Shown here: positions 1 through 64,000 of the stretch, in pieces
How positions within the stretch are numbered: position 1 is the first letter of the stretch
How the letters are laid out: each line of letters begins with the position of its first letter
Origin: a bacterium
GTDB lineage: Bacteria; Chloroflexota; Anaerolineae; Aggregatilineales; Phototrophicaceae
Assembly: GCA_033762735.1 (NCBI GenBank)
Contig: JANRLJ010000218.1
Coordinates: 8,943 to 72,942, forward strand
Direction of reading: 5' to 3'
Length of the DNA stretch: 64,000 nt
Program-made: the position numbers and the translations under genes
The notes under the pieces: generated by a model
What the model saw: the letters and a program-made list of their open reading frames with translations, nothing else
What the model was told of the DNA's origin: nothing
Databases searched by the model: none

Positions 1-246
1 TCGGGAAAGGGTCGTTTCAGTCTCATGCCGTAATCGTAGCGTGAGGCCGCCGCTTTGCAAACGGGTAAAGTGGGTCAATCAAAGACGTGAACAGTCCATC
101 GACAGAGCAAAGACGGTGCCTCGTAGGGGAGGACTAAGGGCGATTTCGCCAGCCTGTCCTCCTGTGCATTCTCATGTTGTTGATGTAGTCGCTTTTCCCC
201 TGCATCCCGCCTTTCCAAAGCGCGTTGAAAAACCAATTACCAACAA

Positions 247-756
247 CTACCGCGTCTCTGACAGCACCCGCCCGTCACTGATGAACGACACGCCCTCCGT
301 CCCCCGGCGGCTGACCATCACCGCCTCGATCACAGGTTCATACACGGGCTGTTCCGCACCCCATTCCACCAGGAAGTTCGCGCCCCAGCCGCCTGCGGTG
401 TCTTCCACCACAAAACCGACCGTCGCCAGCGGCGGCACCTGCGCGGACTGCTCAACATAATCGCGCACAAGGTTGCCGTCGGTGTCGTAATAGCGCACCG
501 AGGAGACGATGATCGGGTTTTCGGGATCGCTGTTGTGGATTGCCAGCGTGACCGTGAGCGGCAGCCGATCTACCGGGCTGCCGTAGAAAATTTCCGAATA
601 AGCCGGGACGTAGACCAACTGCCCGGTGACGATCTGCACATTCTGGCTGGTGACAGGCTGCAAGTTCTGCGTGGGTGGCGAGGCGGTGTTGCCCTCGCAG
701 GCCGCCAGCAGCAGCGTCATGCCCAGCAGGATAAAGCCAATTTTGCGAGAAGCCAC
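247..756 (-). CDS. DUF3124-like secreted lipoprotein
   Basis: Frame of ORF 247..846. The likely start is the GTG at 756, four nt after AGGAGG, which gives n-region RK, a hydrophobic h-region and a LAAC lipobox. The conserved C-terminal region is DUF3124-like. Confidence 0.55.
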   Translation of the reverse strand: MASRKIGFILLGMTLLLAACEGNTASPPTQNLQPVTSQNVQIVTGQLVYVPAYSEIFYGSPVDRLPLTVTLAIHNSDPENPIIVSSVRYYDTDGNLVRDYVEQSAQVPPLATVGFVVEDTAGGWGANFLVEWGAEQPVYEPVIEAVMVSRRGTEGVSFISDGRVLSETR

Positions 757-961
757 AGCACCTCCTGAATGGTTTTCTACTCTCACCTGATCGGTGCAAG
801 TATAGCGGGCATTTGGGGGATGAGCATTCCTGCTGATGTCTGACACAGGGGGGTGGTGAAACTCACGGCGATGTATGGGCGACGGGGCGCTTTACGTTTT
901 GCGGTTTAAACACTATACTTGAACAAATTATCTAATATTCTTCCTGCCTGGAGATCAATCC

Positions 962-2308
962 TTGCCAGAATACCAACTGCCGTTATTCAGTGATTCCGCG
1001 TTCCCCTCCATTCCGTCCGAAACGCGCACCCTCGCCGCTATGGGAACCTTCAAGGACAGTAAAAGGGCACCCATACACAGTTGGTTCAAATACCCTGCTG
1101 GCTATTCCAACCAGTTTGTAGCAGACATTATGCAACGGTTCGATATTCTACCCGGACATTGGATATACGACCCTTTCAGCGGTACGGGCACGACGCTCGT
1201 TTGTGCTAAACAAGCCGGCATTAATGGTTATGGTGTTGAAGCGCATTCCTTCGTGCATTGGGTGGCGCAAGTCAAGTTATTCTGGGAATTTGACAAATCT
1301 ACCTTTGGGTCAACCGTTGATGATCTCCTTCAACAAGCACGGGACTTCGTTGGTTCAAAAGCCAGTTCGACCTCAACAGAAGGCGCGTTCCCCGAACTGA
1401 TTTACAAATGCTATCATCCACAAACCCTGATTGAACTTTATCTTTTACGGGAATTCATCTCCAAAGAGATCGTAGACGAACCCCTCAAAAACTGGTTCAA
1501 ACTGGCTCTGACCGATACTCTGCGCACTGCCGCCGCCGCCGGAACAGGCTGGCCCTATATCGCTCCCAACAAAAATACTGGGGACAAACCACCCAAGGAT
1601 GCACTTCGCCTGTTTGAAAAAACTGTGAAAAAGATGGCAGAGGATTTGTTTTACGCAGGGCATTCAAAGCACAAGTGTGAAATTCACAATATCCTGGGGG
1701 ACTCACGGCAGCAGCAATCCCTCTCCGAGCAGCAGATCGACCTGGGATTAACTTCTCCCCCCTACCTGAATAATTATGATTACGCTGATCGGACTCGTCT
1801 GGAAACGTACTTCTGGGGTATCGCTCAAAGCTGGAAAGACATAACCGATCAGTTCAGGAACAAACTTATGGTGGCTGCCACCACACAGATTGTGCGTAAA
1901 AATTTCGATGTTGAAAGCACACTATCTGAAGACGTTCGTGCCATTAGTCCCAACGTTTACACTGCTGTACAGACCGCCGTACTGGAGTTGTCGAAGCGCC
2001 GTCCTCAAAAAGGCGGGAAAAAAGACTATGATCTGATGGTCGCATTGTATGTCAACGACATTCTGGCGGTACTTAAGGAAGCCTATCGCACTTTACGACG
2101 GGGCGGGCATTTTTGTTTGGTCCTGGGAGACTCAGCACCTTATGGAGTTCATATCCCGACCGAAACCATTGTCGGAGAACTTGGGTTAGGGCTGGGGTTT
2201 TCTGAATTTACCTACGAGGAATTTCGTACTCGCGGCGGAAAATGGAAGGACAATCCACAACGCCACACCGTTCCCCTGCGCGAAGGTATGGTCACTCTTA
2301 AAAAGTAA
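962..2308 (+). CDS. N6-adenine/N4-cytosine DNA methyltransferase (motif I before motif IV order)
   Basis: TTG start with GGAGAT upstream. An AdoMet motif I (DPFSGTGTT) lies near the N-terminus and a catalytic motif IV (TSPPY) at about aa 265. The region is lower in GC than its flanks and a candidate restriction-endonuclease gene sits 37 nt downstream. Confidence 0.8.
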   Translation: MPEYQLPLFSDSAFPSIPSETRTLAAMGTFKDSKRAPIHSWFKYPAGYSNQFVADIMQRFDILPGHWIYDPFSGTGTTLVCAKQAGINGYGVEAHSFVHWVAQVKLFWEFDKSTFGSTVDDLLQQARDFVGSKASSTSTEGAFPELIYKCYHPQTLIELYLLREFISKEIVDEPLKNWFKLALTDTLRTAAAAGTGWPYIAPNKNTGDKPPKDALRLFEKTVKKMAEDLFYAGHSKHKCEIHNILGDSRQQQSLSEQQIDLGLTSPPYLNNYDYADRTRLETYFWGIAQSWKDITDQFRNKLMVAATTQIVRKNFDVESTLSEDVRAISPNVYTAVQTAVLELSKRRPQKGGKKDYDLMVALYVNDILAVLKEAYRTLRRGGHFCLVLGDSAPYGVHIPTETIVGELGLGLGFSEFTYEEFRTRGGKWKDNPQRHTVPLREGMVTLKK

Positions 2309-2345
2309 TGTTTACCCTGTAATAAGCGTGTAGAGTTGCACAAAA

Positions 2346-3323
2346 ATGCCTAAATCAAAACCAGTAAAAATTTACTCTTCAGACGACGGGCAGGCCGCCG
2401 CAAGCAAGTTTGGTCAGATGCTTGGCGATGCGTTTGCGTCGGTCGTGTACCAGCATATTCAGCGCTACTTGGCGCGTCAGTATCCGCAGTATGTCCTGTT
2501 GGAACCGGAAGATGGCCGAAAACTGGTAAAGTTCGACATGCTGGGAGGAACCTTACGGCAACTGGACAACGTTATCATCGAGGTAAATTCGATTGACCCT
2601 GTTGCCCTGTTTGAAACAAAGTGGTTGAAGGATGGTCGGCATCATAATGACAAAGGCGCGTGGATTCTTCAACTGAGAGAGATCAGCCGCCGCCACCCCA
2701 CAGTACGCGGTATGGTTGCAAACCTGGCCGGATACTGGACAGAGGGTGTCCGTGTGATGTTTGAGAGTGAAGGGCGCGTGAGGATGGTGCTGGTTGCAAC
2801 GGATGTTGAGGTTTACAGCACACTCCAACCTCACATCGACACTTATACCCAGGCCAATCATTTAGAAGCTCTTAAGCTTGATAACATCCGGGCAATTCGT
2901 AACAGGCTTCCCCGTGCCTGGGACTTAGCCAACTGTCTGGCAGCACTCAAACAAGCAGGCGTACTTGACCAAATTGCACAGGCGTGGCTGTCTTTTGAAA
3001 GAGATCAGGATGCGGGTGGCAATCCAATCGATGGCGCAGGTCTGATCGAGGCGGCTATTGATAAAGTTCTTAAACCACTTCCTGAAAATCCCCGTATTGT
3101 TGGTTTTGAGATTTCGCTTCAAGTGGAGTCGGGTAACGTAATTCATCAGGGATTTACAGACCTGGAAGAAGCCCTGGAATTCATGCAGCGCTATACCACC
3201 AATCCACAGGCAGTTCTCGAAACGATTACACCTAAAGAAAAGGCCTCCGCTTCCCTGGAGGAGGAAATTGCCTCCTTTGATGAAGCGAACAGCAAAGACT
3301 TATCGGACGAGCTTTCGGAATAA
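2346..3323 (+). CDS. Hypothetical protein; candidate type II restriction endonuclease partner of the upstream methyltransferase
   Basis: Co-oriented and 37 nt downstream of the MTase, in the same lower-GC block. I recognise no conserved family; the call rests on gene context only. Confidence 0.4.
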   Translation: MPKSKPVKIYSSDDGQAAASKFGQMLGDAFASVVYQHIQRYLARQYPQYVLLEPEDGRKLVKFDMLGGTLRQLDNVIIEVNSIDPVALFETKWLKDGRHHNDKGAWILQLREISRRHPTVRGMVANLAGYWTEGVRVMFESEGRVRMVLVATDVEVYSTLQPHIDTYTQANHLEALKLDNIRAIRNRLPRAWDLANCLAALKQAGVLDQIAQAWLSFERDQDAGGNPIDGAGLIEAAIDKVLKPLPENPRIVGFEISLQVESGNVIHQGFTDLEEALEFMQRYTTNPQAVLETITPKEKASASLEEEIASFDEANSKDLSDELSE

Positions 3324-3326
3324 GCA

Positions 3327-4172
3327 TCACTCGCGGGGCAGCGTGAAAATATCGTAGGTGTAGACTTCCTCGAAGCCGAATTTGCGATACAGCCCATAGC
3401 CCTGCACCCCTGCCGTCAGCACGATCATGCCGCTGTCGGTCGGCGCATCGGCCAGAATCCGCGCCAGAATCGCGCTGCCCAGTCCCCGCCTGCCTACATC
3501 AGGCAGCGTCGCCATCACATACACGCCGGGTATCCCCGCGCCCATCACCAGCGCCCCCATCGCAGCAGGGGCTTGCCCATACACGCCAGCCAGATACAGC
3601 CTTGCCGGGTCGCCGCGCAGCCAATCGTCGGCCATGTCTTCAAAATAGGTCGGTGCCGCGCCTTCAGGAAAGCGAAAGGCGATGCGCCGAATCGTGCTGG
3701 CCGCTTCCAGATCAGCACGGCATTCCGCCTGCCACACGCGCACGGTATCAGGGACGTTCATCGTCACAAGCGGCGCATGTAGCGGCACAGGTAGTGCGGC
3801 CACCATCGCGGGCAGGGGTGCGCGTCCGCTGATGAAGCCGTGCACGGGCAGCCGATCCTTTACCCTTGCATGGCGCGGGCTAAGCCACCAGTTCCATGCC
3901 GCGACTTCGCGCTCTGCGAAGAACGCTTTCACCTGCTCGATTTCGGCGTCGATCTCCGCGTCTGGTGTGTCAGCGGGGAAGTCACCGCCCAGCGCGAGAT
4001 TCAGCAGCGGCACGGGTATTCCGGTCGCGCTGGCGCGGATGCCCTTGCCCTGAAAACGCGCACCGTTCGGCGCACGGGAGGCCAGCCAGCTTTGCACCGC
4101 CAGGGTGTGCTCGTCAGCACGGCGGAGGATTTCGCCTGGGGAGAGTCCGGTAGCAGTGGTCAGGGTGTGCAT
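3327..4172 (-). CDS. GNAT family N-acetyltransferase
   Basis: Acetyl-CoA binding-type motif (VMATLPDVGRRGLGSAILARI) in the C-terminal half. The ORF is cleanly bounded. Confidence 0.7.
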   Translation of the reverse strand: MHTLTTATGLSPGEILRRADEHTLAVQSWLASRAPNGARFQGKGIRASATGIPVPLLNLALGGDFPADTPDAEIDAEIEQVKAFFAEREVAAWNWWLSPRHARVKDRLPVHGFISGRAPLPAMVAALPVPLHAPLVTMNVPDTVRVWQAECRADLEAASTIRRIAFRFPEGAAPTYFEDMADDWLRGDPARLYLAGVYGQAPAAMGALVMGAGIPGVYVMATLPDVGRRGLGSAILARILADAPTDSGMIVLTAGVQGYGLYRKFGFEEVYTYDIFTLPRE

Positions 4173-4282
4173 GAAGAATCTTTTTATTGAGCATTACGAA
4201 AAAGTTTAACCACAGAGAACACAGAGCACACAGAGATTCGGAGTTAAAATCCGGTAAAATTGCGCTGGAATACTTTTAGTGT

Positions 4283-5284
4283 ATGTCAAATATTGACAGA
4301 AGACGAATAACTGAGATGGCGACGTTAGAACCAGCTTATCCCCAAAACCTGTATAAATCCGCCGAGGGCTACGCGCAGATCATGCAGTGGTATGAGAGCG
4401 CCGTCACCCGCCTGCCCATTCCCGTTGAGTCGCGCTACGTCAACACCCGCTACGGACAGACGCACATGCTCACCTGTGGCGACCCTGCCGCCCCGCCGCT
4501 GCTGCTGGTGCAGGGCTATGGCGCGAGCGCTCCCCTGTGGCACAAGCAGTTGGCCGACTTCGCGCAGCATTACCGCGTGTATGCGCTTGATATCGTCGGG
4601 CAGCCGGGCAAAAGTGCGCCGATGCTGCCGGGGCTGTTTGGTGACGGCTATGCGCAGTGGATGGTCGATGTGCTGGACGCGCTGGAGATCGAGCGGGCGG
4701 ACGTGGCCGGTGTGTGCCTGGGCGGATGGATTGTGATGAAACTGGCGGCGTATGCACCGGAACGCCTCAAAAGGGCGGTGATGCTGTCCCCGGTGGGCAT
4801 CGCCTCATTTAAGATTTACGTTCGCAGCGGCATTCCGCTGGTGCTGAACTTCGGGCGCGATATGGACGCGGCGGGACTGCGCCTGCTGCGGATGGCCTTT
4901 ACGCCACCGGGCAGCGGCCTGCAGTTCGACCGGGAACTGGCGCGGGCGTTCGTCCCGGTTATCAAGCATTATCGCGTCGGCGTGGTGGCCGGGATCGGCA
5001 GCGGAACGCCCTCCCCGCGTGAACTGTGGGCGGGGACGCGGGCGCTGGTCAAGTTCGTGCGGGGAGAGCCAGCCGCGACTCTGCGAAAGATGGCCGTGCC
5101 GACCCTGCTTCTGGTGGGCGAACACGAGGCGATTTATAATCCCCGCGCGGCGGTGCGGCGGGCACAGCGCCATATCCCTGACGTGATTGCGGAGATTATT
5201 GAGGGGACAGGCCACGCCACGATCTACGACCGCCCCGACGTAGTAAATCCGCGCATCCTTCGCTTTCTACAGGTGGGTACATGA
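4283..5284 (+). CDS. Alpha/beta-fold hydrolase
   Basis: HG-like oxyanion region (LLLVQGYGAS) and a nucleophile elbow G-x-C/S-x-G (VCLGGW). The start may instead be the ATG at 4319. Confidence 0.7.
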   Translation: MSNIDRRRITEMATLEPAYPQNLYKSAEGYAQIMQWYESAVTRLPIPVESRYVNTRYGQTHMLTCGDPAAPPLLLVQGYGASAPLWHKQLADFAQHYRVYALDIVGQPGKSAPMLPGLFGDGYAQWMVDVLDALEIERADVAGVCLGGWIVMKLAAYAPERLKRAVMLSPVGIASFKIYVRSGIPLVLNFGRDMDAAGLRLLRMAFTPPGSGLQFDRELARAFVPVIKHYRVGVVAGIGSGTPSPRELWAGTRALVKFVRGEPAATLRKMAVPTLLLVGEHEAIYNPRAAVRRAQRHIPDVIAEIIEGTGHATIYDRPDVVNPRILRFLQVGT

Positions 5285-6057
5285 ACTGGACAGGGTTGGC
5301 TGCGCTTGCCTGGGATCCTTCCGGCGGTGACGAGACACAGTGGGATTTCGACTTTATCAAGGCAGTCGTCGAGCAGGGAAATGGGCCGGCGCTGGATGTG
5401 GGCTGCGGGACGGGGCGGCTGCTCATCCGCTATATGCAGGCCGGGCTGGACGTGGACGGCGTGGATACCTCCGCCGATATGCTCGAACTCTGCCGGGAAA
5501 AAGCGGCGAAGGTCGGGCTGCAACCGAACCTGTATCAGCAGGGCATGCAGGCGCTTGATCTGCCGCGCCAGTATCAGACTATTTTTGTGCCGTGTGGCTC
5601 CTTCTGCCTCGTGATCGACCGGGCAGAAGCGCAGGAGACGCTGCGCCGCTTCCATGCCCATCTGCTGCCGGGCGGGACACTGCTGTTCAACCTGTTCTGG
5701 CAGTTCGGCTACGGTGAACCGCTCTCCGATCAGCCACCTGTGCCGATTGGTGAGTGGCGTCCGCTGCATCAGCAAACCCTGCCCGATGGCCGCCGCATGG
5801 AGCAGACGCTCCGGCGCGATTCGGTGGATCGCTGGAATCAGGTCATGTATGCCAGCCGCCGCTATCAGCTTTTCGACGGGGATGCGCTGGTGGCCGAGGA
5901 AATCTTCCCGGCGAACGAGCGCTGGTATTTCCAGTATGAACTGCTGGCGATGCTGCAGGAAGCGGGCTTCCACAGCATTCAGATCAAAGGCGACTACACC
6001 GACGCACATTTTCATGATGGCAAACACTCGACGATGGTCATCCTGGCACAGAAATAG
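5281..6057 (+). CDS. Class I SAM-dependent methyltransferase
   Basis: Motif I (LDVGCGTGRL) and the post-I acidic residue are present. The gene is translationally coupled to the upstream gene by an ATGA overlap. Confidence 0.75.
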   Translation: MNWTGLAALAWDPSGGDETQWDFDFIKAVVEQGNGPALDVGCGTGRLLIRYMQAGLDVDGVDTSADMLELCREKAAKVGLQPNLYQQGMQALDLPRQYQTIFVPCGSFCLVIDRAEAQETLRRFHAHLLPGGTLLFNLFWQFGYGEPLSDQPPVPIGEWRPLHQQTLPDGRRMEQTLRRDSVDRWNQVMYASRRYQLFDGDALVAEEIFPANERWYFQYELLAMLQEAGFHSIQIKGDYTDAHFHDGKHSTMVILAQK

Positions 6058-6273
6058 ACGGCGGGCTTAGCCTGATTTTGCTACAACTTATTTCAAGAAT
6101 GGTCATTGTACGGGCGACGCGCGCATCGCCCGTACCGCGATAGCTTCCAGAAACTCCGTAGGGATACAGCATCCCGTGTCCCTACACGCCGCGAAACATT
6201 GTTGAGAAAAGCTATCCTATTCCGTAGGCCAATCGTCCAGCAGGGTTCATATCCCTGTGCCATACTGAGCGGT

Positions 6274-7269
6274 ATGAGAACCCACATGCGCTCCCTCACT
6301 GTTGGTCTGATGATCGCGCTGGTCGTGCTGCTCAGTGTGCCGCTGCTTCATTCAAGCACCGTTCGCGCTGACGACTCCGCCGATCAAGGCCTGCCCTTCT
6401 TCCGGCAGGACATCCTCACCTACACCCGCTTTAATCCCGCTGTCGGCCAGTACGGCGATTATGAGATCGTCTTCCATGACCTGCTGAGTGGTGGCCGCTA
6501 CACGCTGCCTATCCCCCCCTATCAGGACTTTTATGGCTGGAGCGAGACAGGTCGCTTTGCCTTCCTCTCCGATGTGGAGGGCAACACCGAAGTCTATATA
6601 TGGGAAGAGGGCAAGCTGACCAACATCAGCCAGCATCCGATGAACGACTGGCGGCCAGCGATCAGCCCCGATGGACGGGTGGCCTTCGCCTCTGAGCGCG
6701 ACGGCAACATGGAAATTTACGTGTGGGACGGGGAAGGGCTGACCAATGTGAGCCAGTCCCCCGCTTATGAGGATTACCCGGCGCTCAGCAGTGATGGGCG
6801 GATTGCCTATGTGCGCGGTGATGATGAACTCGTCATTCGGGACATCGGCGCTAAGCAGACCATCCTCGGCCAATTCCCCCGTTTTTTCGCACCCGCGTGG
6901 AGCCGAGACGGGGAGCTTGCCACACTCCAGACCAACGAGGGCTATCCCTACCGGGTTAACCTGTTTCGGCAGGGCATTCCCGTCATCCTCCACGACACCG
7001 GCACCTATACCCGCTTTGCCTGGAGCCGGGATGGGCGGCTGGCCTTTACAGCAGGCAGTGACATTTACGTTTGGGACGGCGAAGCGACGACGCCGCTGAT
7101 CGAACACGAGGCGCAGGACTTCTCGCCTGCGTGGAGTTCAGACGGGCGGCTGGCGTTTGTCTCCATGCGTGAAGGCTACAGCGCGATCTATGTGCGTGAA
7201 CTGGATGGCACGATTCGGCGCATCACCGCCCCGAACGAAAGCGTGAGCGCCCCGGTGTGGAAGCCATGA
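6274..7269 (+). CDS. TolB-like/PD40 beta-propeller repeat protein (secreted)
   Basis: Repeated PD40 motifs (SPDGRVAFASERDGNMEIYVWDGEG and similar). A signal peptide follows the internal ATG at 6274. The upstream part of ORF 6106.. is repeat sequence and is not coding. Confidence 0.7.
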   Translation: MRTHMRSLTVGLMIALVVLLSVPLLHSSTVRADDSADQGLPFFRQDILTYTRFNPAVGQYGDYEIVFHDLLSGGRYTLPIPPYQDFYGWSETGRFAFLSDVEGNTEVYIWEEGKLTNISQHPMNDWRPAISPDGRVAFASERDGNMEIYVWDGEGLTNVSQSPAYEDYPALSSDGRIAYVRGDDELVIRDIGAKQTILGQFPRFFAPAWSRDGELATLQTNEGYPYRVNLFRQGIPVILHDTGTYTRFAWSRDGRLAFTAGSDIYVWDGEATTPLIEHEAQDFSPAWSSDGRLAFVSMREGYSAIYVRELDGTIRRITAPNESVSAPVWKP

Positions 7270-7288
7270 GCGGCATCAGAGAAGGTGC

Positions 7289-7714
7289 CTATTCTGCCAG
7301 CAGCCAGGCGATGGCTTCCTCGCGCTGGTCGGGGCGGAACAGGCGCACAATTTCGGTCGAACTGCGCAGCATTTGAATAAAAGAATTCACAATCGAGATA
7401 AACGTGTTGTCGATCAGCAGGGCGATGCGGCTGCTCTGGCGCTGAGGGAAACGATCCGCAAAGGACCGACCGCGCTGGAAGGCATACGTCAGCGGCACAA
7501 TGCCGACGGTCGAATCCACCAGCATCAGGAAAGGCTCGCCGGGCTGGCGAGCGGCTCGCAGAATTTCCAACTGCGCCAGCCATTCATCGACTACCTGGCG
7601 TGAAGGCTTATGGAAGACAAATTCGTGCCAGGTTGTGGCGGCTTCGGTTCGCAGGGTGTAGGAGAGATGCGTTACCTGGTCGGTTTTGTGCTCAATGGGC
7701 GTGTTCATCATCAT
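7289..7714 (-). CDS. Hypothetical protein
   Basis: Clean ORF with ATGATGATG start codons following GAAGG. I do not recognise a family. It is divergent from the SWIM operon promoter region. Confidence 0.45.
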   Translation of the reverse strand: MMMNTPIEHKTDQVTHLSYTLRTEAATTWHEFVFHKPSRQVVDEWLAQLEILRAARQPGEPFLMLVDSTVGIVPLTYAFQRGRSFADRFPQRQSSRIALLIDNTFISIVNSFIQMLRSSTEIVRLFRPDQREEAIAWLLAE

Positions 7715-7971
7715 TAACCTTCGTTGTTGCTGCATAGAGATGAATCTTTGCAGCATCATACATCACTTCACCACAGCGCGTAAGGATTTTCATAACTTTT
7801 TCGTGCAGATATAGCCATTCGGCCACAGGGCATGTAGAACAAAAATTCAATTCGGAGATGAGAACATTTGTGCGTTCTTTACACAAGCCTAAGCCTTTTT
7901 TGGCATGAATGTCCTGTAGAATGCAGGATAGCATGAGCGAATTCAGCAGCAGGTAGACTCAACAGACCTTT

Positions 7972-9336
7972 ATGCCACTGACGTTAAGCGAAGATCACAT
8001 TTTCACCCTCAGCGGTGATACCGGTGTTTTGAAGGACGGGCGCAAGCTGGCGACCCCTGCCAAATGGTCAGACGTGGGCGCGAGTGACGAGGCCGCCTGG
8101 GGAGCGTGCCAGGGCAGCGCGAAGGAACCGTATAAGGTCGCGGTTGATCTGGGCGGCGGCGAACCGGGCTATAAGTGCAACTGCCCCAGCCGCAAGTTCC
8201 CCTGCAAGCACGCCATCGGCCTGCTGTATCTGATCCTCAATCAGCAGCCCGCCGCGCAGGAACCGCCCGGTTGGGCATCGAGCTGGCTGGCTGGCCGCCG
8301 ACAACGCGCGGAAGCGAAAGCGAATACTGCATCCAGAACGGACTCGGATGCGCCTTCGCCCGCGACCATCAAAAGCGAAGCGGCGCGGGAGGCGGCGCGA
8401 GAGGCCAAAGTCCGCGCCGGGATGGAAGAACTGCGGCTGTGGCTGCGCGATCTGGCGCGGCGTGGTCTGGCGGACAGCACCATCAAGACCTATGAATTCT
8501 GGGATCGCATGGCGGCGCGGCTGGCTGATGCCCAGGCCAGTGCGCTGGCGAAACGGCTGCGGGCGCTGGCCGGGCTGCCCTTCCAGGTCAAGACGGACTG
8601 GACGACGCGGATGCTGGACGAAATCGGGCGGATTCATCTGCTGGTGGAGGCTTATTTCCGCCTCGATACACTCCCGCCGGATTTGCAGGAGGACGTGCGC
8701 ACGCTGATCGGCTGGACGACCAAAAAGGAAGAGGTCGAGGCGCTGCCCGGTCTGCGCGATCTGTGGTGGGTGATGGGACAGTACGACGACGTGGAAGATC
8801 GCCTCAAGGTGCGCCGCGCCTGGGTGTATGGGCAGCGCAGCGGCCAGACCGCCCTGCTGCTGGCGTTCGCCTTCGGGAATGCCTCGCTCGACTTCAATTA
8901 CACACCGGGGCAGTCGTTCGAGGCGGAACTGGCCTTCTATCCGAGTGCCTATCCGCAGCGGGCGGTGCTGAAACAGATGCACAGCGCCGTTCATCGTCCC
9001 ACTTTGTCGGCAGGCGTGGTGCCGCACGGCTTCCTCTATGACGATTTCGAGTCAGCGTTTGCGGCCTATGCCGAGGCGCTGGCGCAAAACCCCTGGCTCG
9101 ACCGCTTCCCGATGGGGCTGCGCGGGGCGCTGCCGCTCAACCGGGCCAACAGCTATGTGATTCGTGACGTGCAGGGGCGTATCGTGCCAATGCAGTTGTA
9201 TAGCGGCCTCACGATCAGTCTGCTGCTGTTCCCGGCGCTGACGGGCGGGCATCCGATTCCGGTCTTCGGTGAATGGAACGGCTACGACTTCCGGCTTATC
9301 ACCCTCGTCTCCGACGGCGCGATGGTCGAGATGTGA
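7972..9336 (+). CDS. SWIM zinc-finger family protein
   Basis: A CxCxnCxH SWIM motif (YKCNCPSRKFPCKH) near the N-terminus. It is the first gene of a five-gene co-oriented cluster. Confidence 0.75.
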   Translation: MPLTLSEDHIFTLSGDTGVLKDGRKLATPAKWSDVGASDEAAWGACQGSAKEPYKVAVDLGGGEPGYKCNCPSRKFPCKHAIGLLYLILNQQPAAQEPPGWASSWLAGRRQRAEAKANTASRTDSDAPSPATIKSEAAREAAREAKVRAGMEELRLWLRDLARRGLADSTIKTYEFWDRMAARLADAQASALAKRLRALAGLPFQVKTDWTTRMLDEIGRIHLLVEAYFRLDTLPPDLQEDVRTLIGWTTKKEEVEALPGLRDLWWVMGQYDDVEDRLKVRRAWVYGQRSGQTALLLAFAFGNASLDFNYTPGQSFEAELAFYPSAYPQRAVLKQMHSAVHRPTLSAGVVPHGFLYDDFESAFAAYAEALAQNPWLDRFPMGLRGALPLNRANSYVIRDVQGRIVPMQLYSGLTISLLLFPALTGGHPIPVFGEWNGYDFRLITLVSDGAMVEM

Positions 9337-9344
9337 GGGATGTA

Positions 9345-9616
9345 TCGAGTACTGAGTGGTGAGTACCGAGTGATGAGGCATGAGTAGGGGCGCACCTATG
9401 TGTGCGCCCGTAAAGGGCAAAGAAAAAGATTTGACGCAAAGGTTCGCAAAGAAACGGGAGATGGTAGGGGCGCACCTATGTGTGCGCCCGTAAAGGACAA
9501 AGAAACGGGATTGATGTCGTAGGGACACGGCATGCCGTGTCCGGCACAACCCAACCTGAACGACCAACCGATTTGTTGCAACCTTCCCGTAGGGGCGACG
9601 TGCGCGTCGCCCGTAC
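9345..9616. repeat. Composite REP-like block: GAGTACCGAGT satellite plus four GTAGGG-stem-loop-CCCTAC palindromes and an AAGATTTGACGCAAAGGTTCGCAAAG module
   Basis: Palindromes seen directly at 9384-9412, 9464-9492, 9519-9542 and 9589-9616. The same modules recur at 14005-14880 and 16172-16340. Confidence 0.85.
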
Positions 9617-9673
9617 ACAAGCCAGCATCACAACCGCTGTTAACCAAATTTAAGGTGATTAAACGAACATAAC

Positions 9674-10579
9674 ATGACCACCGCCGATACGTTATGGGAC
9701 GCCCTGCTCCCCGCCGCACTGCTGGGCACGGAGCGCCACACGCTGCAACTGCCGCCAGATGCGCCGCAGGTCTTACACGGCTTGCCCACGACCGATCCCG
9801 AAGCGCGGCTGCTGGCGACCGCCGCGACCGCTGCCATGATGCGCCGTTCCGGTCACATCCCGCCGGAAGACACCCACCTGCTGCCCGACCCTGCGCCGGA
9901 GGAAACGCTGCCTGTATGCACGCCGCGCTCTGCAAGGCGGCTCAATACCCTGCTCGGCCAAACGCTCGGTCAGGGACGCCCGCCATCACTATCGCTGTTG
10001 ATTGAATGGATGCACATCATCAGGCAGCGGGGGAAGCGCGTACCGTACTCGGTGCTGCCTGCTCTGCTTGATCTGACTTATCGCCAGCGCAGTGATGTGG
10101 ATTTCGTCCGCTTGGTCAGCGAGGTTATGGGCGAACGCGGGGGCTGGCTGGCACAGACGAATATGCGGTTTGAATACCTCCTCCATCCCCAACAGCCGCT
10201 TGAGAACGACTCATCGACGATACAGGCCGACAGAGATGCGCGGGAAGCACCTATCCTCGAACAGCTTCAGGAGGAAAGCGGCGCAGCCCTGAACGAGGCT
10301 GTTCAGCAATTGAGAGACATCACCTACACCTGGAGCGATACACTTACGACACTGTTCACCGAACGGATGGTGACGCTGATCGATCAGGCACCGCCGAGCA
10401 TTTTCACCGCCCTTCACTGGTACGATGTGCTGTTCGCCGCCCAAATCCCGCCCCATCGCCTGGAGGAGGTTCTGGCACGGCTGAAAAATATGCCAGAGGA
10501 AAAGCTGTCCTATCTGAAACGCCTGATCGACAAAATCGAATTTCGCCGCGACATGCTATTGGAGCTTGCCAATGAGTAA
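9674..10579 (+). CDS. DUF5691-like protein (second gene of SWIM/MoxR/vWA cluster)
   Basis: Position and size match the conserved uncharacterised cluster partner. The family name is recalled from annotation of similar clusters and is not verifiable here. Confidence 0.5.
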   Translation: MTTADTLWDALLPAALLGTERHTLQLPPDAPQVLHGLPTTDPEARLLATAATAAMMRRSGHIPPEDTHLLPDPAPEETLPVCTPRSARRLNTLLGQTLGQGRPPSLSLLIEWMHIIRQRGKRVPYSVLPALLDLTYRQRSDVDFVRLVSEVMGERGGWLAQTNMRFEYLLHPQQPLENDSSTIQADRDAREAPILEQLQEESGAALNEAVQQLRDITYTWSDTLTTLFTERMVTLIDQAPPSIFTALHWYDVLFAAQIPPHRLEEVLARLKNMPEEKLSYLKRLIDKIEFRRDMLLELANE

Positions 10580-11666
10580 CCAACCCAACACCGTCCAGCG
10601 CCGCCACGCCGAGGAAGAATACGCCGAAGAACTGTACGAACTGGCGAAGGCCGATACACGCCAGCGCCCGCCCAACTGGGCACTCTCACCCTGGGCGGTG
10701 GCGACCTATCTGCTCGGCGGGACGCTGGACAACGGCTACACCATCACGGCCAAGTACATCGGAGACCGCCGCCTGATCGAAATTGCGATTGCGACGCTGG
10801 CGACCGACCGCGCCCTGCTGCTGCTGGGCGTCCCCGGCACGGCCAAATCGTGGGTGTCTGAGCATCTCACGGCGGCTATCTGCGGCGACTCGACGCTGCT
10901 GGTGCAGGGGACAGCGGGCACGTCGGAAGAAGCCATGCGCTACGGCTGGAACTATGCGCGGCTGCTGGCGGAAGGCCCCTCGGAAAATGCGCTGGTCGCC
11001 AGCCCACTGATGCGGGCGATGGCCGAGGGCAAAATCTGCCGTGTGGAAGAACTGACGCGCATCCCCGCCGATGTACAGGACACACTGATTACGGTGCTTT
11101 CCGAGAAGACGCTGCCCATACCCGAACTGAACAGCGAGGTGCAGTCCGTCAAGGGCTTCAACGTGATCGCCACCGCCAATGACCGCGACCGGGGCGTGAA
11201 CGATATGTCCAGCGCCCTCACCCGCCGCTTTAACACCGTCGTGCTGCCCACGCCCGCCACGTTGGACGAAGAGGTCGAGATCGTCCGCCAGCGCGTCGGC
11301 AGCCTGGGGCGGATGCTGGAACTCCCGGCGGAAACACCCGCGCTGGAGGAGATGCGCCGCGTGGTGACGATCTTCCGCGAACTGCGGCACGGCCTCACGC
11401 TCGATGGGCAGACGCGGCTCAAGTCGCCCTCGTCCACGCTCAGCACCGCCGAGGCGATTTCGGTCGTCACGCAGGGGCTTTCGCTGGCGGCGCATTTCGG
11501 CAGCGGGACGCTCACCGCGCGCGATGTTGCCGGGAGCGTGGTCGGCGCGGTGGTTAAGGACCCCACGCAGGATCGCACGATCTGGCTGGAATATCTGGAA
11601 ACCGTCGCCCGCACCCGCCCGGACTGGACGGATTTGTACGAGGCCTGCCGTGAGGTGACGCGGTGA
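10566..11666 (+). CDS. MoxR-like AAA+ ATPase (AAA_5 type)
   Basis: Walker A (GVPGTAKS), a Walker B-like CRVEEL, and a sensor/arginine region (NVIATANDRDRG). It overlaps its neighbours by a few nt, which indicates operon coupling. Confidence 0.8.
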   Translation: MPMSNQPNTVQRRHAEEEYAEELYELAKADTRQRPPNWALSPWAVATYLLGGTLDNGYTITAKYIGDRRLIEIAIATLATDRALLLLGVPGTAKSWVSEHLTAAICGDSTLLVQGTAGTSEEAMRYGWNYARLLAEGPSENALVASPLMRAMAEGKICRVEELTRIPADVQDTLITVLSEKTLPIPELNSEVQSVKGFNVIATANDRDRGVNDMSSALTRRFNTVVLPTPATLDEEVEIVRQRVGSLGRMLELPAETPALEEMRRVVTIFRELRHGLTLDGQTRLKSPSSTLSTAEAISVVTQGLSLAAHFGSGTLTARDVAGSVVGAVVKDPTQDRTIWLEYLETVARTRPDWTDLYEACREVTR

Positions 11667-13993
11667 GCGCCAGTTCTAAAAAAGGCGGGTCACGCTCCGT
11701 CCACTTCTTCGGCATCCGGCATCACGGCGTTGGCTCCGCGCGGAGTCTGCGCCGTGCGCTGGAACAATTGCAGCCGGACGCGGTGCTGATCGAAGGCCCG
11801 CCGGATGCCGATAAGCTGATCGCGCTGGCATCTCATGCCGACATGCGGCCACCTGTCGCGCTGCTGATCTATAACCCCACACAGCCCCGCGAGGCGGCCT
11901 GGTATCCGTTCGCGGTCTATTCGCCCGAATGGCAGGCGATTCAATACGCGCTGGGGAATAAAATTCCGGTCACATTTATGGATCTGCCGCAGAAGCACCA
12001 GCTTCCGCTGCTGTATGCGCCGCCCGCTGAGGCCGAAGCACCGCCGGAAGACACCGACGCGGATGCCGATGCGGGCGAGGACGCGGGCGAAAACGCGCTG
12101 CTTGAAGCCGAACCCGCCGACATGCCTCCGCCGGTCGATTCCGCCGCGCTGTTACGCCTCGATCCGCTGCAAGCGCTGGCGCAGGCCGCTGGCTACAGCG
12201 ACAGCGAACGCTGGTGGGAGCACATGATCGAGGAACGGCAGAGCGGCGAGACGATTTTCGAGGCTATTCAGGAAGCGATGACCGCGCTGCGGGATGCGAC
12301 AGGCGCTCATCCCGACCCCGGCTACGCGCATCGGGAAGCCCTGCGCGAGGCATGGATGCGCAAGACCATCCGCGCGACGGAGAAGAAAGCGACACGGCTG
12401 GCGGTGATCTGCGGCGCATGGCATGTTCCCGCTTTGCTCGACCGGACGAATGTGGCGGCGGACGACGCGCTGCTCAAAGGACTGCCTTCGGTGGCGACCA
12501 CCGCCACCTGGACGCCCTGGACGTACAGCCGTCTCTCGCGGGACAGCGGCTATGGCGCGGGCATCACCTCGCCGGGGTGGTATCAACACTTGTGGGATAC
12601 CGCGCCTGACCAGATCACCATGCGCTGGATGTCGCGCGTGGCGGGGCTGCTGCGCGGGCAGGATTTTTCCGCCTCCACCGCGCAGGTCATCGACGGCGTG
12701 CGCCTGGCGGAAGCGCTGGCGGCGCTGCGCGGGAGGCCGCTGCCGGGTCTGGACGAGATGAACGAGGCGGCACTGGCCGTGTTCTGCCGGGGAGACTCCG
12801 CCCCCCTCAACCTGATTCGGCGCGACCTCATCATCGGGGATGCGCTGGGCGAAGTGCCGCCGGATGCGCCCACCGTCCCGCTCCAGCGTGATCTGGAATT
12901 GCAGCAGAAGGCGCTGCGGCTCAAGCCCGCGCTCGATGAAAAAATCCATGACTTCGATCTGCGCAAGCCCAATGATCTGGCGCGGAGTCGTCTGCTCCAT
13001 CGGCTGCGGCTGCTGCAAATTGAGTGGGGGGTGCGCCAGCAGAACCAGGTGCAGGCCACCGGGACATTTCATGAGTTCTGGAAGCTGGCGTGGAAGCCCG
13101 AATTTGCCATCGCGGTGATCGAGGCCAGCATGTGGGGCAACACGATTCAGGATGCGGCGGCAGCCAGAGTGCGCGACCAGGCCGAAACCAGCGACAGCCT
13201 CCTGCCCATTACGGCGCTGTTGGAGGATGTGCTGCTGGCCGATCTGCCGGAAGCGGCGGAGATCGTGCTGAATCGGCTGGAATCGGTCGCGGCGCTGACG
13301 AGCGATGTGGCCGTGCTGATGGACTCGCTGCCCGCGCTGGTCGATGTGCTGCGCTATGGCAACGTTCGTAAAACGGATACAGCGCTGGTGGCGCAGGTGG
13401 TCGATGGGCTGGTGATGCGCGTGTGCGTGGGACTTGCCCCGGCCTGCGCCTCGCTCGACGATGATGCGGCGGCGCTGATGTACAACCGCCTCAATCAGAC
13501 GCATTCAGCCATCACGCTGCTGCAAAACGCCGACTATACCGCCCACTGGCAGGGGGCATTGGCGGAGGTGGCCGATTTACGCGCCGGGCATGGATTGGTC
13601 GTGGGGCGGGCGGTGCGTCTGCTGCGCGATGCCGGGATTCTTTCGCCGGAGGAAGTCGCACGGCGGCTGCGGCTGGCGCTGTCGCGGGCGGTCGAACCGG
13701 CGCAGGCAGCGGCCTGGGTGGAAGGCTTTCTCAAAGGCAGCGGCGCGGTGCTGCTGTATGACGATACACTGTTCACCACGCTCGATTCGTGGCTGGCGCT
13801 GCTCCCCGGCGACACGTTTGATCTGCTGCTGCCGCTGCTGCGACGGACCTTCTCGACCTTCGCGTCGCCCGAACGCCGTCAGATCGGGGAGCGGGCGCGG
13901 CACGGCGTCCGCCAGCGGAGCGATCAACTGCTGCTGGACGAAGCACGGACGGCGAAGGTGCTGCCCATGCTGGAGCGGCTGCTGGGCATATAG
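11663..13993 (+). CDS. DUF5682-like large protein (fourth gene of cluster)
   Basis: 776 aa. The start overlaps the stop of the AAA ATPase gene (ATGA-type coupling). I see no recognisable catalytic motifs. Confidence 0.5.
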   Translation: MSASSKKGGSRSVHFFGIRHHGVGSARSLRRALEQLQPDAVLIEGPPDADKLIALASHADMRPPVALLIYNPTQPREAAWYPFAVYSPEWQAIQYALGNKIPVTFMDLPQKHQLPLLYAPPAEAEAPPEDTDADADAGEDAGENALLEAEPADMPPPVDSAALLRLDPLQALAQAAGYSDSERWWEHMIEERQSGETIFEAIQEAMTALRDATGAHPDPGYAHREALREAWMRKTIRATEKKATRLAVICGAWHVPALLDRTNVAADDALLKGLPSVATTATWTPWTYSRLSRDSGYGAGITSPGWYQHLWDTAPDQITMRWMSRVAGLLRGQDFSASTAQVIDGVRLAEALAALRGRPLPGLDEMNEAALAVFCRGDSAPLNLIRRDLIIGDALGEVPPDAPTVPLQRDLELQQKALRLKPALDEKIHDFDLRKPNDLARSRLLHRLRLLQIEWGVRQQNQVQATGTFHEFWKLAWKPEFAIAVIEASMWGNTIQDAAAARVRDQAETSDSLLPITALLEDVLLADLPEAAEIVLNRLESVAALTSDVAVLMDSLPALVDVLRYGNVRKTDTALVAQVVDGLVMRVCVGLAPACASLDDDAAALMYNRLNQTHSAITLLQNADYTAHWQGALAEVADLRAGHGLVVGRAVRLLRDAGILSPEEVARRLRLALSRAVEPAQAAAWVEGFLKGSGAVLLYDDTLFTTLDSWLALLPGDTFDLLLPLLRRTFSTFASPERRQIGERARHGVRQRSDQLLLDEARTAKVLPMLERLLGI

Positions 13994-14004
13994 GGAAAAA
14001 GAAT

Positions 14005-14880
14005 AAATGGCGACGCAAAAACCCAAAGAAGAAGGGAAAAGAAAAAGATTTGACGCAAAGCCGCAGCGCCAATTTGCGCGAATGCAAAGGTTCGCAAAGA
14101 GAAGGATGGCTGTAGGGGCGCACCCGTGTGTGCGCCTGTAATGCAAGAGAAAAAGGCGACACAAAGCCGCAGCGCCAATTTGCGCGAACGCAAAGGTTCG
14201 CAAAGTGAAGGATGGCTGTAGGGGCGCACCCGTGTGTGCGCCCGTAACACAAGAGAAAAAGGCGACGCAAAGCCGCAGCGCCAATGTGCGCGAACGCAAA
14301 GGTTCGCAAAGAAGAAGAGAAAAGAAAAAGGCGACGCAAAGCCGCAGAGAACGCAAAGGTTCGCAAAGTGAAGGATGGCTGTAGGGGCGCACCCGTGTGT
14401 GCGCCCGTAACACAAGAGAAAAAGGCGACGCAAAGCCGCAGAGAACGCTAAGGTTCGCAAAGTGAAGGATGGCTGTAGGGGCGCACCCGTGTGTGCGCCT
14501 GTAATGCAAGAGAAAAAGGCGACGCAAAGCCGCAGCGCCAATTTGCGCGAACGCAAAGGTTCGCAAAGAAGAAGAGAAAAGAAAAAGGCGACGCAAAGCC
14601 GCAGAGAACGCTAAGGTTCGCAAAGAGAAGGATGGCTGTAGGGGCGCACCCGTGTGTGCGCCCGTAACACAAGAGAAAAAGGCGACGCAAAGCCGCAGCG
14701 CCAATGTGCGCGAACGCAAAGGTTCGCAAAAAGAAGAGAAAAGGCGACGCGAAGATGCAAAGGTTCGCAAAGAGAAGAATGGCTGTAGGGGCGCACCCGT
14801 GTGTGCGCCTGTAATGCAAGGACACGGCATGCCGTGTCCCTACAAAGGCAATAAAGGGCGACGCACCGCATCGCCCCTAC
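14005..14880. repeat. Complex tandem repeat array (non-CRISPR), roughly 95-165-bp units
   Basis: Six copies of GTAGGGGCGCACCCGTGTGTGCGCC(C/T)GTAA at 14113, 14218, 14381, 14475, 14638 and 14785. The sequence between copies is itself repeated (GCGACGCAAAGCCGCAG, CGCCAATTTGCGCGAACGCAAAGGTTCGCAAAG). Two further palindromes lie at 14819-14843 and 14864-14880. Confidence 0.9.
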
Positions 14881-14924
14881 GACTACGATTGTGCGCGACT
14901 TTTTCAAAGGCTGACGGCTGATCG

Positions 14925-14990
14925 CTGACAGCTAAAAGCTAAAAGCTAACAGCTAAAAGCTAACCGCTAATTGCTAACTGCTAACAACTG
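14925..14990. repeat. AGCTAA(A/C) hexa/heptamer microsatellite
   Basis: AGCTAAAAGCTAAAAGCTAACAGCTAAAAGCTAACCGCTAATTGCTAACTGCTAAC lies directly upstream of the vWA gene. Related GCTAAC/GCGATTAGC runs occur at 27255-27300, 42915-42945 and 43030-43065. Confidence 0.8.
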
Positions 14991-15003
14991 AGGACTCTCC
15001 CAG

Positions 15004-16170
15004 ATGACCCACGACACTCCCGACGAACGCCTGCGCCGCTGGCGACTGATCCTCGGCGGCGAAAACGACGGCACCGAATGCAAGCTGGGCCAGCGCGACA
15101 GGGACATTGACCAGGCGTTAGGCGCCCTCTATGGGGGAGGGGATGGCAGCGTGATGGGAAAACCCGCCGGGCGCGAAGGTTCGCTGGGTGCGTCAGCGCC
15201 GAATGTCGCCCGCTGGTTGGGCGATATCCGCACCTACTTCCCGGCGTCGGTCGTGCGCGTGATGCAAAAGGACGCGCTGGAACGGCTGAACCTCAAGCAA
15301 ATGCTGCTGGAGCCGGAAATGCTGGAAGCCGTCGAGCCGGATGTACATCTGGTGGCGACGCTGCTCTCGCTCAACCGCATCATGCCCGACCGCACGCGAG
15401 ACACCGCCCGGCAGGTTGTGCGCCGCGTGGTCGATCAACTGGAACGCCGTTTGCGCCGCAAAACCGAACAGGCCGTGCTGGGCAGCCTGAACCGCGCCGC
15501 CCGCAACAACCGCCGCCCTCGCCATAACGAGATCGACTGGAACAAGACCATCCGCGCCAATCTGAAGCATTACCAACCGGAATATAAGACCATTATCCCC
15601 GAACGGCGCTTCGGCTATGGACGCAAGCAGCAGCGGCTGCGCGACATTGTGCTGTGCGTCGATCAGAGCGGGTCGATGGGAACGTCAGTGGTGTATTCGA
15701 GCATCTTCGGGGCGGTGCTGGCTTCGCTCAAGGCCGTCAGCACGCAGATGGTGGTGTTCGATACAGCGGTGGTCGATCTGACTGCCGAACTGCGCGACCC
15801 GGTGGAACTGCTGTTCGGGACTCAGCTCGGCGGCGGGACGGACATCAACCGCGCACTCGCCTACTGTCAGGGCATTATCCGCCGCCCATCGCAGACGATT
15901 CTGGTGCTCATCAGCGATCTGTACGAAGGCGGCGATGCGGAGTCGATGCTGCGGCGGGTCGGGGCGCTGGTCGGTTCTGGTGTGCAGATGGTGGCGCTGC
16001 TGGCGCTTAATGATGACGGTGCACCAGTCTATGACAAGAAGCACGCGGCAACCTTCGCGGCGATGGGCGTTCCTGCCTTCGCCTGCACGCCTGACCTGTT
16101 CCCTGATCTGATGGCGGCGGCCATCGAACGGCGCGACCTCTCGCAGTGGGCGGCGGCCAATTTGGAGTAA
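15004..16170 (+). CDS. von Willebrand factor A (vWA) domain protein
   Basis: MIDAS DxSxS (VDQSGSMG), with downstream T (GGGTDIN) and D (LISDLYEGG) residues. It is the fifth gene of the cluster and is separated from gene 4 by the repeat array. Confidence 0.8.
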   Translation: MTHDTPDERLRRWRLILGGENDGTECKLGQRDRDIDQALGALYGGGDGSVMGKPAGREGSLGASAPNVARWLGDIRTYFPASVVRVMQKDALERLNLKQMLLEPEMLEAVEPDVHLVATLLSLNRIMPDRTRDTARQVVRRVVDQLERRLRRKTEQAVLGSLNRAARNNRRPRHNEIDWNKTIRANLKHYQPEYKTIIPERRFGYGRKQQRLRDIVLCVDQSGSMGTSVVYSSIFGAVLASLKAVSTQMVVFDTAVVDLTAELRDPVELLFGTQLGGGTDINRALAYCQGIIRRPSQTILVLISDLYEGGDAESMLRRVGALVGSGVQMVALLALNDDGAPVYDKKHAATFAAMGVPAFACTPDLFPDLMAAAIERRDLSQWAAANLE

Positions 16171-16171
16171 C

Positions 16172-16340
16172 CGTGTTTGGTCACGGGCGCACACGTGGGT
16201 GCGCCCCTACAGCATCCATTCTCTTTGCGAACCTTTGCACCTCTACGCCTGTGCGTCGCCGTTTTCTTATCCCTTATGCTTTGCGAACCTTTGCATCTTT
16301 GCGCCTTTGCGTCAAATCTTTTAACGCTTTTTTGCCGTTT
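16172..16340. repeat. Inverted copy of the 14005-14880 repeat modules
   Basis: TACGGGCGCACACGTGGGTGCGCCCCTAC, CTTTGCGAACCTTTGC (x2) and CTTTGCGTCAAATCTTTT are reverse complements of the upstream array modules. Confidence 0.85.
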
Positions 16341-16343
16341 TCC

Positions 16344-18602
16344 CTACGGCGTATCCTCTCCCGCCAGCAGCGACCCGTGCTCGAACAGCATCTTTTCCAG
16401 AAAGGTCGCCTGTTCCTCCGCCGTCATCGGGCGCGGACGGGCGAAGTCCTCAATCACGCCCGTGAACAGATCAACCGTCAGCAGTCGCCCGTCATAGAGA
16501 TAGAGCGTGTCCATGAAGAACTCACGGTTTTCCAGTTCCGGCTGATCGAAATACAGGTTGCCCAGCCCATGATGCAGGAAGGACTCGCGCCCGTCCACGC
16601 TGGCATGGAACTCGAACACCTGTGGGCGGTGCGCCTGTGTCCCCAGCACCACATCCGCGCCGATCTCCCCCAGCGTACGGAAATGGGTGAGCTGCCGTTC
16701 AATCGGATTATAGCGGTCATATTCGGCGTACTGCACCAGCACCACCACCACATCGACCTGTTGGCGCAGCGCGGGGATGGCCTCGCGCAGCCAGCCATCG
16801 ATCACGCAGTAGGCCGCGCCGGGACGTTCCTCACCGAGAAAATCACTGGCAAGGGCAAATTCCGGCCCATTCCAGTTGCAGGCGAACAGGCCGACTCGTG
16901 TACCGTTGTGCTCCACGATGAGCGGTGCGCGGGCTTCGGTCACGCTTTCCCCGCCGCCGACCGTCTGCATCCCGGCCTCGCGATACATCTCCAGACTGCG
17001 GCGGTAGACGTTAAAGCCGTAGTCATTGTTGTGGTTGCCCGTCAGTTCGAGGATGTCCACGCCGAGCAGCGTGAGCAGGTCGAAATGCGCGTCCTTGCTG
17101 CACAGCCCGCCTAAAACGGGTTCGTCGGCTTCGGGGCAGCGCGGCGCAAACGACACTTCATTGCTGACATGGAAAAAGTCTGCCGTGCTGACATAGGGCA
17201 GAATGCCTTCCGCCGCCCATTCGACTCCGTTATTGTCCAGCGCGGTCAGGGTGTTACGGGCTAAGGCCGTCACGCCGGAAAAGGTCATGCGCGTCAGCAG
17301 CGCAGGGTCGAAATTGGGCGACTCGGACTCGAAGGCGAAGGGATACGTGGGCATGTCCAGCGGGTGCAGATCGCCCTCTGAGGTCTGAATCCGCAGCACC
17401 CGATAGCGCGGCGTGAGCGCATCAAAGGCCAGCAGCGTATAGCGGTCGGGATTCTCCCACAGGAACGCCTGCAACTGATCCGGCGGGAGCACCCGGTTAA
17501 ACGGATCGACCGGGACGCCGTGTTCGATTAAGGCCTCGGCGGTGGCGGAATCCAGCACCAGCGCGGGATCGACCTCGCCATTCAGAATACGGTTGAGGCG
17601 GTCGAGATCGAGCCGGGTTTGTGTGCTGCGAAAGGCGGTGGCGGGGAGAAAGAGAGACACGCTTTCGGACAAGCCCTCACCCCCCTGGCGAACTTGTTCG
17701 CCCCCACTCTCCCTTATAGAGAGGGGGAGAGCACTCGCGGTGGCTTCTGAAGTAGCTTCTGCTTGCGTTGTGATGGTTTCCTGTGAAGGAGCCTCCCACC
17801 CGACGCTGTAGAAGGCGAGGTATTCGGCCACATGCGACGACCAGTAGGCGTTGTTGTGTTCGCCTTCGGGATAGACGATGTAGTCATGCGGCAGGCCGCG
17901 CGTGGTCAGATTGTCGTGCATCAGATCGAAGCCGTACTGCGCATAATCGTCGCGCCCGCGATCCAGCCAGATGCGCAGGGATTCAATGCCGGGTGCATTC
18001 AGCGCCAGATCAAGCGGGTTGAAGTCTGGCGGGGCGTTCTGTGGGTCGAAAAAGGCACTGTGTCCGCCGACGGTGCTGAACAGCGCGGGATTGCGGAAGG
18101 CGATGTGGAACGCCCAGAATCCCCCACGCGAGATGCCGCCGATAGCACGGGTGGCCCGGTCAGTGGAGACGCGGTGATTCGCTTCCACGTCGGGCAGCAG
18201 TTCCGTCAGGAAGACGTTCTCCCAGGAGAGGCGGTCAAAGCGGTTCTCGTTCGCCATCCACGCGCCATAGGGCATGACGACCACGAACGGCGGCAGCACA
18301 CCCGCTTCGATTCCGGCGTCCATCGCCTGCGGCAGTCCCAGATCCACCCACAGGCGATTGGTCGAGTTCGAGCCGTGCATCAGATACAGCACCGGATAGG
18401 TCGCGTCGGTCTGCGCATAGCAGGGAGGCAGATAGACGGTATACACCAGTTCCAGATCAACCAGTTCGCTGGAATAGGTGCGGTCGATCACGCGCCCTTC
18501 TGTTGACGTGCATCTCTGCGCCTGGGCGGGAACAGGCCGCAGGACGAGCGCGACGAGCAGGCTGAGGGCGAAAACAAACGGCATCCATGAGAGTCGGCGC
18601 AT
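16344..18602 (-). CDS. Secreted fusion protein: esterase-family alpha/beta hydrolase plus CapA-like (poly-gamma-glutamate capsule biosynthesis / metallophosphatase) domain
   Basis: Signal peptide, then esterase features (LYLMHGSNS, GGISRGG), then a CapA-like C-terminal half. The interdomain linker is encoded by a MITE-like sequence at 17641-17760. Confidence 0.65.
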   Translation of the reverse strand: MRRLSWMPFVFALSLLVALVLRPVPAQAQRCTSTEGRVIDRTYSSELVDLELVYTVYLPPCYAQTDATYPVLYLMHGSNSTNRLWVDLGLPQAMDAGIEAGVLPPFVVVMPYGAWMANENRFDRLSWENVFLTELLPDVEANHRVSTDRATRAIGGISRGGFWAFHIAFRNPALFSTVGGHSAFFDPQNAPPDFNPLDLALNAPGIESLRIWLDRGRDDYAQYGFDLMHDNLTTRGLPHDYIVYPEGEHNNAYWSSHVAEYLAFYSVGWEAPSQETITTQAEATSEATASALPLSIRESGGEQVRQGGEGLSESVSLFLPATAFRSTQTRLDLDRLNRILNGEVDPALVLDSATAEALIEHGVPVDPFNRVLPPDQLQAFLWENPDRYTLLAFDALTPRYRVLRIQTSEGDLHPLDMPTYPFAFESESPNFDPALLTRMTFSGVTALARNTLTALDNNGVEWAAEGILPYVSTADFFHVSNEVSFAPRCPEADEPVLGGLCSKDAHFDLLTLLGVDILELTGNHNNDYGFNVYRRSLEMYREAGMQTVGGGESVTEARAPLIVEHNGTRVGLFACNWNGPEFALASDFLGEERPGAAYCVIDGWLREAIPALRQQVDVVVVLVQYAEYDRYNPIERQLTHFRTLGEIGADVVLGTQAHRPQVFEFHASVDGRESFLHHGLGNLYFDQPELENREFFMDTLYLYDGRLLTVDLFTGVIEDFARPRPMTAEEQATFLEKMLFEHGSLLAGEDTP

Positions 18603-18946
18603 GGGGCTTCCTTGTGCTGCGGGACTGAACGATCAACGTGCACGATGATAGCCGCATTCGATGCCCAGCCCAACCCTGTTTCAGCAATCCTTTTTGGCTT
18701 TAGGGAAGTCGTGGATTTGTAGGGGCGACTCGGCGAGTCGCCCCTACGGGCACAACCTGCAATAAGACAACACTTTTATGCAAATACACCGCAAAGGGTA
18801 TGTCCGGCAACTCCTGACAATTTCCTGGGTGGTCTTGGGATAGGGGCGCAGCATGCTGCGCCCCTACGGGAAACCCAGATATAAGAAGGTGCAGGTTTTT
18901 CCGTAGGGACACGACCTGCCGTGTTCTGCCATCGGCAAATAATTGC

Positions 18947-20181
18947 TCAGCTTACCAGCCGCAGTTTGATCCCCAGCCACACGCCCACGAACACCGCCGC
19001 CCCGAACACCCAGCCGGACAGCGCGAAGGCCGAAATGCCCGAAAGCAGCGTCCCGACCGTGCAGCCCAGCGCCGTCATCGCGCCCCAGCCCATCAGCACA
19101 CCGCCCAGCACCGCCGTAAAGCCGTTGAGCGGAGTCAGCCGGGAAAGCTGGAAGCGGTTAGAAAGCAGCGCCGCCGCGAACGCCCCCACGATCAGCCCGC
19201 CGATCAGCAGGCCGTTGTCGGTGATGGTCTGCACGACCTGCGTGGCGCATCCGGCGAACGTGTCCAGCCCGTTGAGGCGGTCATCGAGATAGCCCGCGCT
19301 GGAAAGCACCGTGCGCGAGAAGCTGCCCAACTGCGAGGTCACACCCAGCGGTTCGACGCGCAGATAGACGAAGATACCGATCACGCCCACCACCGCCCCG
19401 GTCACGAGCGGATTCCAGCGCTGGCCGAACATGGTCTGATGCAGCCGTGCCAGCGTGATTCTGCCGCCGGGCTGCGCGGGGACTTCCGGCAGGTAACGCA
19501 GCAGCAGCAGCGCCAGCCCACCCAGAAGCGCCAGATGCAGCGCCAGCGACCCGGCATAGCCCAGGCGGGCGGGCATCCACGCGACGGGTGCGCTGGTGAT
19601 CGTGCTCAGGTAGAGGCTCTGCCAGGTGAAAAAACCTAGTCCGAAGCCGACCAGCGACCCGATCAGCGCCAGCGGTGCGCGGGCATAGCCTTCGCCCAGG
19701 CGGTAGAGATGGCCGCTGATGCACGCGCCGGAAAGCGCCATGCCCACGCCGAAGGCCAGCCCCGCCGCCGCCGTCGCCCAACTCACCGGGCCGATATGCG
19801 CGTTGGGGGGCAGCCGCCCGGTGCCGGGATTGGGCAGGAACAGGCCGAAGATGATGGCATAGCCCACGCCGCCCACCGCCAGCGCCATCAGAATGGCGAA
19901 GATGCCGCTGCTGTTGCGATGTTCGATGAAGTCGCGCAGGATGCAGAAAAAGCAAAAGCGCCCGCGCTGGAAAGCGATCCCAAGCGCCGCGCCTGTGAGC
20001 AGGGAATAGGAGGCTGCTGCGCCGCGCCCCGGTGTGGTATGCAGGGCATAGGCGCCCAGCAGAACCGCGATCAGCGCCGCCAGCGCCACGCCCGCCCGCA
20101 GCAGCCCGCCTCTCGTGTACTGGAATCGAAGGGGGGCGGCCCCCGCAAGAGCGCCGCCCCCGACCGTACTTTCGGTCATGA
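18947..20181 (-). CDS. YeeE/YedE family sulfur-compound (thiosulfate-type) transporter
   Basis: Multi-pass membrane protein carrying the paired conserved Cys-containing motifs FCFFCIL and GACISG. The ATG at 20181 starts MTESTV. Confidence 0.7.
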
Positions 20182-20183
20182 AA

Positions 20184-21125
20184 TTACTGCCCGCCCCAGA
20201 CGGTGCCCGCCGGGTTTTCCACCGGGACACCCACCGAGTTGCCGTATTCCGTCCACGAGCCATCATACAGGCGCACATCGTAACCGAGCAGCTTGGTCAG
20301 CACGAACCAGGTCAGCGCGGCACGTTCGCCGATGCGGCAGTAGGTGATGATCGGCTGGCTGCCATCGATGCCCAGCCCGGCGTACAGTTCACGCAGCTCT
20401 TCCACCGACTTGAATGTGCCGTCTTCATTCACGTTCTGCCCCCAGGGGACGTTGACCGCGCCGGGGATGTGGCCTGCACGCACGGCGAGTTCCTGCACAC
20501 CTTCGGGCGCGAAGATTTCGCCGTTGTATTCGGCATTAGAGCGGATGTCGATCAGCACGCCTTCGGCCTCGCCCGTCACCACATCCAGCACGTCCGGCAG
20601 CAGCGCACGCAGATCAGTGTTGGCTTCGGCGGCGGTGAAGTTGCCCGCTTCATAGCTGGGCGGTGCAACGGCCAGTTCGCGGCCTTCGGCTTCCCACTTC
20701 ACGCGCCCGCCGTCCAGCAGACGAACGTCCTGTGCGCCGTAGATGCTGAAAATCCACGCGCCCCACGCGGCGAACCAGTTGTTGTTGTCGCCATACAGCA
20801 CGACGGTGGTGTCATCGTTGATGCCCGCCGCCTGCGCCAGTTCCTGGAAACGCTCGGCAGAGACAATATCGCGCACCAGCGTATCGACGAAATCGGTGTG
20901 CCAGACGAAGTTGACCGCGCCGGGGATGTGGCCGCGCTCATACACGCCGGGGACAACGCTCACTTCGATGACGCGCACAGCGGGATTCTCAAGATTCTCG
21001 GCCAACCAGTCGGTGCTGACGAGGACTTCGGGGGCTTCGTCCTGTGCGCTGACGAGGGCGCTGGTCAGGACGGTGACGGCGGCAAGCAGAACGAACAGAA
21101 CAACAGATTGGGTCACTCGCTTCAT
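20184..21125 (-). CDS. Rhodanese-domain sulfurtransferase, secreted
   Basis: Signal peptide and two rhodanese modules, with the active-site loop CRIGERA. It sits immediately upstream of the YeeE gene. Confidence 0.75.
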   Translation of the reverse strand: MKRVTQSVVLFVLLAAVTVLTSALVSAQDEAPEVLVSTDWLAENLENPAVRVIEVSVVPGVYERGHIPGAVNFVWHTDFVDTLVRDIVSAERFQELAQAAGINDDTTVVLYGDNNNWFAAWGAWIFSIYGAQDVRLLDGGRVKWEAEGRELAVAPPSYEAGNFTAAEANTDLRALLPDVLDVVTGEAEGVLIDIRSNAEYNGEIFAPEGVQELAVRAGHIPGAVNVPWGQNVNEDGTFKSVEELRELYAGLGIDGSQPIITYCRIGERAALTWFVLTKLLGYDVRLYDGSWTEYGNSVGVPVENPAGTVWGGQ

Positions 21126-21269
21126 GGTAGTGCTATTCTCCTGTGAGGATCGAAACGTCTAAATCAGAAAATCGGTCGATAAAACGGGAAGTGCGATTCA
21201 GATCAGCAGCAGCAACAACACGATTTCATAACAGTCTCCTGTAGCGAAATGCAGGATAGGCTGGCGTTG

Positions 21270-21300
21270 CAAAAAAACACCCCGGTTTGTCGTGCCGGGG
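21270..21300 (-). terminator. Rho-independent terminator downstream of BLUF gene
   Basis: On the minus strand, CCCCGGCACGACAAACCGGGG is followed by TGTTTTTTTGC. A second hairpin with a T-run follows at 21311-21353. Confidence 0.6.
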
Positions 21301-21533
21301 TAGTGTTGGTCTGGCAAGAAAAAACCCCGGCGTTTTGCCAGGGTCGTCTTTTACAATCGGTTCAGAGAACGGACAGTGTCAACCCCGGCGGTGTTCGGCC
21401 ATACACATACAGACACAGGGACAGGGCTGGCAGAGCTGGAACATGGTTCAGTGCGTTCTCCTTGACTTAGATGATAAGATAACTGGTAAAAGAGCGTCTG
21501 TCAAGGGTTGATGAGCAGGCTTTTGTGTAGCCT

Positions 21534-21965
21534 TCACCGCATCAAATCCTTAAAGTTAAGCAGAAAACGCAGTGCGCGGTGCGGCGTGTTGATGAATTCG
21601 TCGGCGTCGAACGGCTGCTGCAAAAAGCTGCTGAGTCCGTCCAGGTCTTCCTGAGACAGCTTCTCCCTGATCGTATCCACGTTGGAAAAGCCCATCGCCC
21701 ATTCCCCGAACAGGCGCTCCTCGGTCTTGCCGGAAAGCAGCGTGCGCATGGCGTGATGGCGCGGGTCGGTGGCGATCTTCTGATGCAGCTTGAGTACCGC
21801 ATCTTCGGGGCCTTCCAGCAGTTGGATGAAGTTCCCGCCCTTGTAGAGCAGCAGCCCGGTAATGCCGAGTGGGTTGTTGTTGCGGCGGCTGGCACGCAGA
21901 ATATCGAGGATGTCGTCCTGGGTAATGCCGTGCACGGCGGAACTGACGTACAGCAAATACATCAT
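21534..21965 (-). CDS. BLUF domain photoreceptor (short type)
   Basis: MMYLLYVS, NNxxxGITGLLLY and FIQLLEG motifs carrying the conserved Tyr/Gln/Asn. Confidence 0.85.
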   Translation of the reverse strand: MMYLLYVSSAVHGITQDDILDILRASRRNNNPLGITGLLLYKGGNFIQLLEGPEDAVLKLHQKIATDPRHHAMRTLLSGKTEERLFGEWAMGFSNVDTIREKLSQEDLDGLSSFLQQPFDADEFINTPHRALRFLLNFKDLMR

Positions 21966-22073
21966 GGCGGAAAAGCCTCCATGTAAAGAGGGGGATGCAG
22001 TTGTCTGATGTGGTGAAGCAACAGCGTGGGGAGAAGCGGGTTTATCGAAACACTGTTGACCGTATTCAGTTTT

Positions 22074-22499
22074 TTATGCGTGCTGCGGCATGTCCTTGAA
22101 ATTGAGCAGGAAGCGATAGGCACGGTTGGGCGTTTTCAGGAATTCGTGTTCGTCGAAGGGCTTCTGCAAAAAGTCGCTCAGGCCGGGGACGTGCCGCTGA
22201 TCGACCTTGCTCAGGTCATAAAACGCCATCGCCCAGTTGTTGAACTGCCGTTCCTGCAATGGACCCGAAAGCATGGTGCGGACGCTGGTATGGCGCGGGT
22301 CGGTCATCAGGCGGCGGTGCAGCCCGATCACGTTCGACTTTGGCCCCTCCAGCAGTTGGATAAACTGGCGATCCTTGTAGAGCAGCAGGCCGGTGATGTC
22401 GTCGCGCAGGTTATTCCGGCGGCTGACCGTCAGAATGTCCAGCAGATCCGACGTTTCCATCGGATACGCGGCCTCGCTCACATACAGCAAATACATCAT
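22074..22499 (-). CDS. BLUF domain photoreceptor (paralogue)
   Basis: Same motif set (MMYLLYVS, DITGLLLY, FIQLLEG). It is tandem with 21534..21965. Confidence 0.85.
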   Translation of the reverse strand: MMYLLYVSEAAYPMETSDLLDILTVSRRNNLRDDITGLLLYKDRQFIQLLEGPKSNVIGLHRRLMTDPRHTSVRTMLSGPLQERQFNNWAMAFYDLSKVDQRHVPGLSDFLQKPFDEHEFLKTPNRAYRFLLNFKDMPQHA

Positions 22500-22588
22500 A
22501 AGACGCTAAACCTTTGTCTTGCCTGGTTTTGTACAATGGGCAGTATACCGCAGCCACTTAGCATCTGGATTAGACTTTTTGAAATTAT

Positions 22589-24055
22589 TTATGAATTTTT
22601 GTGGTGGGCGCTTAATAACTGCGCCTCTGGTGCCTCGAAAGAGACGTTGACCTGCGTCTGGATCAGGAGTTCACTGTCAAGAAAATGGAACCCAAGCGTG
22701 TGCACGAAGGGTGTTTCTACCAGCCGCACGACGAGGGTGAATACGTCTTCGGCTGTCCATGCGCCACAGGTCATGACGGGTGTTACGCCGACCACCCATT
22801 CATCGTTGAACAGCGTTGTTTGCCCCGGCAGCCATGTACCGTAGCCGCAGGGGAGGACTTCATCCCCGGAATCGGTTTTCAGGCGAATGGTACAGTCAGC
22901 CGCGCCAAAATCGAAGCTGATCTCCCGCAGTTTCAAGGCATTGTCGTCCACGATGTACGTGCGATCTGAGACACGCGACCCAACCAGCGAGTCTGCCTGG
23001 CCTTCCACCACCGGACATTGCAGGCCAGACAAGCGCACTTTCATACGCTGATACGCCTCTGCATCCTCGGCAGGATGTTCAGACCCCATCGCGGGCAGCA
23101 GGATTTCCCAGATCAGGTCTAAGGGCTTTTGCATCTCAAACAGGTCAACGCCCCCGGTGATCGCCAGCACCGCGTCCTGCTCCGGCATGACGATGCAATA
23201 CTGCCCGAAAACCCCATCCCCACGATACGCCCCATGACGGCAGCGCCAGAATTGAAAGCCGTACCCTTGTGCCCAATCGCTGTCGGGGTCGTCACCGTTG
23301 ATGCTCTGGATAGCCGTCGCTTCCTCGACCCAGCTTTCAGGCAGCAGTTGCTTTCCCTGCCACCTCCCCTTTTGCAGGTAGAGCTGACCGAAGCGGGCAA
23401 TATCTTCCGTTTTCAGGCTCAGCCCAATCCCGCCCATCGTGATGCCTTCGGGCGACTGCTGCCAGCTTGCCCCGTGTATGCCTAACGGCGCGAACAGGCG
23501 CGGTTCCAGATAATCCAGAACGGTCATGCGTGTCGTGCGCTCGACAATCGCCGCGAGCATATACGTCGCCCCGGTGTTGTAGAGAAAAAAGGTTCCGGGC
23601 GGCTGTGTCACGGGGACTTCAAAAAATCCCCTGATCCAGTTTCCATCCGGGCGACCGAACATATTTGACCAGGTATCAACGGTGTGTCCGGTGGACATGG
23701 AGAGCAGGTGGCGCACACACATGGCCTGAAGGAAATCCGACGCATCGACGGGTGCTTCATCGGGGAAAAAGGACAGGACTGGCGACTCCAGCGTAAAGTA
23801 GCCCTCGCTCACCGCCAGCCCAACCGCGCTCGCCGTAAAGCTTTTGCTGAGCGAAAACACTATATGCGGCTGTTCAGGCAGATAGGGCGACCACCAGCCC
23901 TCGGCCACGACGCTTCCATGCCGCAGCAGCATCAAACTGTGCAGTTCGTTCGTCTGGCTTTCGAGTGCCTCCACCAACCGAAGCACCGCAGCAGAAGCAA
24001 TGCCCTGGCTTTCGGGCGTGGCGCGTTGTAGTTCATGAAGTGTGCCAACAGGCAT
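22589..24055 (-). CDS. Serine hydrolase of the beta-lactamase / penicillin-binding family
   Basis: SxxK motif (FSLSKSF) near the N-terminus, at the spacing typical of class-C-like beta-lactamase family proteins. Confidence 0.65.
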   Translation of the reverse strand: MPVGTLHELQRATPESQGIASAAVLRLVEALESQTNELHSLMLLRHGSVVAEGWWSPYLPEQPHIVFSLSKSFTASAVGLAVSEGYFTLESPVLSFFPDEAPVDASDFLQAMCVRHLLSMSTGHTVDTWSNMFGRPDGNWIRGFFEVPVTQPPGTFFLYNTGATYMLAAIVERTTRMTVLDYLEPRLFAPLGIHGASWQQSPEGITMGGIGLSLKTEDIARFGQLYLQKGRWQGKQLLPESWVEEATAIQSINGDDPDSDWAQGYGFQFWRCRHGAYRGDGVFGQYCIVMPEQDAVLAITGGVDLFEMQKPLDLIWEILLPAMGSEHPAEDAEAYQRMKVRLSGLQCPVVEGQADSLVGSRVSDRTYIVDDNALKLREISFDFGAADCTIRLKTDSGDEVLPCGYGTWLPGQTTLFNDEWVVGVTPVMTCGAWTAEDVFTLVVRLVETPFVHTLGFHFLDSELLIQTQVNVSFEAPEAQLLSAHHKNS

Positions 24056-24211
24056 GGGGTTGCTCCCGCTGATCGAACAGACACAGGCCTATCGTACCTG
24101 CATAGCTGGTCGTTTACAGGGGTTAAATTTGCAAGCGCCTTAAGCACCGGAGTCCTGATATGTTAAAATGGGCTTTATCACACCATCGGACAAAACCACA
24201 CAGGGCAAGGG

Positions 24212-24892
24212 ATGACCACGAACGAACTCAGCATCACCATGCGCGAATATCTGGCGGAAATCTATCGCCTGAGCGACCGCGAGGGGGCGACCCAACAGGG
24301 ATATATCAGCACATCGGCGCTGGCCGAACTGCTGGACGTGAGTGCGCCTGCCGTGAATCGTATGGTGACCAAGCTGAAGGATCAACACCTGCTCATCCAT
24401 GAACCCTATCAGGGAATCGCCCTCACGGAAGCAGGGCAAAAAGAAGCGCTGACCATGCTGCGGCGTCATCGCATCACCGAGGCCTTTCTGGTGAATGTGA
24501 TGGGCTTCGCGTGGCACGAAATCCACGAGGAAGCCAGCCGCATCAGCGGGACGCTCAGCGAGGCGCTCACGCAGCGTATGGCCGACATGGCCGGAAACCC
24601 GACCATCTGCCCACACGGCGAACCCATTCCCGCAGAAGACGGCACCATGCCCGATCTGCAAGACATTCTGCTGGCCGAAGCGCCCCAGAACACACCGCTG
24701 TATGTGACCCGCGTTCGCACCCGCGAGGCCGACCGCCTGCAATATCTGGCGGCGCTTGGGTTAGTCCCCGGCGCTGAGGTAACGGTGATTCATGCCGCGC
24801 CCTTCAACGGCCCGTTGCAATTGAAGCTCAAGGACGAATATCGCATTGTGGGGCATAACCTGGCGGAGTTGATTCGGGTGCGTGGGGAATAA
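24212..24892 (+). CDS. DtxR/IdeR/MntR family metal-dependent transcriptional regulator with C-terminal FeoA/SH3-like domain
   Basis: N-terminal wHTH, metal-site residues in the helical dimerisation domain (HEIHEE, CPHGEP), and a C-terminal SH3-like domain. Confidence 0.8.
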   Translation: MTTNELSITMREYLAEIYRLSDREGATQQGYISTSALAELLDVSAPAVNRMVTKLKDQHLLIHEPYQGIALTEAGQKEALTMLRRHRITEAFLVNVMGFAWHEIHEEASRISGTLSEALTQRMADMAGNPTICPHGEPIPAEDGTMPDLQDILLAEAPQNTPLYVTRVRTREADRLQYLAALGLVPGAEVTVIHAAPFNGPLQLKLKDEYRIVGHNLAELIRVRGE

Positions 24893-25225
24893 CTATTGGA
24901 GTTCCAGCAAACCAACGGAGTCGTTTTCCAGGAACTCGACAATTGCTTCATGATGTTTTTGCAATAGGGCGACAATATCCGAAGTTGTGCAGTTTCCGAC
25001 TCTGACCCAGATTACTTTTGGCGGAAACCCTCTTCCACCCAAAAGATCGTTAAAATCAGAATCTTTTGTCACTAAACAATAGTTATGCGTTTTCGCGTAT
25101 TGCCACACAACATGATCTGTGGCGGCATCCAATCCAACTTGCGCTAGATGAACCGCATCAGGGAAAAAATCTGATAACCGATTGACGAGCTTTATCGAAA
25201 GGTTATGGTCAAACAGAAGTTTCAT
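24893..25225 (-). CDS. DUF5615 (PIN-like) putative toxin
   Basis: Small protein starting MKLLFDHNLS, in a typical overlapping pair with the DUF433 gene. Confidence 0.6.
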   Translation of the reverse strand: MKLLFDHNLSIKLVNRLSDFFPDAVHLAQVGLDAATDHVVWQYAKTHNYCLVTKDSDFNDLLGGRGFPPKVIWVRVGNCTTSDIVALLQKHHEAIVEFLENDSVGLLELQ

Positions 25226-25461
25226 TTGACGACAACGGTGTGCCGTTCGCGATCAGCAGCGTAACTCAGGCAAGCAAGGATGTCCTCACGGGTGAGCATG
25301 GGAAAATCCTCTAAAATTTCGTCGGTGCTCATCCCTGCTGCCAGATAGGACAGCACATCATAAACGGTGATTCGCATCCCGCGAATGCACGGCTTGCCCG
25401 AACGCTTGCCCGGCTCAAGGGTGATAATACTGCTGTAATCCATCACGATGCATTCCTTCAA
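25222..25461 (-). CDS. DUF433 putative antitoxin
   Basis: 79 aa. The conserved GKPCIRGMRITV region is present, and the gene overlaps the DUF5615 gene by 4 nt. Confidence 0.6.
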   Translation of the reverse strand: MKECIVMDYSSIITLEPGKRSGKPCIRGMRITVYDVLSYLAAGMSTDEILEDFPMLTREDILACLSYAADRERHTVVVK

Positions 25462-25505
25462 AAATGCCTTTTTTAGTAACTGACCTTCGTAGACTACGAC
25501 TGCTT

Positions 25506-25652
25506 GCCCTCACCCTATAAGCGCAGCGACACCCTCTGCAAGAGGCGCTCTCCCTCAGGGAGAGGGACTTGCTCTCGCAGGACGTTCTTTCTCCCCCTCT
25601 CCCTAAGCGCAGCGACCGAAGCGGTCGGGAGAGGGGGCTGGGGGGTGAGGGC
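25506..25652. mobile_element. MITE-like element (family 2) bounded by GCCCTCACCC / GGGTGAGGGC inverted termini
   Basis: The termini and an internal CTCCCTCAGGGAGAGGG palindrome are seen directly. Related copies lie at 17641-17760, 40219-40297, 43725-43824, 46655-46746, 53411-53497, 58564-58660 and 62587-62634. Confidence 0.7.
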
Positions 25653-25775
25653 TAGTGCGTAACATCAGTTCGTAACGCCATTATAGCGATTTTTATCGCT
25701 GGTCAGGAATCAGATGCAAAAGAGGCGCACATACCCGTGCGCCTCGATGCTTTCTATTGGTGCTGAAGTCGGTAC

Positions 25776-27146
25776 TTATTCCAGCGCACTCTGGGCTTCG
25801 GCCAGCAGTTCGTTGGCGAGTGTTTCGGCTTCCGCCGCCGCCGCCGCCACATCGGCCGTCGGGTCGGTGGCGATGGTGGTAATCAGACCGCCGAAGGCTT
25901 CGTTGAAGGCGTTGAACCAGCCGATCATCTGGGGATCGCCCACCTTGCGCACGCTCTCATCCAGGATCAGGTCGCGGACGCTGGTGAACTGCGGGTTTTC
26001 GCTCAGGAAGGTTTCGTCCAGCGCTTCCAGGCCAGAGAAGGTGTTGGGCTGGTACAGGGTCATCGTCGTCCAGATATTCTGGCTTTCATCGCTGGCGAAG
26101 TGCTTCACAAACAGCCAGGTCGCGAGCTGTTCTTCGGGGGTGCTGGCGAGCATGACCACGCTGCGGAAGTTCAGGATGAGGGTGCGGTTGCCTTCGCTCC
26201 AGGGCGTGGTGGTGTTGACCCAGTTGGTCACGCCCGTCTGCCCGGCATCGGTGGCGGCCTGCGCATCACCACGAATGAACGGCACGCCCACGCTGGAGCC
26301 GACGGCCATCGGGTTCAGGCTGTAGGCGAAATCCGCCGTGTTGACGAACGGGCCATCCGGCACATAGGCGCAGCCATCGGCCACAAGCTGCTGGAAGAAG
26401 GTCAGGACTTCGATGGCCTGTTCGTTGTCGAAGTCGAACTGCATGGTTTCGGGATCCCACACGCGCCCGCCCTGGCTCAGGATGAAGGCTTCCATATCCT
26501 GCGGATTGGTGCGGAGCGGGAAGCCCTGCACGTCGCCGCCGCTGGCGTTAGTCAGTTCCGCCGCACCACACGCTACTTCGCGGAACTGTTCGAGGGTTTC
26601 TGGTGCGCCTTCCAGGCCGAGTTCGGCGGTAAGGTCGGTGTTGACCGACAGCACGACTGCGCTGTAGCCAATGGGCCAGGCCAGCAGTTGACCATTGAAG
26701 GGTTCGCTGTCAACGCGGTTGACGGCGAAGACTTCGGGGATCAGGTTGGCCTGTTCTTCTTCGGTCAGGCCCCAGGTCGCGTCGGTGATGTAGGGGTCGA
26801 AGGGCACGACCACACCATCCAGGAACCAGCCCTGCGCGTCGTTGGCGAAGCCGCCTACCAGGTCGGGCAGTTCACCGCTGACGATGCCGGCACTGATGGC
26901 ATCGCGCATCGGGCCGCTGGAACCCATTTCAATGGTTTCGACGGTGATGCCATATTCGTTGGTTTCATTGAAGTTGGCGATGATCTGGTTGATGGCCTCG
27001 GCCTGCGCCCCGTCCCATTCGTGCATGTACTGGATGGTGATGCCTTCCGGCAGTTCGGTGGGGATGGTCACATCCTGGGCAGACACGGCGCTCAGGCTGA
27101 TGGCGACCACCGCCAGCAGCATCAGGACGACTGCAAATTTCTTCAT
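25776..27146 (-). CDS. ABC transporter substrate-binding protein (carbohydrate type)
   Basis: Signal peptide after MKKFAVVLMLLA, and the size matches a family-1 extracellular solute-binding protein. Two permease genes lie upstream on the same strand. Confidence 0.7.
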   Translation of the reverse strand: MKKFAVVLMLLAVVAISLSAVSAQDVTIPTELPEGITIQYMHEWDGAQAEAINQIIANFNETNEYGITVETIEMGSSGPMRDAISAGIVSGELPDLVGGFANDAQGWFLDGVVVPFDPYITDATWGLTEEEQANLIPEVFAVNRVDSEPFNGQLLAWPIGYSAVVLSVNTDLTAELGLEGAPETLEQFREVACGAAELTNASGGDVQGFPLRTNPQDMEAFILSQGGRVWDPETMQFDFDNEQAIEVLTFFQQLVADGCAYVPDGPFVNTADFAYSLNPMAVGSSVGVPFIRGDAQAATDAGQTGVTNWVNTTTPWSEGNRTLILNFRSVVMLASTPEEQLATWLFVKHFASDESQNIWTTMTLYQPNTFSGLEALDETFLSENPQFTSVRDLILDESVRKVGDPQMIGWFNAFNEAFGGLITTIATDPTADVAAAAAEAETLANELLAEAQSALE

Positions 27147-27698
27147 CGTTTCTCTCCTTAGTTGTGCAAACACACAATCGTATTTCTCCCCCGGCCTACC
27201 CTCCGCCGGGAGCATGCCACATAAACACCGCCGAAGCGATGGGAGGGCTAGAAAGAAGTTATCAATTGTTAGTTAATAGTTGTTAGCGATTAGCTTTTTG
27301 CTTTTTGCTGTCAGCGATCAGCTTTTTTATAGGCACGACCTCATGCCTTTTGCAACTGCCCAATCCTGACTCAACATTGAATAATCGTTTCATCATTGGT
27401 AGGGACACGGCATGCCGTGTCCTGATGATTATGGTGTGCTGCGGTGGGTGATACGAACTCAAGCTGACACCTTCTACCGCTATGTCCTGTTTGCAGACGA
27501 AACCCTTACGGTATTCAGCCCCTAAAACATCGTCTCTCTAAAGTTGCCCACCCCCACTACACCTTTACCAATCCAGGTCACTCCTTAAGTACACCCGAAT
27601 TGAAGGCGGAGGATTGTGCGGACACGGCACGCCGTGTCCCTACGAAACCATCACTCGGTACTCACGACTCGGCACTGCACTCATCACTCGGTACTTCC

Positions 27699-28625
27699 CT
27701 ACCCTTTGCTCCCCGTCGTCGCGATGCCCTCGGTGAACTGCTTCTGCGTGAAGAAATAGATCACCAGAATCGGCAGGATGGTGATGACGGAGGCCGCCAT
27801 CTGCCAGTGGAACTCGTCGCCCGCCTCTGACCGCGTGAAGATCAGCAGCCCGGCGGAAACGGGCAGCCAGTCATCGGTGCGCACCACCAGCAGCGGCCAT
27901 TGCAGCGAGTTCCAGCCGCCGATAAACGTGAAGATCAGGATGGTCGCCAGCGGTGCGCGAGAAAGCGGCAGCACCACCGACCGCAGGAAGCGCAGATGCC
28001 CCGCGCCGTCAATGCGCGCCGCGTCCCACAGGTCTTCAGGAATCTGCGCGAAGAACTGGCGCAGCAGGAAAATGGTGAAGGCCGAAGCCGTAAACGGAAT
28101 GGTGAGCGAAGGCCAGTTCTCCAGCCATTTGCCCGCCGGGCCAAAGACGGCTTCGCTCAGGCGGCTGAACCAGACGACCGTGAGATAGTTGGGGATCAGC
28201 GTCACAATGTCGGGGATCATCAGCGTCGCCAGCAGCAGCGCGAAGATCACATTGCGCCCGAAGAACTTCATCCGCGCGAAGGCATAGGCCGCCGGGATAT
28301 TGAACAGCAGAGTCCCGATCACCGTAATGGCGACAATGCGGGTGCTGTTCCACATATACTGTGAGAAGTTCCCGGTTTCCCACGCCGCCCGGTAATTCTC
28401 AAACGCGGGGCGGCTGGGCAGGGTGCGCCCGATGTAGATTTCGCCCGCCGAGGGCATCAGCGACCAGCTTACCATCATGATAAACGGCAGCAGCGCCAGC
28501 ATCGCCCCGAAGCCGAGCAGCAGATAGGTCAGGATGCGCCCCCAGGGAAGCGGCGCACGAGGCCGCTGCACCCTTGCCAGCGGGTCTTCGCGGGTGCTGT
28601 CGAAGGGTTTGCTTAGCTCAGCCAT
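27699..28625 (-). CDS. Carbohydrate ABC transporter permease (MalG-like)
   Basis: Six-TM permease carrying the EAA-type loop (DAARIDGAGHLRFL). Confidence 0.75.
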   Translation of the reverse strand: MAELSKPFDSTREDPLARVQRPRAPLPWGRILTYLLLGFGAMLALLPFIMMVSWSLMPSAGEIYIGRTLPSRPAFENYRAAWETGNFSQYMWNSTRIVAITVIGTLLFNIPAAYAFARMKFFGRNVIFALLLATLMIPDIVTLIPNYLTVVWFSRLSEAVFGPAGKWLENWPSLTIPFTASAFTIFLLRQFFAQIPEDLWDAARIDGAGHLRFLRSVVLPLSRAPLATILIFTFIGGWNSLQWPLLVVRTDDWLPVSAGLLIFTRSEAGDEFHWQMAASVITILPILVIYFFTQKQFTEGIATTGSKG

Positions 28626-30294
28626 AGAACACCCTCCGTCCGGCGATACGGTTCTGGAACAGCGTCAGCACCAGGATGACGCCGAACAACACGAACGCCA
28701 TCGCCGAGCCATACGCATAATTCGTGTTGGACTGGGTGATTTCTTCAAAGATGTAGACGTTGATGGTATCGACCGCCTGATACGCGCCCGCCCGCCGCAT
28801 CAGATAAATCTGTGTGAAGGCCTGGAAAGTGCCAATCGTCGCCACCAGAACCAGGAAGAACGTCGTCGGGCTGAGCAGTGGGAGCGTGATACTGCGGAAG
28901 GCCTGCCAGTTATTCGCGCCGTCGATTCTGGCCGCTTCGTACAGTTCCTTCGGGATATTGCCCAGCCCGGCCAGGAAGATGACCGTGCTGTACCCGGCAT
29001 ATGTCCAGGTGTTGTAGATCATGATGACGACCAGCGCCAGCCCCGGCCCGGCGGCCCAGTCGGGAAGCTGCCGCCCCAGGAGAATCTCGAACAGGCCGTT
29101 GGGTTCCAGCAGCCAGCGCTGCGGCTCAAGGCCAAGCGTGGTCAGGAACTGGTTCGCCAGGGCGCTCTCACGATGCGAGAACAGGATGGTATAGATCAGC
29201 GACGTGGCCGCAAACGGCGTAATGTAGGGCAGGAAGTAGACAATGCGGAAGAACGCCCGCCCTTTGATGTTCTGGAACAGCAGCACGGCCAGCCCCAGCC
29301 CAATCGCCAGTTGAAACGGCACCGTCCCCAGCGAGTACATCACCGTGACGCTGAAGCCGTTCAGCACATCCGAATCGGCGCTGCCCAGCGTACGCGGAAG
29401 CTGTGTGATGAGGAAATAACCGCCGATCACCAGGGCAATCGCCGCCAGCGCATAGAAGATCAGGCGGCGGTTTTCTTCCGCCTTGAGCGCGCGTCCCCAC
29501 GCCGCATAAGCCAGCAGGAGAAGCCCGACTCCCGCGCTGATGAGGATGATGTACGTCCAGATCGGCAGCGGTGTCCCGGCGGCCTGTGCGTCGGTGATGG
29601 CCGTATTGATTTCGGCCAGCGTCAGCCGCAGCAGCAGCGCACCGGACGCAGTCGCCAGTGTGCCGAGCCAGCCGAGCACGGCGACGTGTGGCCCTTCCTT
29701 TGATTTCAGCAGGGTTCGGATCAGCAGCCACATCCCCACCGTGACGAGAATACCAAGCCACATCACGTTCGCCGCGTCCAGCACAGGCGGGAAGCGGAAG
29801 CTGCCGAAGAATTCGCCGATGAAGATGTCGCGGGTGACGGTCGTCCCGCGCAGCCGCACGGGGATGTTCAGCACTTCCGGCAGCAGCAGGAAGAACCAGC
29901 GCACCACCAGCAGGGTCGCGCCCGCCGCCAGCGCACCGGGCAGCAGATACAGCAGGCTGCGCGGCTCACTGCGTCCGGGAGTACGTGCCCGCCACACCGT
30001 CATCAGACCAAAGACCACCGCCCCAATCGCCAGCCAGAAGAAGACCACCAGCGCGAAGCTGCCAAGCGCCTCCACGTAGCTGTCCAGCCCGCGATATTCT
30101 TCCGGAAAGCGCCGCCAACGGTGCAGGCTCACGAAGAACGCGAAGCCCACCGGGAAGATGCCAAAGATAAAGATAATCAGCAGCGCGGGGGTCAGGAACG
30201 CATAGGCGGTCAGGTTTTCGAGGATGACGCGCCCCCGGCTCGATTCAAACAAGCCCCGGCGCGGCGTTGGCTGGAGGGTTGTACTCGCCATCAA
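28618..30294 (-). CDS. Carbohydrate ABC transporter permease (MalF-like, extended N-terminus)
   Basis: EAA loop (EAARIDGANNWQAF). It overlaps the downstream permease gene by 8 nt. Confidence 0.7.
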   Translation of the reverse strand: MMASTTLQPTPRRGLFESSRGRVILENLTAYAFLTPALLIIFIFGIFPVGFAFFVSLHRWRRFPEEYRGLDSYVEALGSFALVVFFWLAIGAVVFGLMTVWRARTPGRSEPRSLLYLLPGALAAGATLLVVRWFFLLLPEVLNIPVRLRGTTVTRDIFIGEFFGSFRFPPVLDAANVMWLGILVTVGMWLLIRTLLKSKEGPHVAVLGWLGTLATASGALLLRLTLAEINTAITDAQAAGTPLPIWTYIILISAGVGLLLLAYAAWGRALKAEENRRLIFYALAAIALVIGGYFLITQLPRTLGSADSDVLNGFSVTVMYSLGTVPFQLAIGLGLAVLLFQNIKGRAFFRIVYFLPYITPFAATSLIYTILFSHRESALANQFLTTLGLEPQRWLLEPNGLFEILLGRQLPDWAAGPGLALVVIMIYNTWTYAGYSTVIFLAGLGNIPKELYEAARIDGANNWQAFRSITLPLLSPTTFFLVLVATIGTFQAFTQIYLMRRAGAYQAVDTINVYIFEEITQSNTNYAYGSAMAFVLFGVILVLTLFQNRIAGRRVFYG

Positions 30295-30633
30295 TCACCG
30301 TCTCAATCTAACGCTCAGGCCGTATTGTACCGACTTGCCCGGTGAATTCAACGCGGGTGGCGAAGATTTGGCGGGGACTTAGTGCGCTCTTAATAGTGCT
30401 TAACAGTTGAGGGAAGCTGTGTTAAAAAAAATTGCAGTTAGGTTAAATCCCCCTAAAGTCTGAGGGGATGTGGCGTTTGTGCTGATTGTCTAACAGAAAA
30501 TTGCGGTAAAATTTAGTCTATCAAAACGATAAGTACACGCAAATTCAAAGCTTGAGGTGATAAGCCCGTGTTTCAGTTCAAAAACTCATTGCTCATCGCT
30601 CATCGCTTCTTTTACTGTACTTAACAAACGCGC

Positions 30634-31134
30634 ATGTCCACCTTCTTTGCCATTCTCACCATCCTCAGCGTCCTCTATTTTCTGGGCAGCATTCTGTTGG
30701 GCGACCTGTTTGAGTCCGCCGGAATCGAAGTGGGCGACAGCGAATTGAGCCTGACCGTCGTAGCGGCCTTCCAGGCCGTGTTCGGCGCGGTTGGGTTAAT
30801 CGGTGTGCGCGCGGACTGGAACCTGTGGCTGACGCTGGCAATTGCCGCCGCGAGCGGGGTGCTGATGGGGCGTGTGGTGATGCTCGTGCTGCGCACCGTG
30901 CTGCGGCAGCAGTCCACCGACGTCACACACAAAGCCGATCTGATCGGCCACAGCGGGCGTGTCACGATTAATTCCCCTGCCGGGACGACGGGCGAAATTA
31001 TGGTGGATGACGGCGGCTATGTGGGCAAGCTGGCCGTCAAGGAAATCAATGACGCGGAACTCCAGCGCGGGGATACGGTCGAGATCTTGGATGAGCAGGG
31101 CGGCGTGTTTCTGGTCAAGAAGAAGCGGGGGTAA
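30634..31134 (+). CDS. NfeD family membrane protein
   Basis: N-terminal TM helices and a C-terminal OB-like domain. It lies directly upstream of the flotillin gene, which is the classic pairing. Confidence 0.7.
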   Translation: MSTFFAILTILSVLYFLGSILLGDLFESAGIEVGDSELSLTVVAAFQAVFGAVGLIGVRADWNLWLTLAIAAASGVLMGRVVMLVLRTVLRQQSTDVTHKADLIGHSGRVTINSPAGTTGEIMVDDGGYVGKLAVKEINDAELQRGDTVEILDEQGGVFLVKKKRG

Positions 31135-31252
31135 AAGTCCTCATCTTTTAGACGTAGGGACGGGGCATACCCTGTCCACAGACACACCGATCACAGCGGA
31201 GACAAGCGAACAACACGTAACCATAAATCGTTACGGAGCAAAGGAGTATTCA

Positions 31253-32749
31253 ATGGACATTCTTATTCTGTTAGGGGTCGTGCTGGTCGTCATCATCGGG
31301 CTTGTCCTGATAATCGCGGCCAATTACCACCGCGTCCCGCCCAGCCAGGTGATGGTGGTGTACGGGCGCAAGGATGCCCGGATGGTCACGAACGGCGGCG
31401 TGTTCGTCATCCCTATTCTGGAGACGTACAAAACGCTCGACATCACCATCATGACCATCAAGCAGGAAAAGGACGAGGTCTACACCGTCAGCGGCGTTCC
31501 CATCCGCCTGGATTGGGTGTCGCAGGTGCAGGTGGACAGCGAAGACAGTGCTATCCGCACTGCCGCCCGCGCCTTCCTGGATAAAACCCGCGAGGAAATC
31601 CGCACGATTATCACCGAGACGCTCAGCGCCAACTTCCGCGCCATCGTCGGTCAGCTTTCGGTAGAGAGCATCCACCGCGACCGCGATTCTTTTGTGCAAA
31701 AAGTGCAGGATCTGGCGCGGGATGACATGGCCTCGATGGGTGTGAAAATCCTCTCGATGGGCATTGAGGAAATTACCGACGACCAGGGCTATCTGACCGC
31801 GATGGCCGCGCCGCAGATCGCCGCCGTCAAGCGCGACGCGACCATTGCCGAGGCCGAGGCCGACCGCGAAGCCCGTGTGAAAGCGGCGGAAGCCCGGCGG
31901 CTGGCGGAACAGGCCGAACTGGAAGCGCAGCGCGAGATTTTGCAGCAGCGCGAGGCGCTCAGCATCCGCGAGGTGGAGGTGCAGAAGAAGGTTGGCCTCG
32001 CCAACGCCACCTCCGAGCAGGAAGTCCAGAAGCAGAAGGCGCTGGCGGTGGAGCAGCAGCAGGAAGCCGAAGTGCTGGTGCCCGCCCGTGCGCAGCGGCA
32101 GGCCAGCGAGATCAAAGCGGAAGCCGAACGCCGCCGCCTGACGATTGAGTCGGAAGGCAACGCGACCGCCATTCGCACCAAATCCGAGGCGGACGCACAG
32201 GCCACCGAGCAGAAAGGCCGGGCTGAGGCCGCCGCGTTCCAGGCACGCAAGGAAGCCGAGGCCGCCGGGCAGAAGGCCGAAGCCGAGGCGCTCAAAGCAC
32301 GGCTGCTGGCGGAAGCTGAAGGCCGCCGCGAGATCGCCGCTGCCACCGCCGCCGAGGGCGAGATCAACCTGCGCCAGTACCTCATCGAGCAGATCACGCA
32401 GGCCGACATCGCCAAAGTGCAGGCCATTGCCCAGGCGATGAGTGGGCTGGGCAACAATGTGCGCGTGGTGCAGATTGGCAATGGAGGGAGCAGCGGGAAC
32501 GGCGCGTCCAGCGGCAACACCTTTATGGATATGCTGATGAACATCCCCGAAGTGGCCGAAATCTTCCGCGCGAAGGTGGAAGCGCTGAGCGGTGAGGATT
32601 TGCTCACAACGGCGCGCCGCCTGAATGAGCTGTTCGAGGCGGTGCGCGGGAATGGCAGCGGGAACACACCCCTCCCAACACCGCCTGCTGTGACCGCTGA
32701 AGCGCAGACGCACGTGCCGCTCAGACCCGGCGACGATGACGGGAATTAA
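31253..32749 (+). CDS. Flotillin / SPFH (band 7) family protein
   Basis: The ATG at 31253 lies 6 nt after AAGGAG. An N-terminal TM is followed by an SPFH domain and a long Ala/Glu-rich coiled coil. Confidence 0.8.
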   Translation: MDILILLGVVLVVIIGLVLIIAANYHRVPPSQVMVVYGRKDARMVTNGGVFVIPILETYKTLDITIMTIKQEKDEVYTVSGVPIRLDWVSQVQVDSEDSAIRTAARAFLDKTREEIRTIITETLSANFRAIVGQLSVESIHRDRDSFVQKVQDLARDDMASMGVKILSMGIEEITDDQGYLTAMAAPQIAAVKRDATIAEAEADREARVKAAEARRLAEQAELEAQREILQQREALSIREVEVQKKVGLANATSEQEVQKQKALAVEQQQEAEVLVPARAQRQASEIKAEAERRRLTIESEGNATAIRTKSEADAQATEQKGRAEAAAFQARKEAEAAGQKAEAEALKARLLAEAEGRREIAAATAAEGEINLRQYLIEQITQADIAKVQAIAQAMSGLGNNVRVVQIGNGGSSGNGASSGNTFMDMLMNIPEVAEIFRAKVEALSGEDLLTTARRLNELFEAVRGNGSGNTPLPTPPAVTAEAQTHVPLRPGDDDGN

Positions 32750-33297
32750 GGAATTTCCGCTCCATAAGTGCTAAATCAATTTTCCTCGCAGGGGCATGGC
32801 GCACCATGTCCCTCCTATTTCCCTGATAGAATGAAAATCCCTTCCGAAATATTGAATGCAGGAGCATACGGAAAAGTGCAACATGCGTTCAATATCCCTC
32901 CGAATACTTGGCCTGATAATGTTATTTTGCCTCACTGCCTGTTATAGATTGCCATTTGTGCAATCACAGTTTCCTGATTGGATCGTTGCGATTGATATCT
33001 CACGAGCCAGTCAAGCAGGGTTTACCATTGAAATTGATGACAGCCTCGAATCGCTTGTACGCCTATACCTGGCTTATCAATGTGCCTTAACGTACTAAAT
33101 GGTGTATCCGGTAAGTCCTGATGACTTTCTGAGTGAACTTTGGTAGGGGCGACTCGGCGAGTCGCCCCTATAGAACACCTGAAATAAAGAGGTGGTTTTT
33201 TGGTGGATGCACCACTAACTTGGACTCCTCGTATTGAGCAATCAACCTGTTAAAATCCGCGCATTGAACAAGCATCAATACCAAAGGACTACGACCC

Positions 33298-34392
33298 ATG
33301 AATTTCGATTACGCAGCGCGGCAGGCCAGATTGCAGGCCATCCAGGGCGCGAAGGCCATTGCCCTCGTCCCCGGCGCGAATATGGTCTATTTTACCGGGC
33401 TGCATTTTCACCTCTCCGAGCGACCCACGATTGCGCTGTGGAGCGACGGTCAGCTCAGCTTCATCATCCCCGAACTGGAAGTGCCCAAGCTGCGCGAACG
33501 CCCCGACATCGAAGCGCGGGTGTTCGCCTGGAAGGACTCCAACGGATACGCCGCCGCCTTTGCCGAAGCCGCCCGTGAATTGAACCTGAGCGACGGCGCA
33601 CTCGGCGTGGATGGGCAGGCCATGCGCGTGTTCGAGAGTCAGGCGTTCGAGGCGGCAGGCGTGACGAAGGTCGCCAACATCGGGCAGGAGTTGCTCAAAA
33701 TCCGCGCGATCAAGACCCAGCAAGAAGTGGACGCGATGCGCGAGGCGATTCGCATCAGCGAGGCAGCGCTGGCAACGCTGATGACGTGGATTCAGCCGGG
33801 CATGAGCGAACGCGAGATCGGCGCACAGCTTTCCCGCCTGATGATGGAACATGGCAGCCAGGGCGTGACCTTCGAGCCGTTGATTCAGTCCGGCCCCAAC
33901 AGCGCCAACCCGCACGGTTTTATCACCGACCGTCAGGTGCAGGCTGATGAATTCCTGCTGATCGACTTCGGCGGGCGCTGGCAGGAATATCCGGCGGACA
34001 TCACCCGCACCGTCTGCCTGGGCGTCCCGACCGCTGAGATGCAGACCATTTACGACACGGTGCTGGCGGCGAATCAGGCGGCGCTGGCGGTGGCGAAACC
34101 GGGCGTGACCTGTGGCGAGGTCGATCAGGCCGCCCGCGCTGTGATCGAGGCGGCGGGCTATGGGCAGTATTTCATCCACCGCACCGGGCATGGGCTGGGG
34201 CTGGAAGGCCACGAACTGCCGCAGATCGCGGGCGGGGTGCAGGAGCCGCTGCAAACCGGGATGGTGTTTACTATCGAGCCGGGGATTTATGTGCCGGGGC
34301 TGGGCGGCGTCCGCATTGAGGACAACATCGTCGTGACCGAGAGCGGCGCAGAATCGCTCACGCAGTTCCCGCGCCAACTGACGACGCGGTAA
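33298..34392 (+). CDS. M24 family Xaa-Pro aminopeptidase
   Basis: Pita-bread fold metal ligands (DFGGRW, HRTGHGLGLEGHE, FTIEPGIY). Confidence 0.8.
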   Translation: MNFDYAARQARLQAIQGAKAIALVPGANMVYFTGLHFHLSERPTIALWSDGQLSFIIPELEVPKLRERPDIEARVFAWKDSNGYAAAFAEAARELNLSDGALGVDGQAMRVFESQAFEAAGVTKVANIGQELLKIRAIKTQQEVDAMREAIRISEAALATLMTWIQPGMSEREIGAQLSRLMMEHGSQGVTFEPLIQSGPNSANPHGFITDRQVQADEFLLIDFGGRWQEYPADITRTVCLGVPTAEMQTIYDTVLAANQAALAVAKPGVTCGEVDQAARAVIEAAGYGQYFIHRTGHGLGLEGHELPQIAGGVQEPLQTGMVFTIEPGIYVPGLGGVRIEDNIVVTESGAESLTQFPRQLTTR

Positions 34393-35375
34393 TGGATGGT
34401 CGCCTGATCTTTCACGGAATCGACGTTTCACATCAACGCCTGGTCGAGCTGACCTTACTTGCCGATCAGTGTAAACCGTTTTATGATTGGGTGGAACAAA
34501 TTTTCCAGCAGGAGCTTCGCTCCACGAAAGTGCTCGATCAGCTTTTGCAGACAGCATCGCTGCCCGATCTTCAAAACGCCCTGACGATGTGCTATACCGC
34601 CCGCGATGATCTGCCAAAGCTGTTTGACGGCTTAGGGCGCACCTACCCTCACACAAGAGCCTGCTACTATTTTTTTGCGTGGATGATTCGGGATGCGCCG
34701 CAGCAGCGTCTAGCGCCACTTATTCAGCGAATTGTCCGTCAGTCAGGGAAAAATCGGGTTGTCGTTGAAATTGAGGTTCTGGCATCGCTGATTTATGATT
34801 ATCGGGGAAATGTACGCTCTTTTGCCTGGGAAGCAGTCCGTGAAATTATCATCGACCGTCTGGAAGGTTCGCGGCGAAGCCTTAAAGGACACCAGAAAGA
34901 GGTGATCGTGCGAACGGCACTGCTGACCGCTTTCCAGACCTACTATGCACAATACCAGAACTACGGCATTTACGCAGATATCGCGATGACACAAAGCCAG
35001 ATGAAAGCGGGGAGCGAAACGGTAGATGTTGTTGCCCGCTTACTCGATAATGAGGGCAGGCAAGTTCGCAGGGTTTTAGTGCCGATCAAGACTCGTGAGA
35101 CGGAAGGGGGCGGTCATGCTCATCTTTTCAGCCGTGATCTTAGCGCCGCGCTTTCTACCATGCGAACAAGCAGCCCCAACGACTTCATCGCTGTTATTCT
35201 GGTGGCAAAGAACTGGTCGCCCCGTGAAGTGGAAGTACTGAGTGAACAGGTTGACCATCTTGCTTTTTTCGATCTGTCACCGGGTGAGTTTGTACACTTC
35301 CATGCCGTTGAGCAAGGACGGCTGAACACCTTTGTCGCTTCCATTCTTCAAGGAAATTTTGTGAAACGAGCCTGA
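34392..35375 (+). CDS. Hypothetical protein; candidate restriction endonuclease of an R-M cassette
   Basis: Its start overlaps the peptidase stop (TAATG) and its end lies 3 nt before the beta-class MTase start. The block is visibly lower in GC. I recognise no family. Confidence 0.4.
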   Translation: MDGRLIFHGIDVSHQRLVELTLLADQCKPFYDWVEQIFQQELRSTKVLDQLLQTASLPDLQNALTMCYTARDDLPKLFDGLGRTYPHTRACYYFFAWMIRDAPQQRLAPLIQRIVRQSGKNRVVVEIEVLASLIYDYRGNVRSFAWEAVREIIIDRLEGSRRSLKGHQKEVIVRTALLTAFQTYYAQYQNYGIYADIAMTQSQMKAGSETVDVVARLLDNEGRQVRRVLVPIKTRETEGGGHAHLFSRDLSAALSTMRTSSPNDFIAVILVAKNWSPREVEVLSEQVDHLAFFDLSPGEFVHFHAVEQGRLNTFVASILQGNFVKRA

Positions 35376-35378
35376 CGA

Positions 35379-36263
35379 ATGCACGAATCTGACGTTGATA
35401 GAGTTCTTCTGGGCGATAGTTGGGCGCTTTCTAAAACGCTTCCTTCGGAGGCGGTGCAGTGCATCGTCACCAGCCCACCTTACTTCGGCCACCGCAATTA
35501 CACCGGGTCAGATGCACTCAAACCGTTCGAGTTCGGCCAGGAAAAATCGCCTGCTGAATACGTGGAAAAGCTGCAAACGCTGTTCACCGAATTTAAGCGT
35601 GTGTTGAAACCGAATGGAACAGTATGGCTCAACCTGGGGGATAGCTACCGCGACCAGCAGTTACTCGGCATTCCCTGGCGTGTGGCACTGGCTTTGCAGG
35701 ATGCGGGCTACTACCTGCGCAGTGAAATTATCTGGCATAAACCCAACGCGATGCCCTCCTCCGTGAAAAACCGCCCAACCACTGCCCATGAGCACCTTTT
35801 TCTGCTGACGAGAAGCGATCAATACTATTACGATGCCGACGCAATCCGAGAGCCGCACGTCACCTTTTCGGAAAAATCGCGGATGCGAGGTGGGCGTGGT
35901 CACTTTGGGAAGCGCAACAGCACACCCGAAAACGGCAAGAATAAGCAAAATCCCAACCTCCACGATGGACGCTGGGATCAGGCCTTCCATCCTAATGGCA
36001 GGAACAAGCGCACCGTGTGGGAAATTCCGCTGGGGAAATTTCGGGAAGCGCACTTTGCCGTCTTCCCAGAGACATTGGTCGAAACCTGCCTGCTTGCCGG
36101 AAGTGCTGCTGGTGATTTGGTGCTTGATCCTTTTATGGGTTCGGGAACAACAGCGCTGGTTGCCAAAAGGCTGGGGCGCAACTTCCTGGGCATTGAACTC
36201 GTTCCTGAATATGCAGAAATGACGATGAGGCGCATTCGTGAAGTTCAGCCTGTTCTGCTTTAA
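35379..36263 (+). CDS. Beta-class N4-cytosine/N6-adenine DNA methyltransferase
   Basis: Motif IV (SPPY) at aa 32 and motif I (DPFMGSGTT) near the C-terminus, in the pfam N6_N4_Mtase order. Confidence 0.85.
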   Translation: MHESDVDRVLLGDSWALSKTLPSEAVQCIVTSPPYFGHRNYTGSDALKPFEFGQEKSPAEYVEKLQTLFTEFKRVLKPNGTVWLNLGDSYRDQQLLGIPWRVALALQDAGYYLRSEIIWHKPNAMPSSVKNRPTTAHEHLFLLTRSDQYYYDADAIREPHVTFSEKSRMRGGRGHFGKRNSTPENGKNKQNPNLHDGRWDQAFHPNGRNKRTVWEIPLGKFREAHFAVFPETLVETCLLAGSAAGDLVLDPFMGSGTTALVAKRLGRNFLGIELVPEYAEMTMRRIREVQPVLL

Positions 36264-37230
36264 CACGTTCGCCACTTTGATAATGGTTGTCCTCACAGGT
36301 GGTTTTAATGTAGAGGTTCAATCAGAAAATGTATTGCAGCCCCTCGCCACACTCGAAGGCCACATCGACCGGGTGAACGCGGTCGCTTTCTCGCCCGATG
36401 GAACGCTGCTGGTATCGGGCAGTGATGACGCCAGTGTGCGCCTGTGGGATGTGGCCGAACGTGCCGCGCTTGGTGAGTATTATGAGCACGCCTCCTTTGT
36501 GAAGGACATTGTCTTTGCAGAAGACGGCTTCTATTCCGCCTCGTGGGATCGCAGCGTCATCGAATGGCAGATGAGCGCGGAGGGTACGTCCCCCATCAAT
36601 ACGCTGTCCGGTTATCTGGGTGCGCTCGACCGACTCGCCTACCGCGACTCGCGGCTGGCGGTGGGCGTGGGCGATGGCAGTGTGCAGGTGGTGGATGCTG
36701 AAAGCCGCGAGACACTGCTTCGGATGCGGGTCGAGGGCGGCTTGCAGGTGACGGCGGTCGCGTTGAACGAGACACTGCTGGTGACGGCGGCGGGCTTCCC
36801 CGGCGAAGGGGCGCAGGTCTGGGATATCGAGACGGGCGACTCCGTGAGTGTGCTGCCCATCGAAGGCACGGTGACAAGCATCCTGTTTCTGGAGGATGCC
36901 CTACTCGCGCTGGCGACCGAACGCGGCGACGTGACCCTCTGGGATGTGAGCGACGCTGCTGTGCCCGTGCAGACAGGCTCATTCACGGTCGAAGGCTGGA
37001 TTACGTCGCTGGCGTATGAGTCTGAATCGGACATCCTCTGGCTCGGTCTGCTGGAAGGCCGAGTCGAGGGCTGGCGGCTTGAGAACGCGGAACGTACTGC
37101 CTCGTTTACTGCCCATGATGGCGCGGTGAATGACATCGCCATCACGACTGCTGTTGAACCGCCGCTGCTGGCGTCTGCCGGGGAGGATGGGCTGGTCAGG
37201 CTGTGGACGCTGCCGCCTGCCCAGCCATAG
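36238..37230 (+). CDS. WD40 repeat protein
   Basis: Repeated GH...SPDG...WD units. A GTG start overlaps the MTase 3' end; the true start is uncertain. Confidence 0.6.
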   Translation: MKFSLFCFNTFATLIMVVLTGGFNVEVQSENVLQPLATLEGHIDRVNAVAFSPDGTLLVSGSDDASVRLWDVAERAALGEYYEHASFVKDIVFAEDGFYSASWDRSVIEWQMSAEGTSPINTLSGYLGALDRLAYRDSRLAVGVGDGSVQVVDAESRETLLRMRVEGGLQVTAVALNETLLVTAAGFPGEGAQVWDIETGDSVSVLPIEGTVTSILFLEDALLALATERGDVTLWDVSDAAVPVQTGSFTVEGWITSLAYESESDILWLGLLEGRVEGWRLENAERTASFTAHDGAVNDIAITTAVEPPLLASAGEDGLVRLWTLPPAQP

Positions 37231-37393
37231 CATCGGCCAGGAAATCTGCTGTTACAGGGAGCATGGGACATCAGGCCATGCTCTTTTTACGCTCTTAAGT
37301 TAAATAGAACAATATTCATAATTTTTTTATAACAAATTCAGAGGTCTATCATCCAGTCTGAGGGGTCTTTTTGTATAATCCCCCTACATCTTA

Positions 37394-37933
37394 TTGTTAT
37401 CCCTTCACAATACAGAAAGCACAGCCTTGAAAACGTTAGCCCTCGATTCATCGTTCTCCGTTTACGGGCTGGTGAACCAATTCAGCATCCATAACATCAT
37501 CGCCAGCGATATCCGCCTCCTCACGCACTGGTCACATCAGATCGAAGTTCAGGCGCGTGAAAAAGCCCTTCCGGTCGATTTTTTCGCCGCCTTTCAACAA
37601 CTGCATCACTTCCTGTCCGTCAGCCAGCACTACCAGGCGTTAGCCGCCACTGCCCGCAGCGTGACGATTTTCGGCGAACCCGATGTTTTCGTGCCGTCGT
37701 ATGCCGGGATTCAGGTCGTCGCGTTACACCGTCATGCTGTGCTGGCGCGGGAATGGTTCGTGATCGCTGCGCATCCGACGTTTGCCCGTGCCGTCATCGC
37801 TCGCGAGACGACGCCGCCAGGTACGCCGCGCCAGAAGCGCCTGTTTGAAGGCATCCTGACGAGCGATCCCGCACTGGTGGATGAGGTCGCCCATGCCATT
37901 CAGGCGCATCTTGGGGCTGCCGCCACCTCCTGA
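37394..37933 (+). CDS. Hypothetical protein (possible sensory-associated partner of the BLUF gene)
   Basis: Co-oriented, 46 nt upstream of the BLUF gene. Start (TTG) is uncertain and I cannot place the family. Confidence 0.35.
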   Translation: MLSLHNTESTALKTLALDSSFSVYGLVNQFSIHNIIASDIRLLTHWSHQIEVQAREKALPVDFFAAFQQLHHFLSVSQHYQALAATARSVTIFGEPDVFVPSYAGIQVVALHRHAVLAREWFVIAAHPTFARAVIARETTPPGTPRQKRLFEGILTSDPALVDEVAHAIQAHLGAAATS

Positions 37934-37979
37934 CACTCATTTATCCAACCGTCATCACGTTGAACACTGGAGACACCCA

Positions 37980-38411
37980 ATGTTGATTCATCTGATTTAC
38001 GCCAGCACCGCCGCCCGCCCCATGAATGACGCTGAACTGCTCGCCCTGCTGCAAAAGTCGCGGACGAACAACGCGAAGCGCGGCATCCGGGGGATGCTGC
38101 TCTATCAGGACGGCAATTTTTTGCAGGTGCTGGAAGGCGAGGAAAGCGTCGTTACCGAAGTGTATGAGCGCATCGAGCAGGACCCGCGCCACTACGACGT
38201 GTCGCTGATTATGAAACGCCCGATCAGCGACCCGATGTTCGACGAATGGGAGATGGGCTTTACGAATCTGGATGCTGAAAAGGATGATTTGCAGGAGGTG
38301 CCCGGTTACACCGATTTCCTTGCACAGCCCTTTGACCCGGCGAAGCTGTCCGAAAATCCATCCAAAGCGTTCATCTTCCTGAACACGTTCCGGGCGTTTG
38401 GCCTGCGGTGA
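37980..38411 (+). CDS. BLUF domain photoreceptor (third paralogue)
   Basis: MLIHLIYAS, NNAKRGIRGMLLY and FLQVLEG motifs. The ATG is at 37980. Confidence 0.85.
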   Translation: MLIHLIYASTAARPMNDAELLALLQKSRTNNAKRGIRGMLLYQDGNFLQVLEGEESVVTEVYERIEQDPRHYDVSLIMKRPISDPMFDEWEMGFTNLDAEKDDLQEVPGYTDFLAQPFDPAKLSENPSKAFIFLNTFRAFGLR

Positions 38412-38544
38412 ATGAGATGATTGTCTGTTCGTAAGGACACGGCAGCCGTGTCCCTGCGACTTTATCCATTCATGAGTGGGGCGTGTATAGGCGTCTGCTT
38501 CACGTCCCCACTCAGTACTCATCACTCACTACTCGGTACTTTCT

Positions 38545-39654
38545 TTACCGCACCGGCACCGTGCCAATCGCCCCGCGCACCGTGACGAAATCCGCGTCGA
38601 TCCAACCGACCTGGCCGTTCCAGCGGATGTGCAGCCAGTGGCTTTGCCCGCCCTGCACCGTGCGACCGAGGATGGACACCTGATCGCCCCAGGGAACCTG
38701 CCCCAGGCTTTGTGAGCGCACCGAAGGCCGCCGCCGCAGGTTCATATAAGCGCGCGGTGCACCAATCACCCCCGTGTCTGAGGCGGCATCAATCGCCTCG
38801 AATTCCGTCGCCTGGAACGGCAGCAGATTCACATCCACATTGATCTGCAAATAACGCCCCGATGCCCAGCCGACTCGCTCGCCCGCCTGCACCAGATACC
38901 ACGTAAACGTGCCGCCTTCGTCCGTATTCCGCGCCAGCACCGGGTAGGAGGTGCTCGGACGCAGCACACCGACCAGCGACGCCCCCAGGTAGGGGCCGCT
39001 GCGCAGTGACAACCCGCGCACATTCACCACCTGCGCTTGCGGCCCGGTCGGGACGGGAGTCGCACCGGGGACACCGGGCGCCCCAGGAAAACCAGGCGTG
39101 CCGGGGAAGCCGGGGGTGCTGCCGGGGAAACCGGGCGTGGTTGGAGCGCCCGCGCCGAACGTCCAGTAAAGCTGGAGCACGGCGGTCGAAGTCAGTTCGA
39201 TCCAATCGACCTGAAGCTGATAGGTTCCAGCGGTGTTGATGGTCACATTGAAGGTATACGTCCCCGGCACGTCAGCATTGGTAATCAGGGGTGTGCCGCT
39301 CAGGTATACGTCGGCCTGGTCATCGACCACCAGCGTGAAGGTGTACGTCCCGGCATTGAACTGCTGTGTGGACGTAAACCGCGCCGACCAGTTATCGGGG
39401 CTGGGCAGGCCGGGGTTCGCGCCTGCGCCGTTATTGGGGAAGTCAATAAAGTTAAAGTTCAAGCCGTTGGGATAGGTGCCTGTGCCGACCTGATTGGTGA
39501 AATTGGTCGAGTTAAAGAACGCGCCTGACCAGTTCGTGCCGTAGGTCGGCCCCTGTGCAATGACGGTATTGGCTGACCATGCCCATCCCAGCGCACCCAG
39601 CAGCGCCAGTCCGAGCGCCAGCGCAGCCATCAACCGGACTCGTCTAAGCAACAT
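38545..39654 (-). CDS. Secreted PA14-domain protein with Pro/Gly-rich linker and C-terminal SH3b-like domains
   Basis: The ATG at 39654 lies 8 nt after GGAGGG and is followed by a signal peptide. The PA14-like N-terminal half is paralogous to 52310..53080. A linker PGFPGSTPGFPGTPGFPGAPGVPG is encoded by a short tandem DNA repeat. Confidence 0.6.
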   Translation of the reverse strand: MLLRRVRLMAALALGLALLGALGWAWSANTVIAQGPTYGTNWSGAFFNSTNFTNQVGTGTYPNGLNFNFIDFPNNGAGANPGLPSPDNWSARFTSTQQFNAGTYTFTLVVDDQADVYLSGTPLITNADVPGTYTFNVTINTAGTYQLQVDWIELTSTAVLQLYWTFGAGAPTTPGFPGSTPGFPGTPGFPGAPGVPGATPVPTGPQAQVVNVRGLSLRSGPYLGASLVGVLRPSTSYPVLARNTDEGGTFTWYLVQAGERVGWASGRYLQINVDVNLLPFQATEFEAIDAASDTGVIGAPRAYMNLRRRPSVRSQSLGQVPWGDQVSILGRTVQGGQSHWLHIRWNGQVGWIDADFVTVRGAIGTVPVR

Positions 39655-39858
39655 CTCATGTCCCTCCGGTGGTAAAAGCGTTACATTATTATGATAAATG
39701 CAGCCTTGCATCCGCGAAAACGGCGCCCGCAGCCCTGCAACTTCATTCCGCAAATCGCGTATAGATCATAGTATACAACGCACCGACAGATTCACACGCA
39801 AGTGCATCTAGCCCGTTAGTCATAGAGACACGACGATTCTCAGGAGGAGAAGAACACC

Positions 39859-40212
39859 ATGAGTGAACAACCGCAGCAGAACCCGGAAGGCAACCGCCGC
39901 ACGATCAGCGAAGAACTGGAAGTCGCGGGCGGCCAGTTGGTCGATAAGCTCCAGGAAGTCATGAAGCAGGGCAACGTCCGCCGCATCATCATCCGCAGCG
40001 CCGATGATCGCGTCCTGCTGGAAACCACGCTCACCGTCGGCACTATCGCGGGCGGTGCGCTGGCGCTGGTCGGCGGTCTGCCGCTGGCGGTGCTGGCCGT
40101 GATCGCGGCGGCAGTGGCGCGCGTGCGGGTCGAAATCGTGCGCGAACTGATCGACGGCGATCTGCTGCCCGACGACGGCAAGCGCAAGATCGAAATCGCC
40201 GCCGAAGAATAA
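39859..40212 (+). CDS. DUF4342-like small protein
   Basis: 117 aa with an AGGAGGAGAAGAA RBS region. It is a conserved small hydrophobic-core protein; the family assignment is from memory. Confidence 0.45.
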   Translation: MSEQPQQNPEGNRRTISEELEVAGGQLVDKLQEVMKQGNVRRIIIRSADDRVLLETTLTVGTIAGGALALVGGLPLAVLAVIAAAVARVRVEIVRELIDGDLLPDDGKRKIEIAAEE

Positions 40213-40218
40213 GCAGCA

Positions 40219-40297
40219 GCCCTCATCCCCCCGCCCCCTTCTCCCTCAGGGAGAAGGGGGAGAGAAACACTTCAGCACCTCTTGCGGGGATGAGGGC
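40219..40297. mobile_element. Small MITE-like element with perfect 12-bp inverted termini GCCCTCATCCCC / GGGGATGAGGGC
   Basis: It sits between convergent genes and contains the CCCTTCTCCCTCAGGGAGAAGGGGGAGAG internal palindrome. Confidence 0.75.
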
Positions 40298-40307
40298 GCT
40301 ACATCCC

Positions 40308-40880
40308 TCAACCACCCTTCACCAGCGGCTGCAAAAACGAGTTCGGGTCAGCCAGCAGAATCCACACCGCAGAGAAAATCCCCACAATCAGCAGAATCAG
40401 CAGCGCCCCCCACAGACAGCCCTGGTTCGACCGGGCGCTCATCTCCAGCACCGCCTGCGATGGCCTGCGTGGATTGTAGTAGACCGTGACCGTCTTCCCC
40501 GGCGGATAGGCCTGTATCTGCTGTTCGATCCTGGCGCGGCTGCCCTGGGTGAGCGTCAGCCCAGGTGCCATCCGATCTGCCTCGTAGCGTTTCCCATCGA
40601 CCATGTATTCATACACGACCTGCGGATAGTAGCCGTTGTCGCCGTCGTCCATCACGTCTGCCCGCAGGACGCGCCCGGTCGTCTGCCGCCACGCGCCGCG
40701 CTGTCCGGCAAATCGCAGCCGACCGATCAACCAGAACAGCAGCATCACCACTGCGATGAACACAAACGGCGACATCAGCAGGGCTAACAGTTGAATTTCC
40801 TCGCGCATCCACAGCTCGTTCAGCATCGCAGGCTCCGTAGGGTGAACAGGCACAGGCGAAGTATGCTCAGGTGGTGGCAA
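40308..40880 (-). CDS. DUF3592-like membrane protein
   Basis: N-terminal TM, then a beta-rich domain with the TGRV...VVYEY...VYYNP pattern. The start could be the ATG at 40826. Confidence 0.5.
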   Translation of the reverse strand: MPPPEHTSPVPVHPTEPAMLNELWMREEIQLLALLMSPFVFIAVVMLLFWLIGRLRFAGQRGAWRQTTGRVLRADVMDDGDNGYYPQVVYEYMVDGKRYEADRMAPGLTLTQGSRARIEQQIQAYPPGKTVTVYYNPRRPSQAVLEMSARSNQGCLWGALLILLIVGIFSAVWILLADPNSFLQPLVKGG

Positions 40881-40953
40881 AGGCGCAACCTCGCCCGGTC
40901 ACTGGTTATTGCCCCTGCGAAGGTGCGGCGCTATAGTTCTGCTGGACGCACAA

Positions 40954-40981
40954 GCGCCCCACATCCGGGGCGTCTTTTTTT
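40954..40981 (+). terminator. Intrinsic terminator/attenuator hairpin in mgtE leader (candidate Mg-responsive riboswitch expression platform)
   Basis: GCGCCCC-ACATCC-GGGGCG is followed by TCTTTTTTT, 31 nt upstream of the mgtE ATG. No + strand gene ends here. Confidence 0.5.
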
Positions 40982-41011
40982 GAGTCGGCCTCGTGCCGAA
41001 AAGGGGGCAGT

Positions 41012-42388
41012 ATGAGCGACGGCTATTCCACCCATACCACCGCAACCGAACGCCGCATCCGTGAGCTGCTGGAAGCCCAGCAGTTGAACGAGCTGCGGGC
41101 ACTGGTGAATGACGAATATGCCCCCGACCTGGCCGACGTGCTGGAACGCCTTGACGAAGACGAACAGTTGAAAGTGTTCGGTCTGCTTGAGATTGATATG
41201 GCGATTGACGTGCTGCATGAACTGGGGCGACAGGCCACCCGCCACATCCTCTCCGGCATTCCAGCGGCGAGGGTCGGCGATCTGCTGGATGAAATGCCGA
41301 TGGACGACGCGGCCAGCATCCTGATCGAAGATGTGCCCGATATGCAGGAAGAATTTCTGGCGGAGATGGAACCTGCCGACGCCGCCGAAGTGCGCGACCT
41401 GCTGCAATATCCGCCCAAGAGCGCGGGACGGCTGATGACCGAGAAGTTCGCGCGGATTCGCCCCGAAGCGACCGTGCAGGACGTGATGGCGCATCTGCGC
41501 AAAATCGACCCCGAAGTCGAGACGATTTCGGACGTGTACGCGCTCGACCCACAAGGGCGGCTGGCAGGGGTGGCGTCGCTGCGGCAGTTGGTCACGGCAG
41601 ACCCGCAGCAGCGTATCAGGGAAATCATGGCGACCGACCTGATTACGGTCGCGCCGGACACCGATCAGGAGGATGTGGCGCGGCTGGTGGCACGGTATGA
41701 TTTTCTCGCCATTCCGGTCGTGACAAGCGACCTCAGGATGCTCGGCATTATCACGGTTGATGACGTGATTCATGTGCTGGTGGAAGAAAGCGCCGAGGAT
41801 GCGCTGCGCTTCGGCGGTGTGGAGGGCGCGGTCGGCCTCATCAGCCAGCCCTATTTCACTGTCCCCCTCAACAAGGTGATTCGCTCCCGGCTGGGGTGGC
41901 TGCTGCTGCTGTTCGTGGCGGAGACGTTCACGGGCATGGTGCTGCGCGGCTATGAATCGCAGTTAGCACAGGTCACGGCGCTGTCCTTCTTCATCCCACT
42001 GCTGATCGGCACGGGCGGGAATACGGGCGCACAGACGGTTTCCACGATTATTCGGGCGCTGGCGCTGAAGGAGGTGCGTCTGTCTGACGGGATGCGCGTC
42101 CTGGCGCGGGAGATGGGCAGCGGTCTGCTGCTCGGCACACTGCTGGGGACGGTCGGTTTTTTTCGGGCGCTGCTGTGGGGGAGCGGCTTCGGGCTGTCGC
42201 TGGTGGTGGGGCTGAGTGTGCTGGCGATCTGCGCCTGGGCCAACACCATCGGCTCCCTGATTCCGCTGATCGCCACCCGCTTCAAAATCGACCCGGCCAT
42301 CGTCTCCGCCCCGCTCATCACCACGCTGGTGGGCGCGACCGGGCTGGCGATTTACCTCACCATTGCCACGATTATCCTGAGGTTGTAA
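41012..42388 (+). CDS. mgtE: Magnesium transporter MgtE
   Basis: MgtE N-domain, tandem CBS domains, and a C-terminal five-TM domain containing the conserved GNTGAQ-type motif (GTGGNTGAQT). Confidence 0.9.
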   Translation: MSDGYSTHTTATERRIRELLEAQQLNELRALVNDEYAPDLADVLERLDEDEQLKVFGLLEIDMAIDVLHELGRQATRHILSGIPAARVGDLLDEMPMDDAASILIEDVPDMQEEFLAEMEPADAAEVRDLLQYPPKSAGRLMTEKFARIRPEATVQDVMAHLRKIDPEVETISDVYALDPQGRLAGVASLRQLVTADPQQRIREIMATDLITVAPDTDQEDVARLVARYDFLAIPVVTSDLRMLGIITVDDVIHVLVEESAEDALRFGGVEGAVGLISQPYFTVPLNKVIRSRLGWLLLLFVAETFTGMVLRGYESQLAQVTALSFFIPLLIGTGGNTGAQTVSTIIRALALKEVRLSDGMRVLAREMGSGLLLGTLLGTVGFFRALLWGSGFGLSLVVGLSVLAICAWANTIGSLIPLIATRFKIDPAIVSAPLITTLVGATGLAIYLTIATIILRL

Positions 42389-42541
42389 CTTCAACATAAA
42401 AACTTTCTGAAATCGAGCATGGTGCTTCTCGTCCTCAATAAATTTCCTGTGCTTTACGCGCAAAGATCGTGTACAATCGGGGTTGTGTCTTTCGTGCGCT
42501 TTATTCCCAAAAAGCTGCGTTCCTCAACAGGAGAGTAACCG

Positions 42542-42913
42542 TTGGCTAAGTCACGCACTGAACAACTGGTTGAACGTCTGCGCGATCTTCAGGCCAGCTC
42601 CGGCGACGTCGAAGCCGCAGCCGTCGTCAGCGTTGACGGGCTGAGTATGGCATCGTCGCTGCCGTCGAACATTGAAGAAGATCGCGTGAGCGCCATGTCC
42701 GCCGCGATGGTGTCCCTGGGCGAGCGTATTTCGTCCGAACTGGGGCGCGGCCTGATGGAACAGGTCATGGTCAAGGGCGAAAACGGCTATGTGATCCTGA
42801 CCTCGGTCGGGGAAGAAGCCGTGCTCACCGTGCTGGCGCGCAAGGATGCCAAGCTGGGGTTGATCTTCCTGGACGTAAACCGCACGGTCGATGCCCTGTC
42901 GCAGATTATTTAG
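42542..42913 (+). CDS. Roadblock/LC7 domain protein
   Basis: About 120 aa with the roadblock pattern (VEAAAVVSVDGLSMAS...GYVILTSVG). Confidence 0.7.
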   Translation: MAKSRTEQLVERLRDLQASSGDVEAAAVVSVDGLSMASSLPSNIEEDRVSAMSAAMVSLGERISSELGRGLMEQVMVKGENGYVILTSVGEEAVLTVLARKDAKLGLIFLDVNRTVDALSQII

Positions 42914-43067
42914 CCGTTAGCGATTAGCGATCAGCCATTCGCTTTTTGATAAAACCTATTTTTGGGCTAGAGAATGTTGTGTTGACATTTGTACTCAAAA
43001 GCGGAGTACATAAGCATCAATGTCAACACGGGCTAATCGCTAAAAGCTAACCGCTGAGAGCTAACTC

Positions 43068-43715
43068 ATGCTTGAACCGAGCGGCCTGTACTACCCAAAT
43101 CGCATCGCGCGCTGGTTCTTTCTGGCGATGGAAGACGTGATGGGCAAACACGGCCTGAACGCGGTGCTGGGGCTGGCCGGGCTGGAAGCCTTCATGGGCA
43201 ATCCCCCGCCGGATGCGCTTGCGCGTCAGTTCGATTTTGCCTATATGGCCGCGCTCAACCAGGCGTTGGAAGATATGTATGGCCCACGCGGCGGACGCGG
43301 CATGGCGCTGCGCATTGGTCGCGCCACCGTCAGCCAGGGGATGAAAAATTTCGGTGCGCTGGCGGGGATGGCTGATCCGGCCTTCCAGGCGCTCCCGCTG
43401 GTAAAGCGCCAGCGGATCGGGCTGGACGCGCTGGCGGCGGTCTTTTCGCGTTTCAGCGATCAGGTCACGTCCGTCAGCGAAACCGACAGCGCCTATCAAC
43501 TGAGCGTCGAGATCAGCCCGATGGCGTGGGGGCGCAATGCCGACCGCCCGGTGTGCCATGCGCTGGTGGGAATCACGCAGGAAGTGCTGAGTTATGCTTC
43601 CGGCGGGTATGAATTTCATGTACAGGAGATCGCCTGCCGCGCTGCCGGGGGCGATCAGTGTGTGTTTAAGATCAATAAGACGCCCATAGGGCAAAGTCAG
43701 GTTCGTTCGACGTAA
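43068..43715 (+). CDS. Probable V4R (4-vinyl reductase) domain protein
   Basis: Conserved Cys-containing C-terminal region (CHALVGITQEVLSYASG...CRAAGGDQC). The family assignment has moderate confidence. Confidence 0.45.
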   Translation: MLEPSGLYYPNRIARWFFLAMEDVMGKHGLNAVLGLAGLEAFMGNPPPDALARQFDFAYMAALNQALEDMYGPRGGRGMALRIGRATVSQGMKNFGALAGMADPAFQALPLVKRQRIGLDALAAVFSRFSDQVTSVSETDSAYQLSVEISPMAWGRNADRPVCHALVGITQEVLSYASGGYEFHVQEIACRAAGGDQCVFKINKTPIGQSQVRST

Positions 43716-43855
43716 AGAAGGTCCCGCCCTCACCCCATCAGCGAAGCCACGCCTTTTCTCCCTTATGGTGAGGGAAGGCATTCAGACCGGGGTTTCCCCT
43801 CTTGTCATCCGTAAAGGGTGAGGGTAAACATCAGTAACCAAAAGGTGGATGGAAC

Positions 43856-44719
43856 GTGGATAAGCCCCAAATTCTGATTGTGGAAGATGATCTCGACCTG
43901 GCCGAGATGCTCAACGCCTATTTCCGGGTGCAGAATTATGATGTGCTCACGGCGGCCTGGGGCGAAGAAGCGCTTCAGATCAGCCGGGACAATGACGTGA
44001 ACCTGATCGTGCTGGACATTCGCCTGCCGGATATTGACGGCTACGAAGTCTGCCGCCAACTGCGCTCCCAACGCCGCACCCAGGACACGCCCATCATCTT
44101 TCTCACCGAAAAGCGCGACCGCGTGGACAAGCTGCAAGGGCTGGAACTGGGCGTGGTGGATTACATCACCAAGCCGTTCGACATTCAGGAACTTCGCCTG
44201 CGGGTGCGCAACGCCATCAACCGCGCCAGCCGCTCGTCGCTGATTAACCCGGTGACCGATCTGCCTGAAAGCGATATGGTGGACGAAAAGCTCACCACGC
44301 TGCTTTCCAACACCGACAAATGGGCAGTGCTGCAACTGTCCATCAACAGCCTGAGCCGCTTCCGCGAGATGTACGGCTTTGTGGCAGCAGATGATGTGCT
44401 GCGGGCGGTGACGCTGATGGTGCGCAACGCCGTGCGCGAATATGGCACAGCGGAAGACTACGTCGGCCACACCGGCCCGGAAGACTTTGTCATCGTGACC
44501 AACCCCGAAAATGTGAGCCGCATCCGTGAGCGCATCGAAGCGCGCGTACAGCAGTCGCGCGAATACTTCTATCCGCTTAAGGATCGTGACAAGGCGCGGG
44601 AGGCGATGGAAGCGAATCATCTCAAGCTGATGAGCGCGGTAGTGGAGTCCAGCGCCGGGCCGTTCAGCACACTGGAAGACCTTAAGGCCGCGCTGCAAAA
44701 GGCGACCAACCCGGCGTAA
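43856..44719 (+). CDS. Response regulator with C-terminal degenerate GGDEF-like domain
   Basis: Receiver domain (DD...D phosphoacceptor LIVLDIRLPDIDG, K in ITKPF). The C-terminal approx. 160 aa have the GGDEF-fold pattern but lack the GG[DE]EF motif (VGHTGPEDF instead). Confidence 0.6.
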   Translation: MDKPQILIVEDDLDLAEMLNAYFRVQNYDVLTAAWGEEALQISRDNDVNLIVLDIRLPDIDGYEVCRQLRSQRRTQDTPIIFLTEKRDRVDKLQGLELGVVDYITKPFDIQELRLRVRNAINRASRSSLINPVTDLPESDMVDEKLTTLLSNTDKWAVLQLSINSLSRFREMYGFVAADDVLRAVTLMVRNAVREYGTAEDYVGHTGPEDFVIVTNPENVSRIRERIEARVQQSREYFYPLKDRDKAREAMEANHLKLMSAVVESSAGPFSTLEDLKAALQKATNPA

Positions 44720-44760
44720 TTCAGCGTCTTTCATGGGTACAGCCGACAACATCTGCACGT

Positions 44761-44815
44761 TACAACTTATTTCAAAAATGCGTATTGTAGGGGCGATGTG
44801 CGCGTCGCCCCTACC
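44761..44815. repeat. REP-like element paralogous to 6081-6135 (TACAACTTATTTCAA...GTAGGGGCGATGTGCGCGTCGCCCCTAC)
   Basis: A shared 15-mer TACAACTTATTTCAA plus the palindrome. The second copy at 6081-6135 lies upstream of the TolB-like gene. Confidence 0.8.
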
Positions 44816-45251
44816 GAAAATCCGAATTTTGAAATGGCTTCGACTTTTCTGAATTCATCAACCACAGGGGTGGCGCACCGCGTCGCCCCTTGACGCAGGG
44901 CAAACGCATCAAATTTCACAGATACGCCAAGAAAGTTCAATACCAACACCAACCACGAAGGCGCAAAGAACACAAAGATTTTCCCTCGTCTTCGTGTCCT
45001 TCGTGCCTTTGTGGTTCAAAAAAGCGCTTTAGCGTGTGGTCGTGTTTTGATGCAATCGCCCTGCCCGTTGACCGTTTGCTTTCCTGCGCTGATGCCATCT
45101 CTCCTGTAAAATCACTGCCCCCGCAGCTTTTGCAAATCCACCAACCATCCTCAAACCAAACGTTCGTAAAATTTTCGTTTGCATTTCCAGGGAAAGTAGG
45201 CTTGAATTATCATTGATATAATTTCATCGCCGCATTCTGACAGAGGCCACT

Positions 45252-46652
45252 ATGACCCGCATTTACCACCGCCTCCCCTTTGCTGCTGTCGCATTTTTTC
45301 TGATCGTCCTGTTTTCGCTGTCGCGCATTCCGGTTTCTGCCCAACCTGTCCATGATGATGCCGCCGCGCTGGAAGCCATCGCCGCGATTAATCAGTGGCG
45401 GCTGGAAAATGGCCTGTGGCCGCTGCGCTTCAATCCACTGCTGCAGGACATGGCGAAGACGCAGGCGCAGTATGTGATGTCGCTGCCGGACATCCCCGAC
45501 GACATTCACGCCGGGGTCTATGGTGAAGGCCCGCGTGACCGCGCCGTGAACCGCCCGTTTGAATGGCCGTACTACTTTATGGGCAACCGCGTTTCGATTG
45601 GTGAAAACGCGGGCATCGGCAACCTGACCTTCTCGCTGAACTTCTGGCGCAATTCGGAAATTCATCGCAATACATCACTTGGTGAAGGCTTCCGCGAAAT
45701 CGGCGTGGCGGCCTATCCGTACCGCTCTGCCCACATGTACTTCGTGGTGTTCGGCGCGAGGCCAAATATCCTGCCCGCGCTGGTCAACCCGGCGACCGGG
45801 CAGCTTCACCTCACCAGCGAGCGCTATCGCTGGGCGGTGCCGGAAATCCCCGATTTCATCCATGCGGTCGTGCGCTATCGCCTGCTGGACGCCAGCGGTC
45901 AGCCGCTCACCGCCGACTGGCAGCCCTGGCAGCCTGTGATCGACATCCCCGCCAACGCGGGCGACCGCCTGACCGTGATCTACTCCGACGGCACGAAGGA
46001 AGTCACCACAGAAGTGAATCTGACTGCGCCTGCCGACCGCGCGATTCTGCCGGGGTATATCCCCTCCCTTGCTGAACTGGTGCAAACGGTGTCGCAGGAA
46101 ATTGCGCCAAACGCCACACAGCCGCCGATTGTGGCCGAAGCCGCGACCAACACGCCGCAGGCCGTCGTCTTTGCGACCGCCACGCCCGCTCCTGTGACCG
46201 TGACTCCGCAGACGGTCGTGTTCGCGACCATGACACCCAACGTCTCCCCGACGCTGACAGCCACCGCCACCCCAGCCGTGAGCACGCCCGCCAGTGATCT
46301 GGTGATCGTCTATGACGCAAACACGCTGACCGTGACCAACACGAGCGGAGGGCGGCTGAACATCGCCGATCTGGAACTGGTGAGCGGCGAGCGCATCCTG
46401 CGGTTCAGCGCATGGGGGCAGTTCAGCGGGTCGCCGTTGGATAGCTTCGGCGAAGGGCTGTGCCTGCAAGCGTTTAGCTGGAATCAAAGCAGCGCACCCC
46501 GGCCTGCCGAATGCCGCGATGCGGTTGGCGTAGTCACGCTGGCGCCGGAGCGTCTGTTCTGGACACAGGCCGATTTCACCGTCAACCGCGCAGGCAATGT
46601 GCTGGCGACATGCACCCTGGGCGCAGGGCGCTGCACGGTCGATTTGCCTTAA
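45252..46652 (+). CDS. Secreted CAP (SCP/PR-1-like) domain protein with Thr/Pro-rich repeats and C-terminal domain
   Basis: Signal peptide, a CAP-like N-terminal region, and a low-complexity TP-rich linker (ATPAPVTVTPQTVVFAT repeated). Confidence 0.5.
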   Translation: MTRIYHRLPFAAVAFFLIVLFSLSRIPVSAQPVHDDAAALEAIAAINQWRLENGLWPLRFNPLLQDMAKTQAQYVMSLPDIPDDIHAGVYGEGPRDRAVNRPFEWPYYFMGNRVSIGENAGIGNLTFSLNFWRNSEIHRNTSLGEGFREIGVAAYPYRSAHMYFVVFGARPNILPALVNPATGQLHLTSERYRWAVPEIPDFIHAVVRYRLLDASGQPLTADWQPWQPVIDIPANAGDRLTVIYSDGTKEVTTEVNLTAPADRAILPGYIPSLAELVQTVSQEIAPNATQPPIVAEAATNTPQAVVFATATPAPVTVTPQTVVFATMTPNVSPTLTATATPAVSTPASDLVIVYDANTLTVTNTSGGRLNIADLELVSGERILRFSAWGQFSGSPLDSFGEGLCLQAFSWNQSSAPRPAECRDAVGVVTLAPERLFWTQADFTVNRAGNVLATCTLGAGRCTVDLP

Positions 46653-46751
46653 AACCCTCAATCCCCGCCCCCTTCTCCCTCAGCGAGAAGGGGAGAGCGC
46701 CGGTGTAAGCCCCTCTCCATGAGGGAGAGGGGTTTGGGGTGAGGGCATCCC

Positions 46752-48026
46752 TCAGATCAGATGCAGCGCGGTCTGCCGCCCGTCCAGATATTCGACACCG
46801 TTCGCCGTCAGCGCTGCGTCTTCTTCCAGCGCGATTCGGACGACCTGCCCGCCCCATTCCGGCACAGCTTTCTTCACGTTCAGCTCAATCGCATAGCAGG
46901 TGTCCGCGAACAGGGGATAATCGCCCTGTCCCGGTACGCCGTCCTGCCGATCCCACAGGCCAATCGTGGGACCAGCGCCGTGCCCGTGATAGCCGAGCGG
47001 GTGGCTGTAGACCTGCGGTTGCAGCCCTTCGCCCCGTGCCCGTTCCAGGGTGCTGCGCAGGACTTCGTTCCCGGTCTGCGTGATGACCATCGACTCCAGC
47101 AGAATGTCCTGCAAACGGTTGCCCTCGCGCAGCGCATCCTTCAAGCCCTGTGGCGCGTCGCTTTCGCCGGGGCGGAGCACATAGGCGTGCTGCTGATGAT
47201 CGGTCGCCAGCCCCAGATAGTAGAAGCCGACATCACAGTGCAGCAGATCACCTGGCATGATGACCTCGCGTTTTTCAATCTTTTCCCGCGCCGCGACCGG
47301 CTCGAACGATTGGCCGGGTGCCTGAATCTCGACGGTCGGATGAAACCACGCCTGCAAACCGAGGTCGTGCATCTTCTGCCGGAACCACCACACCACATCG
47401 TCGGTGGTCGTGATGCCGGGATGGATGACCCTGCCGGAGAAGGCTTCGGCAATCAGGGCGTGGTTGATCTGCGCGATGGCGGGGTAGGCGGCCAGTTCCG
47501 CCGGGGTGCGCCGTTCCAGCCAGCCCACGCACAGCCGTTCCGCGCCCTGCGCCCGCGCCATCAGTTCCGGGCCGAGCGCGTCTGCGATGCGAAGATATTC
47601 GCTGTGCGTCAGGCCATCCCCGAAGGCGAACGTTTCCGCCACGTTCAGGCCAATCGTCTGTGGATCGCGTTCGTGCACCAGCCGCACCAGGCATTCGTGC
47701 TGCGTCTCCCTGTCGGGGTCCCAGGCGCGTTCATACAGATCGCCGTAGCCATAGCGATCTACAGATAAACGCTCGACCGTGCCGTCTGACCGCCGATACA
47801 GCAGAAGGATCGTCCGCCGCCGCGCCGCCATCGCGGGTTCGGGCAGCAGCGTCATAATCACCGGGTCTTCGTTATATTCCCGCGCCGCCACCAGCCACAG
47901 ATCGATTCCCTCCCGTGCCATCAGTTCGGGCAGGATGGTTTCCAGCCGTTCGCGCAGCCATGTATTGCGCACCCGCATCGCCTCCCGCAGCGGCAGCAGC
48001 CTGCCCCGATATGCCTCGACCGACAT
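46752..48026 (-). CDS. M24 family metallopeptidase (creatinase/prolidase-like)
   Basis: Pita-bread metal ligand pattern (HCDVGF, HPLGYHGHGAGP, YAIELN). Confidence 0.7.
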   Translation of the reverse strand: MSVEAYRGRLLPLREAMRVRNTWLRERLETILPELMAREGIDLWLVAAREYNEDPVIMTLLPEPAMAARRRTILLLYRRSDGTVERLSVDRYGYGDLYERAWDPDRETQHECLVRLVHERDPQTIGLNVAETFAFGDGLTHSEYLRIADALGPELMARAQGAERLCVGWLERRTPAELAAYPAIAQINHALIAEAFSGRVIHPGITTTDDVVWWFRQKMHDLGLQAWFHPTVEIQAPGQSFEPVAAREKIEKREVIMPGDLLHCDVGFYYLGLATDHQQHAYVLRPGESDAPQGLKDALREGNRLQDILLESMVITQTGNEVLRSTLERARGEGLQPQVYSHPLGYHGHGAGPTIGLWDRQDGVPGQGDYPLFADTCYAIELNVKKAVPEWGGQVVRIALEEDAALTANGVEYLDGRQTALHLI

Positions 48027-48195
48027 TCGTCCCGTCCTTTCGCAAAAAAGCGGGATTATGAACGGTCGGGCGGAATCCGGCGAGAGCCAAAGAAAGGATT
48101 TGACGCCAAGAGAGGGGGTAGGGGCGCACCCGTGTATGCGCCCGATGTGGCAAAAAGAGAGGGGGCAGGCGTCGAACCCGCCCCTGTCTGGCTGC

Positions 48196-49074
48196 TCAGG
48201 TGCGTACCTGCTGCGCGAGGAAGTCGGCCACGCGGAGGGGTTTGCGCCCGGTCAGGTCTTCCACCGCGCTGGACACGATGGCGAGCCTGCCCTGCGCCGC
48301 CGCTGTGTCAAACGAGACGATCATACGAGCGAACATTTCGGGGATGCCCGCATTGACAAGATTTTCCGTCAGCACTTCAGGCGGGAGCGGCACGTAGGTG
48401 AGGGGCTGTCCATCCAGCGCAGCGCCAATCGCGGCGATGTCGGCGTAGGACAGCGGTTCGGGGCCGGTCACGTCGAGGATACGCCGCTCTTCAAACGACG
48501 ATGCCAGCGCTGCCGCCGCCGCACGGGCACAGTCTTCCCGCGTGACAAAAGCGATTTTGCCATCGCCCGCCGCGCTAAACAGATTGCCCCCCAGCGAATG
48601 CGCCTGTTCCAGTGTGCGCGACACACCATCGGCATACAGATTATTGCGCAGAACGGTATAACCGAGCGGGCTGGCTTCCAGCGCTGCTTCGGTGACGGCG
48701 TGATCTTCCGCAATCAGAATGGGCGTGTTGGTGGCTTCGGTCAGCGAGGTATAAACGACATGCTTCACGCCCGCCTGTACAGCCGCCTGAACCGCGTCGG
48801 TGTGCTGCTTCTGGCGGTGTCCTGGTGCATCGAGTGTATCGGTGCTGATGAGCAGCAGTCGATCTGCGCCTGCGAAGGCCGCCGGGAGCGCTTCCGGCTG
48901 GTCAAAACTGGCCTCCCGAACGGTGACACCTCTGGCGGCGAAATCGGCCAGTTTTTCCGGGGTGCGGGTGGTGGCGATCAGCCGAGTCTCACCCGCTTCC
49001 AGCAGCAGTTCCAGCACCCGCCGTCCGAGATGACCCGAAGCGCCTGTAACGAGTAACGTTTGTCCTGTGGTCAT
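48196..49074 (-). CDS. NmrA-like NAD(P)-binding oxidoreductase
   Basis: N-terminal Rossmann motif LLVTGASGHLG. It is divergent from an HxlR regulator, which is the classic pairing. Confidence 0.75.
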   Translation of the reverse strand: MTTGQTLLVTGASGHLGRRVLELLLEAGETRLIATTRTPEKLADFAARGVTVREASFDQPEALPAAFAGADRLLLISTDTLDAPGHRQKQHTDAVQAAVQAGVKHVVYTSLTEATNTPILIAEDHAVTEAALEASPLGYTVLRNNLYADGVSRTLEQAHSLGGNLFSAAGDGKIAFVTREDCARAAAAALASSFEERRILDVTGPEPLSYADIAAIGAALDGQPLTYVPLPPEVLTENLVNAGIPEMFARMIVSFDTAAAQGRLAIVSSAVEDLTGRKPLRVADFLAQQVRT

Positions 49075-49273
49075 GATAAACCCTTTCTCAATCCATCAAA
49101 GGGAGTGGTAAAAATCCAGGAGATGTACGGGCGTAGCGCGCTACGCCCCTACCATTTATCTCCTCAGAATTCACCACTCTGCCATCAAATCATCCAATGG
49201 TTACTTTAAGTGACCTGGTATATGATGGGAAGTAGGCACTTTGATGTTCGTCAGTTACCTGAGGGAAACCAGT

Positions 49274-49705
49274 ATGACGGCTGAACCGACCGGATTACGC
49301 AAGTGGAGTGAGATGTACAGCGAAGCGTATTCGTCCGATTGTCCGGTGCGGCAGGCGCTCGACCGTCTGGGTGGCAAATGGACGACGCTCATTATCGGGA
49401 TGCTGGAAGATGGGCCGAAGCGGTTTTCCGAACTGCGGCGCGGGATTCACGGCATTTCACAGAAAATGCTGACGCAAACGCTACGCAGCCTCGAACGCGA
49501 CGGACTCATCAAACGAACGCTGTACCCGGAAGTGCCGCCGCGTGTGGAGTATGAACTGACTCCGCTCGGCGAGACGCTGTGCGAACCCATCGCCGCCATC
49601 ATCCGCTGGACGGAAGCGCACATTGATGAAGTGACCGCCGCGCAGGTGCGTTACGATGCGGCGGAAACATCGGGCGTGGTGGCGGTCGTGCAGCCAGAGG
49701 CGTGA
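49274..49705 (+). CDS. HxlR family transcriptional regulator
   Basis: HxlR wHTH signature (CPVRQALDRLGGKWTTLII...RFSELRR...ISQKMLTQTLRSLERDGLI). The ATG at 49274 lies 7 nt after GAGGGA. Confidence 0.8.
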   Translation: MTAEPTGLRKWSEMYSEAYSSDCPVRQALDRLGGKWTTLIIGMLEDGPKRFSELRRGIHGISQKMLTQTLRSLERDGLIKRTLYPEVPPRVEYELTPLGETLCEPIAAIIRWTEAHIDEVTAAQVRYDAAETSGVVAVVQPEA

Positions 49706-49739
49706 GAGGGGCGAGTCTGGAAACCCGCCCCTGAGAATG

Positions 49740-50354
49740 TTATTGCAGGCTGTTGGCTGCGTTGAGATCAGCGATCAGGTCTTCGGCGGCGGGATTGCCC
49801 GTCAGCAGCCCGGTCGTGGTGCCGTCGGGACGGATGATGAAATGCGGCTGCGTGGGCGGCACGGTGATGCTTAACCCGAACTGATCGCGCAGGGCGGCCA
49901 GCAGTTCCGGCGTCATGACCGCGAACGTCCAGGGAAAGGCTTCATCCTCGGCATAGGCGGCGAGATCGGCGGCGGTGTCGTTCGTCTCAATCGTGAGCGA
50001 GACGAACACAAACTGATTGGAGTCCATCTGGGGGTACACCTGGTCGCGCACACGGCGCTGACTGATACGGCAGTTCGTTCACCACCGCGCCATCGGGTGG
50101 ACGAAGACCGTCTTCCCGGCGAAATCGGCCAGGGTGAAGGTCTGCCCGGTGCGGGCGTCCGTCAGCGGCAGCCGCGTCCAGTCCGCGCCCTGATAGGCCA
50201 CACTTCCCGGTGCGCTGGCCTGGGTCGTCGCTTCCGGTTCACGTGTAGGGGCATTGGTCGGCGTGGGAGTCGATCTGCTCCCGCCGCAGGCCGCCAGCAA
50301 CAGCAGCGCGACCAGTGCCGACAAAAGGGTCAAAATTCGTCTGAGCATCAGCAT
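49740..50354 (-). CDS. TlpA/ResA-like thioredoxin-fold lipoprotein with in-frame TGA at CxxC position (candidate selenoprotein, U-T-N-C motif)
   Basis: ORFs 50079..50354 and 49740..50051 are in the same frame, separated only by the TGA at 50079-50081. The read-through protein is a lipoprotein (LAAC lipobox) with FAGKTVFVHPMARW-[TGA]-TNCR, matching the redoxin W-C-x-x-C. The C-terminal thioredoxin-fold pattern ITVPPTQPHFIIRPDG follows. Confidence 0.6.
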
Positions 50355-50645
50355 CCTTTCCAGTAAGAAAATTCCTATCAGGACTTACGCACTTAAAAGT
50401 CGCTTCTCTCGTAAGGGCGGGTTTCAAACCCGCCCCTACAACCGACGGCTTGCGTAAGTTCTACAGTTTTGGTGTTTGCATCGGGCAGAGGCAGGGACAC
50501 GAGCGCCGTATGAACGATGCGCTGTATCCCCGCCGCTGGCAACCGATCACTCGCAATTGAGATTGTGGCGCAGGGTGATTAAAATTTGATAACGCCGGGG
50601 TGAACCTCTTGAACTGCCAGGACGCACAGGACGCTACGAAAATTA

Positions 50646-51701
50646 TCAATACACCAGTCCACGTGCCGCTACAGGCCATTCGACCTCGACCTCGCCTTCC
50701 CACACACCGCCGCGCACGCCGTAAATCTGGTTGTGCAGATTCGTCACGACGCAGGTATGCACCGGGATCACATGGACGCGCTCGCCGATGACGGGGCGTT
50801 CCTCACACGCGCTGAAATCACAGTGGGCGTGTTCCTCGCTCAGCTTATAGATGCGGGCTTCTGGATATTCCAGGATGTAGCCGTGTACACCGTTGGCCGC
50901 ATCCGCCGCCAGCGTCTTGCTGCCGGAGTCCAGAATCACCCGGTCGGTTGTCGGACGGCTGACCACCGTCGCGGCGATGCGCATGGCGCAGTCATCGAGC
51001 GTACACCAGCCCTTTGTCATGCTGCCATAGTCGCCGAAAACATACGTCCCCACGCGCAGTTCGGTCAGTTCGGGCATCTGATCGGCAAAACGCGCCGCGC
51101 CAAAGCCGCCGCCGCTGACCACATCGACACCGATCCCGGCGGCGTCCAGCAGCGCCAGCGTTTCCTGCAAGGCGGGGCGGGCTTCGGGGTCGGAGGGATA
51201 TACGAGAATTCCGGCGAAGTGCAGGTTTTCGTCACCTTCGATGCGCTCGGCCATCGTGACGATCTCGTGCGGTTCGGCTCCGGTGCGCTGCAAGGCCGTC
51301 CCCAGATCGAGCAGCACCCGCAGCGCCATATCCTCGGCTTTCGCGGCGTCGGCTAACCCGGCCAGCACCATCGGATGATCGGCGCTGACGGTCACGCGGT
51401 TATACAGCGCCAGATCGACCAGCCGCCGCGTCTTCTTTTCGCCCACGATGTTGTAGGGAATCTGAATGTCATTGAAGCCGGCCTGCGCGAAGACTTCCGC
51501 CTCGCTCACCTTCTGGCAGGCGATTCCGACCGCGCCTGCCTCAAGCTGCATCCGCGCGATGGCGGGGATTTTGTGCGTTTTGGTGTGTGGGCGGAACTTC
51601 AGGCCGAGGGTGTTGCAATAGGCCTGCATCCGCCGGATGTTGGCTTCCATGATGTCGAGATCAATCAGCACGCTGGGCGTGTCGAGTTCAGCCGCAAACA
51701 T
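50646..51701 (-). CDS. PLP-dependent alanine racemase-fold enzyme (D-threonine aldolase / D-serine dehydratase-like)
   Basis: Alr N-terminal domain pattern with a PLP-lysine region (RPHTKTHK), as in the DSD1 family. Confidence 0.6.
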   Translation of the reverse strand: MFAAELDTPSVLIDLDIMEANIRRMQAYCNTLGLKFRPHTKTHKIPAIARMQLEAGAVGIACQKVSEAEVFAQAGFNDIQIPYNIVGEKKTRRLVDLALYNRVTVSADHPMVLAGLADAAKAEDMALRVLLDLGTALQRTGAEPHEIVTMAERIEGDENLHFAGILVYPSDPEARPALQETLALLDAAGIGVDVVSGGGFGAARFADQMPELTELRVGTYVFGDYGSMTKGWCTLDDCAMRIAATVVSRPTTDRVILDSGSKTLAADAANGVHGYILEYPEARIYKLSEEHAHCDFSACEERPVIGERVHVIPVHTCVVTNLHNQIYGVRGGVWEGEVEVEWPVAARGLVY

Positions 51702-51744
51702 AGGGAATCCCTGTTTCGTTGGTATGGTTTGACAGGATAGCGAT

Positions 51745-51910
51745 TATAGCATCGGGAGTACTGAGTACCGAGTCGAAAGTATTGAGTGGGGAGTGCCGAG
51801 TACCGAGTACCGAGTCGAAAGTACCGAGCGGAAAGCGTGGTGCTGCGAGGTTGATTGAACGACTCGGCAGATGTTGTCGTAGGGACACGGCATGCCGTGT
51901 CCAGCGAGGC
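51745..51910. repeat. GAGTACCGAGT satellite plus GTAGGGACACGGCATGCCGTGTCC palindrome
   Basis: GAGTACCGAGT occurs four times at 51750-51830 and the palindrome lies at 51879-51902. The same composite occurs at 27619-27700, 38431-38545 and 58840-58875. Confidence 0.85.
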
Positions 51911-52309
51911 CAGAGGTCTTGATGCCCCGCAGCGATGTGTGCTCTTTAATCTCTGCGTTCTCCGCGTCCTGGTGGTCTTCCAGAAGAGGTCATTGAGTCT
52001 CTCCGCCACACGTTAAAACGTGCGGCTCCAAACCGCCAAGCGCACTAAAGGCGCTGTTTATAAACCTTAATGAGCTTTTTAGCCCCTTCAGTGGGCTTGG
52101 TTTTTCGGCAGCCAGTAGGCTTTAGCCACTGGCGGGAAACATAAGCTGTAATTGGATAAAGTCGAGTTTAATGGACTTGGCCTTTGCGCGAACGAAGTTC
52201 GCACGTAGCCGGATGTTTTAGAGTCTGGCGAGTGGTCGGAAGTTCTTAATAGGAACGCAAAAGGGGCGCACCCTGTGGTACGCCCCTGCTGAAATTGCGT
52301 TCATCCGCT

Positions 52310-53080
52310 TCAGTTAATGGGGAAGAAGCCCGCGCCCGTCTTGGAGCACTGCGCACGGCGGGCGGCCTGCCCCGCAGCGAGCACCTGCGTCACCTGCTGG
52401 TTGATCGTGCAGGACTGCCACAGGACGATCTGCGGTTCCATGCGGATCGAGCCGATGTCGGGCGAGTTCCACACGCCGTCGGAGACATAGCACTGCGACT
52501 GATGCAGGCGCTGCTGGATGCAGCGGGTGTAATCGCCGTAGCGCGTGACCACCGAGGTGCTGCCGACAGGCGCGGCAGGTACGGCGGGCGTGGTCGGGAC
52601 AATCACGACGCCACCGCCGCTGATGGCCTGCCAGCTCAGCGAAACCGACGCAGCGCCGCCCCGTTCGCGATAGTCGATCTGGATGAAGTGTGTGCCTGCC
52701 GTCAGCGCCACATCCGCTGTGTAGACGCGCCCGGCCTGTCCCGCGTCCATTGTGTTCAGCACAACCGCGTTGTTCATCCGCAGCGTGAACTCATCGTCGG
52801 CCTGGATGCTGAAGCGGTAGGTTCCGGCGGCGAAGGTCTGGCTGCTGGTGATGCGGGCGCTGAAGTTATCCGCCTGCACATTGGCGGCAGGTGCGCCCGT
52901 CCCCCAGTTGAAGTTGGGGGAGGGGATTTGCAGGCTGGCGACAGCGCTGCCGCTCAGGTAGATGTTGTTAAAGAAATCGACGCGCCAGGTTCCAGCGGAC
53001 TGCGCTCCGGCTGGCAGCACGGCCAGAACGCACAGACAGATGATGGTCAGGACAATGGGCAGAAAACGCCGCGTGTTCAT
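52310..53080 (-). CDS. Secreted PA14-like domain protein
   Basis: The ATG at 53080 (GAGGAG upstream) is followed by a signal peptide. The protein is paralogous to the N-terminal half of 38545..39654 (WRVDFFNN, TYRFSIQADDEF). Confidence 0.55.
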   Translation of the reverse strand: MNTRRFLPIVLTIICLCVLAVLPAGAQSAGTWRVDFFNNIYLSGSAVASLQIPSPNFNWGTGAPAANVQADNFSARITSSQTFAAGTYRFSIQADDEFTLRMNNAVVLNTMDAGQAGRVYTADVALTAGTHFIQIDYRERGGAASVSLSWQAISGGGVVIVPTTPAVPAAPVGSTSVVTRYGDYTRCIQQRLHQSQCYVSDGVWNSPDIGSIRMEPQIVLWQSCTINQQVTQVLAAGQAARRAQCSKTGAGFFPIN

Positions 53081-53489
53081 GATGATGGTACTCCTCAACT
53101 CGGTTGACTGCGTTCATGAGTGAGGACGACCCACTGTAAAATTTTGTTTCCACAATCCGCCTTCCGGCAGGGCAAATCCGTCGAAGGTCGGAGATAACGC
53201 CGACTCAGGGCGAAGGGGGAGAAAAGCGAGTCATAGGTAGCCACCCAACCCTATCCACCACACACCCTAACCACATCCTTACGAAACCTCAACACAAGGG
53301 GAATTTACCCATCCTCCGTTCTGCCCGAAAATAAACATAGGTTTAATCGATATATCGATGAGAGACATAACGTTGATGTTAAAACGTTTTCAAACGAAAA
53401 AACTTTCATCCCCCCGCCTCTCTTCTCACTCAGGACGAGGGGGTAGAGCCTTATTCTTAAGCCCCTCTCCTTTGGGAGAGGGGTTTGGG

Positions 53490-56400
53490 GTGAGGGCAAA
53501 ACTGCTGTGGCTGGTCGGGCTGGCACTGCTGCTGATGCCTGCCATCAATGCGCAGACGGCGCAGGCTGCTTATACTGCCCGCATTCAGGGCACGGTATTG
53601 GATGCTGCCAGCGGTGCGCCCATCGAAAACGCCGAAATCAGCGTGGCGGGGGGCTATCGCACCTTCAGCGCACCGGATGGCACGTTCGCATTTGAGGCTG
53701 TCGCGCTGACGGAAGCGGTCGGCGTGGTGACGGTCACGGTCTCGGCGGAAAGCTATGGCACATACACCCTTCAGGATACGCCGATTCTGGGTAATGATAC
53801 GATGCTGCTCACGGTGGAACTGACCGCCGAGGCGCAGTTCTATGACGCGGGCGGGTTGCAGTCAATCTCGCAGGTGAGCGACCCCACCGCGCTCGACGAA
53901 CCGCAGCTTTATGATGAGTTCACCGCCCAGGCCGATTCCGCAGTGGGCGGGAATGAGCCGTTCTTCTGGTCGCACAGCGTCATCCCGCCCACCATTCGCG
54001 TCGCGATTTCAGGCCGCACCCGATGCGGTGAGCGCAACAGCAGCGGCGTCTTTGTCTATTATCCGGTGCAGCGCGTGGATACGCTGGACTTCAAGCAGTA
54101 CACGAAGAACGTGCTGCCGTCGGAATGGATCAATTCATGGAATGGGGCATCGCTGCGCGCCGGGGCGGTGGCCGTGAAGATGTACGCCTGGTGGAAGATC
54201 AACATCGGCCCGCGCACCCGCGACGGCTTTACGTTTGATGTATGGGGCGACACCTGCGACCAGATGTACATTCCGGGGCGCGAGTTCGCCTCCACCAACG
54301 CCGCCATTGAGGACACCTGGAACTACATCATGCGCTTCAACGGGCAGGTGGGGCGCATCCACTACACTGCGACGGATGAGGTCTGTCAGGCCAATAACCT
54401 TTCACCCTGTATGTCACAGTGGGGGTCGAAAGCGCTGGGCGACCAGGGCTACGACTGGGGCGCGATTCTACGTCATTACTACGGCAGCAGCGTGGAGATT
54501 CTATTCGTCGGTGGGCCGCCCGCCGCCAACACCAACCTCGTGCGCAACAGCAATTTCAGCGGCGGCACGACCGAATGGACGACCAGCGGCGACATGCCCA
54601 CACCCTCCACCGTCAACGGGGCGCTTTCCGTCTCGCGGGGGAGCGGGGGCGGCGTGGTCTATCAGCCGCTCGGCTATTCAGCGCAGTTCGGGTGGCCGTT
54701 CAACATTCAGCTTGATCTGAGCAACCAGAGCAGCGGGGTCAAAACTGTGACCGTGCGGCTGCGGGCGACCGACTCCGAGGCGGGCGCGATTGCCTGCACC
54801 TTCCCCCTGCCCGCCAGCACCGGAATGCAGACCTATCTGATGCAGGGCGTGGCCGGGGCGACATGGTCAGGGCTGCGCTTCGAGGTGGTGCTGGACACCC
54901 CCGACAGCACCATCTGGATTGACAACGTGTATGCCGCCTACAGCCCGGCGCTGGGCGTGACACAGACGCAGTGCATCCGTCCCGCGCCGCTCAATGATCT
55001 GTTCATCAATCGGACGGCGCTCCCGGCGGAAGGCACGACCACCAGCTATGCCCTCAACGGCGCCTCCGTCAGCCAGGACGATCCCGCCCTGACCTGCCTG
55101 GGCAGCCCGCGTGACTATGCCGACTCGGTCTGGTTCCAGTACACGCCCGGTGCCAGCGGAACGGTGCAGTTCAACACGGCGGGCAGCAACTTTGACGGGG
55201 TACTGGCGGTCTTTACCGGGAACAGCCCCGGCAGCCTGACGCAGATCGGCTGTAACGACAATTTCAGCAGTCAGACCCGCACGGCCTATCTCTCGCTCAA
55301 TCTCAGCGGCGGCACGACCTATACGGTGCTGCTGGCGCGGCGGGGCGCGGCGGCTTCCTCCCTGACGCTGATGACGCTCAACGTGAATCGGCTGGGGCTG
55401 CTGGCGCCCGGTGGCAGCGTCACCGCCAACAATGGCAACCCGACTTATATCTGGCCGAACGTCAGCGCCGATTACTATTACCTGTATGTGGCCGTTTATG
55501 GCGGCGCACAGGTCATCAACGAAGTGCTGGCCTCCAACACCACGCTGTGCAGCGGTGCCCTGTGCCAGCTTGACGCGACAACCCTGCGCGATCAGTATCG
55601 GCTCAACGTCGGCTCGTATGTGGTCTATATGAACACCTGGAAGAACGGTACGCCCGGCGCGGTCGTGGGGCCGTTCGTGTTCACGGTGCAGGCCAACCCG
55701 CCCGGTCTGGTCACGATGGGCGCGGTCACGGGGACGGATACCTCCCGCCCGACCTTCAACTGGACGCTGAACGATGCCGCTGCGACCGCAACACGCTTCT
55801 GGCTGTATCTCGCGCCGAGCGCCAATCTGGGTGCGCCCGTCTTCCATCAGGAATTCAGCCGCGCCCAGGCCTGCGGCAGCAGCAGCGGGACGACCTGCGG
55901 CGTACCTTCCCCGGTCGATCTGCCTAACGGTGTGGGCTACAGCGCCTTCGTGGGTGCCTGCGGTGTGGGTGGATGCGCCACCACAGGCGGGCCGTATAAC
56001 AATGGCTACGCTGGCCCGGCCACGTTTGCGGTCGGTGTCCCGCAGCCCAATCTGCCCGCCGATTTCCGCGTCGAAGTCAATCAGGGACGCCCCACGCTGA
56101 TCTGGGACGATGACCCCAAAGCCGTGCGCTACAGCGTCGCCATCAGCACTGAGGCATGGCGCTGGCTGTACTTCCAGCCACACCCGCGTACCGAAGCGCT
56201 TTGCAGCGGCGGGGAGTGCCGCCTGACACCCGATCTGAACGTCACCAACGGACGCTATCACTATTACGTGAATGCTGAGGGTGTCGGTGGTGCATCGACA
56301 GGGGGACCGTACAACAACGGCTATGCGGCGGTGGAATTCGTCGAAATCAACTTCGCCGCGCCCACCGCACCGGGGACCTTTATCGCGCCCGTTGGGAACA

Positions 56401-57842
56401 TCACCAGCGCGAACCCGACCTTTGAATGGCCGACGCAGCCGGGCGCGACCGGGTATCAACTGTGGGTGGGGACGGTCACGCCGAGCTTCCAGACGCGCTA
56501 TCTGCAATGGCAGGTGGCGGGCGGCGCGATCTGCACCCCGCATCCGGGCATCTGCCGCGTCAGGCCGACGCTCAACCTGCCGCCGGGTGAATATGCCTGG
56601 AATCTGCTGGCGGCGGGGCCGGGCGGCAGCAGCAGCTGGGGCAGCGGCATGGCCTTCACCATCAGCGGCGGCGCACCCGGCACGTTAACGCTCACTGCAC
56701 CGACAGGCACAATCAGCGTGTTCAACCCTGAATTTACGTGGGTGGATCAGCCCAGCGCCGAGCGCTATCACCTGTGGCTGGGCAACCCCGCCGTGACCGA
56801 GACGCTGCACGACCAGTGGTACAACCGGGCGGATGTGTGCACGTCGGGTGTCTGCCGTGTGATCGTGCCCGCGCTCTCGCTGACCAACCGCGCCTACTTA
56901 TGGAACGTCCGCGCCTCCAATGCGGGCGGAACAGGCGCATGGACTCCGAACGGTCAGTCCTTCACGGTCACTGTGCCGCTGCCCGCCGCGCCGCAAATGC
57001 TCGCCCCAGCGGACGATGCCGTGATCCATGCCACCAACCGCCCCACGTTCAGTTGGACGACCGTATCGAACAGCCAGGGCTACTATCTGCAAGTGCTGGA
57101 CAGCACCAATGTCCCGGTTTACGAGCGCATTCACTACGCCACTGAGGCTGTATGCAGCGCGGAAAGCTGCACCGTGCAGGTCGATCAGCCGATTACCTAC
57201 GGGCTGTACCGCTGGCGTGTGGTGCCGGGCAACGTCAACGGCGCAGGGACGAGCACACCCTGGCGCGATTTCATGGCGCTGTCGGTCAACACACAGCCTA
57301 TGGCGGCGCAGATGGGGGATGCGCGGCTGCTGCGCGAAGGGAACTGGACAGCGACCACCGATGCCGAGGCGTTCGGCGGCGATCTGCTCCAAAACCAGTC
57401 TACAGATGCGGGAATGCCATCGGTGACGCTGAGCTTCATTGGAACACAGGTGGATGTGGTCTATCTGGCCGCGCCGGGACTTGGCTCCTTTACGGTGGAA
57501 ATTGACGGGGTGGCGCTGCAAACGGTAGACACCAACGCGCCGGAAATCCGCTACGGGCAGATTACGACCGTGCGCGGGCTGGCGCAGGGCACACATACCG
57601 TCCGCATCATTGCGCAGGGACAGATCACGCTGGATGCGGTGGTGGTCGATGGCGAGATTCTGACGAGCATCCCTGTCACGCCGACCGCGCCGCCAGCGGT
57701 AGAAGCCACACCAGAAGCAACCCCGGAGCCGACGCCGCTGCCCGTTGAAATCACACCGGAAGCCACGCCGCAGGCTGCGCCGACGGAGCCGCCAGCGGTG
57801 GAAACCACGCCGGAAGCGACCGCCGAATCTTTCGAGGGTTGA
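53490..57842 (+). CDS. Giant secreted multidomain protein with SpoIID/LytB domain, carboxypeptidase-regulatory-like N-domain and multiple Ig/FN3-like repeats
   Basis: The GTG at 53490 is preceded by GGGAGAGGGG and followed by a canonical signal peptide (RAKLLWLVGLALLLMPAINAQTAQA). The SpoIID/LytB region lies around aa 230-380 of the ORF frame (WGDTCDQMY, GYDWGAILRHYYG). The alternative ATG at 53376 would place 40 aa before the signal peptide. Confidence 0.6.
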   Translation: MRAKLLWLVGLALLLMPAINAQTAQAAYTARIQGTVLDAASGAPIENAEISVAGGYRTFSAPDGTFAFEAVALTEAVGVVTVTVSAESYGTYTLQDTPILGNDTMLLTVELTAEAQFYDAGGLQSISQVSDPTALDEPQLYDEFTAQADSAVGGNEPFFWSHSVIPPTIRVAISGRTRCGERNSSGVFVYYPVQRVDTLDFKQYTKNVLPSEWINSWNGASLRAGAVAVKMYAWWKINIGPRTRDGFTFDVWGDTCDQMYIPGREFASTNAAIEDTWNYIMRFNGQVGRIHYTATDEVCQANNLSPCMSQWGSKALGDQGYDWGAILRHYYGSSVEILFVGGPPAANTNLVRNSNFSGGTTEWTTSGDMPTPSTVNGALSVSRGSGGGVVYQPLGYSAQFGWPFNIQLDLSNQSSGVKTVTVRLRATDSEAGAIACTFPLPASTGMQTYLMQGVAGATWSGLRFEVVLDTPDSTIWIDNVYAAYSPALGVTQTQCIRPAPLNDLFINRTALPAEGTTTSYALNGASVSQDDPALTCLGSPRDYADSVWFQYTPGASGTVQFNTAGSNFDGVLAVFTGNSPGSLTQIGCNDNFSSQTRTAYLSLNLSGGTTYTVLLARRGAAASSLTLMTLNVNRLGLLAPGGSVTANNGNPTYIWPNVSADYYYLYVAVYGGAQVINEVLASNTTLCSGALCQLDATTLRDQYRLNVGSYVVYMNTWKNGTPGAVVGPFVFTVQANPPGLVTMGAVTGTDTSRPTFNWTLNDAAATATRFWLYLAPSANLGAPVFHQEFSRAQACGSSSGTTCGVPSPVDLPNGVGYSAFVGACGVGGCATTGGPYNNGYAGPATFAVGVPQPNLPADFRVEVNQGRPTLIWDDDPKAVRYSVAISTEAWRWLYFQPHPRTEALCSGGECRLTPDLNVTNGRYHYYVNAEGVGGASTGGPYNNGYAAVEFVEINFAAPTAPGTFIAPVGNITSANPTFEWPTQPGATGYQLWVGTVTPSFQTRYLQWQVAGGAICTPHPGICRVRPTLNLPPGEYAWNLLAAGPGGSSSWGSGMAFTISGGAPGTLTLTAPTGTISVFNPEFTWVDQPSAERYHLWLGNPAVTETLHDQWYNRADVCTSGVCRVIVPALSLTNRAYLWNVRASNAGGTGAWTPNGQSFTVTVPLPAAPQMLAPADDAVIHATNRPTFSWTTVSNSQGYYLQVLDSTNVPVYERIHYATEAVCSAESCTVQVDQPITYGLYRWRVVPGNVNGAGTSTPWRDFMALSVNTQPMAAQMGDARLLREGNWTATTDAEAFGGDLLQNQSTDAGMPSVTLSFIGTQVDVVYLAAPGLGSFTVEIDGVALQTVDTNAPEIRYGQITTVRGLAQGTHTVRIIAQGQITLDAVVVDGEILTSIPVTPTAPPAVEATPEATPEPTPLPVEITPEATPQAAPTEPPAVETTPEATAESFEG

Positions 57843-57972
57843 TGTATGCCCCCTAACTTCTGGGGGAAAAGGGGTGTCACCCCCCAATCGGGTGGTCACA
57901 TCCCCCCATGCTCAGGCGTTTGATAAAGGTATCAATCGGTACTTCTGAAAACGGATCCCAGAGGACAATCTC

Positions 57973-58476
57973 ATGGCCGAGAACGCTTATCACAATGTCT
58001 TTCTCTTTAGTCCGGGCAAATATGGCGGTTATCTTTACGGCGCACGCAAAAAACCACAGGCAGGCGTGGGCTGTTTTGCCCAGATTGGTGCGCTGTTTCT
58101 GGTGCCGGGTGTGGTGATTTCGCTCAGCAGCACGAGCACCGCGCCGATGACGCTGTGGTCTGGTCTGGGATTTGTCGTTGGTGGAGTCTTGTTCCTGCTG
58201 TCCGTACTGCCGCCCTTTGTGCAGCAGCGGCGGGAAACCCAGTTCTACGAACATGGGCAGGTGGTGGTGGCGCAGCTTTTGCACTGGGAAAAGACTCGCG
58301 GCGGTGAGCGGGAGAACAAGCCCAGCGTGTACAGCCTGCGGCTTGAATTTGTCTCGCCGGAAACAGGCGAAGTAGTGGCCCGCGAGATGAAGGTGCGCTG
58401 CCGTTATGCGCCGCCGCCGGTGGGCGCATCAGTCGCGCTGCTGTGGGTCAATTCGCGCCTGGTGCGGCTGATGTAG
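57973..58476 (+). CDS. Hypothetical membrane protein (DUF3592-like)
   Basis: One or two TM segments followed by a beta-rich C-terminal domain (VYSLRLEFVSPETGEVV). Confidence 0.4.
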   Translation: MAENAYHNVFLFSPGKYGGYLYGARKKPQAGVGCFAQIGALFLVPGVVISLSSTSTAPMTLWSGLGFVVGGVLFLLSVLPPFVQQRRETQFYEHGQVVVAQLLHWEKTRGGERENKPSVYSLRLEFVSPETGEVVAREMKVRCRYAPPPVGASVALLWVNSRLVRLM

Positions 58477-58870
58477 GGGAAGTCTCGGACAGCGTTTCCT
58501 ACCTCTGAATTGCATTGTCCGGTACTTGTAGCAGGTTCATAAACGATCATAACAGATCATTCTGCCCTCACCCGAAATCCCGCTGCAAGAGGGACTTAAT
58601 CTCGCAGGGCAGACCTTCTCCCCCTTGTCCAGCACCAGCGTTCGGGAGAGAGGATGCGGGCGTCTGCCTAATGGAAAAACCAACATAAGTACGAATAATT
58701 CGGTGCACGGGCGAGGCGCGCCTCGCCCCTACAGCAACGCCGGAAATGAACAGGCGGTCTTTTGTCGGATGAACCAACAAGTCCTATTCTGCTGAAACAG
58801 CTTTTGCCCAATCCGAGAAAAGGCCGGGTCTGAAAGTGCTTCTCGGTACTTTCGACTCGGTACTCGATAC

Positions 58871-60184
58871 TTACAGATACTGCTGCGCGGCCAGCTTCAC
58901 CACCCCTTCGGGATGGCCGACCAGCCAGCGCAGCGCGTTCAGGCTGCGTTCGCTGCCGATTTTGCCGAAGGCGTGCGCCACCTGCTGCAAAACGGCGGGT
59001 TCGGTGCGTTTGCTCAGCGCTTCCATCAGCGCGTCCTCTGCTTCGGCGGTGCCGATCAGCGCCAGACCGTTGGCCGCCGCCTCTGCCCCGCCGGAACGCC
59101 CGCTGAGCAGCACGGTCGCCAGCGCACTGATGCTGAGTTCACCGCCGATCCGCGCAAGGGCGGCTGCCGCGTGTTCGCGCACCCCCGGCTGCGGATCGGT
59201 CATGGCCTGCGTAAGCAGCGGGATATGCCGCTGTACGCCGGTTTCCGACAACACCTGCGCTGCCATCGTGCGCACTTCCCCGCTGTCATCGCCCAGCGCC
59301 TGCTCCGCCAGTTCCACCGCGACAGGCTCCCGATTGCTGTGCAGCATCCGCAGCGCCCAGGCGCGGCACTCCCAGTACGGTTCGTCCATACACGCCCGCA
59401 GTGCGCCCGTCAGCTTATCCAGCGGTTGAATGGCCGCCAGCGCCAGCGGTGCCAGCTTTGCCCAGTGGGTTTCGGCTTCCTTGCGGGTGCTGCTGGCGAG
59501 GCTGTGGCGGACGTGCTTCCAGAAGATGTACTGCCCGTCGGTGGGGTTAAAGGGCGCGTCCATATCGTGCTGCCACGCCGCCAGCGCGATCACCGCCTGC
59601 CCGCGCAGCCGTTCGATGGGGCTGCGGCAGGCTTCCGCCAGCAGCGCTACCCATTCTTCCTGCCCTTTTTGTGCCAGCGCCGGCAAAATGAAGGACGGGG
59701 ATTTCTGGAACAGCGTGCCCATCGTATTCATGTCGGGGATGCGCAGCGCGGTGCGGGACTCGGTTTTGGGTTTGGCGAGCGCGGCACGAGCGGGTTCGAG
59801 CAGACGGGTGATCGCGGCTTCGATCTCGTCCAGCGAGGCCGACTTGAGCAGAAAGGCATCCGCTCCCACTGCTTTCGCCCGCCGCATTGCTTCCGGGTCG
59901 TCGGCCATCGTAACCATCAGAATCGGAATCGGGGCGGTGTGGATGTTGCCGCGCAGCTTGCGCACCACTTCCGGCCCCTCCAGATCAGGCAGGTTATAAT
60001 CGAGCAGAATCAGGTTGGGATGATAGCGCACTGCCAGTTCATAGCCGCGATGCCCGCTTAGCTCCACGCGCACATCACAGTCCAGTCCCATTAAAATCTG
60101 GCGATAGGGGAAGCGGTGCGCCTGGTCATCGATGACCAGCACCCTGAGTTTATCGGTCGCCGGTGCGTTGAAGATTTCTACCAT
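58871..60184 (-). CDS. Response regulator receiver fused to HEAT/PBS-lyase-like repeat domain
   Basis: Receiver (LVIDDQ...LILLDYNLPDLEG...K), then about 300 aa of HEAT-like repeats (VRTMAAQVL, VREHAAAALARIG). Confidence 0.65.
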   Translation of the reverse strand: MVEIFNAPATDKLRVLVIDDQAHRFPYRQILMGLDCDVRVELSGHRGYELAVRYHPNLILLDYNLPDLEGPEVVRKLRGNIHTAPIPILMVTMADDPEAMRRAKAVGADAFLLKSASLDEIEAAITRLLEPARAALAKPKTESRTALRIPDMNTMGTLFQKSPSFILPALAQKGQEEWVALLAEACRSPIERLRGQAVIALAAWQHDMDAPFNPTDGQYIFWKHVRHSLASSTRKEAETHWAKLAPLALAAIQPLDKLTGALRACMDEPYWECRAWALRMLHSNREPVAVELAEQALGDDSGEVRTMAAQVLSETGVQRHIPLLTQAMTDPQPGVREHAAAALARIGGELSISALATVLLSGRSGGAEAAANGLALIGTAEAEDALMEALSKRTEPAVLQQVAHAFGKIGSERSLNALRWLVGHPEGVVKLAAQQYL

Positions 60185-60195
60185 CAGTGCGTCGT

Positions 60196-61239
60196 TTACT
60201 CCGCGCCTCGTGCGCCGACTACATAGCGCTGCACCACCCGAATCAGTTCTTCGGTCTGGATTGGCTTTTCAAGAATATCCTTGACGCCCTTAAGCACCAG
60301 CATCTCGCGGGTGCGGCGGCCATCCCATTTCAGACTGGTGATAATCACCACCGGAACGCTGGTCTGATAGCGCTGGAGCAGATCGAGCAGGTACATACCG
60401 TCCTGCCCGGTCTTCTGGTCGTCCGGGCCGAGCATCATGTCCAGCGTAATCAGTTCATAACGGTGCTTGCGGATAAGGACGCTGGCTTCGTTCAGGGTGC
60501 TGGCCGTGTGCACCTCAAGCCCCTGCCCGGAAAGAATATCGCGCAGCACTTCCTGCATGGCTTCCATGTCTTCAATTGCCAGCGCCAGCGGTTTCACGTG
60601 GGTGTGTAAGGATGAGGTCGTAATACGGTTTTCGGAAGTTTCTTCTTCCCGTCCCCCCTTCATCTGCGCCGCGTCCCCTCGCGCCGCCTCCCCTCGCGCC
60701 GCGTCTGTCCGTGCCGCGTCCCCTCGCGCCGCGTCTGTCCGTGCCGAATCTATACGCGCCGCATCCACTCGCGCCACTTCGTGCACATTCAGCCCTGGCC
60801 GGGGCGCGGTGTCTTCCAGCGGGTCGCGCTGCTGTTCACCACGCCGCACCACCGCCTGAAACAGGGCGCGGTTCAGCTCCTTAAAGGCCTGTTCCATCCG
60901 GTCGCGGAAGTCGATGTAATGCAGATGATCGAGAAAAGCCGGGAGGGCGGTATAGCGCATCATCAGGGGGATGACCGTGCAGTTGTATTCCTGGGCGCGC
61001 TCGACTTCGTACTGCACCCAGCTTGAGCGCACCGACTCCGGCGTGAGCAGCACCAGCATAGCGACAGATTGGGTGAGCGCCCGGTCAATCGACTTCTTCC
61101 ATTCATCGCCGCCCTTGAGTTCGGTGAAGTCGATCCAGGTGCGAAAGCCCATTTCCTCGACCCGTTGTGAGAAAAGATTCGCGGTGAGACGATCTTCGTG
61201 GCTGTAACTGATAAAAACACCCACTTCCTGTCGCTGCAT
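60196..61239 (-). CDS. TIR domain protein fused via repeat linker to C-terminal response-regulator receiver domain
   Basis: N-terminal TIR signature (VFISYSHEDR...SSWVQYEVERA), the linker DAARIDSARTDAARGDAARTDAARGEAARGDAA, and a receiver with acidic pocket and phosphoacceptor (LAIEDMEA...ELITLDMML...K in LEKP). Confidence 0.7.
   Translation of the reverse strand: MQRQEVGVFISYSHEDRLTANLFSQRVEEMGFRTWIDFTELKGGDEWKKSIDRALTQSVAMLVLLTPESVRSSWVQYEVERAQEYNCTVIPLMMRYTALPAFLDHLHYIDFRDRMEQAFKELNRALFQAVVRRGEQQRDPLEDTAPRPGLNVHEVARVDAARIDSARTDAARGDAARTDAARGEAARGDAAQMKGGREEETSENRITTSSLHTHVKPLALAIEDMEAMQEVLRDILSGQGLEVHTASTLNEASVLIRKHRYELITLDMMLGPDDQKTGQDGMYLLDLLQRYQTSVPVVIITSLKWDGRRTREMLVLKGVKDILEKPIQTEELIRVVQRYVVGARGAE
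60664..60775. repeat. 15-bp tandem repeat (about 7 units) encoding the (D/E)AAR(G/T/I) linker of the TIR-receiver protein
   Basis: GCGCCGCGTCCCCTC / GCGCCGCGTCTGTCC / GTGCCGCGTCCCCTC units are seen directly. Confidence 0.85.
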
Positions 61240-61570
61240 GGCGCGTCCACCTTATGTCATAACGCCCGTAACTTTCGACGGTGCAAAAGCAGCAAGGGCG
61301 TGCGTCATTGAGTTTGGTAGAACCTTGTACTGAGTGTGGATTGTTATAGTGTCCATTCTAAACCAGAACCAGACAATCTCCAAGACGAGCGCCAGAAATT
61401 TACGCAGGGCGCTGCGCAGGTTGTGTAAGGCTGTGGTGCGAGAATTTGCGGCGCGGGAATTCGGTCTTTAGAGGGAAGACAGCGCCACGCACTGGCACTA
61501 CAGTGGAAAGATGCAGCAGAATCGGTCGTCAGCTTAGCATCGCAACGATCAAACGATCACAGGAGTCCTT

Positions 61571-62479
61571 GTGCGCGAACTGTCCTACGAACTGGTCGAT
61601 GTCTTCACCGATGTGGCCTTTGGTGGCAATCAACTGGCCGTCTTCACCGAACCGGGCGACCTTCCTGCGGAAACGATGCAGAAGATCGCCCGCGAACTGA
61701 ACCTGTCGGAGACGGTCTTCGTGCTGCCGCCGCAGGACGCCGCCAATCACTTCCATCTGCGCATCTTCACGCCCGGCATGGAGCTGCCCTTCGCCGGGCA
61801 TCCGACCGTCGGCACCGGATTCGTGCTGCATCGGCTGGGCAAAACAGCGGATACCCAACTGCGGCTGGAAGAAGGCGTCGGGGTGATCGAAGTCGGAATC
61901 CAGCCACAGCCCGGCGGCAAGGTGCTGGTCACGATGCAGCAGCCCGTGCCACAGTTCGGCACGATCTACGAAGACCGCGCGACGCTGGCGGCGGTGCTGT
62001 CGCTCTCGCCGGATGACCTGATCGACTCACTGCCCGCGCAGGTGGTGTCTTCCGGTGTACCGTTCCTCTTCATCCCGGTCAAAGGCCTGCGAGAGATCGG
62101 GCGGAGTCGCGTCCGGCTTGATCTGTGGGAACAGCATGTGCGCGATTTCGCCGCGCCGCATCTGTTCGTCTTCACGCCCGAAGTCGAGCGCAGCGGTTCT
62201 ACCGTGCATTCACGCATGTTCGCGCCTGCGATGGGCATCGCGGAAGACCCGGCGACGGGCGGGGCAAGTGGGCCGCTGGGCGCGTATCTGGTGCGCTATG
62301 GGCTGGCGCGGGCGGCTTCTGAGGGCGTTTACACTATCGTCAGCGAGCAGGGGCTTGAGATGGGACGCCCCAGCTTCATCCAGATCACCATTCAGGGCAC
62401 GCCCGATCAGATCACCGGGGCGAGCATCGGCGGCTACAGCCAGCCCATCGGACGCGGATTCCTCTACCTGCCGGGTTGA
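61571..62479 (+). CDS. PhzF family phenazine-biosynthesis-like isomerase
   Basis: N-terminal [17 protein letters not shown] and a catalytic Glu-containing TVF region, typical of PhzF/DAP-epimerase-fold proteins. Confidence 0.75.
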
Positions 62480-62770
62480 GGGTAAATCGGTAGGACTTAC
62501 ACGGCTGCAACTTTTCTCCCGTAACCTGACGAATTTGTACACGCTCGTCTTTCAACGAAGCGCACCTCCTGGCAGCGGGGAACCAGACTCTCCCCCTTCG
62601 CCCTGAGGGAGAAGGGAGTCGGGGGTTGAGGGCGATGCCGAAGTTCTAAAAGTCTTTTTACAACCCGACGGTTCCCCGGCGCATCACCGCCCTTCGCCTT
62701 GCGCTTGTAGGCGAATCCGGGGATTTGGCTTACAATGGAAAGACTTAACGTGACAGCGAAAGGGATCTGT

Positions 62771-64000
62771 ATGTTCAAAGCGCGGAGATTTATCTTCATC
62801 CTGGCGCTGCTGACCGTCATGGTGCTGGGCGCCACACTCGCCGCAGCACAGGACGCAGAGTCGATTGCTATCGGTGACACCGTTCAGGGGACACTCTCCG
62901 ACGATGCCCGCCGTGCTCAGTATAGCTTCGAGGGCAGTGAAGGTCAGGACGTGACCATCACCCTCACTTCGGATGATTTCGATGCCTATCTGCTGCTGCT
63001 CGATGAGGGCGGCGAGGTGCTGGCCGAAGACGACGACAGCGCCGGGCAACTGGATTCGCAGATCGTCTATTCCCTGCCCGATGATGCTGAATACACCATC
63101 GTCGCCACCAGCCTGCGCGAATACACCTCCAACGGGGAATTCTTCCAGGCCGGGGATTTCACGCTCGAACTGACGGCTGAGGACGGGTCGAACACACAGC
63201 AGCAACAGCAGGGGCAGACTCCTACCCCCACTCCAGAATCGCAACAGCAACAACAGCAGCAGACCCAGACAGGCGACCCCGGCAGCATCGCCGTCGGGGA
63301 TACCGTCGAAGGCACACTGGACGAAGCCACGCCCCGCGCGACCTATGCGCTGGAAGGCGCGGCAGGTCAGGAAGTGACCATCACGCTCACCTCGCCCGAT
63401 TTCGACGCCTATCTCGTCCTGACCGACGAAGCGGGCGATGTGCTGGCCGAAGACGATGACAGCGCCGGACGACTCGACTCGCAGATTGTCTACACGTTTG
63501 AGGACGCGGGCACTTATACCATCATCGCCACCAGCCTGCGCGAATTCCGCTCGGAGGGCGAAAACTTCGCCAGCGGCAGCTACACGCTCGCGGTGACGGG
63601 CGAAGGCGGCCAGACGACCCAGGCGACCGAAGAACCGACCGAGCCGACCGATCAGCCGCAGCAGACGGGCGACGGTACGATTGCCCTGGGCGGCAGCGTG
63701 GACGGTACACTGGAAGAAGCTTCCACCAGCTTCACCTTTGAGGGTGAGGCCGGGCAGACCATCACCGCCACGCTGACCTCCACCGATTTCGACCCCTATC
63801 TGCAACTGGTGAATGCCAGCGGCGATGTGCTGGCGGAAGACGATGACAGCGCCGGACGGCTGAATTCACAGATCGTATTTGAACTGCCTGAATCCGGTTC
63901 CTATGCGCTGGTCGTGACCAGTTTCCGCGCCATCAGCAGCGAGGGCAACGAGATCGCAACGGGCAATTTCAATCTGCAACTGAGCGCGGACGGCGACGTC
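62771..64000 (+). CDS. Secreted protein with at least three tandem PPC (bacterial pre-peptidase C-terminal)-like repeats; 3' end beyond window
   Basis: ATG at 62771 (AAAGGGA RBS) with a signal peptide. Repeats of about 130 aa each contain GDTVxGTL...Y.F...GQ.VTITL.S.DFD.YL.L.D..G.VLAEDDDSAG. The ORF is open to the window end, so it is absent from the ORF track. Confidence 0.65.
   Translation, partial: MFKARRFIFILALLTVMVLGATLAAAQDAESIAIGDTVQGTLSDDARRAQYSFEGSEGQDVTITLTSDDFDAYLLLLDEGGEVLAEDDDSAGQLDSQIVYSLPDDAEYTIVATSLREYTSNGEFFQAGDFTLELTAEDGSNTQQQQQGQTPTPTPESQQQQQQQTQTGDPGSIAVGDTVEGTLDEATPRATYALEGAAGQEVTITLTSPDFDAYLVLTDEAGDVLAEDDDSAGRLDSQIVYTFEDAGTYTIIATSLREFRSEGENFASGSYTLAVTGEGGQTTQATEEPTEPTDQPQQTGDGTIALGGSVDGTLEEASTSFTFEGEAGQTITATLTSTDFDPYLQLVNASGDVLAEDDDSAGRLNSQIVFELPESGSYALVVTSFRAISSEGNEIATGNFNLQLSADGDV

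What the first reader, a model, noticed from the sequence alone, without database searches (positions are those of the whole stretch)
7972..16170. Five-gene SWIM / DUF5691-like / MoxR AAA / DUF5682-like / vWA cluster of unknown function
Five co-oriented genes with overlapping or tightly spaced junctions (10566/10579, 11663/11666) encode:
- a SWIM zinc-finger protein
- a small protein of unknown function
- a MoxR-class AAA+ ATPase with an intact Walker A, a Walker B-like motif and a sensor/arginine-finger region
- a 776-aa protein of unknown function
- a vWA protein with a complete MIDAS
MoxR ATPases normally act with a cognate vWA protein, and MoxR-vWA modules combined with large partner proteins have been proposed as NTP-dependent conflict or signalling systems. 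To my knowledge this particular five-gene arrangement has no experimentally assigned function. The window also holds other defence-type loci (two R-M cassettes, a DUF433/DUF5615 pair, a TIR protein), and the cluster is uniquely invaded by repeat arrays. A defence-like role is an inference from the MoxR-vWA pairing only.
Basis: partly seen in the sequence, partly recalled or inferred. Interest (0 to 1): 0.8.

Follow-up and report, generated by a model that had tools for sequence, protein, structure and literature searches.

The report
YehLMPQ-type MoxR–vWA operon, function unknown
The five genes are real and form a widespread, conserved ATP-driven protein-remodelling module related to the uncharacterised E. 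coli yehLMPQ operon, but nothing in its genomic context supports the suggested anti-phage defence role.

Summary
All five + strand genes are present at the stated coordinates and belong to the stated families: SWIM, a short-form DUF5691, a MoxR AAA+ ATPase, DUF5682 and a CoxE-type vWA protein. Catalytic motifs are intact.

YehL has been a named MoxR subfamily since 2006.

The gene order is conserved in 30 of 48 well-flanked loci from at least 8 phyla. SWIM and DUF5691 are fused in one genome.

Structure prediction adds two leads:
- DUF5682 is a TraB/TIKI/ChaN-like α/β domain with an invariant 2His/2Glu set, followed by an α-solenoid.
- The SWIM protein has a ZSWIM8-like SWIM region, a four-helix bundle and OB/HIN-like β-domains.

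A NADAR gene sits between DUF5682 and vWA in 10 loci.

The defence reading is not supported:
- The five proteins have no PADLOC hits.
- Flanking genes are unrelated between genomes.
- yehLMPQ is a single-copy chromosomal locus in 98.7% of 5,426 E. coli genomes.
- The family is almost absent from phages.

The best model is a dedicated MoxR–vWA remodelling machine acting on the TIKI-like DUF5682. I found no published function. The locus is a new member of a known but uncharacterised kind, of moderate interest.

The parts
7972..9336 (+). SWIM-domain protein (454 aa). It has an N-terminal SWIM zinc finger (C69, C71, C78, H80), a central helical bundle, and two C-terminal beta-rich domains (about 260-340 and 379-453).
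9337..9673 (+). Intergenic junction filled with REP-like GC hairpins (9384-9408, 9464-9488, 9523-9542, 9589-9616).
   Evidence: In related loci this junction has a median length of 18 nt.
9674..10579 (+). Short-form DUF5691 protein (301 aa). It keeps the N-terminal domain (ALLGTER, GERGxWLA) and the C-terminal FRRDML motif. It lacks the central HEAT-like stretch of about 220 aa.
   Evidence: Pfam E 1e-34, profile positions 2-154 of 491. Short-form relatives P0122-P0125. Alignment A5. SWIM and DUF5691 are fused in L032.
10566..11666 (+). MoxR-class AAA+ ATPase of the YehL subfamily (366 aa).
   Evidence: AAA_5 E 2e-37. 39% identical to E. coli YehL, E 9e-75. Catalytic residues invariant in 55 homologues. 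Closest solved structures are the midasin AAA domain and NorQ.
11663..13993 (+). DUF5682/YehM protein (776 aa). It has an N-terminal TraB/TIKI/ChaN-like alpha/beta domain (about 12-310, with a disordered acidic insert at 128-155) and a C-terminal alpha-solenoid.
13994..15003 (+). A 1-kb junction holding a tandem array of a composite 94-106-nt hairpin unit (14052-14820), further hairpins (14815-14880) and a GCTAACA heptamer array (14924-14986). In 10 related loci a NADAR gene occupies the same slot.
   Evidence: There is no + strand terminator-like site; 7 lie on the - strand. No Rfam family matches. NADAR.
15004..16170 (+). CoxE-type vWA protein (388 aa), YehP homologue. It has an N-terminal helical domain and a vWA domain with a complete MIDAS.
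   Evidence: VWA_CoxE E 6e-54. 36% identical to YehP, E 4e-77. D220, S222, S224 and D305 are invariant in 46 homologues.
16185..16297 (-). Inverted copy of the same repeat unit, just 3' of the vWA stop codon.

Best explanation
The cluster is the widespread five-gene form of the YehLMPQ-type operon. I read it as a self-contained, chromosomally inherited MoxR-vWA protein-remodelling machine whose client or effector is encoded in the same operon.

Proposed mechanism, by analogy with NorQ/NorD:
- The YehL-type ATPase forms a hexamer.
- The CoxE-type vWA protein docks on the ring and uses its MIDAS to grip an acidic residue on the target.
- ATP hydrolysis remodels that target.

The most likely target is DUF5682/YehM. 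Its gene overlaps the ATPase gene by 4 nt. It combines a TraB/TIKI/ChaN-like 2His/2Glu domain (a putative metal-dependent hydrolase or metal/haem-binding site) with an alpha-solenoid arm. Remodelling would activate, load or release this domain.

The SWIM protein and DUF5691 are fused in one genome. I propose they form the recognition or regulatory arm that selects the substrate or signal, possibly a nucleic acid.

Shown here: gene content, homology to yehLMPQ, synteny, intact catalytic motifs, and fold similarities. Inferred: complex formation, which protein is the client, the chemistry of DUF5682, and the ligand of the SWIM protein. The physiological process served is not known.
For: - Homology to E. 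coli YehL, YehM and YehP: E 9e-75, 4e-44 and 4e-77.
- All five genes are in the same order in 30 of 48 loci with enough flank, from Cyanobacteriota, Chloroflexota, Acidobacteriota, Verrucomicrobiota, Planctomycetota, Gammaproteobacteria, Bacteroidota and Armatimonadota.
- Junctions are tight or overlapping, with median gaps of 18-122 nt.
- SWIM and DUF5691 are fused in a 977-aa protein in L032.
- Walker A/B, sensor-1, arginine-finger and MIDAS residues are invariant.
- H20/H21, E44, E89 and H254 are invariant from this window to E. coli. This matches the 2His/2Glu catalytic set of the TIKI superfamily (PMC6254334).
- hhalign puts GIRHH...LIEGP in register with the TraB motifs of E. coli YbaP.
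- The MoxR-vWA working model comes from NorQD (PMC9976466 and PMC13036017).
- No conserved external neighbour exists that could serve as the client, so the client is probably internal.
Against: - There is no experimental data for any member.
- I could not check whether the invariant His/Glu residues cluster in the model.
- In 18 of 48 well-flanked loci the genes are split or partly missing locally, so strict co-operonic stoichiometry is not required.
- E. coli lacks DUF5691, and its SWIM protein YehQ is unrelated outside the SWIM motif. The recognition arm is therefore not conserved across the whole family.
Confidence: 0.5

Rival explanations
1. An NTP-dependent anti-phage or anti-plasmid conflict system. 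SWIM/DUF5691 would sense an invader, MoxR-vWA would set a threshold, and DUF5682 would be the effector.
For: - It is a multi-component ATPase/vWA system with a large partner and a possible nucleic-acid-binding SWIM/OB protein.
- An accessory NADAR gene is present in 10 loci.
- Distribution is patchy across many phyla.
- E. coli yehL and yehM are H-NS-bound and are de-repressed in hns/stpA mutants (PMC3686432).
- The window holds R-M cassettes and a DUF433/DUF5615 pair elsewhere.
Against: - None of the five proteins has a PADLOC hit.
- Flanks in 30 complete loci share no defence theme. Each PADLOC family is hit by at most 4 of 118 proteins (mads, MkoA, PD-T4-6 and IetA models). The commonest Pfam families in the same set are ABC transporters, histidine kinases and methyltransferases.
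- yehLMPQ is in 5,353 of 5,426 E. coli genomes as one chromosomal copy, unlike accessory defence islands.
- There is one doubtful phage record; plasmid hits are mostly non-mobilizable megaplasmids.
- No recognised toxin domain is present.
- The system is not among the vWA-MoxR conflict systems catalogued in PMC7159879, and the bpMoxR Pfam score is below its cut-off.
Confidence: 0.17
2. A CoxD/CoxE- or NorQ/NorD-like maturation factor for a metalloprotein encoded elsewhere. DUF5682's ChaN-like domain would hold or deliver haem or metal.
For: - The vWA protein falls in the VWA_CoxE family.
- NorQ is the closest solved stand-alone MoxR.
- MoxR-vWA pairs typically assist metal insertion (PMC13036017).
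- From memory only: the neighbouring E. coli yehG/H/I genes were once annotated molR (molybdate utilisation).
Against: - No metalloenzyme or cofactor-biosynthesis gene is a conserved neighbour.
- DUF4132/WGR genes like those next to yehLMPQ are absent from the window and from the other 80 loci.
- The molR link is an unverified recollection.
Confidence: 0.15
3. A nucleic-acid surveillance or repair module. The SWIM/OB protein would bind damaged or ADP-ribosylated DNA, with NADAR or UDG as optional base-processing partners.
For: - NADAR sits in the DUF5682|vWA slot in 10 loci from at least two phyla.
- A UDG-superfamily gene occupies the same slot in L003.
- A WGR-domain gene (yehF) lies near the E. 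coli operon.
Against: - The OB-like scores are modest and no DNA-binding motif was tested.
- Other genes inserted at these junctions are a miscellany: Uma2, FHA, DUF218, GNAT, fatty-acid hydroxylase.
- NADAR is absent from most loci and from this window.
- No nuclease, helicase or recombinase is part of the core.
Confidence: 0.1

Closest known systems
E. coli K-12 yehLMPQ operon (YehL subfamily of MoxR AAA+ ATPases)
   Same: The MoxR ATPase (39% identical), the DUF5682 protein (28%) and the VWA_CoxE protein (36%) are shared, and the order ATPase-DUF5682-vWA is kept on one strand. A SWIM-domain protein is also in the operon. No function is assigned to either system.
   Different: In E. coli the SWIM gene comes last, is 614 aa and is unrelated outside the SWIM motif. 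E. coli has no DUF5691 gene. Its operon sits next to WGR and DUF4132 genes, which are absent here.
NorQ/NorD, CoxD/CoxE and CbbQ/CbbO MoxR-vWA maturation pairs
   Same: A MoxR hexameric ATPase is paired with a vWA partner that carries a MIDAS and an N-terminal helical domain. The vWA protein here falls in the Pfam VWA_CoxE family, and NorQ is among the closest solved homologues.
   Different: Those pairs sit next to their client enzyme (NO reductase, CO dehydrogenase, Rubisco). Here there is no conserved external client. Three extra dedicated proteins are present instead: DUF5682, SWIM and DUF5691.
vWA-MoxR ternary conflict systems (VMAP, iSTAND and beta-propeller types; Kaur et al. 2020)
   Same: Both have a MoxR plus vWA core with a large third component. 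There is a weak sub-threshold match to the bpMoxR model (24 bits against a 27-bit cut-off).
   Different: There is no VMAP, iSTAND or beta-propeller component, no variable effector domains on the vWA protein, and no association with defence genes. The cluster is not mentioned in that survey.
TIKI/TraB/PrgY/ChaN/erythromycin-esterase superfamily (for the N-terminal domain of DUF5682)
   Different: There is no significant sequence-profile match. DUF5682 carries a large insert of about 120 residues with an acidic disordered loop, and is fused to an alpha-solenoid of about 450 residues.

Membership tests
YehLMPQ-type operon (YehL subfamily MoxR system) | MoxR ATPase orthologous to YehL | tested here: met
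   BLASTP gives 39% identity over the full length, E 9e-75.
YehLMPQ-type operon (YehL subfamily MoxR system) | DUF5682/YehM gene immediately downstream of the ATPase gene | tested here: met
   Pfam DUF5682 E 2e-269. 28% identical to YehM, E 4e-44. The two genes overlap by 4 nt.
YehLMPQ-type operon (YehL subfamily MoxR system) | CoxE-type vWA protein (YehP) with a MIDAS | tested here: met
   VWA_CoxE E 6e-54. 36% identical to YehP. DxSxS and D305 are invariant.
YehLMPQ-type operon (YehL subfamily MoxR system) | SWIM-domain protein homologous to YehQ | tested here: inconclusive
   Both proteins carry SWIM at residues about 55-88. Outside the motif there is no similarity: BLASTP E above 1, hhalign E 0.13.
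MoxR AAA+ ATPases | Walker A, Walker B, sensor-1 and arginine finger intact | tested here: met
   G88, G91, K94, S95, E161, E162, N205, R220 and R221 are present. All are invariant in 55 homologues except position 95, which is S or T.
vWA-MoxR ternary conflict systems (Kaur et al. 2020) | A VMAP, iSTAND or beta-propeller third component, with variable effector domains | tested here: not met
   Pfam finds none of these. bpMoxR scores 24 bits, below its 27-bit cut-off. The paper does not mention SWIM, YehL or YehP.
Known or candidate anti-phage defence systems (PADLOC-DB 2.0) | A match of any component to a defence-system model | tested here: not met
   All five proteins give 0 hits at E up to 0.01.
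Defence-island resident | Recurrent co-localisation with defence genes across genomes | tested here: not met
   Of 118 flanking proteins from 30 complete loci, no PADLOC family is hit by more than 4 (mads, MkoA, PD-T4-6, IetA). No Pfam family occurs in more than 4 either.
TIKI/TraB/ChaN/Ere superfamily (N-terminal domain of DUF5682) | Alpha/beta core fold with a parallel sheet | tested here: met
TIKI/TraB/ChaN/Ere superfamily (N-terminal domain of DUF5682) | Conserved 2His/2Glu catalytic set | tested here: inconclusive
   H20/H21, E44, E89 and H254 are invariant and lie at or just after strand ends. Spatial clustering and activity were not tested. Sequence-profile similarity is not significant.
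CoxD/CoxE- or NorQ/NorD-type metal-insertion systems | Genomic linkage to the client metalloenzyme | tested here: not met
   No conserved neighbouring enzyme family was found. The window flanks are unrelated genes.

The most novel reading that the evidence does not exclude
The YehLMPQ-type module is a previously unrecognised sensor-effector machine conserved from E. coli to cyanobacteria. A SWIM/OB-fold protein, with DUF5691, detects an aberrant nucleic acid or a modified (for example ADP-ribosylated) target. The MoxR-vWA motor then switches on a TIKI-like hydrolase in DUF5682. This would be a new class of chromosomally fixed stress or immune response, with NADAR as an optional reset enzyme.
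Probability: 0.12. Interest if true: 0.75.

Novelty: new member of a known kind. Interest (0 to 1): 0.38.

Why it matters
This is one of the large conserved multi-gene AAA+ systems that still has no known function. DUF5682 alone has 5,424 clusters at 50% identity, and the operon is core in E. coli.

The window adds no new kind of system. The comparative work gives testable handles in a genetically tractable relative, E. coli yehLMPQ:
- a putative 2His/2Glu hydrolase or metal site in YehM/DUF5682
- an OB-like putative ligand-binding part in the SWIM protein of the five-gene form
- a SWIM-DUF5691 fusion that predicts a physical complex
- a recurrent NADAR accessory gene

It also corrects a tempting but unsupported defence-system label.

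Tried and rejected
- Looking up the source contig by exact protein found nothing: window DUF5682, window vWA, and P0001. P0001 is named only 'MAG... [bacterium]', on a contig of 91,174 bp.
- Single-sequence and profile searches of the PDB with DUF5682, its N-terminal domain and the SWIM family found no significant match.
- Foldseek of the DUF5682 model against the PDB returned only alpha-solenoids, all with E above 0.01.
- A lenient Pfam scan of the DUF5682 N-terminal domain found no TraB, ChaN or Ere match.
- hhalign of the SWIM and DUF5691 family profiles against E. coli YehQ, YehK and YehI found nothing significant. YehQ therefore does not look like a fused SWIM+DUF5691.
- tblastn of YehI (DUF4132), YehF (WGR), YehQ and YehK against the window and the 80 related loci gave no hit.
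- An Rfam scan of 7000-17500 gave no hit.
- The promoter/terminator scan was no better than shuffles on the + strand.
- A CRISPR-like reading of the repeat array was rejected: the stretches between hairpins are themselves repeated, as a tandem composite unit.
- Truncation or pseudogene status for the 301-aa DUF5691 was rejected because the short form is conserved in other metagenomes.


Full report
**Observation.** The third overlaps the second by 14 nt and the fourth overlaps the third by 4 nt.

Pfam assigns the following:

| Gene | Family | E-value | Note |
|---|---|---|---|
| 7972-9336 | SWIM | 2e-6 | residues 54-87 |
| 9674-10579 | DUF5691 | 1e-34 | only profile positions 2-154 of 491 |
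| 10566-11666 | AAA_5 (MoxR-type) | 2e-37 | |
| 11663-13993 | DUF5682 | 2e-269 | full length |
| 15004-16170 | VWA_CoxE | 6e-54 | |

The functional motifs are present: Walker A GVPGTAKS (88-95), Walker B RVEE (159-162), sensor-1 N205, arginine finger R220/R221, MIDAS DQSGS (220-224) plus D305, and SWIM CNCPSRKFPCKH (69-80). The listed MoxR and MIDAS residues are invariant in 55 MoxR and 46 vWA homologues. The SWIM Cys/His residues are invariant in 51 homologues.

**The short DUF5691.** In most related loci this gene encodes about 500-530 aa. The 301-aa form here is not a truncation. Four metagenomic proteins of 289-300 aa align over 98-100% of it at 37-69% identity. One of them is followed by an overlapping AAA_5 gene. 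The alignment shows that the short form keeps the conserved N-terminal domain (ALLGTER, GERGxWLA) and the C-terminal FRRDML motif. It lacks about 220 central residues, which in the long form give a weak HEAT-repeat match.

**Repeats.** The two junctions that do not overlap (9337-9673 and 13994-15003) are filled with a REP-like hairpin family.
- Nine of the ten copies of GTAGGGGCGCACC..GTGCGCC in the 64-kb window lie between 9384 and 16210, against none expected by chance.
- The 1-kb junction holds a tandem array of a composite 94-106-nt unit and a GCTAACA heptamer array.
- One unit folds at -40.8 kcal/mol, z -2.96.
- There is no Rfam match.
- There is no + strand terminator-like site, while seven lie on the - strand.
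- The element is absent from all 83 other loci fetched.
- No coding sequence is interrupted.

**What it is related to.**
- The window ATPase is 39% identical to YehL (E 9e-75).
- The DUF5682 protein is 28% identical to YehM (E 4e-44).
- The vWA protein is 36% identical to YehP (E 4e-77).
- Pfam gives the same families for the E. coli proteins.
- YehL names one of the seven MoxR subfamilies defined by sequence and gene neighbourhood (PMC3893208).
- YehQ shares only the SWIM motif with the window protein, and E. coli has no DUF5691.

**Synteny.** A scan of one genome per species returned 249 relatives of the DUF5682 protein. I examined the best 80 loci, which are 45-55% identical. I built profile HMMs from those loci and searched their six-frame translations. 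All five genes occur in the same order on one strand in 30 of the 48 loci that have at least 5 kb upstream and 3 kb downstream. These loci come from Cyanobacteriota, Chloroflexota, Acidobacteriota, Verrucomicrobiota, Planctomycetota, Gammaproteobacteria, Bacteroidota and Armatimonadota. Median intergenic gaps are 18-122 nt. In an Isosphaeraceae MAG (L032) SWIM and DUF5691 are fused in one 977-aa protein, which predicts that the two interact. In the other 18 loci the set is split or partial, for example DUF5682 with vWA alone. The DUF5682 family is large: 5,424 clusters at 50% identity with E at or below 1e-3.

**Accessory genes.** In cyanobacterial and some other loci the MoxR|DUF5682 and DUF5682|vWA junctions hold inserted genes. 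Most are a miscellany: Uma2, FHA, DUF218, DUF4262, GNAT, fatty-acid hydroxylase. One recurs. A NADAR gene of about 146 aa (Pfam E 6.5e-44) lies between DUF5682 and vWA in 10 loci, from cyanobacteria and Acidobacteria. A UDG-superfamily gene sits in the same slot in L003. In this window that slot holds the repeat array.

**Structure-based leads.** The AF2 model of the DUF5682 protein is confident (pLDDT 87.5, pTM 0.82). It has an N-terminal alpha/beta domain with a disordered acidic insert, followed by an all-helical repeat region.
- H20, H21, E44, E89 and H254 are invariant from this window to E. coli YehM. They sit at or just after strand ends. This fits the 2His/2Glu catalytic set described for the TIKI/TraB/Ere superfamily (PMC6254334).
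- hhalign against E. coli YbaP (TraB family) aligns GIRHH...LIEGP with the TraB motifs, but without significance (E 0.16).
- Foldseek, Pfam and a PDB profile search gave nothing.
- I therefore treat the assignment as a moderately supported lead.

**Test of the defence interpretation.**
- PADLOC has no match for any of the five proteins.
- The immediate neighbours in the window are a PD40 propeller protein, a SpoIIAA-like protein, a PGA_cap/esterase protein, a sulphur transporter, BLUF proteins and ABC transporter parts.
- The methyltransferase cassettes and the DUF433/DUF5615 pair exist, but they lie about 4.6 to 18 kb away and are scattered.
- Across 30 complete loci, no Pfam family occurs in more than 4 of the 118 flanking proteins.
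- Each PADLOC family there is hit by at most 4 of the 118 flanking proteins (mads, MkoA, PD-T4-6 and IetA models). The commonest Pfam families in that set are ABC transporters, histidine kinases and methyltransferases.
- In E. coli, yehLMPQ is present in 5,353 of 5,426 complete genomes, with a median of one place per genome and 5,371 of 5,374 places on chromosomes. That is core-genome behaviour, unlike accessory defence islands.
- tblastn finds the DUF5682 protein in one doubtful 14-kb phage record. It also finds 41 plasmid records, 32 of them non-mobilizable, with large replicons among the best hits.
- The survey of vWA-MoxR conflict systems does not mention SWIM, YehL or YehP (PMC7159879).
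- One point in favour of foreign origin: E. coli yehL and yehM are H-NS-bound and are up-regulated in hns/stpA mutants (PMC3686432).

**Mechanism.** Work on NorQ/NorD shows how MoxR-vWA pairs operate. One vWA partner binds the ATPase hexamer, with a finger from the vWA domain in the central pore. The MIDAS binds the target, and ATP hydrolysis remodels that target (PMC9976466 and PMC13036017). The YehL-type cluster has no conserved external neighbour, so the client is most likely encoded in the operon. DUF5682 is the best candidate for three reasons: its gene overlaps the ATPase gene by 4 nt, it is always present, and it carries the only enzyme-like domain. I propose that MoxR-vWA activates or loads the TIKI-like site of DUF5682, and that SWIM plus DUF5691 form a recognition or regulatory arm. 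Complex formation, the chemistry and the ligand are all inferred. Confidence is about 0.5 for the general model. The rivals are a defence system (0.17), maturation of an external metalloprotein (0.15) and nucleic-acid surveillance (0.10).

**Literature and novelty.** No paper in the searchable library mentions DUF5682 or DUF5691. yehL/M/P/Q appear only in gene lists, strain tables or as a decoy protein. The system is therefore known as a gene cluster and as a MoxR subfamily, but it has no assigned function. This window holds a new member of that known kind. It has two local peculiarities: a conserved short DUF5691 and junctions colonised by a hairpin repeat. Interest is moderate. The open question is real and testable in E. 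coli, but this particular locus is not exceptional and its defence label is unsupported.

Noticed in passing
window 9384-9616, 14052-14880, 16185-16297 (inverted), 48118-48142: A REP-like hairpin family, GTAGGG-[GC-rich stem]-CCGTA, with three stem variants. It is strongly concentrated in the non-overlapping junctions of this one operon, and all copies inside the operon are co-oriented with transcription. Terminator-like sites occur only on the antisense strand. There is no Rfam family, and the element is absent from 83 related loci.
   Followed up: partly
window 14924-14986: A tandem array of nine GCTAACA-like heptamers lies directly upstream of the vWA start codon.
   Followed up: no
L009, L014, L016, L019, L020, L021, L026, L028, L055, L061 (between DUF5682 and vWA): A NADAR-domain gene of about 146 aa (Pfam E 6.5e-44) recurs at the DUF5682|vWA junction in cyanobacterial and acidobacterial loci. 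In L003 a UDG-superfamily gene occupies the same slot.
   Followed up: partly
L032:5824-8757: SWIM and DUF5691 are fused into a single 977-aa protein in an Isosphaeraceae MAG.
   Followed up: yes
window 962-3323 and 34392-36263: Two cassettes each pair an N6/N4 DNA methyltransferase with an unannotated ORF of about 325 aa. Their GC3 (0.51-0.59) is markedly lower than that of neighbouring genes (0.7-0.8), which suggests recent horizontal acquisition.
   Followed up: partly
window 24893-25461 (-): A DUF433/DUF5615 (PIN-like) gene pair is confirmed by Pfam. It is probably a toxin-antitoxin-like module and is unrelated to the cluster.
   Followed up: partly
window 21534-22499 (-): Two adjacent small BLUF (blue-light FAD sensor) proteins of 141-143 aa.
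   Followed up: no
L006, L017, L020 (between MoxR and DUF5682); L074, L067, L073: Cyanobacterial versions of the operon often carry Uma2-family endonuclease genes or small gene pairs at the same junctions. These junctions appear to be preferred landing sites for selfish or unrelated genes.
   Followed up: partly
L001 (E. coli NC_000913 2196474-2203911): Directly upstream of yehLMPQ, E. coli carries yehF (WGR domain), the yehH pseudogene and yehI (DUF4132, 1,210 aa). None of these has a counterpart near the window cluster or the 80 related loci.
   Followed up: yes

Follow-up and report, generated by a model that had tools for sequence, protein, structure and literature searches.

Hairpin array between the DUF5682 and vWA genes

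The window referred to throughout is the whole 64-kb stretch of DNA that was analysed. It contains an operon of SWIM, DUF5691, MoxR AAA_5, DUF5682 and VWA_CoxE (vWA) genes, a gene context that had been proposed in an earlier note on this DNA and that Pfam searches bear out, and a repeat array lies between the last two of these genes (Table 1). The array carries six plus-strand copies of a 30-nt hairpin, GTAGGGGCGCACCCGTGTGTGCGCCCGTAA (REP1), with start-to-start spacings of 106, 163, 94, 163 and 147 nt; dinucleotide-preserving shuffles give an expectation of 0.00 matches. The segments between hairpins, 64-133 nt long and irregular, are built from repeated modules, as a module map reveals: the linker GCAAAGGTTCGCAAAG is matched 12 times against 0.06 expected, and linker P nine times against 0.5 expected. 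The six palindromes spaced 94-163 nt apart and the repetitive nature of their spacers, both described in the earlier note, are thus upheld.

Over 14052-14820, Tandem Repeats Finder detects periodicities of 94, 106, 163 and 257 nt. The linkers resolve into modules P (GCGACGCAAAGCCGCAG), Q (CGCCAATTTGCGCGAA), R (CGCAAAGGTTCGCAAAG), S (GAAGGATGGCT), T (CACAAGAGAAAAAG) and A (AAGAAGAGAAAAGAAAAAG), which with the hairpin (H) run in the order PQRSHT PQRSHT PQRA PRSHT PRSHT PQRA PRSHT PQR..RSH. Self-alignment identifies two 257-nt super-units of two hairpins each (14186-14441 and 14443-14698) that are 97% identical, and because such a unit occurs twice at this identity, the array grew via tandem segmental duplication. 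The sequence appears to be metagenome-assembled, an identical vWA protein being labelled ‘MAG’, and since the units are 97% identical, the exact copy number of the 94-257-nt units may be affected by assembly. The array modules were confirmed independently in a second contig, L201. At its 3′ end, the last REP1 pairs with the minus-strand REP2 in an inverted doublet that resembles a REPIN and has its GTAG tags outermost.

Table 1. Features of the operon, the array and related repeat blocks (positions in the window).
Feature	Position	Strand	Evidence or remarks
SWIM gene	7972-9336		
Mosaic block between SWIM and DUF5691 genes	9347-9616	+	Motif, tandem-repeat, hairpin and module searches; heptamers 9347-9377, REP1 variants 9384-9413 and 9464-9493, R 9435-9451, REP2 9519-9546, REP3 9589-9616
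DUF5691 gene	9674-10579		
MoxR AAA_5 gene	10566-11666		
DUF5682 gene, immediately 5′ of array	11663-13993	+	Pfam PF18934, E = 2e-269
Array 5′ end	13996-14111	+	Purine-rich lead-in, then first P-Q-R-S linker modules; module map and sequence
Head-to-tail REP array, six REP1	14112-14814	+	Tandem-repeat, motif, self-alignment, module-map and folding results
REP1 hairpins of array	14112-14141, 14218-14247, 14381-14410, 14475-14504, 14638-14667, 14785-14814	+	
REP2 hairpin GTAGGGACACGGCATGCCGTGTCC	14820-14843	-	Inverted relative to array REP1
REP3-type hairpin GTAGGGGCGATGCGGTGCGTCGCCC	14852-14880	-	Inverted; terminator-like on minus strand
Heptamer tandem repeat, GCTAACA-type, nine copies	14924-14986	+	Directly 5′ of vWA ribosome-binding site and start codon
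VWA_CoxE gene, immediately 3′ of array	15004-16170	+	Pfam PF05762, E = 6e-54
Inverted block between convergent vWA and esterase/PGA_cap genes	16181-16322	-	Motif, self-alignment, module map; REP1 16181-16210, R 16223-16239 and 16279-16295, P-like 16243-16259 and about 16297-16322
Esterase/PGA_cap gene, inverted block at its 3′ end	16344-18602	-	Domain scan and L201 synteny
Dispersed REP1 variant, purine-rich flanks	48118-48147	+	Between two minus-strand genes, NmrA-like and M24-like

The sequence that comes after the hairpins on the operon sense strand is rich in A and has no T-run, and no intrinsic terminator (GC hairpin plus U-run) was found on that strand within the array; P modules are terminator-like on the minus strand only. 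A search for a sigma-70-like promoter upstream of vWA returned none. A C-to-T variant in three of the six array hairpins preserves a G.U pair in the plus-strand transcript only. Two reading frames in the repeats were considered and rejected as genes. A 417-aa minus-strand ORF through the array (13577-14830) is a frame-hopping patchwork of repeat-encoded peptides, which changes frame since the units have lengths not divisible by 3; for annotation, the REP array explains this spurious ORF. An 11-codon mini-ORF (ATGGCT-GTAGGG...TAA) lacks usable Shine-Dalgarno spacing and loses its frame at 9384. Annotation of the operon as a defence system was likewise set aside, PADLOC matching none of its proteins to defence systems, and a literature search on DUF5682 and DUF5691 returned nothing relevant.

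The same modules recur at two further places around the operon. The direct-orientation modules that the earlier note placed between the first two genes are present as a block with plus-strand REP1 variants (from 9384 in Table 1), and the inverted copy it placed after the vWA stop is real on self-alignment, with one pair of arms of 59 nt (14190-14248 against 16180-16238, 86% complementary) and another of 71 nt (14279-14349 against 16241-16311, 77% complementary). A terminator role for the block after vWA was rejected: no terminator-like site was detected on its plus strand, and the fold of 16171-16320 is unremarkable (z = -1.7 and 0.0). The picture of one repeat family punctuating the operon three times holds for the modules, which do recur at three places, but not for the hairpin, which is not specific to the operon; only the linker modules are local, and the hairpin is generic, with 28 hairpins of the kind in the window and occurrences in more than 120 unrelated contigs.

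Identity of the hairpin

REPs are generally regarded as mobile DNA that does not move autonomously but depends on a REP-associated tyrosine transposase (RAYT, also TnpA-REP). We consider it probable that the array is a locally amplified cluster of GTAG-tagged REP elements, a selfish repeat of an already described kind. In REP1 an unpaired GTAG precedes a GC stem of 8 bp that starts with GGG and encloses a loop of 6 nt (-18.5 kcal/mol, z = -3.1). The hairpin has the size and form of such elements (20-40 nt, GC-rich imperfect palindrome) together with the unpaired GT[AG]G at the stem foot that defines them. The GTAGGG start is common to all nine REP1 copies and to the other REP types of the window. 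Like GTAG-tagged REPs, the hairpin is multicopy, dispersed and mostly extragenic within the window: GTAGGG-headed hairpins number 28, of at least six stem types at some 17 mostly intergenic sites, and a looser search for GT[AG]G hairpins finds 26 against about six in shuffles. REP1 itself occupies four separate loci, while REP2-type hairpins lie elsewhere at 9519, 27399, 27616 (minus strand) and 51879, and ‘double-foot’ GTAG...CTAC variants at 18719 and 44787. A density of about 0.4 hairpins per kb over the window marks the MAG as REP-rich. GTAG REPs are found mainly 3′ of ORFs, in unidirectional or convergent intergenic regions (PMC3733652), and the REP1 loci are so placed, between unidirectional genes at 9.4, 14 and 48.1 kb and convergent ones at 16.2 kb.

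Several observations count against a plain REP reading. Head-to-tail arrangement, which the array adopts, is reported as rare (PMC3733652). Linkers P, Q and R turned up in this lineage only and could be a separate repeat family. REP orientation is inconsistent with respect to transcription, the 48118 copy being antisense to its flanking genes; this copy also breaks the rule, fitted by three of the four loci and now discarded, that the purine-rich strand is always sense to the upstream gene. Neither a RAYT gene nor a Y1-transposase motif was found in the window.

Metagenomes supply a link to RAYTs. The exact REP1 25-mer was matched in 18 contigs of IMG/VR and in over 120 metagenome contigs; in metagenomes an inverted partner usually comes after REP1, its stem altered by compensatory changes, GGGC(G/A)GAC...GTC(C/T)GCCCCTAC. 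In 10 metagenome contigs REP1 forms an in-frame part of an ORF that resembles a RAYT Y1 transposase and bears the motifs NHxH...WQRNYYEH...YIxNNP; the best NCBIfam match of this ORF is REP_Tyr_transpos and its Pfam match Y1_Tnp. Judged by sequence, REP1 within these putative RAYT genes matches the published TnpA-REP subclass 2.4, for which ‘long’ REPs whose stem foot consists of three G-C pairs, ‘double-foot’ REPs and the insertion of REPs into tnpA-REP have been described (PMC6006769). Cyanobacteria, Chlorobia and Caldilineae commonly carry RAYTs of group 4 (PMC5581495). Contigs spanning 37-73% GC share a single 25-nt REP sequence; this range and the embedding in RAYT-like genes bear on how REP-RAYT systems spread. 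The linker 17-mer gave 10 matches in viral contigs, all in unrelated coding sequence and, by estimate, about the number expected by chance. A literature search with the literal sequence GTAGGGGCG returned unrelated eukaryotic papers only.

Comparison with related loci

The contig L201 represents a close relative (vWA 96% identical) in which the DUF5682-vWA spacer is 365 bp long and holds one full REP1 and one hybrid REP, that is, two hairpins against the six seen here. The heptamer repeat before vWA is conserved there but shorter (556-598). An ABM gene separates vWA from the inverted block (2270-2445); the block itself still adjoins its minus-strand neighbour at the 3′ end of that gene, and the orientation of vWA is unchanged. 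A gene-sized indel borders the repeats, and together with the difference in hairpin number this agrees with the earlier suggestion of a hotspot. In relatives at 76-78% identity, DUF5682 and vWA overlap by 4 nt or lie 59 nt apart. In other lineages the DUF5682-vWA slot holds accessory genes (NADAR, UDG-family, SnoaL-like).

Possible origin and alternative explanations

In the course of events that we propose, a REP1 with a purine-rich linker would have landed 3′ of the DUF5682 stop, at the junction of normally overlapping genes, and would then have been amplified locally, the tandem segmental duplication proceeding by unequal recombination or replication slippage, to give a head-to-tail array capped by the inverted REP1/REP2 doublet. 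The same dispersed REP population would include the blocks at 9.4 and 16.2 kb, which are placed as REPs typically are, just 3′ of coding regions between unidirectional or convergent genes. The array would be co-transcribed with the operon, and as its hairpins are without a U-run on the sense strand, they may be barriers to 3′ exonucleases, or attenuators of partial effect, and not full terminators. The insertion is predicted to abolish translational coupling between DUF5682 and vWA, and vWA output is therefore probably lowered relative to DUF5682. No selected function need be assumed for the array. It would be a clean case of a REP cluster expanding inside a normally translationally coupled gene pair, with the close relative displaying the process part-way.

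The strongest competing explanation, which we nevertheless hold unlikely, is that the array is a selected intercistronic regulator, whose hairpins stabilise the DUF5682/MoxR message and attenuate read-through into vWA, with copy number serving as a stoichiometry dial in the manner of a contingency locus. The sense orientation of the array, its hairpins without U-runs on that strand and the copy-number variation between close relatives are consistent with it, as is malE-malF, where hairpin protection of upstream cistrons is established (PMC5927463). The relatives at 76-78% identity, however, manage with overlapping genes, and the same REP is antisense at 48118. The C-to-T variant, which keeps pairing only in the operon transcript, also speaks for regulation, but it is a single substitution spread by duplication and not independent repeated evidence. 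Less probable again is that the length of the array is an artefact of assembly, near-identical units having been mis-expanded or mis-collapsed at a locus that truly resembles the 365-bp version. The apparent MAG source would allow this, and units of 94-257 nt at up to 97% identity are hard for short-read assembly; against it, the units bear distinguishing substitutions, three unit types stand in fixed order, and the independent contig has the same modules at the same junction. Slightly more doubtful still is an extension of the regulatory idea, in which the REP concatemer is a copy-number-variable ‘valve’ that heritably tunes vWA against MoxR/DUF5682, selfish DNA turned contingency locus; it invokes the expansion and contraction suggested by two versus six hairpins in close relatives. 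Should the vWA:DUF5682 ratio prove to depend on the array, the latter would offer a simple handle on the uncharacterised, widespread SWIM-DUF5691-MoxR-DUF5682-vWA system.

The remaining two readings carry far less weight. The earlier note saw the inverted blocks that bracket vWA as a possible recombination or inversion substrate, and it proposed a comparison of orthologous loci for inversion of vWA. In such a reading the blocks would be the arms of a segment able to invert or recombine and so to switch the expression of vWA. Inverted arms of 59-71 nt with 77-88% complementarity, about 1.9 kb apart, do exist, but they are short and diverged, and to find REP copies inverted between convergent genes is ordinary for these elements (PMC3733652). 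The comparison disclosed no inversion: in the close relative the ABM gene lies inside the ‘bracket’ and the block is tied to the minus-strand gene, so the idea is unsupported. Only one orientation was seen in the window and the relative, and Pfam identifies no recombinase domain in the flanking genes; we regard such a switch as very improbable. A CRISPR or degenerate CRISPR-like array, suggested by a palindromic repeat of about 30 nt in six direct copies and already doubted in the earlier note, has a negligible probability. Its ‘spacers’ are neither regular nor unique, being made of the same modules; no cas-like domain was detected by Pfam among the 28 ORFs scanned in the window; Rfam gave no match, whether the whole window was scanned at gathering thresholds or 9200-16500 at E<=1; and the repeat is GTAG-tagged and dispersed elsewhere as single or inverted copies. 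Identification of the array as REPs removes both false leads.

Comparison with known systems

Heptamer tandem repeats flank REPs here (14924-14986 and 9347-9377), a likeness to the cyanobacterial STRR heptamer repeats, to which they are unrelated in sequence. The BOX elements of Streptococcus pneumoniae are modular intergenic elements with a variable number of internal tandem modules; their modular build resembles that of the array, but the sequences are unrelated and BOX lacks a GTAG-tagged hairpin. Bacterial interspersed mosaic elements (BIMEs) have an established role as mRNA 3′-end protectors or attenuators. Those of Escherichia coli at malE-malF and hisJ-hisQ share with the array a mosaic of REP hairpins and conserved linkers between genes of one operon, but BIMEs alternate REP orientation (Y/Z pairs), whereas all six REP1 copies here point the same way, and there is no sequence similarity. 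REPINs (Bertels & Rainey 2011, PMC3116915) are inverted REP pairs with a short spacer, and both the terminal REP1(+)/REP2(-) pair (14785-14843) and the metagenome REP1 doublets are inverted pairs capable of forming a long hairpin; five of the six array copies, however, stand outside inverted doublets.

With TnpA-REP subclass 2.4 and RAYT group 4 (Quentin et al. 2018, PMC6006769; Bertels et al. 2017, PMC5581495), the elements share three G-C pairs at the stem foot directly after GTAG and ‘double-foot’ variants, and the identical hairpin is found in-frame in NHxH/WQ/YIxNNP transposase-like metagenome genes, although the window has no such gene. GTAG-tagged REPs and their clusters (Di Nocera et al. 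2013, PMC3733652; Nunvar et al. 2010) differ in that the array here is almost wholly head-to-tail, its linkers form a regular mosaic of their own, and the host is uncultured and probably Chloroflexota-like. Shared with them are the 20-40-nt GC-rich stem-loop with its unpaired terminal GTAG, multicopy dispersal mostly just 3′ of ORFs between unidirectional or convergent genes, and the tandem reiteration of units together with flanking DNA.

Organization of the repeat array

The 1010-nt gap between DUF5682 and the vWA gene (VWA_CoxE) is occupied by a mosaic of a 30-nt hairpin unit, GTAGGGGCGCACCCGTGTGTGCGCCCGTAA (REP1), and linker modules. A fuzzy module map split the array into seven pieces, namely P (GCGACGCAAAGCCGCAG), Q (CGCCAATTTGCGCGAA), R (CGCAAAGGTTCGCAAAG), S (GAAGGATGGCT), the hairpin (H), T (CACAAGAGAAAAAG) and a purine run (A), in the order A-PQRSHT-PQRSHT-PQRA-PRSHT-PRSHT-PQRA-PRSHT-PQR..RSH. 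The hairpin unit had zero matches in shuffled sequence, and linker motifs exceeded expectation (12 matches versus 0.06; 9 versus 0.5). An earlier note had described a six-copy array of a 30-nt palindrome with repeated spacer modules, and the module map, the shuffles and Tandem Repeats Finder agree that this array is real and well defined. Because a two-hairpin super-unit is present twice, four of the six hairpins trace back to a single recent tandem duplication of a segment and not to independent insertions; the array has grown through tandem duplication. Three hairpins share a C-to-T variant that retains a G.U pair solely in plus-strand RNA; it weighs little, being a single substitution copied through duplication. 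Assembly may have mis-estimated the copy number.

Coordinates of repeat features and genes (window positions unless L201, a close relative, is named)
Feature	Position	Strand	Remark
SWIM / DUF5691 / MoxR-AAA_5 / DUF5682 / VWA_CoxE cluster	7972-16170		DUF5682 end 13993; vWA start 15004
DUF5691	9674-10579		301 aa
REP1 variants	9384, 9464
ORF, 417 aa	13577-14830	-	crosses array
Nested periods	14052-14820		94, 106, 163, 257 nt
Mini-ORF	14107-14142 and later		in every unit
REP1, six copies	14112-14814	+	spacings 106, 163, 94, 163, 147 nt
Super-unit, 257 nt	14186-14441, 14443-14698		97% identity
Inverted REP1/REP2 pair	14785-14843
Two hairpins, other sequence types	14820-14843, 14852-14880		opposite orientation, 3' of REP1 array
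GCTAACA-type heptamer x9	14924-14986		between inverted hairpins and vWA start
Other heptamer/15-mer sites	9347-9377, 27650-27695, 43032-43065, 51757-51835, 60666-60775
Indel region	16171-16343 (L201 1779-2460)		~490 nt
REP1, inverted copy	16181-16210	-	past vWA stop
Palindromic GTAG...CTAC forms	18719, 44787
REP2 dimer	27399-27426, 27616-27643	+, -	~190 nt apart
REP1 variant	48118		between two minus-strand genes
Hybrid hairpin	L201 476-511

The hairpin is a GTAG-tagged REP

REP1 folds into an 8-bp GC stem with a 6-nt loop (-18.5 kcal/mol, z = -3.1), and its GTAG foot is unpaired, directly followed by a stem that begins GGG. A structural scan of the 64-kb window for GTAGGG with a GC stem-loop returned 28 hairpins, and a looser GT[AG]G scan returned 26, where shuffled sequence gave about 6. 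The window's hairpins fall at about 17 sites, mostly intergenic, and comprise at least six stem types, fully palindromic forms among them. A GTAG-tagged REP super-family is present in eight phyla, Chloroflexi included, and favors sites shortly past the end of ORFs, where neighboring genes are unidirectional or convergent (Di Nocera et al. 2013). Since the features match published descriptions, the hairpin is a canonical REP and the array, being REP DNA, a REP cluster. Elsewhere in the window, an inverted pair of a second stem type, REP2, forms a long-spacer dimer between two minus-strand ABC-transporter genes, with heptamer repeats beside the second hairpin. Heptamers (GCTAACA-type, GAGTACC-type) and 15-mers (GCGCCGCGTCCCCTC) are intergenic, often adjoin REPs and are similar to STRR repeats in filamentous cyanobacteria; one GCTAACA run, shorter in L201, sits immediately 5' of the vWA ribosome-binding site.

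The exact 25-nt core of REP1 was found in more than 120 metagenome contigs among the matches listed (L081-L200), spanning 37-73% GC and very different habitats, and in 18 IMG/VR predicted viral contigs (L204-L221). In most matching contigs listed, an inverted partner, GGGC(G/A)GAC...GTC(C/T)GCCCCTAC, follows within 5-40 nt and shows compensatory stem substitutions; the two form a REPIN-like doublet whose GTAG tags lie outermost. Classical REPIN-RAYT systems are described as lineage-specific, so that the spread of a single REP1 sequence is striking, and its breadth suggests horizontal spread. The P and R modules are absent from the 202 other fetched loci, with L201 the sole exception, and where an R 17-mer matched viral contigs it fell in unrelated coding sequence, about as often as we estimate chance would produce for a 17-mer. 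The mosaic therefore combines a pan-bacterial REP with lineage-specific linkers. The claim that one repeat family punctuates the operon three times holds for the related copies before, within and beyond the array, but the family is not operon-specific, REP1 being widespread and a variant of it lying at 48118 with similar purine-rich flanks.

Link to REP-associated tyrosine transposases

In ten contigs among the matches listed (L084, L114, L121, L123, L166, L170, L179, L182, L193, L198), REP1 lies in-frame within an ORF of the form ...MPNHFHGI-VGADLCVxP...GAHTGAPL-IVQWFKTMTTNEYIRGV...LWQRNYYEHIIRNE...YIxNNP. Its best NCBIfam match, below the curated cut-off, is the REP-associated tyrosine transposase (RAYT, TnpA-REP), and its Pfam match is Y1_Tnp. 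The HuH and Tyr motifs enclose REP1 and its inverted partner in frame, and the RAYT-like gene would thus carry its own REP 'seed'; this, we propose, could account for transposase and REP being transferred together. The embedded unit is tandemly duplicated in some of these genes (GAHIGAPLRKEGEADRNVHPEM twice in L198; DPNNKHV repeats in L114). REP insertion within tnpA-REP genes has been published (PMC6006769). The motifs NH[IFV]H, WQ and YIxNNP define TnpA-REP subclass 2.4 (Quentin et al. 2018), corresponding to RAYT group 4, which is common in Cyanobacteria, Chlorobia and Caldilineae (Bertels et al. 2017, PMC5581495).

A recent insertion at a normally coupled junction

For vWA, NCBI lists an identical protein from a MAG; named relatives at 72-74% identity come from several phyla, Chloroflexota and Chloroflexaceae among them. 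On the JGI contig L201, where vWA is 96% identical, the DUF5682-vWA spacer is 365 bp and holds the same modules with just one full REP1 and one hybrid, GTAGGGGCGCACCCGTG|AGTCATGCCGCGTCCCTAC, which looks like a 'double-foot' REP, the product expected if an inverted REP1/REP2 pair such as the one at 14785-14843 of the window lost its centre. The array thus varies among close relatives. DUF5682 and vWA overlap by 4 nt in relatives of 76-78% identity (P0003, P0006) and are 59 nt apart in a Chloroflexaceae MAG. Among 54 more distant orthologous loci (L001-L080), the gap is at most 150 nt in 29 and exceeds 150 nt, with inserts, in 25. The inserts include NADAR genes (L008, L018, L025, L054), a UDG-superfamily gene (L002), a SnoaL/DUF4440 gene (L003), species-specific repeats (L006, L018, L050, L058) and a single REP (L047); some are larger, multi-kb. 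Judged from these arrangements, the junction is ancestrally tight and has been invaded again and again; it resembles a variable site for accessory genes in a five-gene system that is conserved in its other parts. The array arrived there recently. The cluster is widespread: every one of the 8000 candidates scored for vWA passed E<=1e-50. PADLOC gave no match to it, and a literature search found nothing on DUF5682 or DUF5691. Of the 491 positions in the Pfam profile, the DUF5691 protein, only 301 aa long, matches 2-154. Its Chloroflexaceae homologue (L203) has 523 aa, and the subunit here may have been shortened or have diverged.

Alternative readings and consequences for the operon

The inverted copy reported past the vWA stop is present, with arms of 59-71 nt that are 77-88% complementary, but its proposed role as an inversion substrate around vWA is contradicted by L201, and no recombinase was found among the flanking genes. 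In L201, an additional ABM-domain gene and a REP2 separate vWA from the inverted REP1-R-P-A block, which adjoins the 3' end of the esterase/PGA_cap homologue; the block therefore travels with its minus-strand neighbour. The intervening indel comprises the ABM-domain gene, REP2 and extra P/A modules, and one edge coincides with a REP1 copy, suggesting REP-associated rearrangement. CRISPR, already rejected in the earlier note, is ruled out by spacers that are neither unique nor regular and by the absence of cas genes among the 28 window ORFs scanned. A dedicated structured RNA has no support from Rfam, and conservation stops at one close relative. The mini-ORF (ATGGCTGTAGGGGCGCACCCGTGTGTGCGCC(C/T)GTAA, encoding MAVGAHPCVRP or ...RL before the stop) and the 417-aa ORF lack usable Shine-Dalgarno spacing and the frame shifts between units; both appear to be repeat by-products, the latter a compositional artefact.

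Returning to the REP cluster, it is probably co-transcribed with the operon, since the region upstream of vWA yielded no sigma-70-like promoter and the plus-strand hairpins are followed by A-rich sequence with no U-run; the P modules resemble terminators solely on their minus strand. Insertion would necessarily have abolished the DUF5682/vWA stop/start overlap. The malE-malF intergenic structure is a REP/BIME. With that structure as a model (PMC5927463), stacked stable hairpins 3' of DUF5682 would be expected to stop 3'-5' exonucleases and might also dampen read-through. Nothing requires that the array was selected for. The array is a GTAG-tagged REP cluster, a known class tied to subclass-2.4/group-4 RAYTs, and is mildly unusual in its head-to-tail order, its regular linker mosaic and its location within a normally overlapping gene pair.

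Follow-up and report, generated by a model that had tools for sequence, protein, structure and literature searches.

An esterase and CapA-like gene with a hypervariable linker

The window (the whole 64 kb stretch of DNA that was analysed) contains on its reverse strand an intact gene for a secreted protein in which an esterase domain is followed by a CapA-like (PGA_cap) domain (Table 1). The 752-residue product is 100% identical to a MAG protein at NCBI that bears the name ‘CapA family protein’; ORF 16344..18602 retains all of the residues that are invariant across an 88-sequence alignment. In the alignment of homologues the interdomain linker is flanked by a nearly invariant tryptophan, W269, on one side and by the conserved LFLPA motif, with its invariant P320, on the other. 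The W269 … LFLPA junction and both Pfam domains, by which the family is defined, are found here in one polypeptide.

In the AF2 model of the protein the mean pLDDT is 90.9, with both domains above 90. The pLDDT falls below 50 only at residues 275-306, the sole low-confidence stretch in an otherwise confident model; the means of the successive 10-residue blocks over residues 271-310 are 47, 38, 37 and 48, and the first strand of the domain that follows the linker begins at residue 315. It is in this linker, predicted to be disordered, that a short repeat is translated. As the sequence-only reading of this DNA had stated, the segment is read in frame within the ORF and contains no stop codon (the DNA and the peptide that it quoted are both confirmed) and, from the Pfam positions, it lies exactly between the esterase and the CapA-like domains. 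The extent of the element has to be reduced, however: of the 17641-17760 originally proposed, the core 17673-17732 aligns with the repeat family, whereas 17733-17760 has no similarity to it. The supposed terminal motif at 17641-17656 (gcggggagaaagagag) is in fact the antisense of CTC TTT CTC CCC GCC, the conserved LFLPA codons.

Table 1. Features of the gene, of the repeat copy in its linker and of the other copies in the window (+, forward strand; -, reverse strand)
Feature	Position	Strand	Evidence or remark
Secreted esterase + CapA-like (PGA_cap) gene, intact	16344..18602	-	752-aa ORF, Pfam domains
Esterase domain PF00756, aa 54-262	17817..18443	-	Pfam, E = 9e-22
PGA_cap/CapA domain PF09587, aa 439-687	16542..17288	-	Pfam, E = 8e-30
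Hypervariable interdomain linker, aa 270-316, predicted disordered	17655..17795	-	Between W269 and LFLPA; AF2
Conserved LFLPA codons, aa 317-321, outside the element	17640..17654	-	Homologue alignment
In-frame BoxC/TM copy, encodes aa 291-310 ALPLSIRESGGEQVRQGGEG	17673..17732	-	k-mers, detector, alignment
TM block 1, pyrimidine arm CTCTCCCCCTCTC (sense strand)	17719..17731	-	Detector, alignment
TM block 2, purine arm GAGAGTGGGGG	17701..17711	-	Complements block 1 except for one bulged T
TM block 3 GGGGGGTGAGGGC, family signature, encodes GGEG	17673..17685	-	Read as mirroring block 2
Extra perfect palindrome GGCGAAC-TT-GTTCGCC in loop 2	17687..17702	.	Created by the 13-nt insertion
Composite copy, inverted block 3 at both ends	25506..25652	.	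Intergenic
Inverted TM pair with one common hairpin	40219..40297	.	Intergenic; most similar to the coding copy (40/46)
Degenerate copy between V4R gene and response-regulator/GGDEF gene	43726..43826	.	Intergenic
Copy between convergent genes	46655..46746	.	Intergenic; 46710-46746 canonical TM, 31/36 to an E. coli TMECO
Family copy at 5' end of 1494-aa ORF	53405..53497	+	Gene start
Degenerate or composite copy	58564..58660	.	Intergenic
TM between convergent genes	62587..62633	+	Intergenic

A BoxC/PIT/triplex-motif copy in the linker

The closest known counterpart of the segment is the repeat called BoxC, PIT or G/C-rich triplex motif (TM, or TMECO), which is found in E. coli and in over 260 further bacterial genomes (Holder et al., 2015; PMC4666352). 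According to the literature cited there, the descriptions of BoxC date from the 1990s and that of PIT, by Maher's group, from 2000. In the paper itself all 23 TM copies of E. coli K-12 are intergenic, and the E. coli TMs are reported to have no association with mobile elements. ‘Chloroflex’ does not occur in its main text, and the present host, an Anaerolineae (Chloroflexota) MAG, is one of the differences from the published system. Like the TMs, the repeats of the window consist of three blocks: a CCCTCTCCC-type arm, a complementary GGGAGAGGG-type arm and then a GGGTGAGGG-type third block. Like those of E. coli, they are also numerous and dispersed and include some inverted pairs, and here too neither a mobility mechanism nor an associated transposase is known.

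On the gene-sense strand the coding copy is ordered CTCTCCCCCTCTC-TATAAGG-GAGAGTGGGGG-[CGAACAAGTTCGCCA]-GGGGGGTGAGGGC, in which the three blocks appear as CCCCCTCTC / GAGAG(T)GGGGG / GGGGGGTGAGGGC (detector call at 17675-17730); in our own reading of the letters, block 3 would be the mirror of block 2. The copy is atypical within the family in its loops. These are 1-6 nt long in the ITxF definition and approximately 3-5 and 2-3 nt in TMECO, whereas the coding copy has a loop 1 of 7 nt and a loop 2 of 15 nt that contains an extra 7-bp palindrome; intergenic copies 46710-46746 and 53462-53497 have the short loops of a TM. The palindrome results from a 13-nt insertion seen in the alignment with the intergenic copies. 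It has no second occurrence in the window, and its variant GGGGCGAACAAGTTCGCCAGGGG has no exact match in the metagenome collection. We considered that the insertion might be a secondary, frame-restoring event (46 + 13 nt). The coding copy further differs from the E. coli K-12 copies in that it sits inside a coding sequence and is translated.

A BLAST search with the segment against the window returned matches of only 10-20 nt because the family is modular, and k-mer, rule-based and global-alignment tests were therefore used instead. When the 60-nt stretches outside the training set are ranked by the k-mers that they have in common with the seven intergenic copies, 17672-17732 comes first in the whole 64 kb; the word GCCCTCAYCCCC alone occurs four times, against 0.04 expected. 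A rule-based three-block detector calls the coding copy and five of the seven intergenic copies, with no hit in a null of 100 simulated 64-kb sequences (6.4 Mb). The linker DNA can indeed be aligned with the intergenic copies, as the sequence-only reading supposed: end to end, the coding copy matches 40219-40264 at 40 of 46 positions, with the one 13-nt insertion, and its block 3 is identical over 14 nt to positions 25640-25653, at the right end of another copy. Once this insertion is removed, the coding copy has 29/41 matches to TMECO; the intergenic copies have 27-33 matches over 34-46 aligned positions (29-31/36). An Rfam scan of the whole window gave no family at the gathering score. At the level of sequence, these comparisons identify 17673-17732 as a genuine copy of the BoxC/PIT/triplex-motif family.

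The family occupies seven intergenic sites in the window in addition to the coding copy, a density of about one per 10 kb. All of the intergenic copies listed previously are right, although 53405-53497 had been left out, and Pfam hits on the flanking ORFs place every non-coding copy between genes or at a gene start. The label ‘MITE-like’ is not the most suitable one for the family. Inspection of the flanks by eye revealed no target-site duplication at the seven intergenic copies or at the filled/empty site of an orthologue described below (P0032), and only one terminal GCCCTCACCCC block is present in the coding copy. An inverted block is present at both ends only in 25506-25652 and 40219-40297, and these composites are better read, from their arrangement, as inverted TM pairs. 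Intragenic ERIC, BOX/RUP/SPRITE and cyanobacterial MITE sequences offer a parallel as small intergenic repeats that are occasionally found joined in frame to protein genes, either internally or at an end, their ORFs being fused to host genes (Delihas, 2007, 2011; Croucher, 2011; as reported in PMC3184786 and PMC10969869), but these elements have inverted repeats at their termini and, in many cases, target-site duplications. A second abundant class of intergenic palindromes in the window, for example GTAGGGACACGGCATGCCGTGTCC, compares with the GTAG-tagged REP elements (Di Nocera et al., 2013; PMC3733652); this is a separate sequence family (family 1 of the sequence-only reading) and is not the linker element.

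Age of the fusion and recurrence of the repeat

The same esterase + PGA_cap protein is found in the Anaerolineae in more than 100 proteins and in at least 547 GTDB loci, at 48-65% identity. Among the other homologues listed (n = 119, 48-65% identity), both domains are present in 118, the exception (P0023) being a truncated 563-residue product from a 3-kb contig. For the GTDB survey the best 80 loci were taken from the at least 547 confirmed Anaerolineae relatives, and in these 80 the match covers both domains except in L075 and L084, which are cut off at contig ends. In a scan of whole loci with the detector, the TM repeat is absent from nearly all of the orthologues. Since nearly all of the two-domain orthologues lack the repeat, the fusion is much older than the insertion, and the comparison places the two-domain architecture before the repeat copy.

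The linker varies from 14 to 62 residues in the homologues (n = 91, median 35) and cannot be aligned between them; the repeat appears there as a unique insertion, and the 20 residues derived from it are conserved in no relative. At the position of the window repeat no copy is present in the two nearest relatives, P0002 (64%) and P0023 (65%), and the databases searched hold no relative closer than about 64-65% identity. At this distance the ends of the copy are approximate, and we infer rather than observe that the event was the insertion of a TM into the gene.

TMs occur in the same linker in three other orthologue lineages, P0032, P0068 and P0002/L007. Anchoring by tblastn placed 32 of the 86 linkers, and the presence of a TM was instead taken from the whole-locus scan, in which the TMs in the orthologous genes of the 86 loci are confined to the linker. 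The TM of P0032 (CCCCCCTCTC-TGCAAGCG-GAGAGGGGG-CAA-GGGGGTGAGG) is missing from L085 and L020, which are 84-85% identical to it, and the DNA alignment shows a clean difference of +36 to +42 nt. That of P0068 has the orientation of the window copy but a different frame. The linkers of P0068 and of its 66-75% identical relatives L023 and L026 have diverged too far for an insertion to be delimited; P0068 and P0076 are of equal length, which may be a coincidence. In P0002/L007 the TM runs in the opposite orientation and is located at the linker's other end. The window protein and P0032 both contain the peptide QGGE(G/V)LSES, encoded by different codons, an agreement that the reading given below does not fully explain.

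Three of the four linker TMs are followed closely, on the downstream side, by the pyrimidine-rich LFLPA codons. No consistent polypyrimidine tract flanks the intergenic copies, and a target preference of the TMs for such a tract is speculation. At the peptide level, it should also be noted that P0002 may retain a decayed remnant of a window-type copy, although its QAGTGLS and the QGGEGLS of the window protein match at only 12 of 21 nucleotides when compared by eye, and that the linker of P0059 includes the peptide ‘EFGEGIG’.

Origin and consequences of the translated repeat

We consider it likely that 17673-17732 is a BoxC/PIT/TM copy inserted in the linker of an old gene, where it is a tolerated and effectively neutral passenger that did not bring about the fusion and was not domesticated as part of the protein. 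A TM copy would have been inserted into the gene of a secreted esterase + CapA-like protein that had existed long before, landing in its hypervariable disordered linker with a stop-free frame and a net length that kept the frame. The copy is translated as approximately 20 residues rich in Gly, Glu, Ser and Arg, so that the linker has 47 residues instead of roughly 27. The copy would persist because the linker is nearly free of constraint on its length and sequence. Its neutrality is inferred, and the consequence for the esterase-CapA gene is probably nil.

The nearest precedent is provided by the Rickettsia palindromic elements (RPE), selfish repeats found in frame in protein genes (Ogata et al., 2000; as described in PMC10969869 and PMC3184786). 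In both cases a multi-copy palindromic repeat is found in frame in conserved and apparently functional genes, at sites tolerated by the fold, and the targets are independent: different genes and, for the TMs, different orthologues. The features of the RPE cases recur here, namely a conserved intact gene, a fold-tolerated region and independent insertions absent from close orthologues. The two families have no sequence relationship. The RPEs are about 100-150 bp long, AT-rich and restricted to Rickettsia, whereas the TMs are about 35-60 bp long, GC-rich and spread across phyla, and in the present case one linker is hit repeatedly in separate lineages. By analogy, we read the in-frame TMs as an RPE-like phenomenon of another repeat family.

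A role at the nucleic acid level seems unlikely. The GC-rich motif might slow the ribosome or the polymerase, as a pause for co-translational folding, or act as an instability hot spot that varies the length of the linker. TMs form stable triplexes in vitro and have been tied to local genomic instability in E. coli (PMC4666352), in-frame TMs are often at domain boundaries, and the length of this linker is unusually variable. However, the predicted folding energies of the segment are no better than those of shuffled sequences (z = -1.2 for RNA and -1.1 for DNA), and a special secondary structure is therefore unsupported. Furthermore, PIT elements had no effect in vivo in the work of Maher's group as summarised in PMC4666352, the in-frame TMs have no orientation bias (six sense versus three antisense), and most of the orthologues have no TM.

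Exaptation, that is, a repeat domesticated and now selected as a functional part of a flexible linker, is quite unlikely. This was one of the two origins suggested by the sequence-only reading, and it draws on the translation of the repeat within an intact gene, on the resemblance of its Gly/Glu/Ser-rich product to a linker and on the presence of TM-derived peptides in this linker in four lineages. Yet the homologues that lack the repeat all have a linker, and the 84-85% identical relatives of P0032 manage without a TM. The TM peptides differ between lineages in frame, orientation and position, and that of the window copy has no demonstrable conservation in any relative.

It is very improbable that a Gly/Glu/Pro/Ser-coding stretch resembles the repeat by chance or composition only. 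The individual BLAST matches are short, and the LFLPA codons as well as GCCCTCACCCG (which encodes TALTR in L004) do mimic blocks of the repeat by chance; against this stand the end-to-end alignment with a genuine copy, the three blocks in the correct order with complementary arms and an empty detector null, the top k-mer score of the 64 kb and the exact 14-nt match to another copy. The other origin suggested previously, an insertion that joined originally separate esterase and CapA genes, fits the exact position of the element between the two domains but is refuted by the comparison of orthologues, which finds the fused architecture in at least 547 Anaerolineae loci, nearly all of them without the element, with the LFLPA motif and W269 conserved on the two sides of the linker.

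BoxC/PIT/TM is among the most widespread short repeats of bacteria, has no accepted function and has been described as strictly intergenic in the best-studied genome. While the family itself is already known, its translation in a linker, in three further orthologue lineages and in unrelated metagenome genes is new, and places it on the short list of selfish repeats that supply peptide sequence to proteins. Two cautions follow: low-complexity ‘GEG/PSP/GRG’ stretches in linkers can be repeat-derived, and the attribution of domain fusions to such elements needs an orthologue check.

We may wonder whether interdomain linkers preferentially capture or retain TM/BoxC repeats, in which case the one between the esterase and CapA domains would be a recurrent target. 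The idea is doubtful as it stands. Still, four linker TMs among approximately 170 orthologues exceed a rough neutral estimate of about 0.05-0.15, and something beyond passive tolerance (target preference or selection) may therefore contribute. If linker targeting were true, an ‘intergenic’ repeat that spans phyla would quite generally supply proteins with new linker and loop peptides; alternatively, it would act at domain boundaries as a structured site of pausing or instability, and its reach would extend even to essential genes such as dnaE. In the metagenome contigs, five of the 90 TMs are flanked in frame by a Pfam domain on each side: one in an ABC exporter, between ABC_membrane and ABC_tran, one in a DEAD-box helicase, between DEAD and Helicase_C, one in DnaE and two others.

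Identity and extent of the coding repeat

The 752-residue product of the esterase–CapA gene, whose N-terminal hydrophobic leader resembles a signal peptide, matches an NCBI MAG protein at 100% identity. ORF, domain and codon mapping bear out the sequence-only reading in that the segment between its two domains is in frame and stop-free; window positions 17673-17732 provide the codons of residues 291-310, ALPLSIRESGGEQVRQGGEG. The window contains four occurrences of the 12-mer GCCCTCAYCCCC, compared with 0.04 expected. With k-mer sets trained on seven intergenic copies, 17672-17732 is the top-scoring 60-nt stretch of the 64 kb outside the training set. A rule-based detector (pyrimidine arm of at least 7 nt, loop of 3-10 nt, complementary arm with at most one mismatch, GGG.?TGAGG within 35 nt) calls the coding copy and five of the seven intergenic copies, with no match in 100 simulated 64-kb sequences.

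A full-text literature search with the block sequences pointed to Holder et al. (2015; PMC4666352) and identified the repeat in the window as the BoxC/PIT/G/C-rich ‘triplex motif’ (TM), whose pattern is CCCTCKCCC-loop-GGGAGAGGG-(TTA|CCG)-GGGTGAGGG. The gene-sense strand of the coding copy, CCCCCTCTC / GAGAG(T)GGGGG / GGGGGGTGAGGGC, has all three blocks of the TM in the correct order. The canonical window copies 46710-46746 and 53462-53497 are identical to published Escherichia coli copies (TMECO) at 29-31 of 36 positions. TMs are known from more than 260 genomes, form a triplex in vitro and are linked with local genome instability; Holder et al. reported no association with mobile elements (PMC4666352). 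All 23 TMs of E. coli K-12 are intergenic (PMC4666352), whereas the coding copy sits inside an ORF. Rfam matched nothing across the window.

The observation of an in-frame repeat is thus real, but the extent first assigned to it, 17641-17760, was too wide. The core aligns end to end with the intergenic copy 40219-40264 (40 of 46 positions identical, with one palindromic 13-nt insertion, AACAAGTTCGCCA). Its supposed left terminal motif, 17641-17656, is instead the antisense of CTC TTT CTC CCC GCC, the codons of the family-conserved LFLPA, and 17733-17760 showed no similarity to the repeat family in a BLAST-type comparison within the window. The precise limits of the insertion and its age are inferred, because the closest relative is 64% identical; none closer was found among the listed homologues or in the GTDB scan of one genome per species. 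The second loop of the coding copy (15 nt) holds a perfect palindrome, GGCGAAC..GTTCGCC, with no second occurrence in the window and no exact match in the metagenome collection. The predicted folding of the segment as RNA or DNA is not better than that of shuffled sequences and gives no support for a special structure, triplex formation being outside the reach of such predictions.

Coordinates of the esterase–CapA gene, of TMs (P, homologous proteins; L, DNA loci or contigs) and of REP palindromes
Feature	Position	Strand or orientation	Remarks
Esterase–CapA ORF	16344..18602	(-)	752-aa product
Esterase domain, PF00756	aa 54-262		
PGA_cap/CapA domain, PF09587	aa 439-687		
Intergenic TM copies (k-mer training)	25506-25652, 40219-40297, 43726-43826, 46655-46746, 53405-53497, 58564-58660, 62587-62633		
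Linker TM, P0002/L007 (64% identical)	directly after esterase domain	opposite to window	sense strand TCCCTCACCCCCGACCCCTCTCCCGAAGGCGAGGGG
Linker TM, P0032 (51%)	32 nt before VFLPA	as window, same frame	CCCCCCTCTC-TGCAAGCG-GAGAGGGGG-CAA-GGGGGTGAGG
Linker TM, P0068 (51%)	6 nt before LFLPA	as window, other frame (…GQGVR…)	CCCCCCTCTC-CACCAGTA-GAGAGGGG-CA-GGGGGTGAGG
ABC exporter	L118:2256-4331	(+)	TM in TMD-NBD linker, between ABC_membrane and ABC_tran
Helicase	L122:3571-5871	(-)	TM between DEAD and Helicase_C
DnaE	L119:427-4029	(-)	TM inside DNA_pol3_alpha region
TPR protein	L116		TM between TPR units
ThuA-DUF7133 protein	L088		TM inside DUF7133
GTAG-type REP palindromes	6162-6188, 9384-9618, 27392-27650, 44786-44819, 51872-51909, 58679-58734 and others		

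An old fusion with a variable linker

It had been proposed that insertion of the element fused two genes. Among the matches listed, the other 119 homologues are 48-65% identical to the window protein, and 118 of them have both domains and a similar length (the exception, encoded on a 3-kb contig, is truncated). The GTDB scan yielded at least 547 confirmed related stretches; in the best 80, labelled nearly all as Anaerolineae, Aggregatilineales, Phototrophicaceae or Chloroflexota, the match covers both domains in all but two, which are ended by a contig edge. The repeat-derived residues of the window protein show up as a private insertion in the alignment. The fusion is therefore much older than the element, which refutes the proposal; domestication of the element as a linker is unsupported.

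The linker is bounded by the nearly invariant Trp269 and the conserved LFLPA motif, between which the homologues cannot be aligned; its length in 91 homologues is 14-62 residues (median 35), with 47 in the window protein. In an AlphaFold2 model built with an 88-sequence alignment (mean pLDDT 90.9), residues 275-306 are the sole stretch with pLDDT below 50, and the following domain has its first strand from residue 315. This low-pLDDT stretch suggests that the coding copy is translated into a disordered tether.

Recurrence in orthologous linkers

Screening the 91 linkers for TM-type peptides and then reading the DNA revealed TMs in three further lineages, which makes the in-frame finding somewhat more interesting. 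Two relatives 84-85% identical to P0032 (P0069 at L085 and P0065 at L020) are without a TM, and DNA alignment with them gives a clean 36-42 nt excess in P0032. This comparison shows a true filled versus empty site and a recent, lineage-specific gain. For P0068, the closest relative whose DNA was available (P0064 at L023, 75% identical) also lacks a TM.

The detector matched only 12 sites across the 1.45 Mb of orthologous loci, and those within the orthologous gene are all in the linker. Background density gives a rough expectation of 0.05-0.15 TMs in approximately 170 linkers. The count exceeds this, so that the linker is either exceptionally tolerant of TMs or favoured as a target, an observation from a rough estimate and not proof of targeting. 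The peptide QGGE(G/V)LSES is common to the window protein and P0032 with partly different codons, and the LSE codons of P0032 lie inside its inserted stretch; this may reflect chance or an element tail whose limits are ill defined. The P0002 linker ends in QAGTGLS-LFLPA (L001 gene 2105-4168) and that of the window in QGGEGLSESVS-LFLPA (17655-17690), with about 12 of 21 nt matching by eye. QAGTGLS may be what is left of a degraded window-type TM common to both nearest relatives, or a coincidence. Two conserved CapA-domain motifs, SGVTALTR (encoded via GCCCTCACCCG; L004 5086, L005 6370) and W-A-G-E-G (via GGGTGAGGGC; L001 3304), are encoded by DNA that mimics TM block 3 by chance, so that a lone block is no evidence of the repeat.

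The best-supported account is that an intergenic repeat, selfish or spreading passively, would now and then land in coding DNA and survive solely where it preserves the reading frame, brings in no stop codon and falls at a site that can take added residues. TGA occurs in one of the three G-strand frames of the TM. By eye, no target-site duplication was seen in the flanks of the intergenic copies or at the P0032 filled/empty site. Two papers (PMC10969869, PMC3184786) describe the same in-frame pattern for the palindromic elements of Rickettsia and for intragenic ERIC, BOX and RUP elements; what is new is that the BoxC/PIT/TM family joins this known phenomenon of in-frame selfish repeats.

TMs in other genes and further repeats

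A coding-type TM pattern matched at least 120 metagenome contigs, of which 80 were kept. Five of the 90 TMs on these are in frame in an ORF with Pfam domains on both sides; in DnaE, about 43 extra residues surround the TM in alignment with E. coli DnaE 464-489. Coding TMs total six sense and three antisense. TMs in coding DNA are thus uncommon, yet not unique to the esterase–CapA gene.

The TM at 53462-53497 lies at the 5′ end of a 1494-residue ORF (53358..57842, +) with CarboxypepD_reg and SpoIID domains. Block 3 (GGGGTGAGGGC) contains an in-frame GTG at 53490, from which a textbook signal peptide, (M)RAKLLWLVGLALLLMPAINAQTAQA, begins, and the purine arm GGGAGAGGGG just upstream is Shine–Dalgarno-like; the start codon and ribosome-binding site of this gene may therefore come from the TM. 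Near the C-terminus of the same ORF, three 45-54-nt direct repeats (57679-57826) look like a Pro/Glu/Thr/Ala-rich repeat region.

A composite tandem array at 13999-14861 (periods 94, 106, 163 and 257 nt) is composed of a GTAG-tagged REP hairpin (GTAGGGGCGCACCCGTGTGTGCGCCC) and GCAAAGGTTCGCAAAG modules. Inverted copies lie at 16180-16311, directly downstream of the esterase–CapA stop codon, so that the two sets flank gene 15004..16170. The dispersed intergenic GTAG-type REP palindromes fall into at least three sub-families (GTAGGGGCGCACC.., GTAGGGACACGGCATGCCGTGTCC and GTAGGGGCGACGYGCGCRTCGCCCCTAC). A heptamer tandem, GCTAACA ×9, at 14924-14986 immediately precedes ATG 15004, with similar arrays, one of them inverted, at 27277-27322 and 42909-43066. 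Finally, 60666-60775 within ORF 60196..61239 (-) is an array of 15-nt period with 30/45-nt super-periods (GCGCCGCGTCCCCTC); should this ORF be genuine, the array would specify a pentapeptide repeat.

Follow-up and report, generated by a model that had tools for sequence, protein, structure and literature searches.

On the minus strand of the 64-kb stretch of DNA analysed here (the window), two open reading frames lie in the same frame and are parted by a single TGA. The upstream frame (50079..50354) encodes 91 aa, ending in FAGKTVFVHPMARW immediately before the TGA, and the downstream one (49740..50051) continues in the same register; inspection of the frame bore out this arrangement, described in an initial annotation of the DNA, with the TGA as the sole interruption before the terminal TAA. 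The sequence around it reads DFAGKTVFVHPMARW-TGA-TNCRISQRRVRDQV. Taken as one gene, the frame holds 204 sense codons from the ATG at 50354, or 202 if translation starts at the second ATG at 50348, which has a better-spaced AGG upstream and from which GenBank begins the gene. The GenBank annotation divides the gene into SF029_23125 (MDX1995295.1, 89 aa) and SF029_23120 (MDX1995294.1, 95 aa), both labelled ‘hypothetical protein’. TGA is also the commonest normal stop in the window, where it terminates 15 of 33 Pfam-supported genes, so the genetic code has not been reassigned. We also listed same-frame pairs of open reading frames split by one stop, as a way to find other selenoproteins or broken genes, and this list was too noisy at 60% G+C. 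The features of the gene are the following:

49740..50354, minus strand: predicted selenoprotein gene, complete, interrupted in frame by one TGA and ended by TAA at 49740-49742
50286..50354, minus strand: predicted lipoprotein signal peptide MLMLRRILTLLSALVALLLLAAC with lipobox L-A-A-C, in which A22 and C23 do not vary among 28 sequences
50079..50081, minus strand: TGA, predicted selenocysteine (Sec) codon, residue 92, aligned with the first Cys of CxxC, the nucleophilic one
50070..50081, minus strand: redox motif U-T-N-C (TGA ACG AAC TGC), directly preceding predicted helix 94-109
50043..50062, minus strand: predicted bacterial SECIS hairpin GUC-A-GCGC / CGUGU / GCGC-GAC, 16 nt after the TGA
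49821..49859, minus strand: PPTQPHFIIRPDG, conserved Pro loop and next strand of the thioredoxin fold, from the alignment and the model

The N-terminus carries the signal peptide and LAAC lipobox that had been noted at the outset, through which the redoxin is predicted to be exported and anchored to the membrane, and a low-complexity Pro/Thr/Ala linker of ~30 residues (pLDDT 53-56) follows it. A search of a large protein collection returned 807 homologues, and those that bear a taxon name belong to Anaerolineae, Chloroflexales, Chloroflexota, Aggregatilineales or Promineifilaceae. When the 27 best homologues (48-65% identity) are aligned, every one of them has Cys where the window gene has TGA, within the motif P-M-A-[RT]-W-C-[TS]-N-C-R, and P167, P170, F172, D177 and G178 are invariant, the two prolines lying in the conserved loop that precedes a predicted strand at 171-174. 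Among solved structures the best sequence matches found by phmmer were 3or5 and TlpA (1jfu), with the CxxC motifs in register: ‘marwCtnCr’ aligns with ‘atwCppCr’ in the former and with ‘atwCvpCr’ in the latter. An AlphaFold model built on the 27-homologue alignment has a mean pLDDT of 87.6, exceeding 95 over residues 56-200, and places residue 92 immediately before helix 94-109. Compared with the PDB by Foldseek, this model best matched Aquifex aq_2194, Bacillus subtilis ResA (target TM up to 0.85), DsbF, TlpA and Etrx1/Etrx2. The protein thus combines a thioredoxin fold with a conserved Pro loop and with a W-(C/U)-x-x-C motif where helix 1 begins, the features by which TlpA/ResA-like proteins are recognized. 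On the strength of the homologue alignment, the alignment with solved structures and the fold matches, we place the TGA at the position predicted for the Cys that is exposed and nucleophilic in exported reductases of the TlpA/ResA type. All three parts of the earlier description of this protein, namely a TlpA/ResA-like redoxin, a thioredoxin-fold C-terminus with its cis-Pro region and a TGA at the first Cys of W-C-x-x-C, are upheld by these comparisons.

Profile searches place the protein at the level of the superfamily. With Cys in place of the stop, it scored 23.6 bits against Pfam Redoxin (cut-off 26.6) and 23.4 bits against AhpC-TSA (cut-off 26), and many homologues have precomputed matches to PF08534 and PF00578. 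Its scores against the NCBIfam TlpA and ResA equivalogs fall far under their cut-offs, so it belongs to the superfamily without being orthologous to either of them, and neither the window protein nor representatives of the other groups of Sec forms described below reached the cut-off of any curated NCBIfam model, WAxxUGC_long included. Two other family assignments, which homologues bear in some sources, were rejected on the basis of their motifs. Several homologues are named Sco1/SenC by JGI; this copper chaperone needs C-x-x-x-C and a distal His, whereas the present family has U/C-x-x-C, and Sco structures were placed under ResA in the fold search. The peroxiredoxins (AhpC/TSA, PrxQ/BCP) are characterized by P-x-x-x-T/S-x-x-C, which is absent here, as H-P-M-A-R-W-U-T-N-C lacks a Thr/Ser three residues before U/Cys.

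As the window comes from a 91,174-bp contig of a metagenome-assembled genome (MAG), the TGA might be a sequencing or assembly error, and as a single base change suffices to turn TGC or TGT into TGA, it might also mark a decaying pseudogene, which would suit the two fragments in public annotation and the Cys found in nearly all homologues. Both alternatives had been raised in the initial annotation. Bearing on both is an independent metagenome contig, L098 (Ga0613623_008432, JGI sample 3300072958), which comes from a separate assembly and project and has the TGA at the same place, followed by an identical hairpin, even though ~7% of the surrounding bases differ from those of the window. It shares the gene order of the window (redoxin, HxlR, NmrA-like, M24 peptidase), and its gene calls are likewise split. 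Between the two sequences pS is 0.24-0.27 and pN/pS is 0.22 upstream of the TGA and 0.09 downstream of it, and the downstream part in L098 has acquired no additional stops or frameshifts. A second contig from the same JGI sample, L097, which carries the Ala-racemase-like gene, does not extend into the redoxin gene. Retention of the TGA at a pS of ~0.25, with a downstream pN/pS of 0.09 that indicates purifying selection, argues that the TGA is neither a sequencing error nor the mark of a decaying pseudogene, and we regard both alternatives as excluded.

TGA in this column also recurs outside the immediate relatives of the window. Scanning species-representative genomes with peptide patterns of the family gave 80 loci, none of them from the source genome and the best 60% identical. 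Among 62 species-representative genes the codon in the Cys column is TGC in 32, TGT in 29 and TGA in one, which makes 61 of the 62 Cys forms. The single TGA case, L020, is from an Anaerolineae MAG; it reads HAMADW-TGA-ATCRSSQRSLRDD in a gene that is otherwise intact, and a Cys paralogue adjoins this Sec copy. Searching metagenome DNA with the pattern A-G-x-x-V-x-V-x-x-M-A-x-W-TGA-x-x-C yielded 16 contigs, each with an intact lipoprotein redoxin gene, a number that gives no measure of how frequent TGA forms are because the search targeted them. Further half-length entries came from a search of the protein collection with the C-terminal fragment. One of these belongs to a split gene of 92 + 95 aa with the motif W-TGA-L-N-C, assembled identically from three data sets (L101-L103), namely a Candidatus Limnocylindrales MAG (L103, GCA_035633675.1) and two read-archive assemblies. 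Beyond L098, then, 20 contigs (the 16 from metagenomes, L020 and L101-L103) carry genes that are intact apart from a TGA in this same column, and the open frame after the TGA in these related genes runs for 107-116 codons. Since a separate project recovered the window form and three data sets gave one and the same L101-L103 form, we consider an error in the MAG to have a negligible chance of accounting for the TGA. By sequence, at least four groups of TGA forms can be told apart, given here with the hairpin that follows the TGA in each:

Group A (window, L098, L020, L086, L087, L101-L103): GUC-A-GCGC/xGUxU/GCGC-GAC
Group B (GMAVW-U-SSCRAQQVVVRD): GCACAAC/AGGUG/GUUGUGC
Group C (GMAVW-U-xNCLSQQLVVK): UCACAAC/AGUUG/GUUGUGA
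Group D (HPMATW-U-LGCRDQFGR): GCGACCA/GUU/UGGUCGC

The hairpin candidate that the initial annotation had noticed about 16 nt after the TGA is located at 50043-50062. It has seven pairs, one bulged A and a 5-nt loop with G-U at loop positions 2-3, with an energy of -7.5 kcal/mol and a distance of 24 nt from the UGA to the loop. The published constraints on bacterial SECIS elements (bSECIS) are a loop of 3-9 nt with G in the first two loop positions, usually followed by G/U, a distance of 16-37 nt from UGA to loop and an energy of -7.5 kcal/mol or lower (PMC13188914); the window hairpin agrees with this model, its energy lying exactly at the limit. A comparison with the bSECIS consensus by folding had been proposed, and its outcome is divided: the consensus fit holds, and the folding energy is no better than that of shuffled sequence. 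Specifically, the 65 nt after the TGA gave z = +0.99 and +0.18 against shuffles, and the raw minimum free energy of the downstream 45-65 nt did not separate Sec from Cys forms, as many Cys homologues fold equally well. Rfam returned no SECIS or other family match, whether the gathering threshold or E up to 10 was applied. A 9-bp hairpin at 49980-50007 was rejected as a SECIS element because, at 72 nt from the UGA, it is too far away. The significance of the hairpin at 50043-50062 therefore derives from comparison with relatives and not from its folding alone.

For this comparison we defined a descriptor consisting of a single hairpin of -7 kcal/mol or better that starts 8-22 nt after the codon and has GU in the loop. 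This descriptor fits 12 of the 13 distinct Sec forms but only 2 of the 71 that carry Cys (Fisher p = 1e-11), the Sec set being phylogenetically non-independent and representing four different hairpin sequences. All four TGA groups have a hairpin of 6-8 bp that starts 8-16 nt after the UGA and has GU in the loop. Within group A, all seven pairs form in five of five sequences, and in L087 a G-C pair is changed to A-U by two compensatory and synonymous substitutions, CAG to CAA and CGC to CGU; this covariation amounts to one pair in five sequences, is matched by 93 of 500 shuffles and is weak when taken alone. Codon usage at the hairpin differs between the two kinds of gene. All Sec forms with the peptide S-Q-R-x-[VL]-R-D encode it as AGU CAG/CAA CGC ... 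xUG CGC/CGU GAC, whereas the Cys forms L001 and L002, with the same S-Q-R-x-x-R-D peptide, use AGC, GUA or UUA, and GAU, and keep only five of the seven pairs. As judged from these codons, the hairpin of the TGA forms is upheld by synonymous codon choice, and synonymous changes disrupt it in Cys homologues. Such a TGA-specific structure, together with the presence of TGA in the same column across at least four diverged groups and the intact, selected downstream frame of L098, makes it very unlikely that the window gene is a pseudogene in which TGC or TGT has mutated to TGA.

Translation might also simply end at the UGA, with the two halves made as separate proteins or with only the 9-kDa N-terminal lipopeptide being functional. 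Some truncated product is indeed to be expected, as recoding in bacteria is usually incomplete (PMC4513850). The N-terminal piece, however, stops inside the active-site motif and has no fold of its own, and in the model both parts jointly form a single thioredoxin domain. Separate production of the second half would also have to begin at GTG 50051, the only start codon before the conserved downstream part, which lies nine codons past the TGA, and the codons for T-N-C-R-I-S-Q-R-R between the TGA and this GTG themselves belong to the conserved part. With selection strongest on the part downstream of the TGA, we judge functional termination at the UGA to be highly improbable.

Comparative evidence thus supports recoding of the UGA, and Sec as the inserted residue would be the standard inference. 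We looked for the Sec machinery near the gene. ARAGORN found no tRNA gene, and hence no tRNA-Sec, in the 64-kb window, and only tRNA-Arg in the related loci; Pfam scans of 40 open reading frames of the window did not find SelA, SelB or SelD; and tblastn with the E. coli SelA, SelB and SelD gave no match in the 64-kb window or in any of the related loci analysed. Sec use and SelB have been reported in Chloroflexi, including Anaerolineales (PMC1794560; PMC4959059), and Sec decoding would thus be in keeping with the lineage.

The UGA might instead be recoded with the help of the hairpin to give Cys or another residue, by way of a SelB-dependent tRNA with a UCA anticodon that is charged with Cys. 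Systems with such Cys-charged tRNAs were reportedly proposed by Mukai and colleagues in 2016 for some bacteria that have lost Sec synthesis. The conserved TGA, the hairpin and the purifying selection support recoding in general and do not single out selenium, no selA or selD was found in the 64-kb window, and unusual tRNA-Sec structures have been reported in Chloroflexi (PMC5389517), where 8/4 forms are described. Against this, the absence of sel genes covers these 64 kb only, no other SECIS-dependent recoding is nearly as common as Sec insertion, for which a thioredoxin fold with U-x-x-C is the typical setting (PMC1794560; PMC13188914), and for a Cys product a TGA with a hairpin has no advantage over TGC. 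We consider recoding to a residue other than Sec improbable. The two open reading frames are very probably one gene for an exported, lipid-anchored TlpA/ResA-type thiol:disulfide oxidoreductase whose attacking residue is selenocysteine, in the motif W-U-T-N-C. The suggestion made at the outset, of a selenoprotein with U at the first CxxC position, thus gains support from the recurrent TGA and from the hairpin specific to TGA forms.

Neighbour joining of 89 domains placed the group A Sec forms in one clade, interleaved with the Cys forms L001, L002, L041, L062 and L003, and put groups B/C and D on deep branches of their own. This is a crude tree, for which the sampling of groups B-D targeted TGA forms. 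One hairpin sequence is common to all group A Sec genes and is partly retained in their Cys relatives. With the two kinds of form interleaved and the hairpin of the Sec genes kept in part by their Cys relatives, the simplest reading of these sequences suggests a Sec ancestor for the group A clade with later Sec-to-Cys replacements, and the pattern matches the ‘remnant SECIS’ cases described previously (PMC1794560). A more far-reaching version, which we hold to be doubtful, is that the H-x-M-A-x-W-U-x-x-C clade comprises ancestrally selenium-dependent surface lipoprotein reductases of Chloroflexota that are uncoupled from CcdA, that its Cys members are secondary losses with a decaying ‘fossil’ SECIS, and that the Sec copy has a new dedicated extracellular function or non-canonical recoding, e.g. 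Cys at UGA.

We also explored the genomic neighborhoods of the redoxin genes. A CcdA-like gene, a representative of which matches Pfam DsbD_TM (PF02683), gave tblastn matches in 89 related loci, and neighbour clustering of 90 loci placed it no more than 4 kb from the redoxin gene in 59 of them, with such a neighbour also present in Sec groups B, C and D. No CcdA-like gene is present in the whole 64-kb window or in the L098, L086 and L087 loci. In L020 the Sec copy lies upstream of the Cys copy, which is followed by CcdA. The window gene is surrounded by genes for an HxlR-type regulator, an NmrA-like reductase, an M24 peptidase and a D-Ser-dehydratase-like protein, and these neighbours give no clue to the client protein of the redoxin. 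Two inverted repeats flank the gene:

50415..50435, no strand assigned: perfect palindrome GGGCGGGTTT-G-AAACCCGCCC, lying between the redoxin gene and the Ala-racemase-like gene upstream of it
49708..49731, no strand assigned: stem-loop GGGGCG...CGCCCC with the GGGGCGGGTTT motif, 9 nt past the TAA, between the convergent redoxin and HxlR genes

We found no T-tract terminator at the palindrome, which is likely to be a transcript boundary, and the presence of GGGGCGGGTTT-type stem-loops on both sides suggests that the redoxin gene may be transcribed as its own unit.

These observations can be brought together in a model of how the protein would be made and work. The UGA at 50079-50081 would be recoded as the hairpin at 50043-50062 recruits SelB with Sec-tRNA(Sec), so that Sec is inserted in place of chain termination, a step for which the comparative evidence argues. 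From its sequence, the protein would then be exported and lipid-anchored through the LAAC lipobox. Outside the cytoplasmic membrane, if it behaves as other members of its family do, it would reduce disulfides or sulfenates of client proteins, with the selenolate attacking and the resolving Cys95 freeing the product. In most relatives, a CcdA/DsbD-type membrane protein encoded directly downstream would re-reduce the redoxin; as the window copy and its closest Sec relatives have no CcdA neighbour, their CcdA is presumably encoded elsewhere. The function is most likely that of an extracytoplasmic disulfide/sulfenate reductase that has a selenolate nucleophile and is kept reduced via a CcdA.

The window gene and at least 20 related genes from public metagenomes and MAGs are accordingly predicted to encode Sec-containing redoxins, which adds a predicted exported, lipid-anchored selenoprotein to the Chloroflexota selenoproteome. 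The gene calls that we saw (the GenBank record of the window, L098 and L101-L103) split the gene in two, and joining the fragments mends the annotation. The prediction also implies that the uncultured source organism needs selenium and carries the Sec machinery. As Sec and Cys forms are intermixed, one hairpin is shared and the hairpins of the Cys forms have partly decayed, the family offers a compact natural data set on Sec/Cys exchange and on the minimal requirements of a SECIS element, while the known workings of selenoproteins are unchanged by this finding.

Several known systems resemble the protein described here. In the Bacillus subtilis ResA and Bradyrhizobium TlpA, as here, an exported and membrane-tethered protein carries a W-C-x-x-C site, and most relatives of the window gene are paired with a CcdA/DsbD-type supplier. 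The window protein differs from these two in its low identity (~19-22%), in having Sec for Cys and in its lipoprotein anchor in place of a transmembrane helix, and there are no cytochrome c maturation or Sco/CoxB genes near its gene. The Streptococcus pneumoniae Etrx1 and Etrx2 (PDB 4hqs, 4hqz) are lipoprotein thioredoxins of the outer face and match the window protein in structure; they use Cys and feed MsrAB2. Their genes lie beside CcdA1 and CcdA2, whereas the window copy has no adjacent CcdA and no adjoining Msr gene. The NCBIfam family NF041054, the WAxxUGC ResA-like selenoprotein, is TlpA/ResA-like and contains Sec, as is predicted for the window protein. It is defined by W-A-x-x-U-G-C in a protein of ~354 aa, in contrast to W-U-x-x-C in a protein of ~200 aa here, and membership was rejected, as the window protein scores 16.2 bits against a cut-off of 300 and its motif W-U-T-N-C differs.

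The closest likeness in kind is to the UxxC selenoproteins with a thioredoxin fold, a classic bacterial type (PMC1794560; PMC13188914). Published lists include a ‘Thiol:disulfide interchange protein’ (UxxC) and a ‘UGC-containing TlpA family’ protein (PMC1794560; PMC13188914 Table 1). The published TlpA-like (cd02966) UxxC selenoproteins have in common with the window protein the thioredoxin fold, Sec as the first residue of UxxC, Cys homologues and a SECIS hairpin straight after the UGA, a comparison made with the published entries (MGB1650493.1, WP_011366075.1) by description only. The clade described here bears a signature of its own, a lipobox together with H-P-M-A-x-W-U-x-x-C-R-x-S-Q-R-x-x-R-D, on contigs and MAGs labelled Chloroflexota (Anaerolineae, Limnocylindrales). 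TlpA-like UxxC selenoproteins are thus already known, and the window gene very probably adds a member to them.

The closest homologues of the redoxin with Cys in the TGA column (L001:7701 and L002) retain five of the seven SECIS pairs in the same register. Such a partial hairpin would fit a SECIS remnant that is decaying after a Sec-to-Cys replacement. Both forms also occur together on a single contig of an Anaerolineae MAG, L020, where the Sec and Cys redoxin copies lie ~1.2 kb apart and only the Cys copy is followed by a CcdA-like gene, an arrangement suggesting that the two paralogues divide labour between them:

L020:1195-1788, 2954-3694, 3775-4428: Sec and Cys redoxin copies and CcdA-like gene

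Three more clades of CcdA-linked lipoprotein redoxins carry W-U-x-x-C (groups B, C and D; L081-L096, mostly from JGI metagenome contigs), each with its own SECIS hairpins, and within this TGA-targeted sample all of their members are Sec forms. In group A, which includes the window gene, two Sec genes (L086; L101-L103) both neighbour a gene encoding a lysyl-phosphatidylglycerol-synthase-type transmembrane domain (PF03706), and in L101-L103 the redoxin is followed by an unannotated 264-aa gene, with stop and start overlapping. Neither a PF03706-type neighbour nor this 264-aa downstream gene occurs in the window.

The redoxin coding region contains a second, perfect hairpin, spanning the F-V-S-L-T-I-E-T-N codons:

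49980-50007 (-): 9-bp hairpin, GUUCGUCUC/GCUCACGAUU/GAGACGAAC

At 72 nt downstream of the UGA, it is too distant to serve as a SECIS and was ruled out as such. The outermost pair is missing in L098, an independent metagenome contig with the same TGA, and the hairpin may have arisen by chance.

The redoxin gene is flanked by all three exact copies of the 10-mer GGGCGGGTTT, against 0.14 expected in the 64 kb window. One pair of copies makes a perfect 10-bp palindrome, and the next intergenic gap holds a copy of the longer motif that differs by one mismatch. These elements resemble a small set of related stem-loops between genes, either REP-like or terminators without a T-tract.

50415-50435, 49708-49731, 48174-48185: sites of these elements

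Further genes in the window are as follows.

7972-16170 (+): conserved cluster of SWIM zinc finger, DUF5691, AAA_5 (MoxR/dynein-like ATPase), DUF5682 (896-bit match) and VWA CoxE-like genes
21534-22499 (-): tandem pair of genes for BLUF blue-light sensors, 143 and 141 aa
58871-61239 (-): two response-regulator genes side by side
962-2308 (+) and 35379-36263 (+): two N6/N4 DNA methyltransferase genes
18947-20278 (-): YeeE/YedE-type sulfur transporter gene (PF04143)

Of the two response regulators, one carries fused HEAT repeats; the second is fused to a TIR domain at its N-terminus, and this domain has a further match to the ThsB-like TIR family. In the stretches around 962-3323 and 33289-36263, third-position G+C falls to 0.51–0.60, against 0.7–0.8 in their neighbours, a possible sign of foreign DNA. 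The YeeE/YedE gene is a Cys form, with Cys in the motifs SGACISG and LGCTVGT; its family includes Sec-containing members with the motif GUxSG (PMC13188914).
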